Positions 1 through 58,173 of a stretch of DNA of 58,173 nt are shown piece after piece. This stretch comes from a virus. Taxonomy: Duplodnaviria > Caudoviricetes. Positions within the stretch are counted from its first letter, which is position 1, and each line of letters starts with the position of its first letter. The notes below the pieces were generated by a model. It searched no databases. It had not been told where the DNA came from and was given only the letters and a program-made list of their open reading frames with translations. The translations under genes and the position numbers were made by a program. The DNA is taken from positions 1 to 58,173 of the IMG/VR virus record IMGVR_UViG_3300036853_000164. One strand, 5' to 3'.

Positions 1-123
1 CTGATCCTCGTGACCACAATAGGAATAGCTCTAATTCTACTCGCGCTTGCACTCGTCTTGAGAAATCAAGCGGCCGAGTTTGAAGGGCCTATTCCCTATT
101 GGTGGCGGCGAAGTCGGCAATAA
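1..123 (+). CDS. Small membrane protein (~40 aa) spanning the circular junction
   Basis: Frame 1 reads (M/L)ILVTTIGIALILLALALVLRNQAAEFEGPIPYWWRRSRQ*; the ATG is present in the right-end copy at 58036, overlapping the upstream TGA. Confidence 0.55.
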   Translation: MILVTTIGIALILLALALVLRNQAAEFEGPIPYWWRRSRQ

Positions 124-139
124 GACCCGATGCGTGAGC
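14..139 (+). repeat. Terminal direct repeat / circular overlap, left copy (126 bp)
   Basis: Identical to 58048-58173. Confidence 0.95.
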
Positions 140-1800
140 GCGTCCGCGACATCATCCGGGTCGGCGACTCGCTGTTCTCCAAGCGCTACCCCGTCATGTC
201 GCTGTGGCAGACCATCGCCGAGAACGTCCACGTCATGCGCGCCGATTTTACGAGACGGCGCTACTTCTCGGAGGAGTTCGGCTCGTACCTTCTGAGCGGG
301 CGGCCGGCGCGCTGCAACCGCGACCTCATGAACGCCTTCTCCTCGATGTTGAGGAGAGATCAGTGGTTCCACGCCCAGACGGATTCCGAGCGTGTCAACG
401 AGGATCGCGACGCCAAGATTTGGCTGGACCGCGCCAGCAAGACCATGCGGCGCGCCATGTACGACCGCCGCGCCGGGTTTGTCCGCGCCACCAAGATTTC
501 CGACGGCGACTTCACGTCGTTCGGCAACGCGGTCATCACCCGCGAGGTGGTCGGCTACGATCATCTGCTCTATCGCAATTGGCATTTGCGCGATGTCGCC
601 TGGGACGAGGCGGTCGACGGCTCGATCAATACGGTGCACTTCGACTGGAAGCCGCAGGCGCGGCAGTTGGTCGAGAAGGCGAAGAAGTGGGACATCTCTC
701 CGAAGGTGATGGAGATCGCCTCGAAGAATGACGAGCAGGGATTTCGCGAGATCAAGTGTCGCCGCATGATCATCCCGGCGGATCAGTATGATCTGCCCGT
801 CAAGGCCGGAAAGCCGTGGGTGTCCGTGTACGTGGACATCGAGAACGAACAGATCATGGAAGAGGTCGCGCTGCGCACCTCTCCCGTGACGATCCCGCGC
901 TGGGAGTTCGGCTCATCCATGTTCGGCGACCAGTACGGCTACTCGCCCTGCGTAGTCTATTCGCTGCCCGATGCACGCATGTACCAGCAGATGATGCTCA
1001 GCATGTTGACGGCATCGGAGATGGCGACCTACCCGCCCATGATCGCCGTGACCGAGGCCATCAACGGCGCCACCAATCTCTACGCCTCCGGCATCACCCA
1101 GGTCGACGCGGACTATGACGAGCGCACCGGCGAAGTGCTGCGGCCGATCAGCCACGACTTTTCCGGCATCAAATTCGGCATGGAGCAGATGGAAAGATTA
1201 GAACAGGCGCTCGATGCGTCGTTCTTCCTCGACAAGATCAGGTTCCCCGAGGTCACCAAGGAAATGACCGCCTATGAAGCGGCGAAATTGTGGGAAAATT
1301 ATCAAAGGGAAACCCTGCCTCTATTCGAGCCGGTCGAGCAGGAATACAACGCGGGCCTGTGCGATGGCACATTCGAGGACTTGCTCAATCTCGGCACGTT
1401 CGGCTCGATCGACGACATGCCGCAGGTATTGCGGGGCCGGGATATCTCCTGGCAATTCGACACGCCGATCACCGTTGCGGTGTCGGCCGGGCTGACCAAG
1501 TCGTTCGAGCAGGTGGTGCAGGTGGTAATCGCAGGTGCCCAGATCCAGCCGACGGTTCGGCTTAATGTGGACTGGGACAAAGCGACGAGGGATGCCATCG
1601 ACGGCACCGGCGCGAAGGCGGAGTGGCTGCTGCCTGAGGATCAGGTCAAGCAACTGGCGGCGCAAGAGCAGCAGCAACAGGCCGCAGCCGCTGCCGCGAA
1701 CCAAGTTGCCCATGGGGCGGACGTCGCGACGCGGGTCGGCAACGCGGCCAAGAGCACTGGCGATGCGATGCAAGCGCTGCAGGGCGCGGGGGTGGGGTAA
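130..1800 (+). CDS. Portal protein (head-tail connector, T7 gp8/Bbp21-like)
   Basis: 556 aa; YGYSP and MTAYE motifs, Q-rich C-terminus; lies downstream of TerL and upstream of scaffold/capsid. Confidence 0.9.
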   Translation: MRERVRDIIRVGDSLFSKRYPVMSLWQTIAENVHVMRADFTRRRYFSEEFGSYLLSGRPARCNRDLMNAFSSMLRRDQWFHAQTDSERVNEDRDAKIWLDRASKTMRRAMYDRRAGFVRATKISDGDFTSFGNAVITREVVGYDHLLYRNWHLRDVAWDEAVDGSINTVHFDWKPQARQLVEKAKKWDISPKVMEIASKNDEQGFREIKCRRMIIPADQYDLPVKAGKPWVSVYVDIENEQIMEEVALRTSPVTIPRWEFGSSMFGDQYGYSPCVVYSLPDARMYQQMMLSMLTASEMATYPPMIAVTEAINGATNLYASGITQVDADYDERTGEVLRPISHDFSGIKFGMEQMERLEQALDASFFLDKIRFPEVTKEMTAYEAAKLWENYQRETLPLFEPVEQEYNAGLCDGTFEDLLNLGTFGSIDDMPQVLRGRDISWQFDTPITVAVSAGLTKSFEQVVQVVIAGAQIQPTVRLNVDWDKATRDAIDGTGAKAEWLLPEDQVKQLAAQEQQQQAAAAAANQVAHGADVATRVGNAAKSTGDAMQALQGAGVG

Positions 1801-2121
1801 TTGCCCGTCCGTAAGCCGCCCTCGGCACGCTGGCCCTGGGACCCCACCGAGTTAGAGCCCCACGAGATCTCCGCCATCAAGTCGATCGCGCACACCATGC
1901 CGATCGCCTGGGGCGCGCTGGAGAAGATCTGCGGCGTCGATGCGATGGAATTCACCGCGGGCGGCGAGGATGGCCGCAGGGCAAGCGACTTCGCGGCGGG
2001 TAAGCGGTTCGTCGGTCGGCTGCTGCGCAACATACGCGACATGAAGATGCCGGGGCCGCGGCCTTCTCCTGGCGATGCCGGGCCGCATGCGGTGCCGAAG
2101 GGCGCGCCGCCGGACCTGTGA
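1801..2121 (+). CDS. Bbp19-like small head-associated protein
   Basis: TTG start abutting the portal stop; 'DFAAGKRFVG' motif typical of the post-portal gene. Confidence 0.65.
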   Translation: MPVRKPPSARWPWDPTELEPHEISAIKSIAHTMPIAWGALEKICGVDAMEFTAGGEDGRRASDFAAGKRFVGRLLRNIRDMKMPGPRPSPGDAGPHAVPKGAPPDL

Positions 2122-2145
2122 ACTTGTGAACATACCATGAGGTGA

Positions 2146-3333
2146 TTGATGCTGCGCAACCGCTTTCTTGGCGGCGTGATGCCGTTTGTGGCCTATGCTC
2201 CGGACGATGGAACGGGGGCGGGCGCTGCAGGAGGGGGCAATGCAGGTATGGGAGGCGATCGTTCTGCTGGTGCCGCTGGTGCTGGCGGGGCCGGCGCTGG
2301 GGATGCTGGTGCTGGCGGGGCGGGTGCATCCGCTGGCGGCACTGGTGGCACTGGTGGCACTGGCGGTGCCGGTAGCGCTGGTGGGAGTGGTGCTGGTGGC
2401 GCGGCGGGCACGACGCTAGCCGGCGGTGCCGACCCTGGCGCCGCAGCTACAGCCGCCGCAACAGCCGCAGCCGCAGCGGCGGCCTCCTCGCGATTCCCCG
2501 ACAACTGGCGCGAGGCCCTTGCCGGCGATGACAAGACGCTGGGCGAACGTCTCAAGCGCTTCGCCTCTCCGAACGACTTGGTCAGATCCTACCGCGAACT
2601 CGAAACCAAGGTCTCGTCCGGCCAGCTCAAGGCGCCGCCCCAGCCGCTCCCGGCAAATGCCACCGACGAGCAGAAGGCCGAATGGCGCAAGACGAACGGG
2701 TTGCCCGAGACACCCGAGGCCTACGTCGAGAAGCTGGCGCTCCCGAACGGCGTGGTGATCGGCGAGGCGGACAAGCCGCTGGTGACCGAGTTCGCCAAGG
2801 ACATGCACGCGGCCGGGGCAACCCAGGAGGAAATGAACCGGGCGATGGCCTCCTACTATCGCCTGCAGGGCGTGGTGGAGGCGCAGCGCGCCGAGGCCGA
2901 TGTGTCAACCCGGGCGACCTCGCAAACCCAACTCATGACCGAGTGGGGCCCGGGCGACTACAAGGTCAACATGAACGCTGTCGGCACGCTGCTCGCCACC
3001 ATGCCGGACGATGTCAAGATCGGGCTACTCGGCGCTCGCACGGCGAGCGGCGAGATGGTCGGGGATACCGTCTGGTTCAACAAGTGGGCCGCCGCACATG
3101 CGCGGGAATTCAATCCGGCCGCCACGTTGATTTCCCCGACGCAGGCCAATGCGCCCCAGGCCATCGCGGACGAGATCAGCGCCATCGAGAAGGTCTACCA
3201 GCGCGCCGTTACTGGCGACCGCGATGCGCACCGGGAATACTACGGCTATGCCGGAAAGCCGGGGCTCGACGCTCGCGAGCGCGAACTGATACACGCGCAG
3301 GAACAGATGAAGGCGCGCGGGCGGGCGGCTTAG
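2146..3333 (+). CDS. Capsid scaffolding/assembly protein
   Basis: Gly/Ala low-complexity N-terminus, 'GLPETPEAY' motif, helical remainder; between portal and capsid. Confidence 0.8.
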   Translation: MMLRNRFLGGVMPFVAYAPDDGTGAGAAGGGNAGMGGDRSAGAAGAGGAGAGDAGAGGAGASAGGTGGTGGTGGAGSAGGSGAGGAAGTTLAGGADPGAAATAAATAAAAAAASSRFPDNWREALAGDDKTLGERLKRFASPNDLVRSYRELETKVSSGQLKAPPQPLPANATDEQKAEWRKTNGLPETPEAYVEKLALPNGVVIGEADKPLVTEFAKDMHAAGATQEEMNRAMASYYRLQGVVEAQRAEADVSTRATSQTQLMTEWGPGDYKVNMNAVGTLLATMPDDVKIGLLGARTASGEMVGDTVWFNKWAAAHAREFNPAATLISPTQANAPQAIADEISAIEKVYQRAVTGDRDAHREYYGYAGKPGLDARERELIHAQEQMKARGRAA

Positions 3334-3683
3334 GACCTTCCATACTTTCGCTGCAGTTCAACAAGCAACGCCAACTCGCTCTGCTCTTTGCGCCACGCCT
3401 TTTCTGTTCTTACCGCGGCCTCCTCCGCTAGGCGGATAATCATCTCCGTCTCAGACTCGGTGCGCTGGTAGGTGACTTCAACGGTCACATAGTCACTCTC
3501 ATACTCGCTCGAAATGCTCAAGGCCGCGGAGTCACGGCATTCGGCCGGTATCCCATCCAATACGTCGGACAATCGTTTGATGGCCTGCGCCAAGGGCACA
3601 TCGAGGCCGCCGTAGTCTTCGTCTGGAAAGATGTCGCCCACATGATGGACTAACGTCTGTCTTTCGGTGGTCACGTCATTCAT
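3330..3683 (-). CDS. Hypothetical protein (antisense moron in the head operon)
   Basis: 117 aa, upstream AAGGGG RBS, lower GC than flanks. Confidence 0.65.
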   Translation of the reverse strand: MNDVTTERQTLVHHVGDIFPDEDYGGLDVPLAQAIKRLSDVLDGIPAECRDSAALSISSEYESDYVTVEVTYQRTESETEMIIRLAEEAAVRTEKAWRKEQSELALLVELQRKYGRS

Positions 3684-3700
3684 CCCCTTTCCGCGTTAAC

Positions 3701-3830
3701 CCGGACAACCCGCTCAAGCGGCCCCGGCGCAGCGCACTCACCCGCCAACGTAACGCCCCGCAGCACAATACGCAGGCCCGGCGCAAGCCGGCAACCCTCG
3801 CGCACGCGCACGCGGACAACCCGATCGGAG
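3701..3830 (+). ncRNA. Candidate structured cis-regulatory RNA in the major capsid leader
   Basis: Three RCAAC/CC internal-loop stems and a GCAA tetraloop hairpin at 3777-3791. Confidence 0.45.
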
Positions 3831-3861
3831 GCACGTCGATGCTCACCTATGGAGCAACAAC

Positions 3862-4707
3862 GTGGCAGATACCGCCTTCATGGTCCAATACCGAAAGGAA
3901 GCCATCATGGGCTTCGAATTCGGTCAATCGGACCTGCGGACGAGCGTCACCACCGAAGCCGTAATCAAGGGCAACCAGGCAACCTTCCTTGTAGCGGACT
4001 CCGGCGGCGCTTCCGCCTCCTCGCGCGGCGTGAACGGGCTCATCCCCGCACGCGCTGACGACCTCAACCAGTTCACCGCCACCTTGGTCGAGTGGCACGA
4101 CCTCGTGCGACGCACGAGCTTCAACATTTTCGCATCGCAAGGCGATGGCCGCCGCATCATGCAGGCGACCACGCGCAAGGTGCTCAACCGCAAGACCGAT
4201 CTCGACATCATGTCGGCCTTGCAGACCGGCACCAGCTACATCGGCACCTCAGCGGTGACGATGACCTTGGCACTCTTTGTGCGCGCCAAGGTGGCGCTCG
4301 GCGTCAACCAGGTCCCGGTCGAAGAAATGGACAACATGTTCGCGGTTATCTCGCCCGCGGCCATGGGCTATCTGGAGCAGATCAAGGAATTCAACAACGC
4401 GAATTTCGTGGATGTGAAGACCTTGAACGGACCGGCGCGCCGGTTCCGTCGCTGGGCCGGCTTCAATATAATCGAGCACCCGCTCGTTCCCGGCGTCGGC
4501 ACCAGCTCCGAAACCCTGTTCTTCTATCACCGCGACGCCATCGGCCACGCGGTCAACACCGGCGAAATGCAAGCCCTCGCCGGCTACCACGAAGAACAGG
4601 ATTACTCCTGGGCTCGCACCTCCGCGTTCATGGGCTCGACCCTCCTGCAGAACAGAGGCGTGATCCTCTGCCGGCACGACGGCTCCGGCTATGCGACCAC
4701 GGCATAA
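3862..4707 (+). CDS. Major capsid protein
   Basis: 281 aa, GTG start after GGAG; 'RKTDLDI' and 'RWAGFNII' motifs of BPP-1-like capsids; follows scaffold. Confidence 0.9.
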   Translation: MADTAFMVQYRKEAIMGFEFGQSDLRTSVTTEAVIKGNQATFLVADSGGASASSRGVNGLIPARADDLNQFTATLVEWHDLVRRTSFNIFASQGDGRRIMQATTRKVLNRKTDLDIMSALQTGTSYIGTSAVTMTLALFVRAKVALGVNQVPVEEMDNMFAVISPAAMGYLEQIKEFNNANFVDVKTLNGPARRFRRWAGFNIIEHPLVPGVGTSSETLFFYHRDAIGHAVNTGEMQALAGYHEEQDYSWARTSAFMGSTLLQNRGVILCRHDGSGYATTA

Positions 4708-4722
4708 GGGAGGGCATGAAAA

Positions 4723-6132
4723 ATGGCATACGTATCAGGCTCTCTCTCCATGATCCTCGACGACGTCGAGAGCAGCATTACCTACTGGACCTATTACACC
4801 GCTGACAGCTTCGCCCAGGTCGGCGCAGCGAACTACATCACCGACGCCACCACGAAGAGGATGGCTGTCGGCGATATCGTCGATGTGTGGTCCGGCACGC
4901 TCACGAACTTCTCGGCCTCGACCGGCGGCCAGACCCTCGGCGGAGCGACCTTCAGCCCGACCGTCGGCATTACGGCGCGGTTCTCCTCGGTCCCGGCGTG
5001 GGGCCGATTCATGGTGACCGCGGTCGGTGCCGGGACCACGACCTCGGCTGGCGCTGCCACGCTTACCCAGATCGAGCTGCCGTCCAGCGCCCTTGGTACT
5101 GCGCCGCGCAACCTGATCCAGGCGGGCGACTTCACGACCAACCCGTGGCAGGCGGGAACCTCGTTCAACGGCAGTTCGCTAACCCCAGCGATCACCGCTG
5201 ACAGGTGGGTTGCAAACGCGGCCACGTCGACAGTCTGGACCGCGGGCCGTACCGCCAACACCACCGTGCCGGGATTCTCGACGGCGTATGTGTGGGGCCG
5301 GTCGGCAGGCGACACGCATACCACCGGCCTCTCGTTCGGCCAGGTGATCGAGACCGCGAACTCAGTCCGCGTTCAAGGTCTCCCGGTGGCGCTGTCGTTC
5401 TGGGCTGTGGCTAACGCAAACTTCGCGGCCGGCGCAAATGGCGGCACGCTCATCGCTTCGATCGTGTCGGGCGCTGGTAGCGTCGATGACACCTCGGGCA
5501 AAATGTTCTCGTCCGCGTGGACGGGAATGACGACCGTCGCGACGCAGACGATCACCCCGACGACCACGGTCCAGCGCTTTGGACCGATTGGCGGCGTGGT
5601 GCCGACCGGCTGCACGCAGCTCGGCGTGGTGTTCTCGTACTCGGCCACCACGGCGGCGACTTCTCCCGGCATCACCGCAGGCGCCAATGAAAGCGTTCAG
5701 TTCATGGGCATGCAGCTCGAGGCCGGCGGCATGTCTCCGTTCGAGCATCTGGACATGGCCCAGGTCGTGGAAACGGCGACCCGGTATCTCCAGGTCTGGA
5801 ACGAGCCAACGGCGGGCATCGCGGTCGGCCCGGCCGGCTTCTCGGCCGCTTCGATCGCGCTCGTCCACGTCCCGATCGTGACGCCGCTGCGCAAGTCTCC
5901 GACCGTGACGTTCAACACGGGCGGATGGGCAGTGACGGACCAGGGTCAGACTACCCACCGCGTTTCGGCGGGCGGCCTGCAAGGCGCCGTCACGTCAGGG
6001 GCCGGAGCATCATCGATGACGCTGCTGGTCACCTGCGCCGGCACGTTCTCGGCCGGTAACAGCGCGTCGCCGCTGTTCCTGCAAGGGCAGTCGACGGGCC
6101 TCGGCTCGATCGTCGCCAACGCTGACTACTAA
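4723..6132 (+). CDS. Ser/Thr/Gly-rich capsid decoration/fibre protein with a carbohydrate-binding-like domain
   Basis: Immediately after the MCP and before a terminator; 'RNLIQAGDF..NPWQ..ADRW' and 'QLEAG..SPFEH' fibre/CBM-like motifs. Confidence 0.65.
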   Translation: MAYVSGSLSMILDDVESSITYWTYYTADSFAQVGAANYITDATTKRMAVGDIVDVWSGTLTNFSASTGGQTLGGATFSPTVGITARFSSVPAWGRFMVTAVGAGTTTSAGAATLTQIELPSSALGTAPRNLIQAGDFTTNPWQAGTSFNGSSLTPAITADRWVANAATSTVWTAGRTANTTVPGFSTAYVWGRSAGDTHTTGLSFGQVIETANSVRVQGLPVALSFWAVANANFAAGANGGTLIASIVSGAGSVDDTSGKMFSSAWTGMTTVATQTITPTTTVQRFGPIGGVVPTGCTQLGVVFSYSATTAATSPGITAGANESVQFMGMQLEAGGMSPFEHLDMAQVVETATRYLQVWNEPTAGIAVGPAGFSAASIALVHVPIVTPLRKSPTVTFNTGGWAVTDQGQTTHRVSAGGLQGAVTSGAGASSMTLLVTCAGTFSAGNSASPLFLQGQSTGLGSIVANADY

Positions 6133-6141
6133 GCAACCAAT

Positions 6142-6171
6142 GCCCCGAGGGATATGTCCCTCGGGGTTTTC
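6142..6171 (+). terminator. Rho-independent terminator
   Basis: GCCCCGAGGGA-TATG-TCCCTCGGGGT followed by TTT. Confidence 0.85.
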
Positions 6172-6188
6172 TCCAATCTGAGGGGCTC

Positions 6189-8348
6189 ATGAACATCGAA
6201 GTTCCAGAACAGGTCAGACTCAATGCGTCCCGGATCAATAACGTTGCACTCCAGAAAGCTGTACAGGAGAGCGTTCGCGACGGGACGAAGGTGTTGCGCA
6301 CGGCGATCGCCGAGCTGCGCCTGGCGGTGGCGACCAATCCGCTCGACCTCGGCATCAGGATGAACCTCGCCACGTATCTGCATGAGATTTGCGATCTCGA
6401 TGGCGCGGAAGCGATTTGCAGTTTCGTGCTCAAACACGATGAGCGTTGCCTGGCCGCATGGCAGATCATGGGCTCAATCCACGCGATGCGCGGCCGGCTA
6501 TCCGACTCGATCGCTTGCAACCAGCGCTGCTATGATATCGACCCGTCCAGCGGCTCCGCCTGCTGGGGCCTCACCGAGGCTCATCTGCGCGCGGGGGACT
6601 GGGCAGCCGGCCTGCCGCTTTACGAGCGCAGAGACGAGATTCTCCCGAGGGTCACCCTCATTCCGAATGCGCCGCGCTGGGACGGTTCGAAGACCGGGCA
6701 CCTCGCGGTATGGCCCGACCAAGGCTTCGGCGATAGCCTGATATTCGCGAGGTTCCTGCCGTGGGCGCGGGAGCGCTGTGACAAGCTGACGGTGATGGTC
6801 GCCCCGGAAATGCTGCCGCTGATGGGTGGCTTCATGGACCTCGCCACCGTGAAAACAGGGGTGAGTCTCGATGACCACTACGACCATCAAATTCGTATCA
6901 GCAGCCTGCCGTTGGTCTATGGACTGACGCCGGACAACATCCCGCCCGACCCCGGCCTCGTCACCGCCGCAGAGTTCACCGGCCATCTTGACGGCGACTT
7001 CAAGATCGGCATCGCATGGCAGGGCAACCCCAAATTCCCTGCCGATCGGCTGCGCTCTATTCCGTTCGCCGAGTTTCTGCCGTTCGGCTCCGACCCGCGC
7101 AATACGCTCTACAGCCTGCAGGTGGGCCCGGCGGCAAAGGATATTGCCCTGCATGAGGCGCAATCGCTCGTGCGGGACATGTCTGGCGTTCTCGCGGGCG
7201 ACTGGGCGCGCACCGCGGCGATCGTCAAGCAGCTCGACTTGGTGGTTTCGTCCTGCACGGCGGTCGTGCATCTGGCCGGTTCGCTGGGCGTCCGCTGCTT
7301 CGTGATGCTGCCGGCCGCTGCGGATTGGCGCTGGCTGTCTGGCCGCGACGACACGCCCTGGTATCCCCATACAAGGCTATTCCGACAAACCACGCCGGGC
7401 GATTGGTCGGGCGTCGTCAAGCGCGTGCAGGTCGCCATCGACCAGTTTCACGAGCAGCGCAATATGACGCGGCTGCTCAACAAGCAGATCAGCAGCATCG
7501 TCCCGTTCAATCCCAAGACCATGGTCGACATGCGGGCTCCCGGCACAATCGACGAGAAGGAGCCGGACGTCGCCAGGGCCATGCGGAAGATCCTGCGGCC
7601 GGGCGACACGTTCATCGATGTGGGCGCAAACGTCGGGATGCACACCGCGCTGGCGGCCGAACTAGTCGGCATCGACGGCAAGGTGATCGCGGTCGAGCCG
7701 GGCGAGAATGCGTTGCCTGAGTTGCGCCGGAAATGCGAGGGCCTGCCTCAGGTCTACATCATACAGAATCCTGCCTGGTCCCTTATCGGCGACGTCGAGT
7801 TCTATCTCTGCGCCGACGGCTCCGGGGGAAATGCGGTGTGGGATCCCGGCAAATTCCCAATCAATCATCAGACGCGGGCAAATCCGAGCATGAAGGTCAT
7901 GCGGGCGACGACGCTCGATGCCGTGTGCGCCAGACACGCGCCGCGCCTGATCAAAATCGACACCGAGGGCGCCGAGCAGCGCATTCTCGAAGGCGCGTCC
8001 GATCTATTGAGCGGGCCGCGCGCCCCGCCCTTCATCATCGCCGAGTTCCACGAGTTCGGCCTGCGCGAACTGGGCTGCAGTTTCGACAGCCTCCGCGACC
8101 TGATGGGAAGGCATGGCTATCAGACCTTCCATCTGTTCCCCGACGGCTCGCGCCCTTGGCGGGTGCCCGACGGGGAGCGGCTGCGTGCCCCGAAGGAATT
8201 CATCATCAATCTGCTGTTCTCCACCGAGGCCGAGGTCAATGCGCTCTGGACCGAGGCGCCGTCCGGCGATTACCGGACGGTGTACGGGTTCCGGATCGTT
8301 TCGGAGCCGATCGAGGACCACGTCAAGCAGTGGGCGGGGGCTGCATGA
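6189..8348 (+). CDS. TPR + glycosyltransferase family 9-like + FkbM methyltransferase fusion
   Basis: N-terminal TPR helices; 'DQGFGDSLIFARF', 'IGIAWQGNP', 'LDLVVS.CTAVVHLAGSLG', 'WRW..TPWYP'; C-terminal 'FIDVGANVG' and 'IKIDTEGAE'. Confidence 0.85.
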   Translation: MNIEVPEQVRLNASRINNVALQKAVQESVRDGTKVLRTAIAELRLAVATNPLDLGIRMNLATYLHEICDLDGAEAICSFVLKHDERCLAAWQIMGSIHAMRGRLSDSIACNQRCYDIDPSSGSACWGLTEAHLRAGDWAAGLPLYERRDEILPRVTLIPNAPRWDGSKTGHLAVWPDQGFGDSLIFARFLPWARERCDKLTVMVAPEMLPLMGGFMDLATVKTGVSLDDHYDHQIRISSLPLVYGLTPDNIPPDPGLVTAAEFTGHLDGDFKIGIAWQGNPKFPADRLRSIPFAEFLPFGSDPRNTLYSLQVGPAAKDIALHEAQSLVRDMSGVLAGDWARTAAIVKQLDLVVSSCTAVVHLAGSLGVRCFVMLPAAADWRWLSGRDDTPWYPHTRLFRQTTPGDWSGVVKRVQVAIDQFHEQRNMTRLLNKQISSIVPFNPKTMVDMRAPGTIDEKEPDVARAMRKILRPGDTFIDVGANVGMHTALAAELVGIDGKVIAVEPGENALPELRRKCEGLPQVYIIQNPAWSLIGDVEFYLCADGSGGNAVWDPGKFPINHQTRANPSMKVMRATTLDAVCARHAPRLIKIDTEGAEQRILEGASDLLSGPRAPPFIIAEFHEFGLRELGCSFDSLRDLMGRHGYQTFHLFPDGSRPWRVPDGERLRAPKEFIINLLFSTEAEVNALWTEAPSGDYRTVYGFRIVSEPIEDHVKQWAGAA

Positions 8349-9517
8349 GGATCGCCCTCGACTGGCAGATTTCTAGTTGGTTTGGATGGGGCGTTTATGG
8401 ATTGAACCTCGCCCTTGAGTGGGCGCACGATCCAGAGATTGAGGCGAGCGGCGAAATCCGCAACCTCGAAGACATTGTCATTACTGACAAGGATGGAAGG
8501 GTCGTCATCGACGAAGTCACCGGCAAGATCAAGATAGAGAAAGCGAGCATCGTCGTCGACAGGATGCGCCGCCGCGCGCTGATCCCGTTCGTGCAGCGCA
8601 GCCTCAAGCACGTTCCGCCTGAAGCTGTCTTGATCCAAAATCTCGGCAACGAGCTGCGCAGTCACCACGATCGCAAGCCTGGCGGCATCGGCGCGATCTT
8701 CTTCGAGCAGCCGCTCTCGGCCGAGGCCGTGGAGAAGGCGAAGCGGTACGACGTGATCGTTGCCGGCTCCACTTGGAATGCCGAGGTACTCAAAGGACAT
8801 TGTCTCGACAATGTCGTGACGATCTTCCAGGGCGTCGACCGCAGCCTGTTTCACCCGGCGCCAAAGCGCGGGCTCTATCCTGGCAGGTTCCTGATCTTCA
8901 GCGGGGGCAAGGCCGAGCCGCGCAAGGGGCAGGATCTCGTCGCCAAGGCGTTCCGCGTCTTCGCCGAGCGGCACAAGGATGCTATGCTGGTGACGGCGTG
9001 GCATTCACCATGGCCCGAGTTGCGCAACGGCATGGACCTCGACTTTAGCGACCTCGCCGACCGGGTGATCGATGTGGGCGCCGTGCCCAACGGCCAGATG
9101 GCGCCGATCTATCGCGAGTGCAATGTGGCGCTGTTTCCGAACCGCGCGGAAGGCGGGACGAACCTCGTGGCGATGGAGTGCATTGCGTGCGGGGTGCCGA
9201 CGATCGTGTCGCGTAACACCGGCCATCGCGATCTCGATATACCAGGCACGCTGTTCCTAGAGTACCAACGCCCCCCGGCGGGACAGTGGACTGAGTGGGG
9301 CGAGAGCAGCGTCGCCGAGATCGTCACGGCGCTGGAGGTGGCATACCGCAACAGCTATCCGCGCATCCGTGCGATGAAGCACTACGACCCGCTCGACGGC
9401 AGGTTCCTGTGGGAAGACGCGGCCTCCGAGCTCGCCGCCATCGCCAAGCAACACCAACCGAGGACACATCATGTCGAAGGTCGAAAAGACCGCCACGTCG
9501 AGCACCATGCCGTCTGA
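8345..9517 (+). CDS. Glycosyltransferase family 4 (GT-B fold)
   Basis: ATGA overlap with the upstream gene; 'GVDRSLFHP', 'RKGQD' and the EX7E motif 'EGGTNLVAME'. Confidence 0.85.
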   Translation: MRIALDWQISSWFGWGVYGLNLALEWAHDPEIEASGEIRNLEDIVITDKDGRVVIDEVTGKIKIEKASIVVDRMRRRALIPFVQRSLKHVPPEAVLIQNLGNELRSHHDRKPGGIGAIFFEQPLSAEAVEKAKRYDVIVAGSTWNAEVLKGHCLDNVVTIFQGVDRSLFHPAPKRGLYPGRFLIFSGGKAEPRKGQDLVAKAFRVFAERHKDAMLVTAWHSPWPELRNGMDLDFSDLADRVIDVGAVPNGQMAPIYRECNVALFPNRAEGGTNLVAMECIACGVPTIVSRNTGHRDLDIPGTLFLEYQRPPAGQWTEWGESSVAEIVTALEVAYRNSYPRIRAMKHYDPLDGRFLWEDAASELAAIAKQHQPRTHHVEGRKDRHVEHHAV

Positions 9518-9971
9518 GAGCGCGCCTGCCGAGCATGCCGCCCCCGTGCCCTTCGCGGCCAACGCCTGGGCGCTCAAGGAGAGCGCGAACCCGGGCTTCT
9601 ACATTTGCGTGCCGGCCGGCACCACGATCGATGATTGCCTGTCGCCGGCCGTATGGGCGAACGTCGCCGGCAAGATGCGGCCCTACAGCACGATCGAGGT
9701 GCACTGGGCGGATGGCGGCCAGTTCGCCGAGTTCTATGTCGAATCCTGCGGGCGCAACTGGGCCGGCGTCTGGCTGATGCGCCACCACGTTCGGCAGACC
9801 GCGGTGGCCCGCCCGATCGACCGGACCGAACTGGCGGTCTCATTCAACGGGCCGGTCGACAAGTACCGCGTCACCCGGCTGAGCGACAACGCGGTGCTGC
9901 AGGCTGGCTTTGCCTCTGAAAGCGAGGCGCGGCGCTGGGCCGACGAATATCGGCGAAAGCTGGCGGCATGA
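9471..9971 (+). CDS. Hypothetical phage protein
   Basis: 166 aa, GAGGA RBS, coupled to the next gene. Confidence 0.7.
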   Translation: MSKVEKTATSSTMPSESAPAEHAAPVPFAANAWALKESANPGFYICVPAGTTIDDCLSPAVWANVAGKMRPYSTIEVHWADGGQFAEFYVESCGRNWAGVWLMRHHVRQTAVARPIDRTELAVSFNGPVDKYRVTRLSDNAVLQAGFASESEARRWADEYRRKLAA

Positions 9972-10246
9972 CCTTCGACCACGACGCCAAGCGCGTCTCG
10001 GACTCGGTCGTCCACAAGCTCGCCTCCCTCCTGATGGAGGCCAAGCGCGGCAACATCGACGCGGTGGCGGTGATCTCCGTCGACCAGTCCGGCAGGCCGC
10101 GCGTGCATTTCGCGGGGGAGGGCGACCTCGTGCCCTCCGTCAATCTGGGTCTCGACATCCTCAAGGCGACGTTCATGGGCCAGATCGTGAATGCGCCGGG
10201 GGCCGCACAGATGCGTTCGGGCATCGTGCTGCCGGGAGAACAGTGA
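9968..10246 (+). CDS. Hypothetical protein
   Basis: 92 aa, ATGA overlap. Confidence 0.7.
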   Translation: MTFDHDAKRVSDSVVHKLASLLMEAKRGNIDAVAVISVDQSGRPRVHFAGEGDLVPSVNLGLDILKATFMGQIVNAPGAAQMRSGIVLPGEQ

Positions 10247-10247
10247 C

Positions 10248-10430
10248 ATGCCGAAGGAATTAGCGCTGGCATATGCCGCTTACTGGCAAGCAAAACTTCG
10301 GCGCGAAGAGTGGGATGCGTACTGCAAGATTAAACTATTTGGCGGTCAGGACGGCTTCGCTCGCGAAGGCTGGCGCGCCCCGGTAGTTCGTTGGCTGCGC
10401 CGGTTGGCGTACTGCATAGAGAGAGGCTGA
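10248..10430 (+). CDS. Hypothetical protein
   Basis: MPKELALAYAAYW..., GGAG RBS, fills the gap exactly. Confidence 0.55.
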   Translation: MPKELALAYAAYWQAKLRREEWDAYCKIKLFGGQDGFAREGWRAPVVRWLRRLAYCIERG

Positions 10431-10431
10431 C

Positions 10432-10866
10432 ATGGCACTCGGAGCAACAGCGGCGACGAGCATTGTCTTGAGCGCCGTCCAGAGCGGCGGGCGCTTCGTG
10501 GGCAGCCTCGTGAACTTCCTCGCCCAGGACGGCAGCTCGCCCTATTTCCCGGACGTTGGCGATCCGGCCGGCGATGCGCTGCGATACGATTCGGCGCTGC
10601 GCAAGATGGGGTTGTCCATCGGGCAGTGCAACGCAGTGGTCGCGGCCGTCGCGGCCTCGCCGACGAACCCCTGGTTTCAGGGCATGTCGACCACGCAGAG
10701 GCTCGCGCTGCTCGGCGCCGTGGTCGGCAAGATGCAGGCGGCGCTCCTCACGAAGACCTCGGGGCAGAGCAACACGACGAACCTGCTCGCCATCGTGTTC
10801 GACGGCAGCACGCGCGCGATCGAGGGTGGCGATCTCGTCGCCTGGCTCGGGGCGAATATCTTGTGA
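10432..10866 (+). CDS. Hypothetical (possibly virion) protein
   Basis: 144 aa, GAGG RBS. Confidence 0.7.
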   Translation: MALGATAATSIVLSAVQSGGRFVGSLVNFLAQDGSSPYFPDVGDPAGDALRYDSALRKMGLSIGQCNAVVAAVAASPTNPWFQGMSTTQRLALLGAVVGKMQAALLTKTSGQSNTTNLLAIVFDGSTRAIEGGDLVAWLGANIL

Positions 10867-10876
10867 GGAGGCAACC

Positions 10877-11062
10877 ATTCCCCTCAAATCTGGCTCCAGC
10901 GCCAAAACGCGCAGCACCAACATTCGAGAGTTGCTGCACTCGTTCAAGCAATCGGGCAGCATTGGCAATTCAAAGCCGGGCTCGATGAAAAAGGCCGTGG
11001 CGCAGGCTTCGGCGATTGCCTACCGCAAGGCGCGCGAGACGCTCGCCGGACGGGCGAAGTGA
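10877..11062 (+). CDS. Small basic phage protein (MPLKxG...NIREL...AIAY type) with ATT start
   Basis: GAGGAGG RBS 5 nt before ATT CCC CTC AAA; resembles a common phage 'MPLKKG..S.NI.EL' family. Confidence 0.65.
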   Translation: MPLKSGSSAKTRSTNIRELLHSFKQSGSIGNSKPGSMKKAVAQASAIAYRKARETLAGRAK

Positions 11063-11265
11063 TGGCGAAAATATCAAAGACTGACGCGGGCTACGGCCCC
11101 GGCCAGCCACACTGCGGCGTGTGCGTTCATTTCGTCGAGGGCGATTCGGAGGACGACGAAAACGACGCCTGCGAACTCGTCATGGGCAAGATCGACGAGG
11201 ACAAGTTGTGCAAGCTGTTTACCTGGCCGCGGCTGCCGACGCTGGCTGAGAGTGGGGGCGAATGA
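11059..11265 (+). CDS. HiPIP-like four-cysteine mini-protein
   Basis: Y..CxxCxxF..CxxVxGxIxxxxxCxxF spacing; no Tat leader. Confidence 0.6.
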   Translation: MMAKISKTDAGYGPGQPHCGVCVHFVEGDSEDDENDACELVMGKIDEDKLCKLFTWPRLPTLAESGGE

Positions 11266-11927
11266 CCACCTCGAAACTATCGATCTACAACCAAAGCCTA
11301 GGCCATCTCCAGGAGCGCAGCATCGCCTCGCTCTCGGAGAACCGCGAGCCGCGGCGCGTGCTCGATGACTACTGGGACCAGGAAACGGCATGGTGCCTGG
11401 AAAGGCACTTCTGGAACTTCGGCTATCGCTCTGACCAGATTGACGCCTCGACCACGATCACGCCGTCGTTCGGGTTCCTCTATGCCTTCAACATCCCCAG
11501 CGATTGGATACGGACGCGCAAACTCTCCGCGGTGCCGACCTTCGATCCGCCCCTGCTGCAATTCGCAGAAGAGGCCGGGTTCTGGTACACCAACATCACG
11601 CCGATCTATGTGCAGTACAATTCGAGCCATTCCCAGTATGGCATGGACATGGGCAAATGGCCGGCGTCGTTCGTCGACTTCGTGGCGCTGCGGCTTGCTC
11701 GGAAAGCAGCGGGTCGAATTACCAACAAGGCCGAATTGCTGTTCGGCCCGGACGGCCTGATCAAGCAAGAGGAAAAGGCCCGCAAGACTGCAGCCTCCAT
11801 CTGCGCCATGAATGAGCCGGTCGGCTTCCAGCCGCAATCCAGTTGGATACGCTCGCGGCGCGGGTTTGCGACGCAGATGCCGGGGCCGGGCGGGGACTCG
11901 CCGACGGGCGGGAGCCTGATCCCGTAA
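11262..11927 (+). CDS. Tail tubular protein A / head-tail adaptor (T7 gp11-like)
   Basis: 'L.IYNQSL.HL', 'HFWNF', 'YAFNIPSDWIR' motifs; precedes the nozzle gene. Confidence 0.85.
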   Translation: MTTSKLSIYNQSLGHLQERSIASLSENREPRRVLDDYWDQETAWCLERHFWNFGYRSDQIDASTTITPSFGFLYAFNIPSDWIRTRKLSAVPTFDPPLLQFAEEAGFWYTNITPIYVQYNSSHSQYGMDMGKWPASFVDFVALRLARKAAGRITNKAELLFGPDGLIKQEEKARKTAASICAMNEPVGFQPQSSWIRSRRGFATQMPGPGGDSPTGGSLIP

Positions 11928-11928
11928 C

Positions 11929-14900
11929 ATGAGGGTCAACGCCCCGCTGATGGCTCTAAACAGGGGCGAATGTTCGAAGCTCGCCCTCGCCCGCGTCGAC
12001 CTCGCCAAGCTGCAGCTCGCCGCGGAATGTCAACTCAACTGGATGCCTTGGGTGATGGGTGCCATGATGCTGCGGCCCGGTCTCAACTATGTCGGCGAGG
12101 TCGACGGCGACAATCCGGCTTGGCTGATCGACTTCATCTACTCAAAGACCGACACGGCGCTGCTCGAACTCACCGCGAACAAGTTGCGGGTGTGGATCAA
12201 TGACGCGCTCCTGACCCGCGTCGCTGTATCGACGACCGTCCTCGATCCCACCTTTACCGGCACCGGAAGCCACTGGACGACGAGCGACACAACGGACGGC
12301 TGCACGGCCACGGTGACGGGCGGCGTCGCGACGCTCACCGCATCGGCCCGCGGCGGCCTCTCCCGCATCAAGCAGACGTTGACGATCGCCGCGCCCGACC
12401 AGAACGTGGAACACGCGCTGCGCGTCGTCGTCACCGACGGCCCGGTCACCATACGGGTCGGCTCCTCGGACGGCCTGCAGGACTACATGACCTCGACGGC
12501 GATCGACGAGGGCACGCATTCGCTGGTATTCACCCCGACCGGCGGCAGCGCCTTCTTGCAGATCGAGAGCACCGATACGTGGGCGAAGACGCTCACGGGC
12601 TGCACGATCGAGGCGGCCGGCATTGTGTCGATCACGACGCCATGGGGCGCCTCTACCCTCTCGACCCTGCGCTGGGCGAACTCGCTCGACGTCGTCTATG
12701 TCGCCCAGTACGGCGGCCAGCAGTACAAGATCGAACGGCGCGGCACCCGGCCAGGGGCCCGGGGCTGGTCGGTGGTCAAATACAAGACGGCCAACGGGCC
12801 GTTTCTCAACCTGCCGACCTTGCCGAATGTGACCCTCACGCCCTCGGTCTATGAGGGCAACGGAACATTGACGGCGTCGCGGCCGTTTTTCCAGACAGGC
12901 CATGTCGGCGCGCTGTTCCAGCTGTTCACCAACGGGCAAGATGTCAAAACCTTCCTCGGTGCGGCGGGGGCATTCACGGATCCGGTCGTGATCGATGGGT
13001 TTGGCCCCGATCGGAAGTTCGGGATCACGACCACCGGCACATGGTCGGGCACGCTCACGATCCAACGGTCATTGGTGGGCCCGACTACCGGCTTTGAGAT
13101 CGCCACCAACAACGCGACGGCACCGACGATAACGACGAATGCCACCAAACTTTTCGACGACACTTCGTCGGGCTACAACGGCGCCAAGCTTTGGGTCAGG
13201 GTCGGCTTTGTCGCGGCGGCCGATTACACGAGCGGCGCGGCGGGCGTCCAGTTCACCAATCCCAGCGGCGCCACTTTCGGCCTCGTGACAGGCGGCGCCG
13301 TCGACAATGGCGGCCAGTATGGCATCTGCCGCGTGACCGGCTACACCTCGCCGACGCAAGTCTCGATCGAGGTGCTGTCCTATGGCGCGCTCAATGGCGG
13401 CGGCGGGTTTAGTTCGCTGCGCGGCACCACCAATTGGGCAGAGGGCGCATGGAGCGGCGTCCAGGGCTGGCCGAACTCGGTGGCGTTCCATGAGGGCCGG
13501 CTCGGCTGGTTCTCGGCGGCGCAATTCCCGATGGCATTGAGCCAGTCCAACAATTACACCGGCTTCGCCTCGATCGATATGTTTGGCGAGTCCTTGGGCG
13601 ATGCCGGTGTCATCCTGCAGAGCTTTGGCGAAGGTCCCGCCGACCGGGTTAACTTCGCGCTGGGCCTGCAACGCCTTTTGCTCGGCCGCGAGGAATCGAT
13701 TGCCTCGGTCCGGTCCAGTTCTTTCGACGCGCCGCTGACCCCGACCGACTGCGCGATCAAGAATTGCTCCGACCAAGGCGCGACCAGGCTGCCGGCGGTC
13801 ACGGCGGGCAAGCGTGGCATTTATGCCGGTACGGGTGGTCGAGTTTACGAACTGGCATTTGCCCCCCAGGAAGCGGACTACGGCGAGCGCGACCTCACGC
13901 GGCTCAACACCGAGATCGGAATTCCCGGCTTTGTCGACGTCGCGCTGGCGCGTCAGACCGACCGCACCCTGTACCTGCCGCGCGGCGATGGCATGGCTGC
14001 CTGCCTGCTCTACGACCCTGGCGACGAGGTCGAGGCGTGGTGGCGGCTCATGACGCTCGGCATCATCGAAAACGTGCGGCGGCTGCCAAACTACGACAAC
14101 ACGGGGCCCGACGATTACACATACTTCGTGGTCAAGCGCACCGTGAACGGGTCCACCAAGCGCTTCATTGAGAAGATGGCGCAGCGCACCGATTGCATTG
14201 GCGGCCTGTCGAATCAGCAACTGGACAGCGCCTATGTCTATTCCGGCGTCGCGGTCTCCTCGATTACGATTTCCTGGCTGCCGAGCACGACTGTTTCGGT
14301 ATGGGCGGACGGCGCGTTTATCGGCACGGGAACGACGGACGGTTCGGGTATCCTTTCGCCCCTTCCAGATGGCCTCGCGCATACGAGTATCGTCGCCGGC
14401 TTGACCGGGGGCACGTTCACCTATTCCGGGGCAGAGGCCTCCGTCATCACCGGGCTTGACGCCTATGACCTGCTTCCGGGGGAGTTCTTTGCCGATCAGC
14501 AGCCTTCGGGCCGGATGATCCGCATCGGCACGCTCACGCCCTCCGGCGGGTCGGTCACGCTGCCGAACGGCATACAGTCCGCGAACGTCGTCGGCTTCTT
14601 CGGCTACCAGGCGCCGTTCATGTCGGCGAAGCTCGCCTATGGCGCCCAGCGCGGCTCGGCACTCACGCAAAAGAAACGGATCGACCACATCGGCCTGGCG
14701 GGCTTCGATATGAGCGCAGTCGGCCTGCAATTCGGCCAGCGGTTCGATCGGCTCGATTCGCTGCCCCTGATCGAGGATGGCGCGGCGGTATCTACCGGCG
14801 GCGTTTGGAGCGAGTTCGACCAGCCGATGATCGAGCTACCCGGGGAATACGACACCGACGCGCGGCTATGTCTGCTGGCGCAAGCGCCGTATCCGGCGAA

Positions 14901-14943
14901 GGTTGGCGGAATTGTTCTGGGGGTGGCTACGAACGAGATGTGA
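11929..14943 (+). CDS. Tail tubular protein B / nozzle (T7 gp12-like)
   Basis: 1004 aa; N-terminal 'LNRGE.S..ARVDL..RPG'; 'GWPNSVAFHEGRL'. Confidence 0.85.
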   Translation: MRVNAPLMALNRGECSKLALARVDLAKLQLAAECQLNWMPWVMGAMMLRPGLNYVGEVDGDNPAWLIDFIYSKTDTALLELTANKLRVWINDALLTRVAVSTTVLDPTFTGTGSHWTTSDTTDGCTATVTGGVATLTASARGGLSRIKQTLTIAAPDQNVEHALRVVVTDGPVTIRVGSSDGLQDYMTSTAIDEGTHSLVFTPTGGSAFLQIESTDTWAKTLTGCTIEAAGIVSITTPWGASTLSTLRWANSLDVVYVAQYGGQQYKIERRGTRPGARGWSVVKYKTANGPFLNLPTLPNVTLTPSVYEGNGTLTASRPFFQTGHVGALFQLFTNGQDVKTFLGAAGAFTDPVVIDGFGPDRKFGITTTGTWSGTLTIQRSLVGPTTGFEIATNNATAPTITTNATKLFDDTSSGYNGAKLWVRVGFVAAADYTSGAAGVQFTNPSGATFGLVTGGAVDNGGQYGICRVTGYTSPTQVSIEVLSYGALNGGGGFSSLRGTTNWAEGAWSGVQGWPNSVAFHEGRLGWFSAAQFPMALSQSNNYTGFASIDMFGESLGDAGVILQSFGEGPADRVNFALGLQRLLLGREESIASVRSSSFDAPLTPTDCAIKNCSDQGATRLPAVTAGKRGIYAGTGGRVYELAFAPQEADYGERDLTRLNTEIGIPGFVDVALARQTDRTLYLPRGDGMAACLLYDPGDEVEAWWRLMTLGIIENVRRLPNYDNTGPDDYTYFVVKRTVNGSTKRFIEKMAQRTDCIGGLSNQQLDSAYVYSGVAVSSITISWLPSTTVSVWADGAFIGTGTTDGSGILSPLPDGLAHTSIVAGLTGGTFTYSGAEASVITGLDAYDLLPGEFFADQQPSGRMIRIGTLTPSGGSVTLPNGIQSANVVGFFGYQAPFMSAKLAYGAQRGSALTQKKRIDHIGLAGFDMSAVGLQFGQRFDRLDSLPLIEDGAAVSTGGVWSEFDQPMIELPGEYDTDARLCLLAQAPYPAKVGGIVLGVATNEM

Positions 14944-15142
14944 CGGGCGCCGTCTTAATGAATAACGTTTTGCCGCCAGGGGCGATAACGGCTTCCGTGA
15001 TGACATGATCGTATCGGGCGCCACGGTGCAGCTGCCACAGTTTCCCGCCTCTTTCGTCAATCTCCTCAAAGCCAGCTGCAATCAACCGCTTTTCTATGCG
15101 GCGACGGTCTAGCAAGTCCCGCGTTAATTGCGTCACCATCAT
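14927..15142 (-). CDS. Hypothetical protein (antisense moron)
   Basis: MMVTQLTRDLLDRRRIEKRLIAAGFEE...; GGAGGG RBS on the minus strand; fills the intergenic gap. Confidence 0.5.
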   Translation of the reverse strand: MMVTQLTRDLLDRRRIEKRLIAAGFEEIDERGGKLWQLHRGARYDHVITEAVIAPGGKTLFIKTAPVTSRS

Positions 15143-15614
15143 GCGCGTCACCCTCCGTCCAACCATTGCCGAAGATATCCAGTTCGTTACCGACAAGCCA
15201 CTCCCCGCCCGCATCCAGGGGATAACCGCCGAACTCGACGGCCGCGTGCTCGGCATCGGCGGCTTCTCCTTCCGGGAGGGCGGCTCAATCGTTGCCTTCG
15301 TCGCCATGACCGATGAGGCCCGGGAATATCCCGTCGCCATCCATCGCGCGGGACTTGCCGCAATGGCGCTGGCGCGACGTGAGGGATATCCCCGGATCGT
15401 CGCCGAAGCGGAGTCGGACAATCCTGCGGCGGAGCGGTGGCTGGTGCGGCTAGGGTTTCGGCGCACGGTGCTGATGGGCCGAGAGGCTTTCATATGGGAG
15501 CGCGCCGGCCAGAACTGTCACCTGAAACCGGCGGCTCCAGGACCGTCAAACTGTTCCAGTTCGCTGAGCGAGGGGACCGTGAGCAGCCAGCCGCGCTCCT
15601 CGATGGTGGCATAA
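15141..15614 (+). CDS. GNAT-fold protein (T7 gp13-position)
   Basis: 'NPAAERWLVRLGF' motif; between nozzle and ejection proteins. Confidence 0.7.
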   Translation: MRVTLRPTIAEDIQFVTDKPLPARIQGITAELDGRVLGIGGFSFREGGSIVAFVAMTDEAREYPVAIHRAGLAAMALARREGYPRIVAEAESDNPAAERWLVRLGFRRTVLMGREAFIWERAGQNCHLKPAAPGPSNCSSSLSEGTVSSQPRSSMVA

Positions 15615-15838
15615 ATAAGCGCGGTGATCTCGACCGCTCTCTTTACGACTTCGTCGGGCTCAAGCCTCCTATAAAGCGGCTCGCCGCTCTTGCTCTCTCC
15701 ATCTGGAAACGCGGCAAGGGCTAGACTCCTCGCGATGTCGAGCGCGGTTGAGCCTCGCGGGTCGAGCTTGGTCCGGTCATGCAACATGACCTGAGCATGA
15801 GGCGGCTTGAGCGTTATTTTCATCTCTGGGGGCTGCAC
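15518..15838 (-). CDS. Hypothetical protein (antisense insertion)
   Basis: AAAGGAG RBS; flanked by a near-direct repeat. Confidence 0.6.
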   Translation of the reverse strand: MQPPEMKITLKPPHAQVMLHDRTKLDPRGSTALDIARSLALAAFPDGESKSGEPLYRRLEPDEVVKRAVEITALIYATIEERGWLLTVPSLSELEQFDGPGAAGFR

Positions 15839-15956
15839 CTGGACTCCTTTCGTGTGGGAGCGCGGCGACCCTAATCCGGCGTCACCGACGGATCACCCTC
15901 ACCACGGCGGATGAGCGGCGCGTAATCGGCCGCCGCAATTCAAGGTCATAGCTGGA

Positions 15957-16514
15957 ATGTTCACCGACCGCTATAGCGCTGGCCTGTGGGAACGCGCCAC
16001 CTTCGATCCGCTGTCGATGACGGCGATAGGGCTTTCGGTCGCCGGAGGCGCCCTGTCCGCGGGCGGGACGCTCGCCGCCGGCAATACAGCGGCCCAAGCC
16101 GGCAAGTTGGAGAAGGCGGCGGCGGACTACAAGGCGACACAGCTGCGCCAGAATGCGGCCCTCGCGATCAGGGGCGGCCAAGTGCAGGCGGCGGACACAG
16201 AACTTAAGACCAAGGCGGCGATCTCGTCGTCCACCGCGCGGGCTGCAGCATCGGGAGTCGATGCCGGGGTCGGCTCGCCGGCAACCAACGTCGGCGAGAT
16301 CGCGAAGCGGGGCAGCTACCTCGCGAGCATGGATTTGTGGCGGGGCCGGTCTCAGGCTAGCGGGCTCCTAAACGCGGCGCAGGCGGCAACCTACGAAGGG
16401 GACGTCGCCGAACTTGAGGGGGAGGAGAAGAAAAAGGCGTCATATCTCGCAGCCGCCGGCACGCTGGCCGGCTCGGCGGGCTCCTCTCTCGGCACCTATG
16501 CGAAAAATAGCTGA
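15957..16514 (+). CDS. Internal virion/ejection protein 1 (T7 gp14-like)
   Basis: Ala/Gly-rich with hydrophobic ends, 'AAASGVD..GSP' motif. Confidence 0.8.
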   Translation: MFTDRYSAGLWERATFDPLSMTAIGLSVAGGALSAGGTLAAGNTAAQAGKLEKAAADYKATQLRQNAALAIRGGQVQAADTELKTKAAISSSTARAAASGVDAGVGSPATNVGEIAKRGSYLASMDLWRGRSQASGLLNAAQAATYEGDVAELEGEEKKKASYLAAAGTLAGSAGSSLGTYAKNS

Positions 16515-19189
16515 TGGCAAGGCTGCCAGGCGCACTTGAGCTCGGCGAGACGCCATCGATCGGGCCTCGTCCGGTCGCCAACGTCGATGTTTCGGGTTTT
16601 GCCCGCGGCGGGGCCGCGCTTGCGGCCGGCGCGGAAAAACTGGGCCAGGGCATCTCGCAGGTCGGCCGGGAGGTCAGCGAGGTCCAGCAGAAGTGGAATG
16701 AGTCGCGAGCATTCGACGCGCACGCGGGCGCGGCGGCGGAACTCCTCAGCCTGCATAGTGAACTACAAAAGAGCAAGGATTACGGCACCCTCGATTCTCA
16801 GTACCAGGATCAATCGAAGCAGATCGTTGATCGCTGGGCGCAGACCATCCCATCGGGGCGGTTGCGCGAACATTTCCTTGCCTCGCAGGGCGAAGCGGTG
16901 GCCCGCGGCGCGGCATCCGTCAGCCAGATGGCCTTCCACGGGATGGCGCAGTCCGACGCCGACAGGCGCAAGGCCGCGCTGATGGACATCGAGTCCAAGA
17001 TCGGCGAGGACCCGACAAACGCCTTCTTGCCCGACGCCATGAGAGGCCTAGGCCTGAGCGTCGATAGCGCGGTCGCTGCCGGATACGAAACCAAAGAGCG
17101 CGGGGATCTGGAAAAGCGAGCGGCGGCCGTGCAGATCGCGATCCGGACAAACGAAGTCGAGTATAACCGCGATCCCGTGGGCTGGCTGCAGGCGCACGGT
17201 TACGAGCCGCGCCAGTCCAGGGCGCTCGCCAAGCTGCAGGATCTTTCGGAGCGCTCGACGTTCCGGGGCGGCGCTCTGCCACCGGACGCGGTGAAGGGCT
17301 TTATTTTCCATCACACCAGCGGCAGCGGCACGGCGGAAGGGGTTGTCGACACCCTCAATCAGCGCGGTCTTGGCGTTCAATATGTGATGGATCGCGACGG
17401 TTCGATCTATCGCACGCTGCCGAACGGGGCGCGCGGCGCCCATATGCTGCCGTCCAAGATCAACGACCTCTCCAATGCCAACACCGAAGGCATGGAGATC
17501 ATCGCCAAGAATAACAGTGACGTGACTCCAGCGCAGGTCGCATCGGCCAAACGGTTTGCAGAGGACTATCAGAAGTCGCATCCCGGCGTGGCGTTCTTCG
17601 GGCACGGCGAGGTCAATCCAGGCCACAAGGAAGCAGACGAGGGCATGGCCGTCGTCAACGCCGTGCGCGACGGGGGCGGCGTCGGTGGCGGGGGCGGGGA
17701 CACTTCCGGCTTCAACAGGATCGACCCACTTACGCAGATGCGGATGGTGACGCAGGCGCGGTCACTGGCGCAGCGGCGCGCGAGCGACGAGGTTGCGGTC
17801 AACAATCTCGCGATCAATGACCGCACGCAGCAATATGAACGGCTTCTGATCGATGCCTCCGCGGGGCGTGGCGCGATGCCGCCGCGGGAGATGATCGAAT
17901 CTGACCTGGTGCTCTCCGGAAATGAGGCGCACCGCAATACGCTGTTGCGCCAGTGGGATAACGCCAACAAGCAAGATGAGGCTTTCCAGTCATGGTGGGA
18001 GCGCTTCAAGAATCCCGACGCTGGCCCGTTCAATCAAGTCGACACTGACGACAAAAAGCAGGCTGACAAAGCCTACCACATACTCGTGAACGGCGACCCG
18101 GAAAGGGAATTGCCGGTCCTGCAGTCCATTGTGGACCGTACCGGCATCGTGCCCGAGAGCGCGGCCACGGCGATGGCTGGCGCGCTGGTCTCCAATAGCC
18201 CGCAACGTATTGGCGCGGCGGCGCAGATGGCATTGAACCTGACGGCGCGTAACCCGCAGATATTTGCGGGGGTAAAAGATGGCAAGGAGCTGGCGGCAGC
18301 GGCCGTGGCTTACGAGCACTACTCGCAATACTTTGGGCCTGAGCGCGCGGGCCAAATCATCGCGGAGCACAATTCGCCAGAGTACAAGGCAAAAGTCGCC
18401 GCTCGCATCAAAGGCGAGGATGTCAACGAAATCATCAAGAAGCAGCTTACCCCCGGCGATTTAGAGAAGGGTTTTGGGGAAGGGTGGGGCGGCGTTGAAA
18501 CTGGATTCTGGGCAGGCAAGGAACCCCTGCGGCACCCTTTCACTACAGGCCGCCCCAACGTCGAGTTCACCGAAGAGGGCAAAGACGCGGCCTTCGCCGA
18601 CTATGCGGAGCTGTTCAAAGACAATTACCAGAATTATGGAGACATCGCCCTCGCCAAGACGCAGGCGATCGAGCAAATGAAAAAGATTTGGGGCGTATCG
18701 CATATCACGGGCAAGGCGACCGGCGCGCTGATGCGTTTCCCGCCAGAGCAGGCGCCGGCTTATGCCGGCATCCCCGACCTATCGACGCGGATCGCTGATC
18801 AGGCCATTGAGGCTATCAAAGCTGAGAGCGCGCCGTCGGGGCCGCAACTCGAATCGGGCGCTCCCGTCGGACTTCCGGTCAGCCGGGACCAGATCATTTT
18901 GACGCCGGTGCCCCGCGGGCAAACAGCGCAAGCCTACATGGCAGGGCAGCCTGTGCCTTATCTGCTTTCCTGGCGCGACAAGGACGGGACGACGCACATG
19001 CTCAATCCTGGACGCGCCTTCGTCTTCGACGGCCACGCCGAGCGGGAGAAGATCAGCGAGGAGCGGCGTCTCGGACTGGAGAAGGGGGCTGCGCGCGCGC
19101 GCGAGGGGAATACCTACATCGTCGGCACGCCTTCGCCGGCAGAGCGCCTGCGGTCGGGCCAGCCGCTCGAGCTAGGCGCAGTTCAATAA
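16514..19189 (+). CDS. Internal virion/ejection protein 2 with an N-acetylmuramoyl-L-alanine amidase domain
   Basis: 'FIFHHT', 'QYVMDRDGSIY', 'GAH', 'GMEI', 'FGHGEV' at ~17290-17670. Confidence 0.75.
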   Translation: MARLPGALELGETPSIGPRPVANVDVSGFARGGAALAAGAEKLGQGISQVGREVSEVQQKWNESRAFDAHAGAAAELLSLHSELQKSKDYGTLDSQYQDQSKQIVDRWAQTIPSGRLREHFLASQGEAVARGAASVSQMAFHGMAQSDADRRKAALMDIESKIGEDPTNAFLPDAMRGLGLSVDSAVAAGYETKERGDLEKRAAAVQIAIRTNEVEYNRDPVGWLQAHGYEPRQSRALAKLQDLSERSTFRGGALPPDAVKGFIFHHTSGSGTAEGVVDTLNQRGLGVQYVMDRDGSIYRTLPNGARGAHMLPSKINDLSNANTEGMEIIAKNNSDVTPAQVASAKRFAEDYQKSHPGVAFFGHGEVNPGHKEADEGMAVVNAVRDGGGVGGGGGDTSGFNRIDPLTQMRMVTQARSLAQRRASDEVAVNNLAINDRTQQYERLLIDASAGRGAMPPREMIESDLVLSGNEAHRNTLLRQWDNANKQDEAFQSWWERFKNPDAGPFNQVDTDDKKQADKAYHILVNGDPERELPVLQSIVDRTGIVPESAATAMAGALVSNSPQRIGAAAQMALNLTARNPQIFAGVKDGKELAAAAVAYEHYSQYFGPERAGQIIAEHNSPEYKAKVAARIKGEDVNEIIKKQLTPGDLEKGFGEGWGGVETGFWAGKEPLRHPFTTGRPNVEFTEEGKDAAFADYAELFKDNYQNYGDIALAKTQAIEQMKKIWGVSHITGKATGALMRFPPEQAPAYAGIPDLSTRIADQAIEAIKAESAPSGPQLESGAPVGLPVSRDQIILTPVPRGQTAQAYMAGQPVPYLLSWRDKDGTTHMLNPGRAFVFDGHAEREKISEERRLGLEKGAARAREGNTYIVGTPSPAERLRSGQPLELGAVQ

Positions 19190-22100
19190 ATGCCGATCGT
19201 CGACCTTGCCCCGCAGCCGCTCACCGCCATCACCGGCCGCCCGGAAGGCTTCGCCGTCACTCCTGGCAAAGACGAACTCGACCACGGCTCGGACACGCCG
19301 GACTTTGGGCGCTATCCGCGACTGGCTGGCGCCGATACGCCGGATGTCGGTGGGCCCGATTCCGTCCTCGGCGCCGCCTTCCGCCAGGGCAACATCATCG
19401 GCTCGTCGATTGCGCGCCAGGACCAGGGTGTCGGCTATGGCGCACGCGACCCGAGCTTCAATCCCTGGGACGCGATCAAGGGCACCAAGTACGAGCCGCA
19501 CTGGGACAAGTTCGTCGACACGTTCAATCCGGCGGAGGCGGACGCCCGTAAGCGCCAGATCGACATGGAGGATGAGGACCGGCGCACGCTCGCCGGGGCG
19601 CCTTGGTACAAGAGCTTCCCGGCACAATTACTTGCGGGGGCGGCCGATATCCCCTCGCTGCTACCTGGCGGCGCCTTCGTGCGCGGGGCGAAAGGCGGCA
19701 TCTCGGTCGCGGGCAGCGCCGCCGTGACTGGCGCCGCGGCCGGGGTCGGCGTTGGCCTGCAGGAGGCCGTGCTGCACGGCACCCAGCAGACGCGCACGTT
19801 CGGCGAGTCGGCAATGAATATCGGCGCGTCGGTGTTTCTCAGTGGGCTGCTCGGGGCGGCCGGGGCGAAGTTTCTGTCACGGGCGGAATGGAACCGCTCG
19901 ATCGATCTGCTCAACCGTGACCTCGGCCGTTCCGAACCTCCGGCCGGCTTCACCGCATATCACGCATCGCCCCATGATTTCGATGCATTCGACATTGGGA
20001 AGCTCGGCGCCGGAGAAGGCGCACAGGTCTACGCGCGCGGATTGTACTTTGCAGAGAATCCCGATGTGAGCGGCCCCGGAGGGTTCTACGAGCAGATGTT
20101 CAAAGGCGCCAGGGGCGAGGCTACGTCCTATCGGGTCCGCATTCTCGCCAATAAAGAGGACCTGCTCGACTGGGATCGGCCGCTGAGCGAGCAGCCAGCA
20201 AAGGTGCGGAAGCTGGTTGATGATGCTGGTCTCAAAGAGAAGATCGAGACCGGAGAAAATACCGGCGCTGGCATCTACAAGGCGCTCGAAGATCATCAAC
20301 TGGAGCAGTTGATGAGCGAGCATGTGAAGCAGCATGGGGAGGAATCATATCCCGATTCCGTTGCGGTTGCTCGCGCCCTTGAGGAGTTTCCGCAGAAACT
20401 GCGGGAGAGCGGGATTCCTGGGGTCAAGTATCTCGACGCCGGCTCTCGCAATGCCGGCGAGGGCACCCGCAACTTCGTTGTTTTTCACCACGAAAACGTT
20501 CAGATCACGCACAAGAACGGCACACCTATAGCGCCGCCTGAAACCATCAGGTCAGCCGCCATCAAGTTTCGCGGTCATGTCTACGAGGGCGACGTCCATG
20601 TCACCGCCGTTGAGAACGCAGCTAAAAAGCTGGGCATTTCGGTAGAGGATCTCATTGACGAGGCAAACGCCCACGTTGGGGCTAAAGAGGCACTGTCGGA
20701 CCTGAAGGGCTTCGTCACGTCGACCGGACGATATATCGATCGCGAGGAAGCCAGAAAGATCGCGGAGAGGAACGACCTGCTGAGCGACTTCGCCAAGACG
20801 GAGTCGAAGTCCACGCTCAGCATGGAGGAAATCGCGCTGGAGCACCGCCCGGGCTTCGGGCAGCCCTCTATCGATCGGGCCATCGGCGGCGCGCCCGCCT
20901 CGGCCGGTGCCGCCGCCGTGGAGGCGCCCACTCTGGAGGGCAACCGCATCGCTGGACGCACCGCGCGGGCACTTGCCGCGGTGACGCGGCCTCTCAACCC
21001 ATTCATGCGGGTGATGCAAAGCCCTGCCGCAACGTCGCGGTCGACGATCCAGCGGCTTGCCGAGTTTGCCGGCTACACCGATGGGAATTTCGCCGAGCGG
21101 GCATCGCCCAAAGCCGCAGAAACAGCGATCAAGCGATGGCAGGGCGCGCTGACGGTCGGCATCGAGGACAGCAACAAGATTTACGAGGACTACTGGAAAT
21201 CTGGTGGGGGCTCGAAAGTGGGCCTCAAGTTCTCGGAGTGGGGCGTGTCGGCGCCCCCGGGCATCCTGAAGCCGGATGAATTCCGCGACGCGGTCGGAAA
21301 GGCGATGCGCCGGGAGGATAAGTCTGACAACCCCTACGTCGCGAAGGCCGCCGGCAATTGGCGCAAGCTTGTCGTCGAGCCGCTCAAGGACGAAGCTATC
21401 AAGATGGGGCTGCTGCCAGAGGACGTGAACGTGGCTTTTGCCCCGTCCTACTTCTCGCGCATGTGGAACCGCAATCGCATCATCGGGGAGGAGGACCGAT
21501 TCAAAGGGCTCGTTACCGAGTTCATGAACGACCACATCATCAAGGAATACGACACTGCGACGGCCGCGACCAAGGGGCGACTGCAGAAGCTCGATCAGGA
21601 GATCATGGACCTCACGCTGTCGCCGGAAGGCCGCACCGAGCAACTCGGCAAGGTCGAGGCGGCGCTAGCGGCCCATGAGGAAGCTGGCGACGCCTATCTC
21701 GGGCTGACGGAAAAAGCGGACCGGCTGGGCGAGCTCGATGCCGAGATGCGGCGGGCGAAGAACGCCAAGGACAAGGCGGCATATCAGACGGCGAAGTCAG
21801 AAAAGGACACCATCATAGAGCAGGGCGGCGAAGCCCTGAAAGACTTCAGGACCGAACGCGCGGCGTTGCGGAAGCGGCGAAGCGATATCGACCTCGGCGC
21901 CGCCGGCCTTGCCGAGCGTTCTCAGCAGATCATGGAGAACCTAGCCAACCTGGAGGAGGACACACAGCGCAGCCTCGGCCGCTTGGTCAAGAAGGGTCAG
22001 AAGCTAGAACGCGAACTCGACAAGCTCGACCCGGATGTGCTGGCGGAGCGCATCTCGGCGCTGAAGGACAACTTCGCGGCCATCGCCCAGCGGTCCGACG

Positions 22101-24316
22101 CCGCGGCAGACCGGGCGGCCAAGGCCATTGCCGACATGAAGGAAACGGCTGCCAAGCGGGCGGCGAAGGCTGGAGAGGAAGCGCAAGTCGCGGGCGCCAA
22201 CGTCGTCCACGGCAATCCCGAGGAGGCTGCCGCCAACCGGGCCGCGGCCAAGGCGGCCCGCGAGAAGGCGAACGCCGCGCTGGAGGAGGCCGAGGCCAAG
22301 GTCACTGCGCGCCTGGAAAAGGAGGCCGCAACCCAGCGCGCCCGGTCCGAGCGCATGACGAAGATTGCAGACCGGCTGGCGGTCGCCGAAGGCTTCGACC
22401 GGGAAGGGGCTGTCGCCGAGTTGCGGGCGGGCATAGAGAAGGCAATCGCGGAAGCTTCTGATACGGCCCTGGCTCGGGGCGAGCGTGCCCAGCGCATGCT
22501 TGAGCGCGTGGCCGCCCTCGATCCCCAGCGCATCAAGGACCGCGTCGCCACCGTCGAGCAAATGAAGAAGGATATTCAGCGCGCCTATTATGACCGCTGG
22601 GAAACCAAGCGCCTCGGCGAGAACATCGACCTCTACGCCCCCAATGCGCGGCGCCCGGATTTCAGCGAATACGCCAAGGAGATCGCCGAGCACATCTACA
22701 ACACGTTCACGGGCAGGGCAGAAGAGGCCGGCATCCGACCGGAGTTTGCCCCGGTCACGACGCGCGGCCCGATGAAGGAAAGGACGCTTCCGATCCCGGA
22801 CCTCTATGTGAGCCCGCAGTTCGGTGCGATCGAGGACTTCCTCACGCATGACGTTGAAGAAGTGATGAAGCGCTACACCCGCGTCATGGGGGCGGACGTG
22901 GAAGTGCAGCGGCAATTCGGCTCGCTAGACCTCAAAGACGAGATGGCGGCCATCCATCGCAACTATGATGGGCTGCGCGCCGAGGCGCCAGACGAGAAAG
23001 CGCGCATCGCGCTGAGCGAGGCAGAGAAGGCCGACAAGCGGGACATCACGGAGACCCTGAACAACATCCGCGGCACCCGTGCTCCGCACGCATGGGAGCA
23101 GGGCAACTGGGGCGCCATCGTCCGCAGCGCCAATCATTTCGAATACATCCTGCACATGGGCCACACGACACTGAACAGCCTGCAGGACGCGGTTCGTCCG
23201 GCGATGGTTCACGGGCTCATGCCGTACATGAGGACGATCGGTCAACTCGCGACGAACCTTCAGGCCATCAAGCTTCAGGTGCGCGATGGCAAGCTTATGG
23301 GCAACATCGCGGAGACGGTGAACTCGGCCAGGCTCTCGACCATCGCCGACCTGGGCGACCCGATGGCGCGGCGCGGCCCGATCGAATCGTTCATGGCAAA
23401 CATGACCGACCTGGCGTCCAAGTGGAACGGCATCAGGCTGTGGACTGACTGGATGAAGTCCATCGCTTCAGCGATGACGCAGAACCGCCTCCTCGAAAAC
23501 GCGATGAACTTCGCGAAGCTCGATAAATCCGAATCGGCCTATATGCATTTTCTCGGCATCGACGCCGGCATGGCAGAGCGCATCGCCGCGCGCTTCGAGG
23601 CCCACGGGCAGGAATTGCGCGGCGTCAAGTGGGCCAACATCGCGGAATGGGGCAAGACTGATGCGGCGGCGCGCGACGCCTTCGCGGCGGCGATGAACAA
23701 GGATGTGGACTCCATCATTGTTATCCCGTCCAAGGCCGACGTGCCCCTGCTCGCACATCGGCCGGAGGGCAAGATTCTCCTCCAGTTCAAGTCGTTCACA
23801 CTCGCCTCGCATCAGCGGGTGATGTTGCGCGGGTTGCAGGAGAAGCCGAGTCGGTTCATCGGCGGCGCCGTCGCTATGTCGGCACTCGGCATGCTCCAGG
23901 TCTACCTTGCCGCACTGTCGGGCAATCGCACGTCTGAGCTGCGCAACATGGCCGACGATCCCGGGTGGTGGCTCGGCGAGGCAATCGACAAGGCGTCATT
24001 CCTGCCCGTGTTCATGGAGGCGTCGAACGATTTCGAGAAGTTCACAACCATGAACCCGGTCAAGGCGCCGCTGAAGGTCTTCGACAAGGGGGCGGCGGAA
24101 TCGCAGAAGGTCCAGGGTGCGCAGCCGATTTCCGTCCTGGGCCCCATGGTCGGGTCGGCGGTCGACTTGGGAACCGTGCTCTCAATGGGCGCCAACATCA
24201 AAGAGGGTAAGCCGATCCGCAAAGGGCAAGTGAATGCCGCGGAAAGGCTGATGCCGTTCAATAGCTATCTCGGCATTCGCGAGGCGATGAAGTACCTGTT
24301 CAATCCACCGCACTAG
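19190..24316 (+). CDS. Large ejection protein (T7 gp16-position) with polyvalent insert domains
   Basis: 1708 aa; ART-like 'YHASPHDF..F...GEG..Y..GLYFAE...NFVVF'; long coiled coil; C-terminal 'LLQFKSF' motif. Confidence 0.8.
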   Translation: MPIVDLAPQPLTAITGRPEGFAVTPGKDELDHGSDTPDFGRYPRLAGADTPDVGGPDSVLGAAFRQGNIIGSSIARQDQGVGYGARDPSFNPWDAIKGTKYEPHWDKFVDTFNPAEADARKRQIDMEDEDRRTLAGAPWYKSFPAQLLAGAADIPSLLPGGAFVRGAKGGISVAGSAAVTGAAAGVGVGLQEAVLHGTQQTRTFGESAMNIGASVFLSGLLGAAGAKFLSRAEWNRSIDLLNRDLGRSEPPAGFTAYHASPHDFDAFDIGKLGAGEGAQVYARGLYFAENPDVSGPGGFYEQMFKGARGEATSYRVRILANKEDLLDWDRPLSEQPAKVRKLVDDAGLKEKIETGENTGAGIYKALEDHQLEQLMSEHVKQHGEESYPDSVAVARALEEFPQKLRESGIPGVKYLDAGSRNAGEGTRNFVVFHHENVQITHKNGTPIAPPETIRSAAIKFRGHVYEGDVHVTAVENAAKKLGISVEDLIDEANAHVGAKEALSDLKGFVTSTGRYIDREEARKIAERNDLLSDFAKTESKSTLSMEEIALEHRPGFGQPSIDRAIGGAPASAGAAAVEAPTLEGNRIAGRTARALAAVTRPLNPFMRVMQSPAATSRSTIQRLAEFAGYTDGNFAERASPKAAETAIKRWQGALTVGIEDSNKIYEDYWKSGGGSKVGLKFSEWGVSAPPGILKPDEFRDAVGKAMRREDKSDNPYVAKAAGNWRKLVVEPLKDEAIKMGLLPEDVNVAFAPSYFSRMWNRNRIIGEEDRFKGLVTEFMNDHIIKEYDTATAATKGRLQKLDQEIMDLTLSPEGRTEQLGKVEAALAAHEEAGDAYLGLTEKADRLGELDAEMRRAKNAKDKAAYQTAKSEKDTIIEQGGEALKDFRTERAALRKRRSDIDLGAAGLAERSQQIMENLANLEEDTQRSLGRLVKKGQKLERELDKLDPDVLAERISALKDNFAAIAQRSDAAADRAAKAIADMKETAAKRAAKAGEEAQVAGANVVHGNPEEAAANRAAAKAAREKANAALEEAEAKVTARLEKEAATQRARSERMTKIADRLAVAEGFDREGAVAELRAGIEKAIAEASDTALARGERAQRMLERVAALDPQRIKDRVATVEQMKKDIQRAYYDRWETKRLGENIDLYAPNARRPDFSEYAKEIAEHIYNTFTGRAEEAGIRPEFAPVTTRGPMKERTLPIPDLYVSPQFGAIEDFLTHDVEEVMKRYTRVMGADVEVQRQFGSLDLKDEMAAIHRNYDGLRAEAPDEKARIALSEAEKADKRDITETLNNIRGTRAPHAWEQGNWGAIVRSANHFEYILHMGHTTLNSLQDAVRPAMVHGLMPYMRTIGQLATNLQAIKLQVRDGKLMGNIAETVNSARLSTIADLGDPMARRGPIESFMANMTDLASKWNGIRLWTDWMKSIASAMTQNRLLENAMNFAKLDKSESAYMHFLGIDAGMAERIAARFEAHGQELRGVKWANIAEWGKTDAAARDAFAAAMNKDVDSIIVIPSKADVPLLAHRPEGKILLQFKSFTLASHQRVMLRGLQEKPSRFIGGAVAMSALGMLQVYLAALSGNRTSELRNMADDPGWWLGEAIDKASFLPVFMEASNDFEKFTTMNPVKAPLKVFDKGAAESQKVQGAQPISVLGPMVGSAVDLGTVLSMGANIKEGKPIRKGQVNAAERLMPFNSYLGIREAMKYLFNPPH

Positions 24317-24386
24317 TAGTTTGGGTGCTAGCCGATCGAGAGACGGCACAGCCGTGAGGCCGGATGAGACGACCGGACACCCAAAG

Positions 24387-24617
24387 CTAGGGATCGATTG
24401 AGTTCGCGATCCATGGGATGCCCCAGCAGACAATAAATATCAGGCCAACCCCGAAGAGCGCCGCGCCCGTCGCCGGTCCGACCGCATCGCCGTAGTGCGG
24501 TTCCCAAGTGAAGTTCCGGTCGATCATCCAAATGATGATGGTTGCCAATATCCAAGCAGCGGACCCGATCACGGCCGCTCGCCGCCAAAATCTCTTGTTG
24601 GCCCACAACCGCATCAT
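24387..24617 (-). CDS. Two-TM membrane protein (antisense moron)
   Basis: Two hydrophobic segments, GGAGGG RBS. Confidence 0.65.
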   Translation of the reverse strand: MMRLWANKRFWRRAAVIGSAAWILATIIIWMIDRNFTWEPHYGDAVGPATGAALFGVGLIFIVCWGIPWIANSIDP

Positions 24618-24668
24618 GCCCCTCCCTGATCTTCGCGGTCAGTCTCCTATCTGAATAAAGGGTTTTTC

Positions 24669-26423
24669 ATGGCCGCAATCGATCGCCTTAATGGCTTGGC
24701 GAGTGAAACGACCTTGGCGATCAAAGCGCCCTGCGCAGCGGCCACGACGGCGAACATCACGCTATCCGGCATCCAGACGATCGACGGCGTGTCGGTCGGC
24801 AACGACTCCGAGCGCGTGCTGGTCAAAGATCAGACCGACGCCACGCAGAACAACATCTACATCGCGTCATCCGGCAACTGGACTTATGCCGAGGACGCGG
24901 GCGGGAATACGGACTGGGCTACCGGAACGCTTGTCTATGTGTCTGGCGGCCTGACGAATGCCGGCGCGTACCAGCAGACCGGCACCGATTCGCCGATCGT
25001 CATCGGCACATCGGACCTTGCCTTCACGCCGACCGTGGGCGCCGGGGCACTGACCCGGACTAAGCTTTCGGCGAACCTCACCCTCTACGTCGACAGCGGC
25101 ACGCTCGGCAACGACGCCAACAGCGGCCTGACCAGCGCCACTCCATTCAAGACGATCCAGGCGGCCTATGACCACCTGGCGGACACCTACGATGTCTCCG
25201 GCTACATCGCGACGATTCAGTGCGCCGCGGGGACGTACACCAGCGGCCTGCTCACCAATAAGGCCGTGATCGGCGCCAATGGGCCGAAGTCGGTGCGCCT
25301 GCTCGGTGGCGCGACCACCTCGAATTTCGTGATCTCGACCACGGGCAAGGACTGCATCAATCTCGGCGGGGCGCCGGCGACGGGGACCGCAGCCGCCAAT
25401 TCCTTCGGCAGCACCGTTCTGACCATCGGCGGCTTCAAGCTCACCACGTCGTCCAGCGGCAGCGGGATCGTGGTTTCGGGCGGCGGCGCAGCTCTCGTGC
25501 TCGGTGATCCAGTCTCGGGCTACAAGATCGAGTTCGGCTCCTGCGTCAACGATCACATGATCTTCGCGCACAACGCCTGGGGAATCGTCGGGACGGATTA
25601 TTCGATCTCCGGCGGCGCCGCCATCCACGCCGCCACGGAGTCCGGTGCCGTGCTCGCGCTGCACGGCGCCACGGTAACCATCACCGGCACGCCGGCCTTC
25701 TCGACTGCGTTCGCCTACGCCAGCACCGGCTCGAAGCTCTACATGGACTCGATGACGTTCAACGGGTCTGCGTCCGGCGTGCGCTGGCTCGCCCTCTCGC
25801 TCGGCCTCATCTATACCCTCAACGACTCCGCGACCTACATCCCCGGCAACACCTCAGGCGCCGAAGCGCTCGGCGGCAAGATCATCCAGGCCTCGGTCAA
25901 TCAATACTGGGGCGTGGCAAGCGGAGGGACGGGGACCACGCTCGCAGCCACGGGCGGCACGAGTCAGGTACTTCAACAGACCTCGACCGGGGCCGCTATC
26001 ACCGTCGGCCGGCTCTCATTGAGCGATATTTCGGGGGCGCCGCTCCCGGAGATGATCGGCGGCAAGGCGCTCGGGGTGAATTTCAATTCCGCCAACACCG
26101 ACAACGCCATCACGATCACGTCGCCGACGACGAATTATCAGGTCACTGGCGTCATCATCTGCAACGCCAACCATACGCTGACCACGGCGACGTTCGGCGT
26201 CTTCGGTGCAGCGGCGGCGGGCGCCCCTACGATTCAGAACGCCGCCACTGCATGCACGGCGACATCGAACACGGCGAACACCAACAACAACATGCAAGCG
26301 GTGACACCGACGAATTCGACCACGCTGCTGCTCAATCTGGCGACGATCTATTTCCGCATCGGCACTGCGGAGGGGGCCGCCACGACGGCAGACGTTTATA
26401 TCATCATTCAACCACTGTTCTAA
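24669..26423 (+). CDS. Tail fibre / tailspike (no signal peptide)
   Basis: 'ATTANITLSG.QTIDG..RVLVKDQTDATQNNIY' anchor, 'LYVD..GNDANSGL..PFKTIQAA', beta-rich body. Confidence 0.85.
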   Translation: MAAIDRLNGLASETTLAIKAPCAAATTANITLSGIQTIDGVSVGNDSERVLVKDQTDATQNNIYIASSGNWTYAEDAGGNTDWATGTLVYVSGGLTNAGAYQQTGTDSPIVIGTSDLAFTPTVGAGALTRTKLSANLTLYVDSGTLGNDANSGLTSATPFKTIQAAYDHLADTYDVSGYIATIQCAAGTYTSGLLTNKAVIGANGPKSVRLLGGATTSNFVISTTGKDCINLGGAPATGTAAANSFGSTVLTIGGFKLTTSSSGSGIVVSGGGAALVLGDPVSGYKIEFGSCVNDHMIFAHNAWGIVGTDYSISGGAAIHAATESGAVLALHGATVTITGTPAFSTAFAYASTGSKLYMDSMTFNGSASGVRWLALSLGLIYTLNDSATYIPGNTSGAEALGGKIIQASVNQYWGVASGGTGTTLAATGGTSQVLQQTSTGAAITVGRLSLSDISGAPLPEMIGGKALGVNFNSANTDNAITITSPTTNYQVTGVIICNANHTLTTATFGVFGAAAAGAPTIQNAATACTATSNTANTNNNMQAVTPTNSTTLLLNLATIYFRIGTAEGAATTADVYIIIQPLF

Positions 26424-26443
26424 ACCCAGGCGGAGAATCCGGC

Positions 26444-26857
26444 TTGACCCAAAAAGACATCGTCTCGTGTTCGCTGGTGGGGCTCGCGCTCGCCCTCGCG
26501 ATTCTGTTGAGCTCGTCGCTGATCGCGCGGTCGGCCTGGCAGAACGTGGCCGGGGAATGGGAACCATACCGCCTCAACGAATCGCAACATCGGTGGTTCA
26601 AATCGATCAAATCGCCGACCGGCATACCGTGCTGCGATATTTCCGACGGCCATCCGACCGAGATGCAGCGGCGCGACGACGGCATTTACATCCCCGACCC
26701 GATCCACCTGGACGAGCCTCGGCAATGGATCAAGGTGCCTGATGCGGCGGTCGTCAAAGGCGCGATAAATCCAATCGGTGTCGCGACGGTTTGGTGGGTC
26801 CAGGAGTCTGCGGACGCGATACATATCCGCTGCTTCGTGCGGGACTCCGAAGGGTAA
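26444..26857 (+). CDS. Exported Cys-containing hypothetical protein
   Basis: TTG start after GGAG; hydrophobic N-terminus; 'PCCDISD'...'IRCFV'. Confidence 0.65.
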   Translation: MTQKDIVSCSLVGLALALAILLSSSLIARSAWQNVAGEWEPYRLNESQHRWFKSIKSPTGIPCCDISDGHPTEMQRRDDGIYIPDPIHLDEPRQWIKVPDAAVVKGAINPIGVATVWWVQESADAIHIRCFVRDSEG

Positions 26858-27016
26858 ATGGCCGACAGCACCATCAAGCGCGGCCGTATGCGCAAGCCCG
26901 CAAAGCCCGCAAAGCCGCGCAAGCGCCCGATCGATCGCGTCGCGCGCAGGAAAGCGTTCATCCGAACTGAGCGGCGGGCATCGGCGCAAATGAGCATGAG
27001 GTGGTTGGGACAATGA
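26858..27016 (+). CDS. Small Arg/Lys-rich protein
   Basis: MADSTIKRGRMRKPAKPAKPRKRP..., coupled at both ends. Confidence 0.5.
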   Translation: MADSTIKRGRMRKPAKPAKPRKRPIDRVARRKAFIRTERRASAQMSMRWLGQ

Positions 27017-27687
27017 AAACGCACGTCCTGGATACCCCGAACAACGTCATCGGCCACTTCGACCGCTTGCATGCCGCCGGCTTCGACACGATCATACGTT
27101 ATCTCGCGCCGTCCGCAACTTCGTGGAAGGTTGTCCAAGAGGCTGAGGCCAGGGCGATTGCCGCCGCCGGGTTCAAGCTGGCGCTCGTTTTCGAAGGGGA
27201 TGGCCATGCTCATGGCGCTGCCACAGGCAGGCGTGATGGAAAGGCAGCGCTCACCCAGGCTGAGGCTGCGGGAGCGCCGGAAGGCGCGGTGATCTATTAC
27301 ACCGAGGACTACGACCCCAACCCGGCCGAATTTCCTGGAATTATTGCGGCGTTCAAGGCCTTCAAAGCCGTCATGAAAGGGCAGTATCGTGTCGGCGCCT
27401 ACTGTTCGGGTGCGTTGGCAAAAGCACTTATCGCGGCCGAGGTGGTAGACTTCACAAAAAACAAAACCACAGACGAGGCCATTCCCCTGATCTGGATCAC
27501 GCAGTCCCTCGGCTTCCGCGGATCGCGCGACTATCTCAACAGCGGCGAGCCGTTCGTCATGTTCCAATTGCTGCCCGGGAAGGCAGGCGGGCTGGACGAA
27601 GACCCGGACATCACATTCCACAACTATTTAAACGAGGACATAGATATCGGCGCTTTTGTGCCGTTTACTGAAGGAGCGACTGCATGA
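27013..27687 (+). CDS. Endolysin, DUF1906/Rv2525c-like (GH25-like) glycoside hydrolase
   Basis: 'IIRY', 'LALVFE', 'G..DG..A...A...GAP.GAVIYY..DYD', 'YRVGAY'. Confidence 0.8.
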   Translation: MKTHVLDTPNNVIGHFDRLHAAGFDTIIRYLAPSATSWKVVQEAEARAIAAAGFKLALVFEGDGHAHGAATGRRDGKAALTQAEAAGAPEGAVIYYTEDYDPNPAEFPGIIAAFKAFKAVMKGQYRVGAYCSGALAKALIAAEVVDFTKNKTTDEAIPLIWITQSLGFRGSRDYLNSGEPFVMFQLLPGKAGGLDEDPDITFHNYLNEDIDIGAFVPFTEGATA

Positions 27688-28019
27688 ACCAAAACACATG
27701 GATTAGTTGGATCACGACTGGGATCGGTCTGATCGGCGCGGCAGCGGCCACAAATGGTTGGATCACTTCCCAGACCGCGACCACGATTGCCGGCGCCGCC
27801 GCGACGGTAGTTCCGCTCGTTTGGGGTTGGTTCATCCATTCCGATGTCAAGGTGGCGGAGACGGCAGGCGCCATTCCTGGTGTGAAGCCGGTGCAGGTCA
27901 CCGCCGCAGCATCGCCCGAACTCCAAAGGGCCGCCGCGGACAGTAATATCAAGACTGTCGTGCCTGCCGCTTCCGAGCCCTTCGTATCTTCAAACATCAC
28001 GCAGAAACGATCTTTCTGA
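27684..28019 (+). CDS. Putative holin
   Basis: Two TM segments, directly after the endolysin. Confidence 0.65.
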   Translation: MNQNTWISWITTGIGLIGAAAATNGWITSQTATTIAGAAATVVPLVWGWFIHSDVKVAETAGAIPGVKPVQVTAAASPELQRAAADSNIKTVVPAASEPFVSSNITQKRSF

Positions 28020-28035
28020 AACCAAGGAGAACAAT

Positions 28036-28305
28036 ATGAAGACGTTCGTAATGCTGACAGTGGCTTGTTTGGTTTACGGCCTGGCAACGCCCGCTAGGGC
28101 GCAGGATGATTCGCCGTGTGAGAAGCTGACGGACTTTGCGTATAGGTGTCCGAAGCCAACACGTCCAGATGGCCCGCCGAAGTGTCACCTCTACGGTCCG
28201 GATGACCAGATTTGTGACCGGCCTTTGACGGCCGTTCCGCAGGTTACGTACACGAAGCCCTCCAACTGCGGTTGGAACAAGGCCGGCAAATACATCTGCT
28301 GGTAA
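28036..28305 (+). CDS. Secreted Cys-rich small protein
   Basis: Sec signal ending ARA-Q; six Cys in the mature part. Confidence 0.7.
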   Translation: MKTFVMLTVACLVYGLATPARAQDDSPCEKLTDFAYRCPKPTRPDGPPKCHLYGPDDQICDRPLTAVPQVTYTKPSNCGWNKAGKYICW

Positions 28306-28315
28306 GGAGAGAAAA

Positions 28316-28705
28316 ATGATCACCCGTCGTCAATTCGGTCACCGCCTGATGGTGGGGACATCTGTTCCCGTCGTTCTTTCGATCGCCGCTTGTAGCCAAC
28401 TTACTGGCGGCCTTACGCTTGGCGAGCTCGCCGCCAAGATTCAAACCGTCTGCGGTTTCCGGACATCGATAGATTATCTCGCCGCTGTCGCTGTCTCATT
28501 CGTGGGGGCGTCCTTCAACCCAGCAGCGGCGCTCGCCGCCGATCTGGCAAAGAAGATCGAGGATGGGGTGTGCGGAGCGGTCATGGCGCACCCCACTGCG
28601 CAAACGAACGCTCTCCGCCTAGAGTCCGCGACTGCCGGGCACGTCATCACCGTCATCGTCAACGGTGTCCAGGTGAAAGGCGAGCTGACCGCCAAGCGCC
28701 CGTGA
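28316..28705 (+). CDS. Putative Tat lipoprotein
   Basis: TRRQF twin-arginine motif plus IAA-C lipobox. Confidence 0.6.
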   Translation: MITRRQFGHRLMVGTSVPVVLSIAACSQLTGGLTLGELAAKIQTVCGFRTSIDYLAAVAVSFVGASFNPAAALAADLAKKIEDGVCGAVMAHPTAQTNALRLESATAGHVITVIVNGVQVKGELTAKRP

Positions 28706-29013
28706 AGTGGGTAATCAAATGGTGGCGCGCGCTGCGCCGCTTTGGCCATGACGGTCCTTGGCAAGAGCCGAAGGAGCATCTTGCTCCCGAGGTTGATGCT
28801 CGTACGGCGATAATCAAAATGTGGGGAACAGAGGTGGCCATGACCGACATGATCAAACGTGACGATGTGCTCGCGTTGCTCGAGCGAGGCGGCACCATCG
28901 ACGATATTCGCAAGTTGCCTTCTTGGCCGGCCCCCAACCCCGAGGGGCGCGATGGTAGAAATATAATGGGGCAGACTGAGGACGAGTTTTGGGACATGGT
29001 TGATAGAAGGTAG
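28702..29013 (+). CDS. Hypothetical protein
   Basis: GTGA overlap with the upstream stop. Confidence 0.5.
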   Translation: MKWVIKWWRALRRFGHDGPWQEPKEHLAPEVDARTAIIKMWGTEVAMTDMIKRDDVLALLERGGTIDDIRKLPSWPAPNPEGRDGRNIMGQTEDEFWDMVDRR

Positions 29014-29018
29014 CGCGC

Positions 29019-29288
29019 ATGTCGATATTCGATGATCTAAATCTGTTTGCCCGTCTGGAGAACGAGGGGGACATCGCTGCCATCGCCGGGGTTACTCCCG
29101 CGCTGCAGGCGGACATCATCGGCCTTGGTGACGATCTCATTCGGATCGGCAACAGGCTGAAGAAGATCGGCGCTGACGTTACGCCCATCGTGGTCGCGGG
29201 GCGCAAAATCCAAGCAGCACTGGCACCACCGGCGCACGGCGGAACGGCGGACTCCGGCCCAGGCTTTGATGGCCATAGCGGCCCATAG
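29019..29288 (+). CDS. Hypothetical protein
   Basis: 89 aa in the operon. Confidence 0.6.
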   Translation: MSIFDDLNLFARLENEGDIAAIAGVTPALQADIIGLGDDLIRIGNRLKKIGADVTPIVVAGRKIQAALAPPAHGGTADSGPGFDGHSGP

Positions 29289-29305
29289 GTGTAGGGGTAA
29301 CGATA

Positions 29306-29530
29306 ATGTGGATCAGCGCTAATGCTTGGTACGCGTTGGTGGACTCGATCAACAACACCGAGGCGACCGTCCTTAGACTTGAAACGAAGATGGCGGCCCT
29401 GGGCAAAGCTATTGCCCTGCTTGGGAAATTGCCGCCTGACGTGCAGGCAAAACTCAACAAGATTTTCGACACTGCGACCGGGGACAGTGCGAAGATCGAC
29501 GCTGCCACATCCCCTGATCAGAAGGAGTGA
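29306..29530 (+). CDS. Small helical protein, paralogue of the next gene
   Basis: LPPDVQAKLNKIFD..D.AKIDAA. Confidence 0.7.
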   Translation: MWISANAWYALVDSINNTEATVLRLETKMAALGKAIALLGKLPPDVQAKLNKIFDTATGDSAKIDAATSPDQKE

Positions 29531-29533
29531 TCC

Positions 29534-29755
29534 ATGGTTGACCATACCCCAGACGAAACCCTCGCCGCAGTGACCGCCGCAGACTCGAAGGTTGACAGCA
29601 TTATCGCCTTTGCTGCCGGCCTGAAGCAACAGTTGAAGGATGCCCTCGCTGGAGTGACGTTGCCGCCGGCAGTGCAGGCGAAAATCAACAGCATCTTCGA
29701 TCTCTCGACGGCGGACGCCGCCAAGGTCGATGCTGCAATGGAAGCAAATACGTAA
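29534..29755 (+). CDS. Small helical protein, paralogue of the previous gene
   Basis: LPPAVQAKINSIFD..D.AKVDAA; AAGGAG RBS. Confidence 0.75.
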   Translation: MVDHTPDETLAAVTAADSKVDSIIAFAAGLKQQLKDALAGVTLPPAVQAKINSIFDLSTADAAKVDAAMEANT

Positions 29756-29814
29756 CACGTCCTGACGCAACGCGAAAACCCCACGCCCCCCCCCTCGCAC
29801 CGTCAGGATTGTGA

Positions 29815-29856
29815 GCGGCCCCGATCTTCCTCCTTGGAAACCGGGGCCGTTTTTTT
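29815..29856 (+). terminator. Rho-independent terminator
   Basis: GCGGCCCCG...CGGGGCCG followed by a T7 run. Confidence 0.8.
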
Positions 29857-29874
29857 AACCAAAGGAGAACGGCC

Positions 29875-30105
29875 ATGCTCACGGCTCTTGTTAATCTCGT
29901 TGTATATCTTCTTGTGGCCGGCATCATTATCGGGCTGTTGCTGTACCTCGTTAACATCTCTCCGGTCCCAGAACCCTATAAAGGTTGGCTTTGGTTTCTG
30001 GTGATGGCGATCGGAATTCTTATTGTGATCTATGCGCTTATAAACCTGATCGGGGGCGGAGGGGTTGGGGGCCTGAGTATACCGTCGTTGCCCAGAATTA
30101 AGTAG
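29875..30105 (+). CDS. Two-TM membrane protein
   Basis: Two hydrophobic helices joined by 'PVPEPYK'; AAGGAG RBS. Confidence 0.8.
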   Translation: MLTALVNLVVYLLVAGIIIGLLLYLVNISPVPEPYKGWLWFLVMAIGILIVIYALINLIGGGGVGGLSIPSLPRIK

Positions 30106-30114
30106 GTGGCGCTT

Positions 30115-30228
30115 ATGTACCGGCACTGGCGGCAGTCCAGCCCGTTCCGCGATTCGATGATCCGCATCGCAATCGCGTTCGGCTTTGTGGCCGTTATCGT
30201 CGTGGCCGCTTGGCTGCTCGGAGAGTGA
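30115..30228 (+). CDS. 37-aa single-TM peptide
   Basis: MYRHWRQSSPFRDSMIRIAIAFGFVAVIVVAAWLLGE*. Confidence 0.45.
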   Translation: MYRHWRQSSPFRDSMIRIAIAFGFVAVIVVAAWLLGE

Positions 30229-30407
30229 GCGTTTGGATGACGTTCCCGACCTCAAAGCGTGGCAAGCGGCGCTATCAGCTTTCCAGGAGGCGGCTGGAAC
30301 AGATTGCAATGTTAAATTGCAGTACACGATCGCGTGGGCTGCGGCGATGAGCGCGGTGATGGCGTTCAACAGGGAAATGAGGTCGCGGGACAGACCGATG
30401 GCTTCCG

Positions 30408-30992
30408 ATGGCTGAATCTTCCGATGGCCTCAAGGAACTGAGAAGCGCCGTCGCCGATCTGCATAAAGCGATTGACCTGGTGCGCGATCAGCGCGGCGTG
30501 TGGCAGCTACCACAGACACAGACGTTGCCGGTACAGGCAACTGGCTGGAATTTTGAGACATTCGAAAAGTTCATCAATCAGCGCTTCGCCGACTTGTCGC
30601 TACAGCTCCGCGAGCGCTACGAGGCACAGCAAACCGGAGTCACGGCCGCTCTTGCTGCCGCCGAGAAGGCGGTAAACGCCGCGCTGATCGCCGCCGAGAA
30701 GGCGGTCGACAAGGCAGAGGGCGCGCAGCAGCTCCGCAACGAGGCGCAGAACGAGTTCAGAAAATCACTTTCAGATCTTTCCGGCTTGATGTGGACGATC
30801 AAGGAAGGGCAGGCGGCCGTCGACGCCGTAAGGCGCGAATTCAATCTCACTCAAAAACAATCGGAAGAACGCATCAACAAACTTGAGGCCGGCGCGTCCA
30901 ACATTCAGGGGCGCATCTGGGCAATCAGCGCCGTGTGGGCGATCATCACACTAGGGGTCATCATCGGATCAAGGTTTATAGGTGGTCACTAA
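30408..30992 (+). CDS. Coiled-coil protein with C-terminal TM
   Basis: AAEKA repeats, hydrophobic C-terminus. Confidence 0.7.
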   Translation: MAESSDGLKELRSAVADLHKAIDLVRDQRGVWQLPQTQTLPVQATGWNFETFEKFINQRFADLSLQLRERYEAQQTGVTAALAAAEKAVNAALIAAEKAVDKAEGAQQLRNEAQNEFRKSLSDLSGLMWTIKEGQAAVDAVRREFNLTQKQSEERINKLEAGASNIQGRIWAISAVWAIITLGVIIGSRFIGGH

Positions 30993-31039
30993 AACGCCGA
31001 GAGAAAAACAAGAGCGCAGAAATCAATGAGCCTCGGAAA

Positions 31040-31447
31040 ATGGGAATACCGGTAGTGCCGTCGGACGGGAATGCTGTTTTGACTCTGCTCGGCTACATTT
31101 CAACTTTCATCGTCACCCTGGTTGGCGCGGCCGTGACGGTGACGTTTAAGCTGGCGGCTGAGCGCCGTGCGGTAGAGGAAAAGATGGAGGCGAGGTTCGA
31201 GGCTGCGCGCGCGGAACGAAGACGAGAGATCGAGGCAGCAGAGCGAAACGCCGGAGAAGGAATAAAGGCAGTGAGAGAAAAGGCGAACGAAATAGAATTG
31301 TGGACGCGTGATAATCTGGTTCGCAGGGAAGACTTCAAGATCGCCGTCGAGGGCCTATCGAGGACGGTGGAGAGAATAGACAACAAGCTCGACCGGATCG
31401 CTCAGAACATCCGAGAGGACCGGATCGATCGGGACGCCTCGTCGTGA
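31040..31447 (+). CDS. N-terminal TM + coiled-coil protein (lysis accessory-like)
   Basis: TM then charged heptads ending 'RIDNKLDRI'. Confidence 0.65.
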   Translation: MGIPVVPSDGNAVLTLLGYISTFIVTLVGAAVTVTFKLAAERRAVEEKMEARFEAARAERRREIEAAERNAGEGIKAVREKANEIELWTRDNLVRREDFKIAVEGLSRTVERIDNKLDRIAQNIREDRIDRDASS

Positions 31448-31501
31448 AATGGGTGCGGGCCGCGGGCGCCAGTCGGAATCAGCCGACGAGCTTTTCTGGG
31501 G

Positions 31502-31960
31502 TCAGTACGGCCAATTAAACCCTAGCAAAGTCCTGATCTTTTGAAATCCGCTTTGCCGCCAGCCCGATAAGTGAAGGCGGGCAACCTCCCGATCGTAATT
31601 ACGCTGGCGTTGCGTCATGATCTTGACGGACATGGACCAGGAGCGCTTGTTGGCGATGTCCGGATCGAGGTGACAGACGATCCGCGCCCGGTCGCGAAGC
31701 TCGAAATCGACGACTTCGGGGAGGCCAAATAGCTTGATGTATTCGGTGGCGCCGATGATGCGGTTTTCGTAGGGCAGTTCATTGACCGCCGCGGGCGCCC
31801 CATAGGGCGCCCCATAGGAAAGGCCGATCGAGGCATTACCAAGGCCAGGCGCGCCCGCCATCCCGATCGTTTGGCCGACCTCGGCATCAATGGCCGCCTT
31901 CGCCGCAAGCGGTGTCGCGCCGATAACTCCAAAGAATCGGCGGCGGGTTGCTTGAGGCAT
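31502..31960 (-). CDS. Hypothetical protein with Tat-like leader
   Basis: MPQATRRRFFGVIGATPLAAKA. Confidence 0.6.
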   Translation of the reverse strand: MPQATRRRFFGVIGATPLAAKAAIDAEVGQTIGMAGAPGLGNASIGLSYGAPYGAPAAVNELPYENRIIGATEYIKLFGLPEVVDFELRDRARIVCHLDPDIANKRSWSMSVKIMTQRQRNYDREVARLHLSGWRQSGFQKIRTLLGFNWPY

Positions 31961-31961
31961 C

Positions 31962-32324
31962 TTAATACGGCTCAATGGTCACGCTGCCATAGAATGGCGA
32001 CCCCCACTGCGCCACCCAGTCGATCCACCTGGCGATTTCCTTCTTGTCCTTCTCCGAGGTGGCGGCAAGGATTTCCTTGACCTTGGGGACAGGGAAGTTG
32101 CCCTTGAACTCGCCCTCCCGCGGGGCGGCCACCTTGACGACGCCGAGGCCTTCGACGTCGCACTTGAAGCCGTCGCCCGCCTCCTTGGCGCGCTTCTTCA
32201 GCTCGGACTTGATCTCCTCCAGCCGGGCCCGGTCGGGGGCGATCTTGATGTCGATCTTCAGGGCCTCGCGGACGAGGGCGTCGAGGTCGGTGGATTCGGT
32301 TACCTTCAGGGCGGCGGCGGGCAT
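31962..32324 (-). CDS. Hypothetical protein
   Basis: 120 aa, strong GC3 bias. Confidence 0.7.
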   Translation of the reverse strand: MPAAALKVTESTDLDALVREALKIDIKIAPDRARLEEIKSELKKRAKEAGDGFKCDVEGLGVVKVAAPREGEFKGNFPVPKVKEILAATSEKDKKEIARWIDWVAQWGSPFYGSVTIEPY

Positions 32325-32391
32325 GGGATTCCCCGGATCATGGCGGCCGGGAGAATCGCAGGGAAAGGATTAAAAGTCTAGGGCGGAGTTC

Positions 32392-32580
32392 CTAGGCGAC
32401 GCCCTTCCGCGCGTCAACCATGGCTCGATATATTCGCTCAACCAATAGACTATCCCACTCCATCAACTCATCCGTTATTCCCGACTCCCCCAGAACCCGG
32501 CAACCCGCCTCAATCATTTCCGGCGTAACGGCGTCATAGGTCCTACGGACACAATCCACGGCTTCTTCTTTCGTCATCAC
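32392..32580 (-). CDS. Hypothetical protein
   Basis: 'VTPEMIEAG' small phage protein. Confidence 0.6.
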   Translation of the reverse strand: MMTKEEAVDCVRRTYDAVTPEMIEAGCRVLGESGITDELMEWDSLLVERIYRAMVDARKGVA

Positions 32581-33056
32581 TCGCCCTTTCCCTCTGGTGG
32601 ACGGGGAGCGAGGGTCGCGTCGGTAGCGGTGCGCTCAAGGAAGGCGCGGGCAATCTCAGCATTACTCATCAGGTTGTCGACACACTGACGCTTCCCGGCG
32701 ATGATCTCAATCACCTCCCGTGCGGCGGCAAGGTCGGTCTCGGCGCGCTCCAGTCGAACGGACAAATCAGCTTTTTCATTGCAGACGCGGTATAGCTTAC
32801 CGATCTGCTCGCTCTTGCTCGCGATCTCCCGCTCCGCTTCAGCGAGCTCGGCGCGGAGGCGGGCGATTTCTGACTCCAGTCGCGCAAAGACATGCTCGGA
32901 CCGAAGTTCCTCGTTCTCGGCGCTGAGGCGATCGTTCTCCTCCTGCAGCCGCCTCGGCAAAACCGCCAGCTCGGCGCGGAGGCGGTCGTATTCTTCGCGG
33001 GTGACGATCTCTATTCTGGCCGCCCGCACTATTGGTAGCTCAAGATCGTCGCTCAT
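32577..33056 (-). CDS. Coiled-coil hypothetical protein
   Basis: 159 aa, heptad repeats. Confidence 0.65.
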   Translation of the reverse strand: MSDDLELPIVRAARIEIVTREEYDRLRAELAVLPRRLQEENDRLSAENEELRSEHVFARLESEIARLRAELAEAEREIASKSEQIGKLYRVCNEKADLSVRLERAETDLAAAREVIEIIAGKRQCVDNLMSNAEIARAFLERTATDATLAPRPPEGKGE

Positions 33057-33427
33057 GTTCCGCTCCCCTGCCTCCGTGTCGCGCTATCGGGGCGCAGTGT
33101 TGGAACGAGATCGCGGGACACACGGATGTGTGTTGATCCAGCGGGCATAGAATTCTTCAAAGTCTCCCACTGCGTCCGCACAGGCAACATTGTTTGGCTC
33201 ACGCCTCATGCTCCGCTCCTCTGCCTACCTGGTTGGGCGTAGTACCGCGACCAAATCCCGGCCGGTTCAACAATGTGACAGAATTCCCCGTCGCTGCGTT
33301 CGCGAATTACCTCGATCCAGACGCCTCCCATTTCAACATCGACGACGGTGTGCCCTCCGCTTTTACGAAGCCTCACGCCCATGACCGGCACGTCCATTTC
33401 AGTCTCGCTCATGCTCCGCTCCCCTGC
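33052..33427 (-). repeat. Three copies of a 20-bp gene-boundary linker (33052-33071, 33205-33224, 33408-33427)
   Basis: Minus-strand consensus GCAG(G/A)GGAGCGGA(G/A)CATGAG. Confidence 0.85.
33206..33412 (-). CDS. Hypothetical protein
   Basis: MSETEMDVPVMGVRL..., bounded by linker repeats. Confidence 0.6.
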   Translation of the reverse strand: MSETEMDVPVMGVRLRKSGGHTVVDVEMGGVWIEVIRERSDGEFCHIVEPAGIWSRYYAQPGRQRSGA

Positions 33428-33621
33428 GATTCCCTCTGAGGAAATATCCCGGCGCCGCAATCAGGGCATCGCCACCCGATGGTCATGTCGTCATTAAAGT
33501 CGTAGATCGCGATGCCGCGGTTAAAGTGCGTGGCGTTGCCGTAGCTCGCGCGGCGATCCTCTGGGATTGCGGCACCCTGCCAGGACGCGCGGCATCTTGG
33601 GCATTTTTCTAGGGTCATCAC
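33409..33621 (-). CDS. Small zinc-ribbon protein
   Basis: CPRC...WRCPDC. Confidence 0.65.
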   Translation of the reverse strand: MMTLEKCPRCRASWQGAAIPEDRRASYGNATHFNRGIAIYDFNDDMTIGWRCPDCGAGIFPQRESQGSGA

Positions 33622-33643
33622 GTCGCGCTCCTCCTCAAGGCAA

Positions 33644-33832
33644 TCACCGCCGCCTCACCTCGATGACGTAGGTCTCTGCGCACTTCACGCAGATCGCCCG
33701 CATGTCCCCAGCGCCAGCGGGTAGCATCTCGCCATCATGGCGAGTGGGGTTATGCCTGTCATAGGCAAGCGGCGCGTCGTAGAAGGTTTTGCATTTGCAC
33801 ACGTCACAGAGCCAGTAGTCAATTAGTGCCAT
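33644..33832 (-). CDS. Small zinc-ribbon protein
   Basis: CDVC...CVKC; GAGGAGGAG RBS. Confidence 0.6.
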   Translation of the reverse strand: MALIDYWLCDVCKCKTFYDAPLAYDRHNPTRHDGEMLPAGAGDMRAICVKCAETYVIEVRRR

Positions 33833-33847
33833 TATTCGCACTCCTCC

Positions 33848-34369
33848 TCAGGGGTGTGCCGATCTAGCCGAATCTGGACTGACCTGGGCAGTCGCGCGCC
33901 TCGCCATCTTCATTGACCTGAGACTAGTAGGCTTTGGCTTCGCCTTTACCAGGAGCTTCGGTCCGGGCTTTCCCCGTCTCGGCTTCGGCGCCATGGCATT
34001 GAGAAGCTCCAGAAGGCTCTCAAGGCCCCATTCGTTCATCGCCGAATTCACGATGTTGCAGACGATGCGAAGATTGCCGTCGACATAGCCGAGAGCCGGC
34101 ACGATGCGATCGAGACTCGGCCCGAACGGGTCTTTGCGATACCCCTCCCGATAGCCCCTCGGGGCCTTGAGCGGAATGCCGCTTACCGCGCATCGCCAAT
34201 TCTGGTCAACGAGGAGCCGATCAATCAGGTGATCGTCGATATTGCAGGGGACGCTCTTCGTGCGCGAACGCTCACGCGCGGCGTTCTTAGTCTGCACGCA
34301 ATACCGCCAGAATGCCTGACGCTCTTCTGGGCTTATTTGCGCTAATCTGGGTAGTTGCATTTTTGCCAC
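33848..34369 (-). CDS. His-Me finger/HNH-like endonuclease
   Basis: 'CAVSG...SLDRI....GYVDGNLRIVC..VN.AMN'. Confidence 0.7.
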   Translation of the reverse strand: MAKMQLPRLAQISPEERQAFWRYCVQTKNAARERSRTKSVPCNIDDHLIDRLLVDQNWRCAVSGIPLKAPRGYREGYRKDPFGPSLDRIVPALGYVDGNLRIVCNIVNSAMNEWGLESLLELLNAMAPKPRRGKPGPKLLVKAKPKPTSLRSMKMARRATAQVSPDSARSAHP

Positions 34370-34510
34370 AAATCTATTCCTTTAATATATTCAAATAGTT
34401 AAGATGTGCGCGACTTACATTTCCAATACGTCTGTTCATTTAGTTTCCAATGAGTTAGGCGGTCGAATCTGGCGTTTCGCAGCTATTTCTGTTCCTTAAA
34501 GGTTCGGATG
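34370..34510. other. Candidate attP region
   Basis: AT-rich non-coding island downstream of the integrase with two IHF-like sites (34389-34401, 34445-34457). Confidence 0.5.
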
Positions 34511-34514
34511 AAGC

Positions 34515-34712
34515 TCACACGAAGCCCTTGTCGATCGCCAGCCATTCCGGCATCGTGACGATGAACAAGCCCTTTTGAGGGGCCGGTTCGATCTCGATCT
34601 GGCTTTTCGGAAGCCATTTGGCTTCGTCGCCGCGTCCGGCGTCAGATACGAGGACGGCCCCGGCCGTCTCCGCATGCTTCGACACGGTGATGTCGATCAG
34701 GTCACTTTTCAT
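34515..34712 (-). CDS. Hypothetical protein
   Basis: 'WLPKSQIE...MPEWLAIDKG' conserved small phage family. Confidence 0.75.
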   Translation of the reverse strand: MKSDLIDITVSKHAETAGAVLVSDAGRGDEAKWLPKSQIEIEPAPQKGLFIVTMPEWLAIDKGFV

Positions 34713-34912
34713 TTCCCTTCCCTCCGCATCTTCGCCTTGTCCATCGCCGTCCGGTCCAGCACTGGGGCAGCCTCGTTCTTTAGAAAAACCTCGACGGCAA
34801 GATTGCCGAAGTTCCTGGTGTCCACGCGGACGTGATCAATCTCGCGGCCGGTCGCGTTCACGAAATCGATCAGCGCCCGCTGGATGGCATTCTCCAATTC
34901 GTCGACGGTCAT
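34709..34912 (-). CDS. Hypothetical protein carrying a copy of the integrase C-terminal tail
   Basis: MTVDELENAIQ...VLDRTAM. Confidence 0.6.
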   Translation of the reverse strand: MTVDELENAIQRALIDFVNATGREIDHVRVDTRNFGNLAVEVFLKNEAAPVLDRTAMDKAKMRREGK

Positions 34913-35841
34913 TCCCCGCCTCGCTTCTTGTCCCGCGCCCGTTCGATCGCCGTCCGGTCCAGCACATGCACCGCGGCCAGCGCGTTCTCCCGCTGGATCG
35001 AGTAGCGGCAGTACCGCGTCACCATCTGGGCCGACATGCCGATCATGTCGCTGATCTGCGGGATGGTCGCCCCGGCCCGGCGCAATCGCACCACGGCGGT
35101 TCCCCGCAGCCCGTGCATGACAAGCCCAGCCTCCTTGAGCGGCGCCAGGGCGGGCTTGGTGTTGCGCTCCCGCAGCCATTGGTTGGAGAGCTGCTGACGG
35201 GTGAACGGGTGACCGTACTCCTTGAGCAGAATGAAGCCCGGCCGGCGCTCCCATGAGGCGATTGCCGCCTGCAGCGCGGCCGTGAACGGCACCCATAGTT
35301 CGAGCCCCGTCTTGACCTGGGTGACGTTGATGCCGGGCCGGCCCTCCACCTCCTCGATGTCGGTCCAGCGCATCTTGACGAGGTCTGAGCCGCGCTGGCC
35401 GGTGTTGGCGGCGAGCGTGACGACGCGGGCGAGGTGCGTACGGCAGTGTTGCTCGGCGAGGGCCACCTGCTCGTCTGTCCACGGGATATGACCGCCGGTG
35501 CCGCCTGGCGCCTCGGTCCCGAGCGTAATCTGGCGGGGCAGAAGGTCCCGGACCAGGGCCCACTTCTCTAGGGATTTAATCGCAGTCTGCGCGCACTTTT
35601 GTTGCGCTGGCCGATCGGCGAGGCCGTCGAGGAACGCCTGCACGAGCGCTGGGCGCATTTCATCCACAGGAATCGCACCGAGAATGTCCGACCGTTCGGC
35701 GAGGTTGAGCAGGTGCCGGTAATGAACTTGCGTCGAGCGCGAGAGCGCTTCGAACTTGGGCGACATGAGGAAAGCGCGGACGACAGCCGCAAAACTCCCC
35801 GTCTTGATCTTAGTGACCTTGGGCCGCCCGTCGTGTTGCAT
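34909..35841 (-). CDS. int: Tyrosine integrase
   Basis: Catalytic residues in TGQR, KT, HGLR and C-terminal RY. Confidence 0.9.
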   Translation of the reverse strand: MQHDGRPKVTKIKTGSFAAVVRAFLMSPKFEALSRSTQVHYRHLLNLAERSDILGAIPVDEMRPALVQAFLDGLADRPAQQKCAQTAIKSLEKWALVRDLLPRQITLGTEAPGGTGGHIPWTDEQVALAEQHCRTHLARVVTLAANTGQRGSDLVKMRWTDIEEVEGRPGINVTQVKTGLELWVPFTAALQAAIASWERRPGFILLKEYGHPFTRQQLSNQWLRERNTKPALAPLKEAGLVMHGLRGTAVVRLRRAGATIPQISDMIGMSAQMVTRYCRYSIQRENALAAVHVLDRTAIERARDKKRGGE

Positions 35842-36079
35842 TTGTAATGCTCGCTGCAATATCAATCTTGGACGGTGCCATGGTAGCGTCGTCAGGGGCA
35901 AGGTGACGCTCGACTTCCTTCCATGACCATAGCCGTTTGCCCCCGACCTTCTTCGGTGCGGGAAATAGTCCCATCTTCACCCAGTTCTCGATCGTGGACT
36001 CGCCGGCGCTGATGTGCGCGGAAAGCGTCGCCAAGTCTTGAAATGGGGGGATGAAGCCGGGCGGGCGGTCGTAGCTCAT
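35810..36079 (-). CDS. xis: Excisionase / AlpA-like HTH
   Basis: 'STIENWVKMGLFPAPKKVGGKRLW'; overlaps the int start. Confidence 0.75.
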   Translation of the reverse strand: MSYDRPPGFIPPFQDLATLSAHISAGESTIENWVKMGLFPAPKKVGGKRLWSWKEVERHLAPDDATMAPSKIDIAASITNATRRAAQGH

Positions 36080-36119
36080 GGTGCCACGTCGCCTCTGGGC
36101 GGAAGGAGGAAGCGGAGAG

Positions 36120-36623
36120 TCATGGCCAGACCTCCAGCGCGGTCCCACTCTTGATGTAGAGAGGGTGCTTCGGAGCGCCTGATTTCGTCTTGCCGAAGCA
36201 ATACGCGGCAGGCCGGCGAGAGCGCACCGCGTTGCGAACGTCGATCGAGGCCGCGCCGATTGCCATCGGATGAGCGCCCCAGGCATAGATCGCGATATCG
36301 TAGCGCCCGACTGCATCCTCGACAATTGCTAGGTTTCTGGGGCCGACCGGATCGGTGGCCTTGCACAGCGCTTCCGGATCGGTTGCCCGGAAGGCAAATA
36401 GATTGACGACCTCAAAGCTGCCGTAGCTGAGGCCGCGCAACAGTCGTGTCAGGGACCGGATCGTGGCATCATCAACCTCGGCATCTGCGGTGCTCGGATT
36501 GAGCATGATGACCAGCGCCCGAGGTTTGGCGTGGTCCCATGTCCGGCGCAACAGGTAACGATAAGTGCCACAATCCGACATGACGGCATCGCGCTCTATG
36601 AAGAGGTCGCCCATCTCAGTCAT
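36120..36623 (-). CDS. DUF1643 family protein
   Basis: 'YRYLLRR.W', 'IMLNPSTAD', 'NLFAFRATDP', 'PKHPLY'. Confidence 0.9.
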   Translation of the reverse strand: MTEMGDLFIERDAVMSDCGTYRYLLRRTWDHAKPRALVIMLNPSTADAEVDDATIRSLTRLLRGLSYGSFEVVNLFAFRATDPEALCKATDPVGPRNLAIVEDAVGRYDIAIYAWGAHPMAIGAASIDVRNAVRSRRPAAYCFGKTKSGAPKHPLYIKSGTALEVWP

Positions 36624-36660
36624 GCAGCCTCCGGCGGCCGGCAGCAGCGGAGTTCCGTTT

Positions 36661-37389
36661 TCATGTCGCGGACCTCGGATATTCCCTGATCATGAGATCG
36701 TTTGGGATCGGAGCGAATGGCTTTCGCTTGCCGCCCATCTGTTTCACAAAGAAGTAGATGCCCTGGCGGCGGCATTGGTCGCGAAGACGGCGCGCCCATT
36801 CGAGGTCAAATGCTCGCGCATGCGGGCCAGATTCCCCACCGACGATCAGCCAATCGAGCGGCGCATCGCGGTCAAGCATAAGAGGTCCGAGCGCTGGCTC
36901 GTAGGAAATGAAACGTACCGCGGCCGGTACTTTGTAGAGGTGATTGGCGCGCCGATCGTACTCGTCCTGATTTTCCGCCGTCATGCCCAGCCAGACGTTG
37001 GGCCAAAGGCCGTCATTCCATCCGGCGGGCAACATCTTTGCGATGTTCTGCGGCCGCTTGGTGAGAATCAGCCAGTCGAGATTCGGGGTCTCGTCGATGA
37101 CGCGCCAAGCGTCGGCCCGCCATTCATTAGGCACTTGATTGTCGAAGAAATCGGCGAGGCTGTTCGTGAAGACCTTTGGCCGCGTTGCGGCGCCAGCAGC
37201 GCGCTTGTTCCACTTGTGCGGCTCGGCCCATGTCTTGGTGCGGCGCCGCTCGCCCTGCCATAGCTCGGGATGGCCGGCACGCTTCGCCCATGTCTCAGCG
37301 TAGCAGAAGTCGCAGGCCGCCGAGAGCTTGGCGCAACCTACCCAAAAGTTGTGCGTGAAATCGCACCATTCTATTTTTGTTTCACCCAT
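36661..37389 (-). CDS. DUF5131 (phage Gp37/Gp68) family protein
   Basis: 'TKIEWCD.T.N.W.GC.K.S..C..CYAE', 'ILTKRP', 'WLIVGGESG'. Confidence 0.9.
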   Translation of the reverse strand: MGETKIEWCDFTHNFWVGCAKLSAACDFCYAETWAKRAGHPELWQGERRRTKTWAEPHKWNKRAAGAATRPKVFTNSLADFFDNQVPNEWRADAWRVIDETPNLDWLILTKRPQNIAKMLPAGWNDGLWPNVWLGMTAENQDEYDRRANHLYKVPAAVRFISYEPALGPLMLDRDAPLDWLIVGGESGPHARAFDLEWARRLRDQCRRQGIYFFVKQMGGKRKPFAPIPNDLMIREYPRSAT

Positions 37390-37705
37390 GGTCGCGCCTC
37401 GCTCCAATCTCAATCACCCGCACCAGTCCAATCACTTGCTGGGCACAGTCGTTGCTCTGGCTCTTGAGCCGCGCTGCGCAGGCCTCGGTTGTCCAATCCT
37501 CTTTCGGGCCCAAGCCGCGCTCGAACGCCGTCGCCATGTCGTCGATGGCGCCGAGCCACGCATTACGCAGCACGCGCGGTCCTTCCGTAGGTTCGGCGCG
37601 GCCCCTTGCGCTGTCCGGGACACCGGGGCCGCGCCGACAGCCTGCTTCAACGCCGTTTGCGGTCGGCGCCACAGGGCTGATGGTGTTGGTGTTGCGGATG
37701 GTCAT
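37382..37705 (-). CDS. Hypothetical protein
   Basis: Coupled to neighbours in the early operon. Confidence 0.5.
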   Translation of the reverse strand: MTIRNTNTISPVAPTANGVEAGCRRGPGVPDSARGRAEPTEGPRVLRNAWLGAIDDMATAFERGLGPKEDWTTEACAARLKSQSNDCAQQVIGLVRVIEIGARRDHG

Positions 37706-38142
37706 GTCGGCTCGCCCTTCTCGGTGGCGGAGCGGAGGGCGGCATTCTTTTTCATTTGGCCGCGCCAATTGACTGAGGGTTCGTGTTCCCAAGAGTAGAG
37801 TTGGGCTGCCAGCGCCTCCATCATCGACGAGGATGTTTCCAGTGCCTCCGCCAGCTCCGCCTTCTCACGGCGGAGGCGGGCGATCTCGGCGTGCATGTCG
37901 GGGGCGGCGGCAATCAGGCGGGCATTAGCCTCGATGTTGTCGGGGAAGTTATGGACGGCCGCTAGTGTTGGCAGGATCATGCCACCGTTCTCAGAGCCCG
38001 TGATGTGGTAGCCCCAAAAGACGTTCCCGTTGGCGTCAATGTCCTTGGCCTTATAGAGAGACCTATTGATCGGTGGACGGCGCGTTTCAGCATACCGCCA
38101 CGGCCCCGGCGTAAACCCGCTGATCTCGCTCACGTCGTTCAT
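37702..38142 (-). CDS. Hypothetical phage protein
   Basis: 'TPGPW...ANARLIAAAPDM' family motif. Confidence 0.75.
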   Translation of the reverse strand: MNDVSEISGFTPGPWRYAETRRPPINRSLYKAKDIDANGNVFWGYHITGSENGGMILPTLAAVHNFPDNIEANARLIAAAPDMHAEIARLRREKAELAEALETSSSMMEALAAQLYSWEHEPSVNWRGQMKKNAALRSATEKGEPT

Positions 38143-38393
38143 TGCAAACTCCTCTTCACTGCCGAGCTGCCATCGCGACGCAGTGCGTTGAGCTCGAATA
38201 GCTCGTCATGCAGTCGTTGGTTCTGCTCGGTCAGGGCGCGGTTGAGGTCCGCGCTGCCTTGAAGCTTGAGCTTGACCCGAGCGATCTCGTCTGCGTCGTC
38301 GGAGCGTCGCGCCATGCTGACAAGTGCAATGGCTAAGGCCGTCACGATAGAGCCGCCCCACATGCCGCCGAGAAAGAGCATCGTTTCGATCAT
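38139..38393 (-). CDS. Small TM + coiled-coil protein
   Basis: MIETMLFLGGMWGGSIVTALAIALV... Confidence 0.6.
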   Translation of the reverse strand: MIETMLFLGGMWGGSIVTALAIALVSMARRSDDADEIARVKLKLQGSADLNRALTEQNQRLHDELFELNALRRDGSSAVKRSLQ

Positions 38394-38725
38394 CGCAGCA
38401 CCACCCCTCCGGTAAGCTTGCGCTTCCATTTCGACGCCCGGCCGAAGGGGAGAACTCTACGGCCGGGCGCCTTCGCGCCGAGATGGAAGCGTTTCATGCG
38501 CTCTGCCTTGGCGATCTTCGTGATGTCTTTAGCCGTCTTCGTGCGATGACAAGCTCGGCACAAAGGAACGCAATTACCGAGATCGCTGTTAGAAGAAAGT
38601 CCATAAGGTATTCCATGATCGTACTCGCAATTTCCCGGAAACAGCTTTGCGGTACACATAGAACAGCACCCCTTGGCCCGCTCGAAAGCTGCGACTTTCA
38701 CCTTGGCACTAAACCTACGAGCCAC
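38390..38725 (-). CDS. HNH endonuclease
   Basis: CSMC..EYDH..NCVPLCRACH..KT. Confidence 0.8.
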   Translation of the reverse strand: MARRFSAKVKVAAFERAKGCCSMCTAKLFPGNCEYDHGIPYGLSSNSDLGNCVPLCRACHRTKTAKDITKIAKAERMKRFHLGAKAPGRRVLPFGRASKWKRKLTGGVVLR

Positions 38726-39380
38726 TGCGTTCACCGATTGGCTTGAGCGCCTCCTCCACCGACATGAAATTCCGAAAAATTCTGTCGTAGAGGGTTGCGC
38801 GTTTGATCCCGTATCGTTTCGCGGCAACACTTAATGGCACCATCTCGCCATCGATGCAGATGGAGAGCGTGTTGCGCTTGTTGTTCGCCTGTTCGCCCAA
38901 TGTCGCCCAATAGCAATTCGAGGGCTCGTAGTTGCCGTTTACATCTCGCCTTTCCAGCGAGTGCTTCCGTGAAGGCGCGGCGCCGATGTCTTCAAGGAAG
39001 CACTCGATCCCGGCGCGGAGCCCGTCGCCATTGAGCCATCGATCGCAGATCGAAATTCCGCGGCCTCCATAGTGTTTCCAGGCTGGCGCTCGCGAATCGA
39101 AACATCTGTCTTTCATGTCGTGATAGGCAACATATTCCTTGGTGCCAGCCCTGCCATGGCGCGTATTCGCCGCTTTCACCCTCTCGATCCGTAGACACCC
39201 GCAAGATTTCGTGTGGCCGCGCGGTAGTTGGTCGCCTCTGATGTCTTTGGTTGCGCCACAGTCGCATCGGCATTGCCACTGAGAGCGAGCCCCATCGATG
39301 TTCGTCGAGCGGCAAAGGACGACGAGCCGTCCGAACCGTAAGCCGGTTAAATCGGGGGTCCGCCGAGTCATTTCCGTCAC
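38715..39380 (-). CDS. HNH homing endonuclease
   Basis: 'DLTG.RFGRLVV', CDCG, SCGC, 'YGGRGI', 'SLERRDVNGNYEPSNC.WAT'. Confidence 0.85.
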   Translation of the reverse strand: MTEMTRRTPDLTGLRFGRLVVLCRSTNIDGARSQWQCRCDCGATKDIRGDQLPRGHTKSCGCLRIERVKAANTRHGRAGTKEYVAYHDMKDRCFDSRAPAWKHYGGRGISICDRWLNGDGLRAGIECFLEDIGAAPSRKHSLERRDVNGNYEPSNCYWATLGEQANNKRNTLSICIDGEMVPLSVAAKRYGIKRATLYDRIFRNFMSVEEALKPIGERSGS

Positions 39381-40561
39381 CCCGCCGAATAGAAATCGAC
39401 ATAGGACGACTCGACGGCCCCGTTAGGCTTGGCGCGGCGGAGGAAGCCGGGCAGGTCGAGGTCGTCATCCGCCGGCTTTGCGGAATTTTCCGGGATTTCG
39501 TCGTTGATCTCGGGCTTGGCGTCCGGCTTGGCATAGCGGGAGGGCTTGCCTTCGAGCTCGACATGCAAAGAGTCGTAGCCGGCGCGCAGACGCTCGAGCG
39601 GCATGACTTCCTCGATCTCCACCCAGGACGCCTTGAAGTGCGCCCGCAGCAATTCGATCTTCGCCTTCTTGTCGGCGGCGCCCGTGCTCGGATGATGGAG
39701 CACAAGCAAGTCCTGGATTTCGTCGATCACGATCTTGCGCTGCACCGGCATCCAGTCGCGCTTCTCGGTCTTCAAGATGTGCTGGCTGTCGCTCGACGTG
39801 TCGACGCCGACATGGTTGCCGCCCAACTTCAGCATTTCGATGTGCGGCAGGAAATCCTCGAAGCCGGGATTGATGATCTTGGCGCCATCCAGCAGCGTCG
39901 AGCGGTCTTTCTGCACGGTCGCCTGATGCGCGACGATGTTGGTGCGGAGGTCCTCGATCTGTTCCATGAGAACCAAAAGCGACGGCTCGAAGCCAGTTTC
40001 GCCCTCGGTCTTCATCTTGGTGCCGGTCTTTTCGATCTGGCGCTTGCCGTTGTCGTCCTTGTAGTCGGTGAATTCGTAGCCAGCGCGACCGCACATGATG
40101 ATGTGAAGCTTGGAATTGATGAAGAGGTCGGTGAACTTGGCCCAGCCGTGCTCGCCCTTGAGATAGGACCAGTCGTCCATTTGCAGGAAAGTGCGCTGCT
40201 TCTTACGCATGTAACTCTCGCACAGCTCGCGCCAGGGATGGGTGATGGAGTCGATGATCAGGACGGCGGCGGCATCTTCGGCTTCGCGCACCACGGTCAA
40301 GAGATCGGCGAAGGTCCGGCGCTTGGCGACCACGAACGGAACGCCGGCCGCCTCGAAATCAGGGATCAGCCAGTCCGATCCCGTCTCGGTGTCAAAGAAT
40401 GCGACCGGCTTGTTCCTGACATCGATCCCCTTCGCCTGCATGTACTTGTGCAGGCCGATCGCGACCTTGCCCGCAGTCTTGGTCTTGCCGCCACCCTGGA
40501 AGCCAAGGATTCCCATTTTCAGAAAAGCGGAAGTGACTTTAGCTGGCTGTAGAAGTGACAT
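39377..40561 (-). CDS. AAA-family (Sak4-like) P-loop recombination ATPase
   Basis: Walker A GFQGGGKT, 'FDTETGS', Walker B 'LIIDSITH.W'. Confidence 0.8.
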   Translation of the reverse strand: MSLLQPAKVTSAFLKMGILGFQGGGKTKTAGKVAIGLHKYMQAKGIDVRNKPVAFFDTETGSDWLIPDFEAAGVPFVVAKRRTFADLLTVVREAEDAAAVLIIDSITHPWRELCESYMRKKQRTFLQMDDWSYLKGEHGWAKFTDLFINSKLHIIMCGRAGYEFTDYKDDNGKRQIEKTGTKMKTEGETGFEPSLLVLMEQIEDLRTNIVAHQATVQKDRSTLLDGAKIINPGFEDFLPHIEMLKLGGNHVGVDTSSDSQHILKTEKRDWMPVQRKIVIDEIQDLLVLHHPSTGAADKKAKIELLRAHFKASWVEIEEVMPLERLRAGYDSLHVELEGKPSRYAKPDAKPEINDEIPENSAKPADDDLDLPGFLRRAKPNGAVESSYVDFYSAG

Positions 40562-40564
40562 GGT

Positions 40565-40741
40565 TTAATCCCCCGTGTTTGGCGCTTCACAATTTTCCGT
40601 CAAATCTCTGATTGCTTCGGCTTCGGTTCGTCCGTAGCCGTAGTTCCCCATCTCGAAGCCGTCGTAGTGCGCGCTCCAATCGAACGAGCGCGTCGGGATG
40701 GGCGGGTAGACGTGGGTGGTTACGATCTTCGGCGCGGGCAT
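40565..40741 (-). CDS. Hypothetical protein (58 aa)
   Basis: MPAPKIVTTHVYPPIPTRSFDWSA..GYGRTEAEAIRDL; below the ORF-track cut-off. Confidence 0.65.
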   Translation of the reverse strand: MPAPKIVTTHVYPPIPTRSFDWSAHYDGFEMGNYGYGRTEAEAIRDLTENCEAPNTGD

Positions 40742-41094
40742 CACTCAAACTCTCGCTCGAGTTCCCTCATCTGCTCCGCCGCGATCTTGAACGTGTCGAT
40801 GATATCGCCGCGCGTGTCGCTCAAAATCCCCATGACGCTCACCTCGAACGTGATCCCCGACGTGCGGTGCTTGGCATCGGCCAGGACCGCGGTCAGATAA
40901 GTCTCCACCGCAGTAAAGAGCCCCTGCACATGCTCAGCTCTCTCTTCCATGTCGGCGGAGTCGGCCTCGCCGATGATGTTGACGGGGTGGTTGTCGGCGA
41001 GCGCGACCAGGAGATCGCTGAAGGCGACGCGGATGGTCGGGGCTGGGCGCTTGGCGGAAGCGAAGTGGATGCGGTCTTGGGTGTGGGTGGTCAT
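40741..41094 (-). CDS. Hypothetical protein, first gene of the leftward early operon
   Basis: AGGGGAG RBS. Confidence 0.7.
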   Translation of the reverse strand: MTTHTQDRIHFASAKRPAPTIRVAFSDLLVALADNHPVNIIGEADSADMEERAEHVQGLFTAVETYLTAVLADAKHRTSGITFEVSVMGILSDTRGDIIDTFKIAAEQMRELEREFE

Positions 41095-41119
41095 GTGTGC
41101 TCCCCTGGTTGATGGGAGC

Positions 41120-41172
41120 ACTGTGCATTATGTGCACAATCCAGTCAAGATAAAAAGTGCGTATCCCGCACA
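41120..41172 (-). promoter_or_regulatory. Leftward early promoter with two operators (OL)
   Basis: TGTGC-N7-GCACA at 41122-41138 and AGTGC-N7-GCACA at 41156-41172; minus-strand TTGACT at 41143-41148. Confidence 0.75.
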
Positions 41173-41181
41173 AATAATAGG

Positions 41182-41481
41182 TCAGCCAACCTTACGTTTG
41201 AAGGTGCGGGCAATTTCTAACAATTGCTCTTGCAAGTCCAGCGGCAGTTCACGGAACTCGTTTACAAGCGAGGGAGCCGCCGGATTGCGGCTCAAGAGGT
41301 CGTGCGGCGCGCAATGATAAACCTTCGCAGCCGCTTCCAAAAACGCCTGATTGTACGGCTCTTTGCCAGTTTCGAGCTTGCTTAGATAACTGCGGTCGAT
41401 GCCGATTTGCGCCGCCGCACCCTCTTGGGTGAGACCCTTGTGCTTCCGGTGTTCCCTGAAAAAATTAGTCTTTTCGGCCAT
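41182..41481 (-). CDS. CI-like XRE HTH repressor
   Basis: 'GLTQEGAAAQIGIDRSYLSKLETGK'; divergent from cro. Confidence 0.85.
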   Translation of the reverse strand: MAEKTNFFREHRKHKGLTQEGAAAQIGIDRSYLSKLETGKEPYNQAFLEAAAKVYHCAPHDLLSRNPAAPSLVNEFRELPLDLQEQLLEIARTFKRKVG

Positions 41482-41515
41482 GGGAACAGTCTTGTCCCAC
41501 GCCGGAATACCGTCC

Positions 41516-41575
41516 ACGGACCCACTTGCACATTGTGCTTGACATGCACTGTGCCCATATCGCACATTCGGCGAC
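41516..41575 (+). promoter_or_regulatory. Rightward early promoter with operators (OR)
   Basis: TGTGC-N7-GCACT at 41534-41550 containing TTGACA; TGTGC-N7-GCACA at 41550-41566. Confidence 0.8.
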
Positions 41576-41782
41576 ATGAAATGCATCACGCTATCGCAAT
41601 GGATGGAATGGCGCGGCCTCACCGACGAGCAATTTGCGGAACTCGTTGGCGTCGACCGCACGGCCATCAACCGCATCAAGCGCGGCGTCAATCGCCCGTC
41701 CTGGGAGTTGGCGGCCAGGATCAAGGTTGCGACTGAGGGCGCGGTGACCGCAGATTCGTTTTTGCCGGAGGTTGCGGCGTGA
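41576..41782 (+). CDS. Cro-like HTH regulator
   Basis: 68 aa, 'LTDEQFAELVGVDRTAINRIKRG..RPS'. Confidence 0.85.
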   Translation: MKCITLSQWMEWRGLTDEQFAELVGVDRTAINRIKRGVNRPSWELAARIKVATEGAVTADSFLPEVAA

Positions 41783-42053
41783 TCGGCCTCGTAAACCCGC
41801 ACAACGAACCGATCGCCCGACATGGGCGTAATGGTCGCGATTCGCATGGTGGATGCCCCATGCCGCTGCAACAATACGCGCGGGGCGTTCATCGTGTTCT
41901 TTTTCGCCCGCGCCCCCATGATGAACGGCGGCTCGGTTGCCGTCCAGCAAGATTCGCATTTTGCCGCATCCCCTCAAATGTGGGGGCTGTGGAAATCCAC
42001 GTAAGCCCTCCTGACGTTCCTCCCCGTCAGCCCCGCTCACGGGCTGGCCACCT

Positions 42054-42085
42054 CGGGAGGCGTAAGTCCGTTTCCCGTTTTTCTT
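42054..42085 (+). terminator. Rho-independent terminator (tR1-like)
   Basis: CGGGAGGCG-TAAGTC-CGTTTCCCG-TTTTT. Confidence 0.6.
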
Positions 42086-42206
42086 CACCCGATCAGCCAC
42101 ACCATCACCAAAAGGCACAGCGCGACCCAGGCGGAGATCAGAAGCCATCGGATGATCGTGCGACGCAATTCCATCGGTTCCCTCGGGTTTCATTCGGGGA
42201 ACTTGT

Positions 42207-42677
42207 GTGATGTACGCCCCCATGACAAATCTTGGCACTGCAGCGCGCCGCACACGATTTGAATATTGCGCGCACTGGGAACGCTTGGCTGCCGCGGTGG
42301 AGAAAATATTTCCCCGCAAAACGGCGTTTCATCTCAGCGCCTTGACCGGCCTTCGCCCGCGGGCCTGCTTCGAATTCCTGGGGCGTCGCTCCGGACTGTC
42401 GTCTGATGCACTGGTGCCAATGCTGCGCACCAAGCACGGCCCGGCCGTGTTGCGTGCGCTCCTCGGCGACGACTGCCGCGAGCCGTGGTGGATCGAGTTT
42501 CAAGTGATGTGGCGTCGCGTCGAAAACGAGCAATGGGAACGCGACCTGCGAGGCATTGATGATCAACATGCTCAAGCGCCTGCTCCACGCCGTCACCAAG
42601 CTGTTCGTGAAGTTAGACAAGCGGGCGCATCAACCGCGTCCGCGCCGTCATCCGTTCTGAAAGGGCGCCACCCATGA
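42207..42677 (+). CDS. Hypothetical protein (CII position)
   Basis: HTH-like 'TAFHLSALTGLRPRAC'. Confidence 0.55.
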   Translation: MMYAPMTNLGTAARRTRFEYCAHWERLAAAVEKIFPRKTAFHLSALTGLRPRACFEFLGRRSGLSSDALVPMLRTKHGPAVLRALLGDDCREPWWIEFQVMWRRVENEQWERDLRGIDDQHAQAPAPRRHQAVREVRQAGASTASAPSSVLKGRHP

Positions 42678-43030
42678 GTGACCGCAAGCTTGCCGATGCC
42701 CGCACGATTCATCCCCGCGCTCTTGCCGATTTGGGCGAGGAAGCCTGCATCGTCACGCTCGGCGTGGCAAGGGATTTGCGGAGTGGGGCGATACCGCCGG
42801 AACAGTACGATCAAAATTATTTTGACCGCTGGCAGACCGAATGTGGAACGGCGTGCTGCATAGCCGGCTGGATGACCATTCGCGGCGTTAATTACGCCCA
42901 ACTATTGAGGGTGCGAGGCGGCCTCTTTGGGACTTCCTATCGTAGACGAACTCCGAACGAGGCCGCCGACGCGATCGAACGCTACATCTGCGACGGCTCC
43001 CACGACCCTTGGGAATTACACGTCGCCTGA
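42674..43030 (+). CDS. Hypothetical protein
   Basis: 'CGTACCIAGW' phage motif. Confidence 0.65.
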   Translation: MSDRKLADARTIHPRALADLGEEACIVTLGVARDLRSGAIPPEQYDQNYFDRWQTECGTACCIAGWMTIRGVNYAQLLRVRGGLFGTSYRRRTPNEAADAIERYICDGSHDPWELHVA

Positions 43031-43097
43031 AATCCTAGTTCGTTCGCGTTTCCACGTACTCGCCCGATTTCATTTCCTCCGCACAGGGGATCGCGGA

Positions 43098-43583
43098 ATG
43101 CTTGCACCGACTGAACCAACCTGGACCGACGAGCGCGTCGCGCAGCTGCGGGAGCTGCAGGCCAAGCAATGGAGCGGGAGCCGCATCGCTGCCGAGCTCC
43201 GCCTCACGCGCAATCAGGTGATCGGCAAGCTCACCAGGCTCGGGCTCAGATGCACAAGCCAGCCGCCGACGCACAGTGGTCGCAACCCGGCGCGCAAGGC
43301 TCACCCCTTCAAGCGCAAGCCGAAGAAGATGGCCGGCACTGTGCGATATGGTGAGCCGGAGATGATGGCAAAGCGATTTGAGCTTGCCGACCTCCCGCTC
43401 GAGCCTCTCCCCGCAAGCCGGCGCTCGATCTTTGAACTGACCGAGGAGACGTGCAGATGGCCGATCGGTGATCCGCAGTCTTCTAACTTTTTCTTCTGCG
43501 GCGACCGTTCGATCGAGGGATTTCCGTACTGCGGACATCACACTCGGATGGCGTACGAGCCTTTGCAATCAAGGAGGCGATGA
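43098..43583 (+). CDS. gcrA: GcrA-family cell-cycle regulator homologue
   Basis: 'WTDERV..L', 'TRNQVIGK..RLGL', 'CRWPIGDP....F.FCG', 'YC..H'. Confidence 0.9.
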   Translation: MLAPTEPTWTDERVAQLRELQAKQWSGSRIAAELRLTRNQVIGKLTRLGLRCTSQPPTHSGRNPARKAHPFKRKPKKMAGTVRYGEPEMMAKRFELADLPLEPLPASRRSIFELTEETCRWPIGDPQSSNFFFCGDRSIEGFPYCGHHTRMAYEPLQSRRR

Positions 43584-43651
43584 CGTGATCGCTGCTCTCT
43601 TTGAGGCCGCCGCATGAAAGCCCCGCCCCGCATCGTCGAGGAATTCGAGCG

Positions 43652-43987
43652 ATGAAAACACATGAGCTGAAATCGTGGCCTGATTACTTCGAGCCTGTAT
43701 TCCACGGCCAAAAGTGTTTTGAGCTCCGCAATAATGACCGGCGCTTCTCTGTCGGCGACAGACTGTTGATCCGCGAATGGGACGACCGGACCGGAAAGTA
43801 CACTGGCCGCGAAGTACGAAAGATCGTGAGTTATATGCTTGAGGGCGTCGGCCCTGGAGCGATCACACCGTTGCATGGGCTATCACGTGGTTACGTGATT
43901 TTATCCCTAGCGTCAGAGCCGACGGCCTATCAGATCGAGCATAAGCCGGACAAAGACGAATCCGGCGACGACATGCTGCCATGGTGA
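43652..43987 (+). CDS. DUF3850 / ASCH-like protein
   Basis: 'HELKSWPDYF..V..G.K.FELRNNDR.F.VGD.L..REW'. Confidence 0.85.
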   Translation: MKTHELKSWPDYFEPVFHGQKCFELRNNDRRFSVGDRLLIREWDDRTGKYTGREVRKIVSYMLEGVGPGAITPLHGLSRGYVILSLASEPTAYQIEHKPDKDESGDDMLPW

Positions 43988-43994
43988 GGACGCG

Positions 43995-44315
43995 ATGACC
44001 GACCTATTCGAATGGGGCAATGCCTTCCGCCGCACCGATCCGGTGACATCCTCCGCCGCGGCGCAATCCATGCATGCTATCGCCCAGGCGCACCATGCCG
44101 CTATCCTCGGGGTGTTGCGTGCCGCTGGCCGCCCCATGGCCGCCGAGCAGATCAGCGACCGTTGCGACCTCGATTATGTCGCCATCAACCGCCGTTTGAC
44201 CGAGTTGGAACGAGCCGGCCTGATTTACAAAACCACGGAGCGGCACCGCAATCGAAGCGGGCGGGCCGCGTTCCGGTATGCGCTGAAGGTGGAGGTGAGC
44301 AAACCATGCGCTTAA
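43995..44315 (+). CDS. Winged-helix DNA-binding protein
   Basis: 'R.TDP.TS..AA', 'RRLTELERAGLI'. Confidence 0.7.
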   Translation: MTDLFEWGNAFRRTDPVTSSAAAQSMHAIAQAHHAAILGVLRAAGRPMAAEQISDRCDLDYVAINRRLTELERAGLIYKTTERHRNRSGRAAFRYALKVEVSKPCA

Positions 44316-44632
44316 TAACAGATGTACTGAGAGATATCCGCAAAGGGCGCCCGGTCGAGGAAGCCACCATGGCGCTCGCCGATGTGGTCAAGGCTGTCGA
44401 CGAAACCGGCAAGCCCGGCTCCGTGACTATCGTGCTCACGGTCAAACCAGCGAAGCACGGCGGCCCGGAAAAGGTTCTAGTCGCGGAAGTCAAGGCCAAG
44501 AAACCGATCGCCGAGATTGCGCCGGCCATCTTCTTCTCGGACGCCGATGGCGACCTGCACCGAACCGACCCGACGCAAGAGGAAATGAAATTCGAAACCG
44601 CCAAGGGCGCACCCGCGCCAACCTCGGCATAA
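44306..44632 (+). CDS. Hypothetical protein (usual partner of DUF2303)
   Basis: 'V.AV.ETGK.GS.TI.L...IFF....G.L.R.DP.Q'. Confidence 0.75.
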   Translation: MRLITDVLRDIRKGRPVEEATMALADVVKAVDETGKPGSVTIVLTVKPAKHGGPEKVLVAEVKAKKPIAEIAPAIFFSDADGDLHRTDPTQEEMKFETAKGAPAPTSA

Positions 44633-44645
44633 AAGGAGGGGATAG

Positions 44646-45464
44646 ATGACGGAAGCCAAGGAAATCGCAGAACTTGCCGTAAAGGCAGTAGAAAAGGCCC
44701 ATTTCGTGAGGAGCGAGGACGGCCGCGAGTTCCTCGTCGTGCCGCATGGCCACCACCAGGTCGAAGTCACTCTTCCTGATGCATTGCCGCTCTATGATCC
44801 GCATTTCATCAAGCAGGCCGTGACGCTGCAGACGACGGATTCGTTGAGCGATTATGTCAATCGCTACAAGAGCGCTGACACGCTTCTCTTTGCCGACATC
44901 AGCCAAAATCTGATCCGCGCGCAAGTCGACTATCATCCGGCGCCAACGAACGACCCGCCGGCCGGGCGCATCGCGCACGCTGCGACGCTCCAGTTAGCCT
45001 ATTCGACCGAATGGCACGAGTGGAACAAAATTTCCGGGCGCCTCATGGAGCAATTGGAGTTCGCGCGTTTCGTCGAGGAAAACGGTGCCGATGTGCGGGC
45101 GCCCACTGGCGCCGAACTACTCGAATGCGTCCGCGACCTCCAGGCTCACCGCAAGGTGAACTTTATCAAAGCCGTCCGCACCTCGTCGGAAAACGAGAAC
45201 TTCGAATATAGCGACGAGACGACCGCGACCTCGAAGAAAGGCGCGGTCGAGGTGCCGACAAAATTCAAGCTCGGCATTCCCGTTTATTTTGGAGAGCCGG
45301 ACGTCGAGGTCTTCGCCTTTCTGCGGTGGAAACTGACGGAGGGGAATCTGACTCTCGGCATCCAACTGCACCGGACCGAGCATGTGCGCCAGGCCGTATT
45401 CAAGGCCATCGTTCTGGCCGTCGGCGAGCGGACCTCCTGCCCTGTGGTATTCGGGAAAATCTGA
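44646..45464 (+). CDS. DUF2303 (YfdQ) family protein
   Basis: 'DYH', 'Q.EFA.F.EEN', 'F.L.IPVY.G'. Confidence 0.8.
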   Translation: MTEAKEIAELAVKAVEKAHFVRSEDGREFLVVPHGHHQVEVTLPDALPLYDPHFIKQAVTLQTTDSLSDYVNRYKSADTLLFADISQNLIRAQVDYHPAPTNDPPAGRIAHAATLQLAYSTEWHEWNKISGRLMEQLEFARFVEENGADVRAPTGAELLECVRDLQAHRKVNFIKAVRTSSENENFEYSDETTATSKKGAVEVPTKFKLGIPVYFGEPDVEVFAFLRWKLTEGNLTLGIQLHRTEHVRQAVFKAIVLAVGERTSCPVVFGKI

Positions 45465-45506
45465 TCATGATCTCGCCGCCACAAGCCCCGGCGGGCTTGG
45501 CGAGCC

Positions 45507-45543
45507 GCGCCCCCGTTATTTCAGCGTAACGGGGGCGCATTTA
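45507..45543 (+). terminator. 12-bp hairpin, possible terminator
   Basis: GCGCCCCCGTTA-N8-TAACGGGGGCGC-ATTT. Confidence 0.5.
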
Positions 45544-45560
45544 ATGGCAGGGAGGGGACG

Positions 45561-46130
45561 ATGAGTGAGGAAAAGCAGGTTGAGCGCAAGCCTCTCTCCA
45601 AAAAGACACGCTTCGAGATATTCAAGCGCGATCGGTTCACTTGTCAGTATTGCGGACGAAAGCCGCCCGATGTTGTCCTTGAGGTTGACCACGTTGTCGC
45701 GGTGGTCGCAGGCGGTAGCAGCGAAGAGCACAACCTGCTTACGTCATGCTTCGATTGCAATCGCGGCAAGGCCAGCAATCCACTCGATATTCCGCCCCCA
45801 CTCGATCTGATGGAAAAACGGCGCCTAATCGAGGAGCGCCGCGAGCAAGTCAGAAGCTTTGAGGAATTCCTGGCTGAAATCAGGAATGAGGACGAGGACC
45901 GCGTCGACCAGGTTATCGCGGTCTATGACTATATGTTCAATGGACTGGAGCGGTTTTATTTTAGCCGCGCATCAATCCGCAACTTTCTCCAGCACCTTCC
46001 GCTTCCCGAAGTCCAAGAAGCCATGGAGCTCGCCTGCGAGCGCATGAGGGCGGGGAATGTGTTCCGATACTTCTGCGCCGTTTGCTGGAACAAGATCAGA
46101 GCGGGGCGGGGCGATGGCGAGGATTCGTAG
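45561..46130 (+). CDS. HNH endonuclease domain protein
   Basis: 'RFEIFKRDRFTCQYCG..LEVDH..NL.TSC.DCNRGK'. Confidence 0.85.
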   Translation: MSEEKQVERKPLSKKTRFEIFKRDRFTCQYCGRKPPDVVLEVDHVVAVVAGGSSEEHNLLTSCFDCNRGKASNPLDIPPPLDLMEKRRLIEERREQVRSFEEFLAEIRNEDEDRVDQVIAVYDYMFNGLERFYFSRASIRNFLQHLPLPEVQEAMELACERMRAGNVFRYFCAVCWNKIRAGRGDGEDS

Positions 46131-46989
46131 CGTTCATCCCGGCCTCTTCACGGACGAAGCCTTCATGTCGCTTTCCATGGAAGCGCGCGTCCTCATCATC
46201 GGTATATGGACCGAGGCGGACGATAACGGCGTCTTTGAATGGAAGCCGATTACCCTCAAGGCCCGTATCCTGCCGGCCGACAATGTGGACACTGTCACCC
46301 TACTGGCGGAACTGGCGCGCCTTGATTTCGTCAACAGGTTCGAAAATGGCGCATCCACATACGGAGCGGTTCGGAACTTCCACAAGTATCAGAGGCCTAA
46401 AAAGCCGAAAATTAAGTACGTGTTGCCTGATGAATTGAGAACCTATGTCGGAATTAGAAGTGGTGATGTCAGCGAAGTAGAGAACCAGTTCCCCACCGAG
46501 GAGGAACTTCCCTCGCAGAGGGAGGAGGGAGGAGGGAGGTTGGAGGAGGACGATGTATCCTCGCTTCGCTCGGAAGCGCGCGCGCGCGAAAATGAAATCG
46601 AGCGAAAGCCGCAAGCGCGCCTCACTGACCTCTGGAAACCACTTGAGGCGGGCTACCTCTATGCCAAATCAATTGGTTTGACGGACGCCGAAATCGTTCG
46701 CGAGGCGGAACGCTTCCGCAATCACGCCAAGCAATCCGACCGGGTATGCTCGGATTGGGATGCCGCGTGGCGGAACTGGGCGTTGAAGGCCCTTGAATTG
46801 CTTGGTCGCTCGATGCCGTCAACGCAGTCAAACGCCCCAGTCGGAATTCACGTCAAGGCAGATACGCCTCAATGGGATGCGTGGCGACGCCATCGCGGAA
46901 AATCCGCCCCGCGCGACAAAGACAACGGATGGTTTTTCCCGAGTGAGTGGCCCCCAGGAGCCGAGCCAAAGGAGGCGAAAGTTGCCTGA
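46114..46989 (+). CDS. Phage replication initiator (replisome organiser)
   Basis: 'MARIRSVHPGLFTDE', 'ADDNG.F.W', 'NF.KYQ.P', 'DWDAAWRNW'. Confidence 0.8.
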   Translation: MARIRSVHPGLFTDEAFMSLSMEARVLIIGIWTEADDNGVFEWKPITLKARILPADNVDTVTLLAELARLDFVNRFENGASTYGAVRNFHKYQRPKKPKIKYVLPDELRTYVGIRSGDVSEVENQFPTEEELPSQREEGGGRLEEDDVSSLRSEARARENEIERKPQARLTDLWKPLEAGYLYAKSIGLTDAEIVREAERFRNHAKQSDRVCSDWDAAWRNWALKALELLGRSMPSTQSNAPVGIHVKADTPQWDAWRRHRGKSAPRDKDNGWFFPSEWPPGAEPKEAKVA

Positions 46990-47200
46990 CCAAAAACCCA
47001 TATTATGGGGCCGCCCCCGCAAGCTCACTCCCGCCGGAGAGCGCGCTGTGGCGCGTGCCTTTGCCAAGGGCACCGCCCTCAAGGCCATCGCCCATCAGTT
47101 CCACATCAGCATCCCCCTCGTTTCCAAGCTGGCGCGAGAGGCCGGGCTACCTCTTCGTCCGCGGGGAGCGAAGCGCGTCCAGATCGGGGGGCCCGCATGA
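46982..47200 (+). CDS. Small HTH protein
   Basis: 'GRPRKLT...LKAIAHQFHISIPLVSK'. Confidence 0.65.
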   Translation: MPDQKPILWGRPRKLTPAGERAVARAFAKGTALKAIAHQFHISIPLVSKLAREAGLPLRPRGAKRVQIGGPA

Positions 47201-47439
47201 CCGTCCACCAATCCCCGCCCCGCACTGCCCTCCACCTGTGCTCCGCCGTGGCCTGGGTGCCCGCCGGCGACGACCTCAACGACTGGCTCACGCTTGGGTG
47301 GGTGCAGCTTCCGCCCGAGGACTGGATCAGGATCGGGTGGGTGCCGGTGCATCTGTGCCTGTCCGCGGACGTGCGCAGCACGCTGGTCGGCTGGCCTTGT
47401 TTGTGTGAGGTGGCGGTGCCGGTGAGGAGGGTGGCGTGA
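47197..47439 (+). CDS. Hypothetical protein
   Basis: ATGA overlap. Confidence 0.5.
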   Translation: MTVHQSPPRTALHLCSAVAWVPAGDDLNDWLTLGWVQLPPEDWIRIGWVPVHLCLSADVRSTLVGWPCLCEVAVPVRRVA

Positions 47440-47677
47440 GCGGAATGATCTTTGGCACCACACTGGCACCCGGTGTCGAGGCTGGTGTACCGGCACCAGT
47501 GACGGCCGACCTCTCCATGCATTCCCGCGCACGGAGAAAAGGCCGACCGGTTAAATCTTGGTGGCAAGTTCGATGTGGCCGCCAAGTGATGCTGTCTCGC
47601 CACACACGCACACAAGTCATTGAACCGAAACACAAACAGATGTAGCGTTTCCGCTTCCCCTCGGGAGGGGCGCAATA

Positions 47678-48217
47678 TTGAAGTGGCACGCCATCCGCTC
47701 CACCCCCTCCGGCGAATTCCGCGCCATGCTCGGGATCGACTATGCTCGGATCGAGGTGTTCTTGCCGGTGGAAAAGATGTGGGGGCCCGAACGCAAGGGC
47801 CGCAAGACCAAGGTGCTTCGACCACTGATCCCGCGCTACCTATTTGCCCGGTTCGACGCCGGCCGCGACCTTACCAGGATCCTCGAGGTTGACGGTGTCG
47901 ACGATGTTCTGCGGATCGACGGCAAGCTCGGGTATGCCAACGAGGAGCTGGTCGCGGAGCTGAAGCGCTCCCAAGAGGTGGGCGGCTTTGATAGGACCGC
48001 TCGGCACCTGAACCTGACGGCCGGCGAGCGGCTAAAGATTGGCGACCGCCGGATAGGCGATATCGAGGGCCATTTCGAGAACTGGCGCGACGACCCTGCG
48101 GTTACGAAATTTGCCCGCAAGCTCAGGGCGACGCGCGCGAAAGATCGAATAAAGTTCGCCCTGGCCAACGGCATGATCATGAACGTGCCGGCGAACAAGG
48201 CGGAGAAGGCGGGGTGA
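47678..48217 (+). CDS. NusG/RfaH-like transcription antiterminator (late gene activator)
   Basis: 'WHAIRS', 'VFLP', 'RPLIPRYLFARF', 'DGV..VL'; last gene of the early operon. Confidence 0.8.
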   Translation: MKWHAIRSTPSGEFRAMLGIDYARIEVFLPVEKMWGPERKGRKTKVLRPLIPRYLFARFDAGRDLTRILEVDGVDDVLRIDGKLGYANEELVAELKRSQEVGGFDRTARHLNLTAGERLKIGDRRIGDIEGHFENWRDDPAVTKFARKLRATRAKDRIKFALANGMIMNVPANKAEKAG

Positions 48218-48410
48218 GGTACATTTAGGTATATTTAGGTAACAATCCGTCGCAATTGACGGCGGCCATGGAATTTGATTGTCTGTAGGGCAGCCGAGGA
48301 TAATGGTTGCGCCAACCGGGCAACTGACATCGGCTGCGGCCTCGACCACGGCCGGATCGGGTTGGGAAAAATTCTTGGCCCGGTAGGCTTGTCTCCAAAA
48401 TTTTCAGAAA
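48217..48410 (+). promoter_or_regulatory. Probable late promoter with phased 10-bp repeats and a structured leader
   Basis: AGGTACATTT/AGGTATATTT/AGGTAACAAT; TTGACG at 48256; stems 48290-48337 and 48356-48384. Confidence 0.5.
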
Positions 48411-48564
48411 TGCGTGACGCGACGCGGCGCTGAAATACTGTGCCGGGAATGCTCGCGCATGTCTCGCCGGCGCGCGCGGATGTACCGCCGCCGGCAGCCT
48501 CAAACTTCAGTCGTCCGAGTGCCCGATACCCCCCGTTGTCATGCGCTATCGGGAGGCAGTTTTA

Positions 48565-49509
48565 ATGCCCGACAACCTCCCGATCATCCATACCTCAGAG
48601 CTATCGCAAGCCACTGACGCAGCAAGGGAATTTCTCCAATCTTCGCGCGCAGACAACACGTTGCGCGCCTATCGCGCGGCCTGGGCGGACTTCGAATCAT
48701 TTTGCCGACGCTCTGGCCTTCAGTCCCTGCCCGCCGAGCCGCAAACAGTGGCGTTTTACCTCGCTTCCTTGCCAGGTCGCGGCCTCAAGGCCTCGACCAT
48801 CAAGTTGCGCCGCTCGGCGATCATGTACGCCCACCGGCCGACGGGGCAGAACCCGGTCGACCATCCCGGCGTCGCCCAAGTCCTTGATGGTATCCGGCGG
48901 ACGCTGGCTACGGCGCCGACCAAAAAGACCGCGCTCACCGTCCAGGTGCTCGAGCGAGTGCTGCGTAAGATCCCGGATGACCTCGCCGGCGTCCGCGATC
49001 GCGCCCTGCTCCTCGTGGGATTTGCGGCCGCGCTTCGGCGCTCCGAGCTCGCCGCCCTCGATGTCACCGACATCCAACGCCACCCGAAGGGGTTGGTGGT
49101 AAAAATCCGCCGGTCGAAAACCGATCAGCACGGCGAGGGTATGGTGAAGGTCATCCCGCGGGGCAAGCGCCTCCACGTCATCGAGGCGCTCGACGCCTGG
49201 ATTGCTGCCGGCAAGATCACGCACGGGCCCTTGTTTCGGTTAGCGCGCGGGATCACGGTCGGATCGAGCAGGATCACCGACGGCCAGATCGCCCGCGTGA
49301 TCAAGTGCCGTCTGCGCAGGGCGGGGTTCGACGCCCGCACCTATTCGGGCCATTCGCTGCGGTCCGGATTCATCACATCGGCAGCGGAAGCGGGCGCATC
49401 GCTCCAATCCATCGCTGATGTGGCCGGCCATGAGAAGTTGGACACCACGCGCGGATATGTGCAGGTGGCGGACGCTTTCCAGGATCATGCGGGGCGGAAG
49501 TTCCTCTAG
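48565..49509 (+). CDS. Cre-like tyrosine recombinase
   Basis: 'NTLRAY...W..F', 'RDRALLLVGF..ALRRSEL', 'RRSKTDQ', 'SGHSLRSGF', 'GH......GY'. Confidence 0.9.
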   Translation: MPDNLPIIHTSELSQATDAAREFLQSSRADNTLRAYRAAWADFESFCRRSGLQSLPAEPQTVAFYLASLPGRGLKASTIKLRRSAIMYAHRPTGQNPVDHPGVAQVLDGIRRTLATAPTKKTALTVQVLERVLRKIPDDLAGVRDRALLLVGFAAALRRSELAALDVTDIQRHPKGLVVKIRRSKTDQHGEGMVKVIPRGKRLHVIEALDAWIAAGKITHGPLFRLARGITVGSSRITDGQIARVIKCRLRRAGFDARTYSGHSLRSGFITSAAEAGASLQSIADVAGHEKLDTTRGYVQVADAFQDHAGRKFL

Positions 49510-49526
49510 AAAGCTTCTGTGATATA

Positions 49527-49576
49527 AAGCGGTCGGCAGCGCAAGCACCTGCAGGTTCGATTCCTGCCACCGGTTT
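49527..49576 (+). other. tRNA-like fragment (T-arm plus imperfect acceptor-like stem)
   Basis: GCAGG-TTCGATT-CCTGC at 49551-49567; no D or anticodon arm. Confidence 0.5.
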
Positions 49577-49621
49577 GACCGAGGGATTGGTATCCTTGCG
49601 CTGCTACCATTGTGAGGCAGC

Positions 49622-49729
49622 ATGCTTGAGCAGATCGGCACCGTCATCGGCGTTTTTGCCGCCATTACCGTCTTTTGGTTTATCTTTGTTCGGCCGCTTC
49701 CGTGCCCTCACTGCGGGCGACGCCCCTGA
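49622..49729 (+). CDS. 35-aa membrane peptide with CxxC
   Basis: MLEQIGTVIGVFAAITVFWFIFVRPLPCPHCGRRP*; GAGG RBS. Confidence 0.5.
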   Translation: MLEQIGTVIGVFAAITVFWFIFVRPLPCPHCGRRP

Positions 49730-49922
49730 GCATCTTGTGAGCGGCCCCGTCGCACTCGGGGCCTCGTCTCAGAGGGTCGTATGGTAGGGGCAACCCCTTC
49801 AATTTGCATCACCTCCTCTCGCTGATCTTTGACGGGTGCGCGCAAATATGATTTTCCTTGCTTACTTGGGCGGCTGGTGCATTGGGCGCCGCACGCCTTC
49901 ACAATACGCAAGGAGGGGCAAC

Positions 49923-50054
49923 ATGCCTCGCGGAATTCCTAATAAGACGAAAACCAAGCTGAAGGCGAAGACAGGCCTGCGCAGCGCGACTGCGGCGAAG
50001 CCGGCCCGCGCCAAGACGATGAAGAAGACGATGACCCGCCGGAAGGCGAAGTAA
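49923..50054 (+). CDS. Small Lys-rich basic protein
   Basis: AAGGAGG RBS; MPRGIPNKTKTKLKAK...RRKAK. Confidence 0.65.
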   Translation: MPRGIPNKTKTKLKAKTGLRSATAAKPARAKTMKKTMTRRKAK

Positions 50055-50130
50055 CCGATCGCGCGAGAGCGCGACGAGCGCGGTCCGGCTATATCCCCAC
50101 ACCCCCCACCCTGTCGGCCGCGCTCCCTAT

Positions 50131-50634
50131 TTGACCAAAACCCCCAAGACGAAATCAAAGCCAAAGCGAAAGCCGTGGCGCCCGACGATTTTCACGTCCG
50201 CGCTGGCTGATCGCATTTGCGAGCGCATTGCCGATGGCGAAAGCCTCCGGGCGATCTGCCGCGATGCGAAGATGCCGGGACGGACCGCGGTGCTCGGTTG
50301 GCTGCGCTCGAACCAGGACTTTGCGAGCCAGTACGCGCGCGCGAGAGAGGATCAGGCGGACCACTACGCCGAACAGGTGGTGGATATCGCCGACGCCGCC
50401 ACCATCAAGGGTGAGAAGGTTGCCCGCCTCCGGGTCGATGCCCGCAAGTGGGCGGCCGGCAAGCTCGCCCCCAAGAAATACGGCGACCGCGTCACCGCCG
50501 AGGTCTCCGGCCCCGACGGTGGCCCGATCGAGACCAAGGAACTCTCCGAGCTCGATGCCGTGCGCCGGATCAATTTCCTGCTGCGCAAGGCCGCCAGCGC
50601 GGCCCCCAGCGCCCCTCCGAAGGAGAAGCCATGA
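50131..50634 (+). CDS. terS: Terminase small subunit
   Basis: 'ICERIADGESLRAIC', 'YARARE', 'RLRVDARKW.A.KLAPKKYGD', 'GPDGGPI'. Confidence 0.9.
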   Translation: MTKTPKTKSKPKRKPWRPTIFTSALADRICERIADGESLRAICRDAKMPGRTAVLGWLRSNQDFASQYARAREDQADHYAEQVVDIADAATIKGEKVARLRVDARKWAAGKLAPKKYGDRVTAEVSGPDGGPIETKELSELDAVRRINFLLRKAASAAPSAPPKEKP

Positions 50635-51041
50635 GACTCCGTCCCATCCTGGCAACGGCCCTCCTGTCGCTCTGGGCGGCCCTGGCGCCGGCCCAGGCGC
50701 AGGAGCAGGTCAACGACGTCGTCTGCGGCTCGGCCGTCAACGGCTGCGTGCTGCTGGCCTCGCCTGGGCGGTTCTTCGGCGCCTATGCCGAGTGCACCTC
50801 GGCGTGCTGGTTGATGGTCTTCAACTCGACCACGATCCCCACCAACGGCGCCACGACGGCCGGCAAGGCCTCCGGCAACATGGTCGACTGCATCGACATT
50901 GCGGCCAACGGCAGCCGGTCGGTCAACTACATCTACAACCCGATCGTGTTGAATGTCGGGATCACCATCGCCATCAGCTCGACGGCGTGCGCCACGCTGA
51001 CCTTGAGTGCGGTGGCGTTCATTCACGGGACGGTGCAATGA
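50631..51041 (+). CDS. Signal-peptide beta-rich Cys-containing protein
   Basis: MRLRPILATALLSLWAALAPAQA-Q; six Cys. Confidence 0.75.
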   Translation: MRLRPILATALLSLWAALAPAQAQEQVNDVVCGSAVNGCVLLASPGRFFGAYAECTSACWLMVFNSTTIPTNGATTAGKASGNMVDCIDIAANGSRSVNYIYNPIVLNVGITIAISSTACATLTLSAVAFIHGTVQ

Positions 51042-52117
51042 AAGCCCTCGCGCTCTCGGCTCTTGCGCTCGCGCTGCTTGGTGCGCCGGCCTGTGCGCAG
51101 GTCGTCAGCGGCGGCGGCTCGTCCTCGCTCGTCATCGGCAACCCGGTAGTAGGTGGCGCCAACGGCTGCCTTGCCTATCAGAACGCATCAGGCAATATCG
51201 CCTGCGATGCCTCTGTCACGCGCGACGCAAACGGAAAGATCAACGTCCCGTCAGGACAGGGCTATTACTTTGGCACTGTCGGGCAGGGCATCGCCGGCAT
51301 GAATTCAACGGGCGCGGGCAACCTGTTTTTTCTAACCAATTCCGTAAATGCTGCGCAACTTGTCAACTCTGCCACTAACACCAATGAATGGAAGTGGCAG
51401 GGCAACGCGGTCACGCTGACAAACTTCGCCGCCGCCACGCTTCACATGGGGTCGGTTGACGCGGCGTCTCCGGTTGCTCAGACATTCGGCGTCCAGGGCG
51501 TGTCGACCGGCACAATGGACACGGCAGGGGCCAACTGGACGCATCAGGCATCGCAGAGCACGGGCTCTGGGGCAGGCGGGAGTTTCATCTTCCAGGTTTC
51601 CCCGGCGGGCGGCTCCGGAACGACGAAGAATGCATTTGCTACAGCTCTGACGATTGATTCAACTAAACTCGCCACCTTCGCGGGCAGCATCAGCGCGACG
51701 CTCGCATCTGCGACCGGCACCAACGCCGTTTGTAATACGCCTGGCACGTCGACCGCGTTGACGGTGCAGGTGTGGGCTACGGGTTGCGCGGCAAGTTCCG
51801 CGCGGTTCAAAGATGAGATTGCCGCGCTTGATCGGCAGAAGGCTCTCGAGATGGTGCTGAGGCTGCAACCGGTGTCGTATTTCTATAAGCCTGAATTCAA
51901 CATGGGTGCCGACAAGCACATCGGGTTCACGGCTGAGCAGGTCGCGACAGTCGATCCTTTCCTCGTCACCTTCGAGGACGATGGTGCGACCCCGCACGCA
52001 GTCAAATACAACGAGATGGCCCCGTTGTTCGCCGCAGCAATTCAGCAGTTGAAGGCTGAAATAGATGCGATTAAGGCCGCTAGGCCCGAAGTCGGTTCGA
52101 CGAAGGTAGCCCGGTAA
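51038..52117 (+). CDS. Signal-peptide tail-fibre-like protein with C-terminal S74 intramolecular chaperone
   Basis: MKALALSALALALLGAPACA-Q; 'SSARFKDEI..L.LQPVSY.YK..HIGFTAEQV..VKY...L..AIQQL'. Confidence 0.85.
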   Translation: MKALALSALALALLGAPACAQVVSGGGSSSLVIGNPVVGGANGCLAYQNASGNIACDASVTRDANGKINVPSGQGYYFGTVGQGIAGMNSTGAGNLFFLTNSVNAAQLVNSATNTNEWKWQGNAVTLTNFAAATLHMGSVDAASPVAQTFGVQGVSTGTMDTAGANWTHQASQSTGSGAGGSFIFQVSPAGGSGTTKNAFATALTIDSTKLATFAGSISATLASATGTNAVCNTPGTSTALTVQVWATGCAASSARFKDEIAALDRQKALEMVLRLQPVSYFYKPEFNMGADKHIGFTAEQVATVDPFLVTFEDDGATPHAVKYNEMAPLFAAAIQQLKAEIDAIKAARPEVGSTKVAR

Positions 52118-52119
52118 CC

Positions 52120-52455
52120 GTGGATTATGTTCTCCCCGTCCCGTGGGCGTCCGCGCATGTCACTGGCGTCAACTCTGTCGGCACCTCGCCGGTGCAGATC
52201 ATCCCAAGCAATTCGTGGCGGCGGGCGATCAAGTTCCATAACCCCGGCACGGTGACCGTGTACTGCTACCCATCCGAAGTCGGGGGATCGCCGTCTCTTT
52301 CTGCTCTTGGCGGCTGCTTCGTGATATTTCCAGGCAGTGAGGTGACTTTCTATGGCGGAGGCTCGGGCGCGGGAGGAGCTGTGACTGGGGCATGGTTCGC
52401 GTTTGCGGCGAGCGGCGGCGGCAATCCGCTGACGGTCATGGAGATGGTGTCCTGA
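52120..52455 (+). CDS. Small beta-sandwich virion-type protein
   Basis: 'VGTSPVQI.P.N..RR.I.FHNPG..TVY'. Confidence 0.65.
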   Translation: MDYVLPVPWASAHVTGVNSVGTSPVQIIPSNSWRRAIKFHNPGTVTVYCYPSEVGGSPSLSALGGCFVIFPGSEVTFYGGGSGAGGAVTGAWFAFAASGGGNPLTVMEMVS

Positions 52456-52457
52456 CG

Positions 52458-54098
52458 TTGCGATCGCTCGCGCTTGCTAGCGCCTTGTGGGTGCTGGTTC
52501 CCGGCGTGGCCGCGGCTCAGAACGAGGTCGGCCCGACCCCTCCATGTGGAGATGTTTCCAATCGATTGGCGACGACGGCATTTGCCCAATGTGCCGGGGG
52601 GGCGATCGTTCTCTACGCCACCAGTTTCTCTGGTGTGACCGCTGGCGAGCAGATATCGGCTTGTGTAGCGGCGCTCCCGGCGAGAGGCGGGATTTGTGAT
52701 GCACGGGGCGTCACGTCCGGAGCCACCATTCCCGCCATCACTCTGGCCAACAGCGGTGCCACGGTGCTCGGCCCTTGCGGGCTGATCACGGTGACCGGCA
52801 CAATCCAAATCTACAACCCAAGCGGAGTCCAGGGATTTCGGTGGCTCGGCTGCGGCGGCACCGTGAACAACACAGGGACGAGTTTTACATGGGCCGGAAA
52901 TGCGATCGATCCGTTGTTTAGAATTCGCGGGGTCAGAGATTCGGAGTTCTCTTACTTTGGGGTGAATTCGAGTATCAACGCCCCGCTGGCTACCGCTATC
53001 AGGCTGGAGACGGCGACCGGTACTACGTCCACCAGGCGAATTTTTCGCGACATCACCATCAACGGGACTAATTCCGCGGTCAACGGCCTGACGCTAGGGA
53101 TGCAATGGTGTACCGGGGACAATTGCGGGGGCGCCGGCGGAGACGCCAACAACGATATTGACTGGGTCGAAAACGCCACAGTCATCAACTACTTCAACAC
53201 CGCATTCTCCATCGAGGGGACACAAGTCAAGACAATTCAATTTGTCAATTCACAGTTTTCCAATGGTCAACGAGGCGTAGCTACAAATCAGGGTGTGATC
53301 CAGGCCGGAAGCTTTCGATGGAAGGGCGGTGGCGGCGGGAGCAACACGGTAGCTGATTTTGATCTCGGTGCTCCCACGGACACGATCGTAATCGAGGGGT
53401 GCAACACCGAGGGGTCCAATCGGCTCCTGAACATAGCAAACGCGACAAGCTCGACATTTCCAATTACCATCCTAGGGTGCAGATGGGCAGCTAACAATCT
53501 GAATGTAGACAACTTCGTGGTCAATTATCGGGATCACGGGCCGCTGAATCTGATTGGAAATAGCATCGAAGCCCCGGCGACTAGCCGGACACCTAAATTC
53601 CAAATCGATAACGGAGGAGGCGTTTCGGCAGGCAACGCGATTGGTAACAGCATCGCGTGGCAGACGAGCATAACGGTGGCGAGTCAGCCTTTTGTGTGCA
53701 CTCCAACACCCTGCTGGAACACGAAGGGCAACATTCTCACCAATAGCAGCAACGTCCCTCAATTCATGCTCTACGACTACAATGCGCCTGGAACTCTGCC
53801 GACCGGCAATACAGGAACATGCTCGACCGGGGTGACGGTTGCAGGGGATGCGAGGCGGGGCACATGGACATCGACAGCCGCCTGCGCCCTGACGACGGGC
53901 ACGATCATCCTGTCGGGCCTGCCTACTCAACCGACCGGCTATCTGTGCAGGATGAGCGATCAAACGACAGCTGGTGTCGTCATTGAGGAAACAGCATCAG
54001 GGACAACCTCCGTGACGTTCACGGTTCGGGCGCTTCCGACAGGAACCATTCAGGTCGCGGCCAATGACGTGCTGCAATATGAATGCTCGGGATACTGA
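52458..54098 (+). CDS. Signal-peptide tailspike-like beta-helix protein
   Basis: LRSLALASALWVLVPGVAAA-Q; 'SNRLATTAF' fibre motif; Asn/Gly/Thr-rich repeats; many Cys. Confidence 0.75.
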   Translation: MRSLALASALWVLVPGVAAAQNEVGPTPPCGDVSNRLATTAFAQCAGGAIVLYATSFSGVTAGEQISACVAALPARGGICDARGVTSGATIPAITLANSGATVLGPCGLITVTGTIQIYNPSGVQGFRWLGCGGTVNNTGTSFTWAGNAIDPLFRIRGVRDSEFSYFGVNSSINAPLATAIRLETATGTTSTRRIFRDITINGTNSAVNGLTLGMQWCTGDNCGGAGGDANNDIDWVENATVINYFNTAFSIEGTQVKTIQFVNSQFSNGQRGVATNQGVIQAGSFRWKGGGGGSNTVADFDLGAPTDTIVIEGCNTEGSNRLLNIANATSSTFPITILGCRWAANNLNVDNFVVNYRDHGPLNLIGNSIEAPATSRTPKFQIDNGGGVSAGNAIGNSIAWQTSITVASQPFVCTPTPCWNTKGNILTNSSNVPQFMLYDYNAPGTLPTGNTGTCSTGVTVAGDARRGTWTSTAACALTTGTIILSGLPTQPTGYLCRMSDQTTAGVVIEETASGTTSVTFTVRALPTGTIQVAANDVLQYECSGY

Positions 54099-54102
54099 GG
54101 CA

Positions 54103-54342
54103 ATGATACGCATCGCCGCTATTCTGCTCTGCCTTGCCACATCAGCCATCGCCCAACCAATGCCCGCCCTGGACCCAGCCATCCAGCTCGGCGTCTGCCG
54201 CCAGGACCGCTCCCGCTTCTTCCTCGAAAGTGAGCAGGCGCGCTCGTACGTGGAGCAGTATACAGCCGAAATCGCCGACCTGAAAAAGAAGCTCGCCGAG
54301 GCGGAGGCGAAGCTTTCCCTCGCCCCACCATCAAAGGAGTAA
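54103..54342 (+). CDS. Signal-peptide coiled-coil protein
   Basis: MIRIAAILLCLATSAIA-Q; C-terminal heptads. Confidence 0.7.
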   Translation: MIRIAAILLCLATSAIAQPMPALDPAIQLGVCRQDRSRFFLESEQARSYVEQYTAEIADLKKKLAEAEAKLSLAPPSKE

Positions 54343-54346
54343 CCCA

Positions 54347-54706
54347 ATGGCCCTCTCTGATCTGCGCGACAAGGTCCTTCTGTGGATGCACGGGCGCCGG
54401 CTCGGCATCGTCGGCGACGGGCAGAGTAGCGCCGTCCTCGTGCTCGATGGCAAGGCGGTCGGCTCGACGCGCTCCGGTCCGGCCGCAATTTCGCTGCTCG
54501 CGACCAGCGGGTCTGGCGCCGGCGCAGTGACGCTTACCGGGGCGGTTGCGGGCGACAATGTGGCAAAGGTGTACGATCAGAATGCGGCCAACTGGGCCGA
54601 TGTGACCTCGTCATTCGAGGGCACCATCACCGTCGCCAACCAGATTCAGCAAACCGCGTCGACTTCTGGTCATCAGATCATCGTCTATCTGCAGCCGCAG
54701 AGCTAA
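54347..54706 (+). CDS. Hypothetical virion-type protein
   Basis: AAGGAG RBS; 'LHGRRLG'-like N-terminus, beta-rich C-terminus. Confidence 0.7.
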   Translation: MALSDLRDKVLLWMHGRRLGIVGDGQSSAVLVLDGKAVGSTRSGPAAISLLATSGSGAGAVTLTGAVAGDNVAKVYDQNAANWADVTSSFEGTITVANQIQQTASTSGHQIIVYLQPQS

Positions 54707-54709
54707 ACC

Positions 54710-56422
54710 CTGTCTCTCCTCGACGACCTGCTCGGCCAGGTCCGCACGCCCAGCCCCGAGTTCGAGGCGCTCCTGCGCAAGGTGGCGCGGGAGAACCCGG
54801 AGGCCGCACGGGAGGCGGCAGAGGCCGCGTGGTCGGCCAATCCTGGCCCGCAGTCCGACGCCTATCACAGCCTCGCGGACGAGACCTTCTACGGCGGCCA
54901 AGCCGGCGGCGGCAAAACCGATCTCATCATCGGCTTGGCCATCACCGCGCATCGCCGCTCGCTCATCCTGCGCCGCATCAACAAGGATGCGGTCAAGCTG
55001 GTCGAGCGCGCCGAGGAGATCATCGGCCATCGTAACGGCTACAACGGCCAGCTGCAGCGGTGGAAGCTCGGCAAGCGCCTGATCGAGTTCGGCGGCTGCG
55101 AGCAGGAGGGGGACAAGCAGCGCTACAAGGGCGATCCGCATGACCTGATCGCCTTCGACGAGGGCTGTGATTTCCTGGAGGCTCAGTTCAGGTTCATCAT
55201 CGGCTGGAACCGGGCGGCCGACCCCGGCCAGCGCTGCCGGGTGCTGGTGACGTCCAACCCGCCGACCACGGCCGCCGGCCTGTGGGTCATCAAATACTGG
55301 GGCGCATGGCTCGACCCGAACCACCCGAATCCGGCGTTGCCGGGCGAGTTGCGCTGGTACACGACGGTCAACGGCGTCGATACCGAGGTGGACGGGGCCG
55401 GGCCCCATGTGATTGAGGGCGAGCGCGAGCCGGTGATGGCGCGTTCGCGCACCTACATACCGGCGGCACTCTCGGACAACCCCGATCTCGCGGCGACGAA
55501 TTACGGCTCGGTGCTCGCGGCCCTGCCCGACGAGCTCCGCCGCGCCTACCGCGATGGTGACTGGTCCGTCGGCCAGCGCGACGACGATTTTCAGGTAATT
55601 CCCACCGCCTGGATCGAGGCCGCTATGCAGCGGTGGACCGACAAAGTGCCGCGCACCGGAATGACCGCGATGGCGGTCGACGTGGCGCCAGGCGGCGGCG
55701 ACCAGCGGGTGATCTGCTGGCGATACGATGGATGGTACGCGCCGTTCGTGGCGGAACGGGTGGTCGACAAGACGGGCCGGCTCACGGCCTCTGAGGTGGT
55801 CAAGCACCGCCGCAATCATTGCCCTGTCGTGGTCGATCTCGGTGGCGGTTGGGGCGGCGACGCGCTGATCGCCATGAAGGACAACGGCATCGAGGTGGTG
55901 CCGTTCAATGGCGTGCAGGTCTCGCATGGGCGCACGCGAGACGGCAAGATCAAGTTCCGGAACAAGCGAGCCGAGGCAACTTGGAAATTCCGCGAGGCGC
56001 TGGACCCTTCCCAAGAGGGCGGCTCAATCGTGGCGCTGCCGCCCGATACCGAGCTCAAGGCGGACTTGGCCTCGTACCGTTGGGAAAACACCCTCAACGG
56101 CATCCTGATCGAGGACAAGGAGAAGATGCGGGAGCGGCTGGGCCGGTCTCCCGACAAAGGGGATGCCGCGATCATGTGCCTCTCGGAAGGCGCTCGTGCG
56201 GTGGAACGGATGGGCCGCGCCGGCCGCAATGCCATGCCGATCAAGGCGAATATCGGCGGCCGGCAATTGGCGACGGTGAGGCGGTTCGTGGCTATCGCGC
56301 TGGAATGGCTCAGGGGGCCTGCGGCGTGGCGCCGGGTGGAGGTGCTGCTTGCGCGGGATCAGGTCGACGCCGTGCGCCGGGTGAACCTCATGCTGCGGAG
56401 CGCTGGTTATGACGTCTGCTGA
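54710..56422 (+). CDS. terL: Terminase large subunit (probable CTG start)
   Basis: 'PGPQ', Walker A 'YGGQAGGGKT', Walker B 'IAFDE', 'TSNP', nuclease 'AVDVA.GG.D' and 'RSPDKGDA'. Confidence 0.92.
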   Translation: MSLLDDLLGQVRTPSPEFEALLRKVARENPEAAREAAEAAWSANPGPQSDAYHSLADETFYGGQAGGGKTDLIIGLAITAHRRSLILRRINKDAVKLVERAEEIIGHRNGYNGQLQRWKLGKRLIEFGGCEQEGDKQRYKGDPHDLIAFDEGCDFLEAQFRFIIGWNRAADPGQRCRVLVTSNPPTTAAGLWVIKYWGAWLDPNHPNPALPGELRWYTTVNGVDTEVDGAGPHVIEGEREPVMARSRTYIPAALSDNPDLAATNYGSVLAALPDELRRAYRDGDWSVGQRDDDFQVIPTAWIEAAMQRWTDKVPRTGMTAMAVDVAPGGGDQRVICWRYDGWYAPFVAERVVDKTGRLTASEVVKHRRNHCPVVVDLGGGWGGDALIAMKDNGIEVVPFNGVQVSHGRTRDGKIKFRNKRAEATWKFREALDPSQEGGSIVALPPDTELKADLASYRWENTLNGILIEDKEKMRERLGRSPDKGDAAIMCLSEGARAVERMGRAGRNAMPIKANIGGRQLATVRRFVAIALEWLRGPAAWRRVEVLLARDQVDAVRRVNLMLRSAGYDVC

Positions 56423-56597
56423 CGACAGGCCGATGCGCTTGAGTGCTCGCGGCGTGGTGGTGGCGCAGCTTGCGACGTTCACCCCCGAGAGGCCGGTGGC
56501 AGACCTTCTGAAGGCGGCTGACGCTTTGCTTCGGGACCTGCAGGCGCATGGATACTTGGCCGATGAAGCGCGACCGCCCCTTCATCCAGGCCGGTGA
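56409..56597 (+). CDS. Hypothetical protein
   Basis: 62 aa in the operon. Confidence 0.5.
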   Translation: MTSADDRPMRLSARGVVVAQLATFTPERPVADLLKAADALLRDLQAHGYLADEARPPLHPGR

Positions 56598-56793
56598 CCC
56601 GCACCGGCCCTATAGCGAAATCCTGGCCGAGCGCCGCATCACCGATCCCGCGGCCGTCGTCCGGGGCCAAATCGCCTTGCTCGAAGCTGAGGCCACAGCG
56701 CACGCCGACCCCGCCGAGCGCAAGCGCCTGCAATGCGAGGCGGAGGAGTTGCGTTGCCAGCTCGAGCACCGGCCGCCTCCGAGGGAGTTCTGA
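56563..56793 (+). CDS. Hypothetical protein
   Basis: Helical, in the operon. Confidence 0.5.
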   Translation: MKRDRPFIQAGDPHRPYSEILAERRITDPAAVVRGQIALLEAEATAHADPAERKRLQCEAEELRCQLEHRPPPREF

Positions 56794-56795
56794 CG

Positions 56796-56954
56796 ATGGA
56801 CATGGATGTGATTGGCGGGATCGCCCTCATCATCGGACTTTTGTTGTTTGCCCTTTGCTGTGGCAATTTCGCAACGTGCGAGCCCTTGCTTCACAGGCCC
56901 GGCTCCCGTCCCGGCGCGGGCTTCCGAAGCTGGTGGCGCAAAGAGGATCGGTGA
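56796..56954 (+). CDS. Small membrane protein
   Basis: MDMDVIGGIALIIGLLLFALCC...; GGGAG RBS. Confidence 0.5.
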   Translation: MDMDVIGGIALIIGLLLFALCCGNFATCEPLLHRPGSRPGAGFRSWWRKEDR

Positions 56955-57184
56955 TGACCAATATCTTCAAAGGCCCCGCGATGCCGGCCATCCCGGAGCC
57001 GAAGCCGCCCCCGCCGATCCCGGACATCAATTCGCCAGCAAACCTGGCGGCGCAGCGCCTTGCCACAGCCAAGGCGAATTCGGCCGGGCGCACGTCGACA
57101 CAGCTCACGTCGTCGCCTGGGGCCGGGACGCTGGCGGGCTCCGCAATGGGCGGCGCCTATACGGGGACGAAGGCGGGAGGGTGA
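56954..57184 (+). CDS. Small Pro-rich pre-portal virion protein (T7 gp7.3-position-like)
   Basis: 'IFKGP..P..PPPP.PD...GR.ST.LT' pattern. Confidence 0.65.
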   Translation: MTNIFKGPAMPAIPEPKPPPPIPDINSPANLAAQRLATAKANSAGRTSTQLTSSPGAGTLAGSAMGGAYTGTKAGG

Positions 57185-57185
57185 G

Positions 57186-57701
57186 GTGGCGAACGTAAAT
57201 GACTACGATCCAGGCGTGGACGGCCTGATCCCCAGCCGCCAGTCCATGGCCGCAAAGTCAAAGTTGAAGGTCATTCAGTCTGCGGCCGAGGAGCCGCTGC
57301 TCGCCGCGCTGCTGGCACGCCTGCCGGGCCCCGGTCAGCCGTTCCCCGCGGACAAGCGCGCGAATTGGCTCCGCATGTGGGAGATGGCGTTGGATGATCT
57401 TTATGGCGTGACGGACGAACTCTTCTATCCGCCTGCCGACGCGCCGAAACAGGATGGCTCGCCGGGCACCTTCGGTCCCGGAGTTACGATCCCGATGGCC
57501 AAGCCACAGCCCGCGCTCCCCTTCTACATCGACCCCGCCGGCTATGCCCGCCGCTCCAATGGCGCCCCCATCAATCCGCAGGATGCCGCGGGCGCCACCA
57601 TCTACGACCAGCGAGGTGAGGCTGGCGACCTCCGTGCCATCATCTGGGCCGACGGCCGCACCGGCGTCGCCGGCCTGCAGCTCGATATCGCCGCGGCATG
57701 A
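57186..57701 (+). CDS. Hypothetical protein
   Basis: GTG start after GGAGG; 'L..LP.PG..F....R..WL'. Confidence 0.65.
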   Translation: MANVNDYDPGVDGLIPSRQSMAAKSKLKVIQSAAEEPLLAALLARLPGPGQPFPADKRANWLRMWEMALDDLYGVTDELFYPPADAPKQDGSPGTFGPGVTIPMAKPQPALPFYIDPAGYARRSNGAPINPQDAAGATIYDQRGEAGDLRAIIWADGRTGVAGLQLDIAAA

Positions 57702-58039
57702 CCTGGAAATCTTGGTCTTTGCGCGATGTGCGCTGGACTGCAAGAGGAGAACCCATGGGGCACAAGCTTCTGATTGAGCCGCCGTTCGTGCTGATGAGGT
57801 ACAACAACGACCAGGAGACGCGCGGCCCTGGCGGTCTCATTCCGCCTTGGGCAGAGCCGAAGTTATTCGTGCTTACCGGCAATGAGGAGCATGATTGCGT
57901 CCAGGTGCATCCTATCGCATGGGTGGTCGCAAAGACGCTTGCGCCCGAGGCCATGGCGCGTCTCTCCCAGCAACTCCGCGATGCCCGAGCCGCTGATGTT
58001 GGCGCCAAGCACCGCGCTGTGACTCCCGCGGCGGCATGA
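57698..58039 (+). CDS. Hypothetical protein
   Basis: 113 aa, ATGA overlap. Confidence 0.55.
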   Translation: MTWKSWSLRDVRWTARGEPMGHKLLIEPPFVLMRYNNDQETRGPGGLIPPWAEPKLFVLTGNEEHDCVQVHPIAWVVAKTLAPEAMARLSQQLRDARAADVGAKHRAVTPAAA

Positions 58040-58047
58040 TCTCGTGC

Positions 58048-58173
58048 CCACAATAGGAATAGCTCTAATTCTACTCGCGCTTGCACTCGTCTTGAGAAAT
58101 CAAGCGGCCGAGTTTGAAGGGCCTATTCCCTATTGGTGGCGGCGAAGTCGGCAATAAGACCCGATGCGTGAGC
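58048..58173 (+). repeat. Terminal direct repeat / circular overlap, right copy
   Basis: Identical to 14-139. Confidence 0.95.

Follow-up and report, generated by a model that had tools for sequence, protein, structure and literature searches.

Exported Proteins and Receptor-Binding Proteins of Tailed Phages

Tail fibres and tailspikes set the host range of tailed phages and, of all phage parts, are the most frequent targets of engineering and of the search for depolymerases; in the textbook account of morphogenesis all of them are made in the cytoplasm. To our knowledge, no tailed phage assembles virion parts from the periplasm, and the literature searched for such assembly gave nothing either way. 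The S74 fibres, such as the endosialidases of K1-type coliphages, and the beta-helix tailspike depolymerases of Sf6, HK620, and Klebsiella and Acinetobacter phages are resembled by two products of the gene cassette described here: g2 carries an above-threshold S74 domain (PF13884) with invariant Ser and Lys residues five positions apart, the model of g4 matches such spikes, and both share with them a modular exchange with true fibres. The known S74 fibres and tailspikes, however, are cytoplasmic in both synthesis and assembly, start with a virion anchor and are poor in cysteine, whereas the cassette proteins have a predicted cleavable leader and conserved cysteine pairs.

T5 Llp, Cor of T1/phi80-type phages, and lambda Lom and Bor are exported proteins encoded within or beside the tail-fibre locus and travel with it; these are of small size, either lipoproteins or outer-membrane proteins, and have no relation to fibres, whereas the cassette lacks lipoboxes and encodes fibre and spike homologues. 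Beta-helix polysaccharide lyases and hydrolases secreted by bacteria are like the cassette in leader, disulfides and fold, and chromosomal “tail fiber domain” proteins with signal peptide and S74 domain have, as would g2, an S74 chaperone outside the cytoplasm; both are single chromosomal genes, whereas the cassette consists of phage late genes in a conserved multigene block at the loci of receptor-binding proteins (RBPs). Late phage products using host Sec, as those of the cassette would, include the signal-peptide endolysin Lys44 of Oenococcus phage fOg44 and the T4 antiholin RI (PMC6116005) as well as XepA of PBSX (PMC6834076). Unlike the cassette, these are lysis enzymes or regulators with no RBP architecture and no multigene block.

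The Interval between terS and terL

The window, that is, the whole stretch of DNA analysed, is the 58,173-nt IMG/VR record IMGVR_UViG_3300036853_000164 (Caudoviricetes) and represents a soil-type phage, which an integrase gene (48541–49509) marks as temperate. As reported in the first-pass annotation, six tightly packed genes lie between the terminase genes, and both their coordinates and their order were borne out. The left border is terS (50131–50634, + strand) for an Sf6-type small terminase (PF20901, E 4.9e-41; phrog_1482, E 2.9e-48), the right border terL (54782–56422, + strand; phrog_2, E 2.1e-29), which is preceded by a 75-nt gap. All six genes are on the + strand: g1 (50631–51041, 136 aa) shares 4 nt with terS at the terS stop, and g2 (51038–52117, 359 aa) likewise shares 4 nt with g1; then follow, each after a gap of 2 nt, g3 (52120–52455, 111 aa, GTG start) and g4 (52458–54098, 546 aa, TTG start) and, each after a gap of 4 nt, g5 (54103–54342, 79 aa) and g6 (54347–54706, 119 aa).

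That the block splits the terminase pair, a point stressed in the same annotation, is true but less odd than implied, because the interval is variable in relatives. The gene order in terL relatives (n = 15, 59–95% identity) is terL-portal-capsid-tail protein, and the terS–terL interval in relatives of the lineage holds no, two, or several genes; in L056-58 the interval upstream of terL is occupied by signal-less genes of RBP size, one of which encodes a GDSL esterase domain together with sub-threshold CBM and ConA-like matches. The interval is a hot-spot for variable cargo and RBPs in this lineage. In L004/L006/L007, a signal-less g4 homologue with a fibre N-terminus (P0011) is encoded directly upstream of a 521-aa ORF; this ORF was taken as terL on position alone, and the search gave no terL match for it.

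The GC content at third codon positions is 0.65 in g4 versus 0.82–0.85 in terS and terL, and 0.65–0.71 over g2–g4 versus 0.82–0.92 in neighbouring genes. This suggests recent acquisition and, like the integrase, would suit a lysogenic-conversion (moron) island, the exported products of which would be made by the prophage and would alter the host surface or add to it, either by serving as adhesins or by removing receptors; lambda lom and bor, which are signal-peptide surface genes adjoining tail-fibre genes, provide a precedent. Such an island is nevertheless improbable here. A consensus scan of 49400–57200, in itself weak evidence, gave no promoter-like site on the + strand (the sole hit being on the − strand) and nine terminator-like sites versus 4.7 ± 2.6 in shuffles, which is no excess, none of them flanking the block, so that neither a promoter nor a terminator of its own became apparent. 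Further, start and stop codons that overlap or lie 2–4 nt apart tie the genes to terS and terL, and late structural operons surround the block in every locus seen.

Predicted Export Signals

Signal peptides were called with a home-made rule for n-, h-, and c-regions, which asks for a positive n-region, an uncharged hydrophobic h-region of 8–18 residues, and small residues at −3 and −1. It called four of the nine proteins tested, the very four to which Sec leaders ending in AxA-Q had been ascribed earlier; cleavage is predicted at APA-QAQE or AQA-QEQ in g1, ACA-QVVS in g2, AAA-QNEV in g4, and AIA-QPMP in g5, and no signal peptide was called in TerS, g3, g6, TerL, or the tail fibre encoded at 24669. 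As the background of the rule is 145 positives in 5000 60-mers drawn at random from the amino-acid composition of the window (2.9%) and 7 in 81 crudely called genes of the window, leaders in four of six neighbouring genes are far beyond chance. A survey of signal retention, which the first-pass annotation had proposed, found the leader kept in 59 of 65 g1, 55 of 107 g2, and 21 of 27 g4 homologues (M-start proteins, counted without weighting for relatedness and with metagenomic starts as called by others); a lack of leaders in the homologues, which had been named as an outcome that would tell against export, was thus not borne out.

The conserved leaders belong to three unrelated protein families from more than 30 loci. 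Their h-regions of 14–18 residues are followed by AxA and mostly by Gln at +1, which is found, without any scoring bonus for Gln, in 40 of 55 leaders of the g2 family, 27 of 59 of the g1 family, and 10 of 21 of the g4 family. Among other observations, this pattern and its conservation in unrelated families make it very unlikely that the N-termini are uncleaved anchors, protein-protein handles, or artefacts of wrong starts, and the proteins ordinary cytoplasmic virion parts. Such a reading can draw on the home-made nature of the rule, on the TTG start of g4, and on the public call of g4 (P0007), which begins nine codons downstream of 52458 and thereby cuts off the n-region; automated annotation, then, can hide leaders. 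The g4 homologue P0008 has a full signal peptide, whose start corresponds to 52458. Between the window and L025, homologous DNA extends from terS through g1 and stops just past the g2 leader (window 50492–51139, 80.7%), which indicates that the leader belongs to the conserved gene, and the pattern of cysteine pairs follows the presence of the leader (see below). A receptor-blocking lipoprotein of the Llp/Cor type was also considered, and not borne out: a lipobox would be defined by an invariant Cys as residue +1 of the mature protein, whereas the cleavage contexts here are AxA-Q, and the g2 leader has at −2 a Cys that varies, being G or S in the close homologues P0181 and P0287.

Cysteine Pairs and Probable Oxidative Folding

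The predicted mature proteins contain 6 (g1), 4 (g2), 16 (g4), and 1 (g5) cysteines. An even, non-zero count is found in most signal-peptide forms (56 of 59 for g1, 51 of 55 for g2, 18 of 21 for g4) and in 16 of 52 signal-less relatives of g2. Cysteine makes up 1.31% of g2-family proteins with a signal peptide versus 0.22% of those without (Mann-Whitney p 6e-14), the respective values for the g4 family being 2.57% and 1.07% (p 8e-4). Within the latter, six cysteine columns are conserved in all 15 signal-peptide forms aligned; where homologues have virion-type N-termini and no leader, the pairs are lost, three such g4 homologues keeping 7 of 18 cysteine cells and 1 of 9 pairs. Retained leaders, even cysteine counts, and the loss of pairs in signal-less homologues support export and disulfide folding well, as the first-pass annotation had supposed, and, judged from these sequence features, g1, g2, g4, and g5 are very probably exported and oxidatively folded. 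Export signals and paired cysteines together make it seem that host-recognition proteins complete their maturation in an extracytoplasmic compartment, in which no phage particles are assembled. Virion disulfides can apparently also form without export, according to PMC13576161.

The Probably Exported Proteins

g1, the first gene of the cassette, models as an exported jelly-roll protein with six cysteines, in keeping with its earlier description as a 6-Cys beta protein; the AlphaFold2 model is a beta-sandwich (pLDDT 89.6). The best structural matches, PBSX XepA (Z 7.3), the HFTV1 turret (Z 7.0), and C1q/TNF domains (Z around 6), are all within the noise range of the tool, and no Pfam or PHROG family was matched.

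For g2, the S74 fibre proposed earlier was confirmed by a Peptidase_S74 domain at the C-terminus (PF13884, residues 253–310 of 359; E 3.5e-12, 46.9 bits against a cut-off of 22), along with a match to the tail fibre family phrog_1980 (E 9.3e-16). C232, C250, S253, and K258 are invariant in an alignment of 20 sequences, and S253 and K258 correspond to the Ser/Lys dyad of endosialidases at the putative S74 self-cleavage site. Signal-less relatives of g2 have N-terminal peptides of 20–45 residues, which are absent from the signal-peptide forms.

g4 models as an exported right-handed beta-helix, tailspike- or depolymerase-like, with an additional C-terminal domain of low confidence. The AlphaFold2 model has a confident helix core (residues 50–440 mostly with pLDDT >90; mean 75.7), and in the PDB Foldseek ranks phage tailspikes and depolymerases of capsule highest (7w1c, 6e1r, 6c72, and the Sf6 tailspike; E 4e-5 to 2e-4), which, with the 16 mature cysteines, agrees with the Cys-rich, tailspike-like beta-helix protein of about 546 aa described at first. 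Its homologues P0011, P0013, and P0022 begin with a fibre-type N-terminus of about 80 aa; g4 instead has the leader and about 30 residues before the helix, and an N-terminal particle-binding domain was rejected for it on these grounds. The wider family comprises 1638 representatives at E <= 1e-3 and includes many signal-peptide proteins of varied length.

g5 is predicted to be an exported helical protein with one conserved mature cysteine (C32, invariant in six sequences). It had been called a coiled-coil protein with a leader; the signal peptide stands, while the coiled coil comes down to a sequence resembling heptads and to CENP-F_leu_zip, a Pfam match below threshold (E 0.054). Homologues 54–68% identical to it are encoded directly after g4-like genes in L003, L005/L027, L008, and L024, and further ones (L028, L032) within cassettes of signal-peptide genes in which g4 found no match. 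An i-spanin was considered for g5 and dismissed, as no lipobox ORF overlaps or follows it and g6 has no leader; further, the g5 homologues of the complete genome G002 are flanked by fibre-like genes, not by lysis genes.

Recurrence and Locus Context

g1, g2, g4, and g5 recur as three to seven consecutive signal-peptide genes on more than 30 IMG/VR phage contigs, the block lying inside late or structural regions in every locus seen; in the complete genomes G001 and G002 it directly follows genes for ejection/internal virion proteins. No homologue from a cultured phage was found, g4, g1, and a 651-aa cassette protein being unmatched in the phage collection beyond one distant hit, and no description of such a cassette was found in the literature.

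Modules are exchanged with true fibres. The separate, signal-less tail fibre noted earlier at 24669 (24669–26423, + strand), in the slot after the ejection-protein genes, matches phrog_11518 (tail fibre, E 5.6e-14) and other PHROG tail-fibre and virion families; its C-terminal domain (441–583) is met again in cassette proteins of other phages, some of which have a signal peptide and some of which do not, and the beta-helix core of g4 is common to homologues with fibre N-termini. In G002, a signal-less protein of 163 aa aligns through its residues 4–33 with residues 22–50 of its neighbour, a 651-aa signal-peptide protein, so that the common motif begins about three residues past the predicted cleavage site. 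Two unrelated cassette families, those of g1 and g2, also have N-terminal “address” modules in common, directly after the leader: module 1 is found in 4 of 67 g1 and 10 of 112 g2 homologues, module 2 in 6 of 67 and 2 of 112, respectively.

Each of the three whole records (the window, G001, and G002) has at least one signal-less fibre-like gene. In G001 it encodes a 326-aa Collar-domain protein (PF07484, E 6.2e-13), which is a conventional fibre; in G002 no obvious fibre gene was seen besides that for the 163-aa protein within the cassette. Since the window and G001 keep conventional signal-less fibres, the cassette is not needed to explain infectivity. The endolysin of the window (27001–27687) has neither a signal peptide nor a SAR-like N-terminus, and a membrane-breaching holin is therefore expected.

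Proposed Periplasmic Maturation and Possible Fates of the Products

We tentatively propose, while giving the full chain of events somewhat less than an even chance, that g1–g5 (50631–54342) form a mobile, late-expressed cassette of RBP-type proteins destined for the periplasm and finally for the virion. As their anatomy shows, the genes share a transcript with the terminase genes and are coupled to them in translation; g1, g2, g4, and g5 would be exported via Sec and cleaved at AxA-Q, a step strongly supported by sequence, and would gain disulfides after export, as even cysteine counts and pair loss in signal-less homologues suggest. Domains and models indicate that g2 may then trimerise and remove its own S74 chaperone, that g4 may fold into a beta-helix cleaving or binding glycan, and that g1 may serve as a lectin-like jelly-roll head and g5 as a small helical partner of g4-type genes. 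In the last and least certain step, the holin, whose opening of the inner membrane the phage needs anyway for its signal-less endolysin, would let oxidised fibres and spikes meet finished particles, on which they would dock as accessory RBPs beside the ordinary fibre encoded at 24669. The gain would be a virion with disulfide-stabilised host-recognition parts, impossible to obtain in the reducing cytoplasm. The position at RBP loci, the modules exchanged with true fibres, and the “address” modules after the leader argue for docking; the absence from signal-peptide forms of the virion-anchor N-terminus (about 80 aa) of signal-less homologues argues against it.

That loss of the anchor is also what one would expect if the products were exported and oxidised but never bound to the particle, g4 acting as a free glycan depolymerase and g1 and g2 as lectin-like binders. 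They would build up in the periplasm or be secreted by the host, be released at lysis, and remove or cover receptors (capsule, EPS, or O-antigen) of the dying cell, its debris, and its neighbours, which would aid escape and spread of the progeny or block superinfection. All of the export and disulfide evidence fits such free factors, as does the retention of a signal-less fibre-like gene in the window, G001, and G002. The many signal-peptide proteins among the 1638 g4-family representatives, and chromosomal S74 proteins with signal peptides (8 hits in a sample of 201 genomes from a single bacterial order, several leaders being read by eye), show that such folds work as ordinary secreted proteins. 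PMC6116005 also offers, with Lys44 and RI, precedents for Sec-exported late phage proteins and describes free depolymerase around plaques; the top structural match of g1, though at noise level, is the “PBSX exported protein XepA.” Yet an enzyme released by lysis needs no leader, as cytoplasmic over-production suffices, and free factors leave unexplained the co-travel of three to seven different exported fibre-like proteins with small partners, the occupancy of RBP loci, the N-terminal modules common to unrelated cassette proteins after the cleavage site, and G002, where the 163-aa cassette protein is the only obvious fibre gene. We hold free factors to be a real possibility, if on balance a doubtful one.

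The recurrent mobile block thus means either that virion assembly spans two compartments or that phages export a set of RBP-derived soluble factors, both of which are undescribed in the literature searched. It is possible, though for now conjectural, that a guild of uncultured tailed phages builds its host recognition in two compartments, heads and tails in the cytoplasm, and fibres, spikes, lectin-like heads, and small helpers by Sec export, disulfide bonding, and trimerisation in the periplasm, these being joined to the particle only within the seconds that separate holin triggering from envelope rupture. If so, tailed-phage morphogenesis would for the first time be seen to include a step in the periplasm, by which RBPs could be armoured with disulfides. 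In practice, “tailspikes” of this kind would probably misfold when expressed in the cytoplasm for biotechnology, and the prediction of host range from RBP genes must consider the compartment.

The Signal-less Genes g3 and g6

The first-pass annotation had taken g3 and g6 for virion-type proteins without leaders that serve as two cytoplasmic adaptors. Signal-less they are; the virion-type assignment has behind it the viral hypothetical proteins that are their language-model neighbours and, for g6, also its position. Neither gene is present in the homologous cassettes of G001, G002, L024, and L008, so they are not conserved partners and the adaptor idea is unsupported. g3 matched no Pfam or PHROG family, and the Atlas clusters closest to it consist of viral hypothetical proteins, 100–115 aa long; only L036 and L049, or 2 of 27 g1-bearing loci, have homologues (35%) in the vicinity of g1-like genes, and g3 is an unexplained passenger. 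g6, by sequence comparison, is the lineage's resident small fibre-like gene upstream of terL and lies outside the mobile block: its Atlas neighbours are viral, with one cluster auto-named “putative tail fiber” (score 0.92), a homologue is located immediately 5′ of terL in L063 (42% identity, E 6e-15), genes with an N-terminal HG[KR][RE]xG motif, read by eye, take the g6 position in nine further terL relatives, and the family is found directly upstream of terL in relatives that have no cassette.

A leader-bearing gene block between terS and terL

The first-pass annotation had described six tightly packed genes separating the terminase genes, and this description holds. Between terS (50131–50634) and terL (54782–56422) neighbouring starts and stops overlap by 4 nt or lie 2–4 nt apart, and the 75-nt gap between the sixth gene, g6 (54347–54706), and terL is the only wider one. 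Signal peptides are called by a home-made rule in g1 (50631–51041), g2 (51038–52117), g4 (52458–54098) and g5 (54103–54342) and not in terS, g3 (52120–52455), g6, terL or the conventional tail fibre at 24669; applied to 5000 random 60-mers the rule makes 145 calls, it picks out 7 of the 81 crudely called window genes, and a stricter version finds only two further leader genes genome-wide, at 28036 and 28316. The g2 product carries Peptidase_S74, the model of g4 is a beta-helix whose matches are tailspikes of phages and depolymerases acting on capsules, and the model of g1 is a confident jelly roll without a convincing relative; fold searches with it returned noise-level rows only (Foldseek best E 2.5e-3; VIA best Z 7.3), and no family was assigned. 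Complex prediction for g4 (residues 21–546) with mature g5 (18–79), both supplied as alignments, gave a score of 0.00 and points neither way. Membership tests rejected g5 as a spanin and g2 as a lipoprotein.

One adjustment to the block concerns g4: its public gene call (P0007) starts nine codons downstream of 52458 and so loses the n-region of the leader (52458–52484), but the homologue P0008 has a full leader starting at the position equivalent to 52458. Automated gene calls may systematically hide leaders of this kind. A first crude gene caller, relying on GC3–GC2 contrast, omitted g1–g4, because these are rich in Gly, Ala and Thr and GC3 is lower in g2–g4, and not because the region is non-coding; homologues at 47–87% identity in other contigs identify g1–g4 as real genes. 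No promoter-like site was found on the + strand across the cassette region, nor any excess of terminator-like sites, and the cassette (g1–g5), judged from its sequence, lies within a single late transcription unit.

Evidence for export and disulfide formation

The first-pass annotation proposed a survey of signal retention in homologues, and leaders are indeed kept in many of them: in raw counts, which ignore shared ancestry and depend on leaders called with the home-made rule, a leader is present in 59 of 65 M-start proteins (67 homologues) of the g1 family, 55 of 107 (112 homologues) of the g2 family and 21 of 27 (all close homologues, all M-start) of the g4 family. Within the g2 set almost every one of the nearest relatives that carry S74 has one, and the 52 leaderless members are more remote and begin like typical phage fibres. 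By the same raw counting, the predicted mature chains of leader forms contain an even, non-zero number of cysteines in 56/59 (g1), 51/55 (g2) and 18/21 (g4) cases, as against 16/52 among the leaderless g2 relatives; cysteine content is 1.31% in leader versus 0.22% in leaderless forms of the g2 family (p 6e-14) and 2.57% versus 1.07% in the g4 family (p 8e-4). The trend points the same way in three unrelated families, as would be expected if folding were oxidative and took place outside the cytoplasm. All 15 leader forms in the g4 alignment share six invariant cysteine columns; at these columns P0011, P0013 and P0022, homologues with a fibre-type N-terminus at the leader junction, have cysteine in 7 of 18 cells, with one of nine putative pairs intact.

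Glutamine occupies position +1 in 40 of 55 g2-family leaders under a rule without a Gln bonus. An S74 chaperone is compatible with export, since chromosomal S74 proteins with leaders exist in bacteria (eight S74 matches in 201 sampled genomes of one bacterial order, several with leaders by eye). Leaders, even cysteine counts and the loss of cysteine pairs in forms with fibre-type N-termini make it well supported that the cassette proteins are, as first proposed, exported and oxidatively folded. That the leaders are not export signals at all is very improbable in the face of these trends.

Each of two short modules with a disulfide loop (C…C-PVSxANPLP and CAYN…QCD) occurs right behind the leader in proteins of the g1 as well as the g2 family, the carriers including P0183, P0296, P0339 and P0346 in one set and P0331, P0343 and P0263 in the other; both modules are absent from the window's own g1, g2 and g4.

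Recurrence in other phages

Recurrence was surveyed by tblastn of the six window proteins against loci retrieved with family alignments; a search for related loci with the single g4 sequence gave no match, and loci were matched only with the g4 alignment. A contig scan with alignment A1 returned only two contigs from metagenome-assembled genomes (MAGs). In the phage genome G001 (69.9 kb, terminal repeats, 100% complete) g2-, g4- and g5-like genes are adjacent, and in G002 (66.6 kb, 100% complete) g1-, g2-, g4- and g5-like genes are followed by that of a 651-aa leader protein; in both, the block stands immediately 3′ of large ejection/internal virion proteins. Other viral contigs have four (L019), five (L020) or three (L021–23) consecutive leader genes. 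The order in L024 is an 82-aa signal-peptide gene, g2-like, g4-like and g5-like genes and a segment resembling the 24669 fibre, and a Bryobacteraceae MAG contig (L008) has a g2-like C-terminus, g4-like and g5-like genes and a 136-aa signal-peptide gene.

Scanning with the g1 alignment yielded 27 viral loci. Their 290 kb lying no more than 6 kb from a g1-like gene contain 105 + strand ORFs with a leader, and the other 117 kb contain 12. A leader was called automatically in 15 of the 27 g1-like ORFs and is obvious by eye in the printed frames of seven more (L034, L036, L038, L044, L045, L046, L050); the others are apparently 5′-cut (L029, L041, L048) or ambiguous (L030, L043). At many of these loci a 420–476-aa leader protein has the g1 jelly roll as its C-terminal domain. 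The window terL found no match in G001–G003, phages whose terminases are unrelated to it. The cassette is a recurrent module, and what had been observed in one genome extends to a phenomenon at the level of families.

Searches of 50,697 deposited phage records with g1, g4 and the 651-aa protein gave no homologue apart from one distant match, and g2 matches cultured phages through its S74 end only. The building blocks are well known (S74 fibres, spikes with a beta-helix, Sec leaders), and exported late phage proteins are known, among them the signal-peptide endolysin Lys44 and T4 RI (PMC6116005) and XepA (PMC6834076). In the full-text literature, as far as its incomplete coverage reaches, no description was found of a tail fibre or tailspike with a signal peptide, of a tailed phage in which homologues of fibres or spikes combine cleavable leaders with conserved cysteine pairs, or of a mobile multi-gene block of this kind; the cassette may be undescribed.

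Resident and cargo genes of the terS–terL interval

Fifteen loci with terL relatives (59–95% identity), 14 of them including upstream sequence, were compared. The gene directly 5′ of terL is usually small and carries HG[KR][RE]xG at its N-terminus, as read by eye for 9 loci out of the 14; in L063 BLAST matches it to g6 (42% identity, E 6e-15). In L055, L061 and L062 terS adjoins terL directly, and L059 ends at the contig edge. Because terL relatives usually have such a gene, g6 is, on this comparison, a resident of the lineage and lies outside the cassette. Only 2 of 27 loci have a g3 homologue (35%) close to a g1-like gene, and neither family searches nor cluster neighbours gave g3 an assignable role. 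The first-pass annotation had cast g3 and g6 as two cytoplasmic adaptors, which these results do not support. Nor are they leaderless g1 paralogues or pieces of the 24669 fibre, as pairwise BLASTP (g1–g3, g3–g6, g3 and g6 against the fibre) found no relationship.

What else the interval holds varies: it may be empty, contain a pair of small genes (L053, L054) or carry signal-less genes of the size of receptor-binding proteins (RBPs; L056–58). In L056 (1294–6104, 5′ of terL) a 676-aa protein, in which Lipase_GDSL_2 scores above threshold and CBM_4_9 and Laminin_G_3 (ConA-like) score below it, is followed by an 801-aa protein with 12 Cys; L058 has the same layout, and L057 and L066 encode a related signal-less protein of 857 aa with 15 Cys 5′ of terL. 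Cys-rich proteins without leaders are thus also found at this locus. The interval is accordingly a variable hot-spot of host interaction, and its cargo in the window phage is g1–g5.

At this genome end the nearest relative is L025, which has the order terS, g1, a 217-aa protein and a signal-less 783-aa protein; the 217-aa protein shares the leader and first mature residues of g2 on a different body, and DNA homology to the window ends at 51139, just past the g2 leader. The lower GC3 of g2–g4 (0.65–0.71 versus 0.82–0.92 in g1, terS and terL) fits an exchange of modules 3′ of a conserved 5′ handle.

In L066 (6417–8981) the terL relative is one 854-aa ORF, its halves split by roughly 310 extra residues which may represent an intein or other insertion.

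Possible fates of the exported proteins

Starting from the leaders, cysteine pairs, S74 domain, beta-helix and shared late transcription unit that the sequence displays, the proteins would be exported by Sec and cleaved by SPase I before Gln, the chains would undergo DsbA-type oxidation, g2 would trimerise and process itself through S74, and g4 might bind or cleave a glycan. Subsequent docking on the particle is a serious possibility, if something short of probable. The block occupies RBP loci and exchanges bodies with true fibres; in G002, where the 314-aa SU10-type adaptor and the large proteins were scanned, no further fibre is obvious, the fibre-module set matches only the cassette region, and a leaderless 163-aa protein has an N-terminal motif in common with the mature end of the 651-aa protein. 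The Cys-loop modules following the leader in g1- and g2-family members look like a shared address, and the window endolysin (27001–27687) lacks an export signal, so that a membrane-breaching holin should mix periplasm and cytoplasm before rupture. However, the usual anchor domain is lost in leader forms, and ordinary fibres are kept in the window and G001. Action of the proteins as free soluble factors is only slightly less likely than docking. Remodelling of the cell surface by proteins expressed from a prophage is improbable; the phage does encode an integrase (48541–49509), and the cassette lies in a late unit.

Genome layout and neighbouring genes

The window is an entire IMG/VR phage record of 58,173 bp, listed as linear, for which the CheckV estimate is 86%. 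Its last 137 nt (58037–58173) repeat its first 138 nt (2–139) at 98.5% identity, and in L052, whose terL is 95% identical, terL leads directly into portal and then capsid genes, which suggests that the record is an essentially complete genome, circularly permuted or terminally redundant. The gene order is podovirus-like: portal (130–1800), capsid (3862–4707), a 1004-aa tail protein (11929–14943), internal virion proteins (16514–19189 and 19190–24316), the signal-less fibre (24669–26423) and the endolysin, with early genes on the opposite strand. At the DNA level, terL is about 71% identical to that of Bordetella BPP-1-type phages.

Right after the integrase gene, 49540–49580 resembles the 3′ half of a tRNA, with the T-arm-like GGTTCGATTCC followed by an acceptor-like end, a stretch typical of an attP core; a whole tRNA was not found there with ARAGORN. 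Directly 5′ of terS, 49923–50054 holds a 43-aa, extremely basic (Lys/Arg/Thr-rich) ORF with a strong AAGGAGG ribosome-binding site. Beside the lysis region, 28036–28305 encodes an 89-aa leader protein (…ARA/QDD) with six mature Cys, which an 84-aa protein near the G001 cassette (…AFA/QDD, six Cys) resembles by eye only. The 129-aa product of 28316–28705, 3′ of the endolysin gene, has a twin-arginine-like n-region (TRRQF) and a lipobox-like LSIAAC and is a candidate Tat-exported lipoprotein, possibly an outer-membrane spanin.
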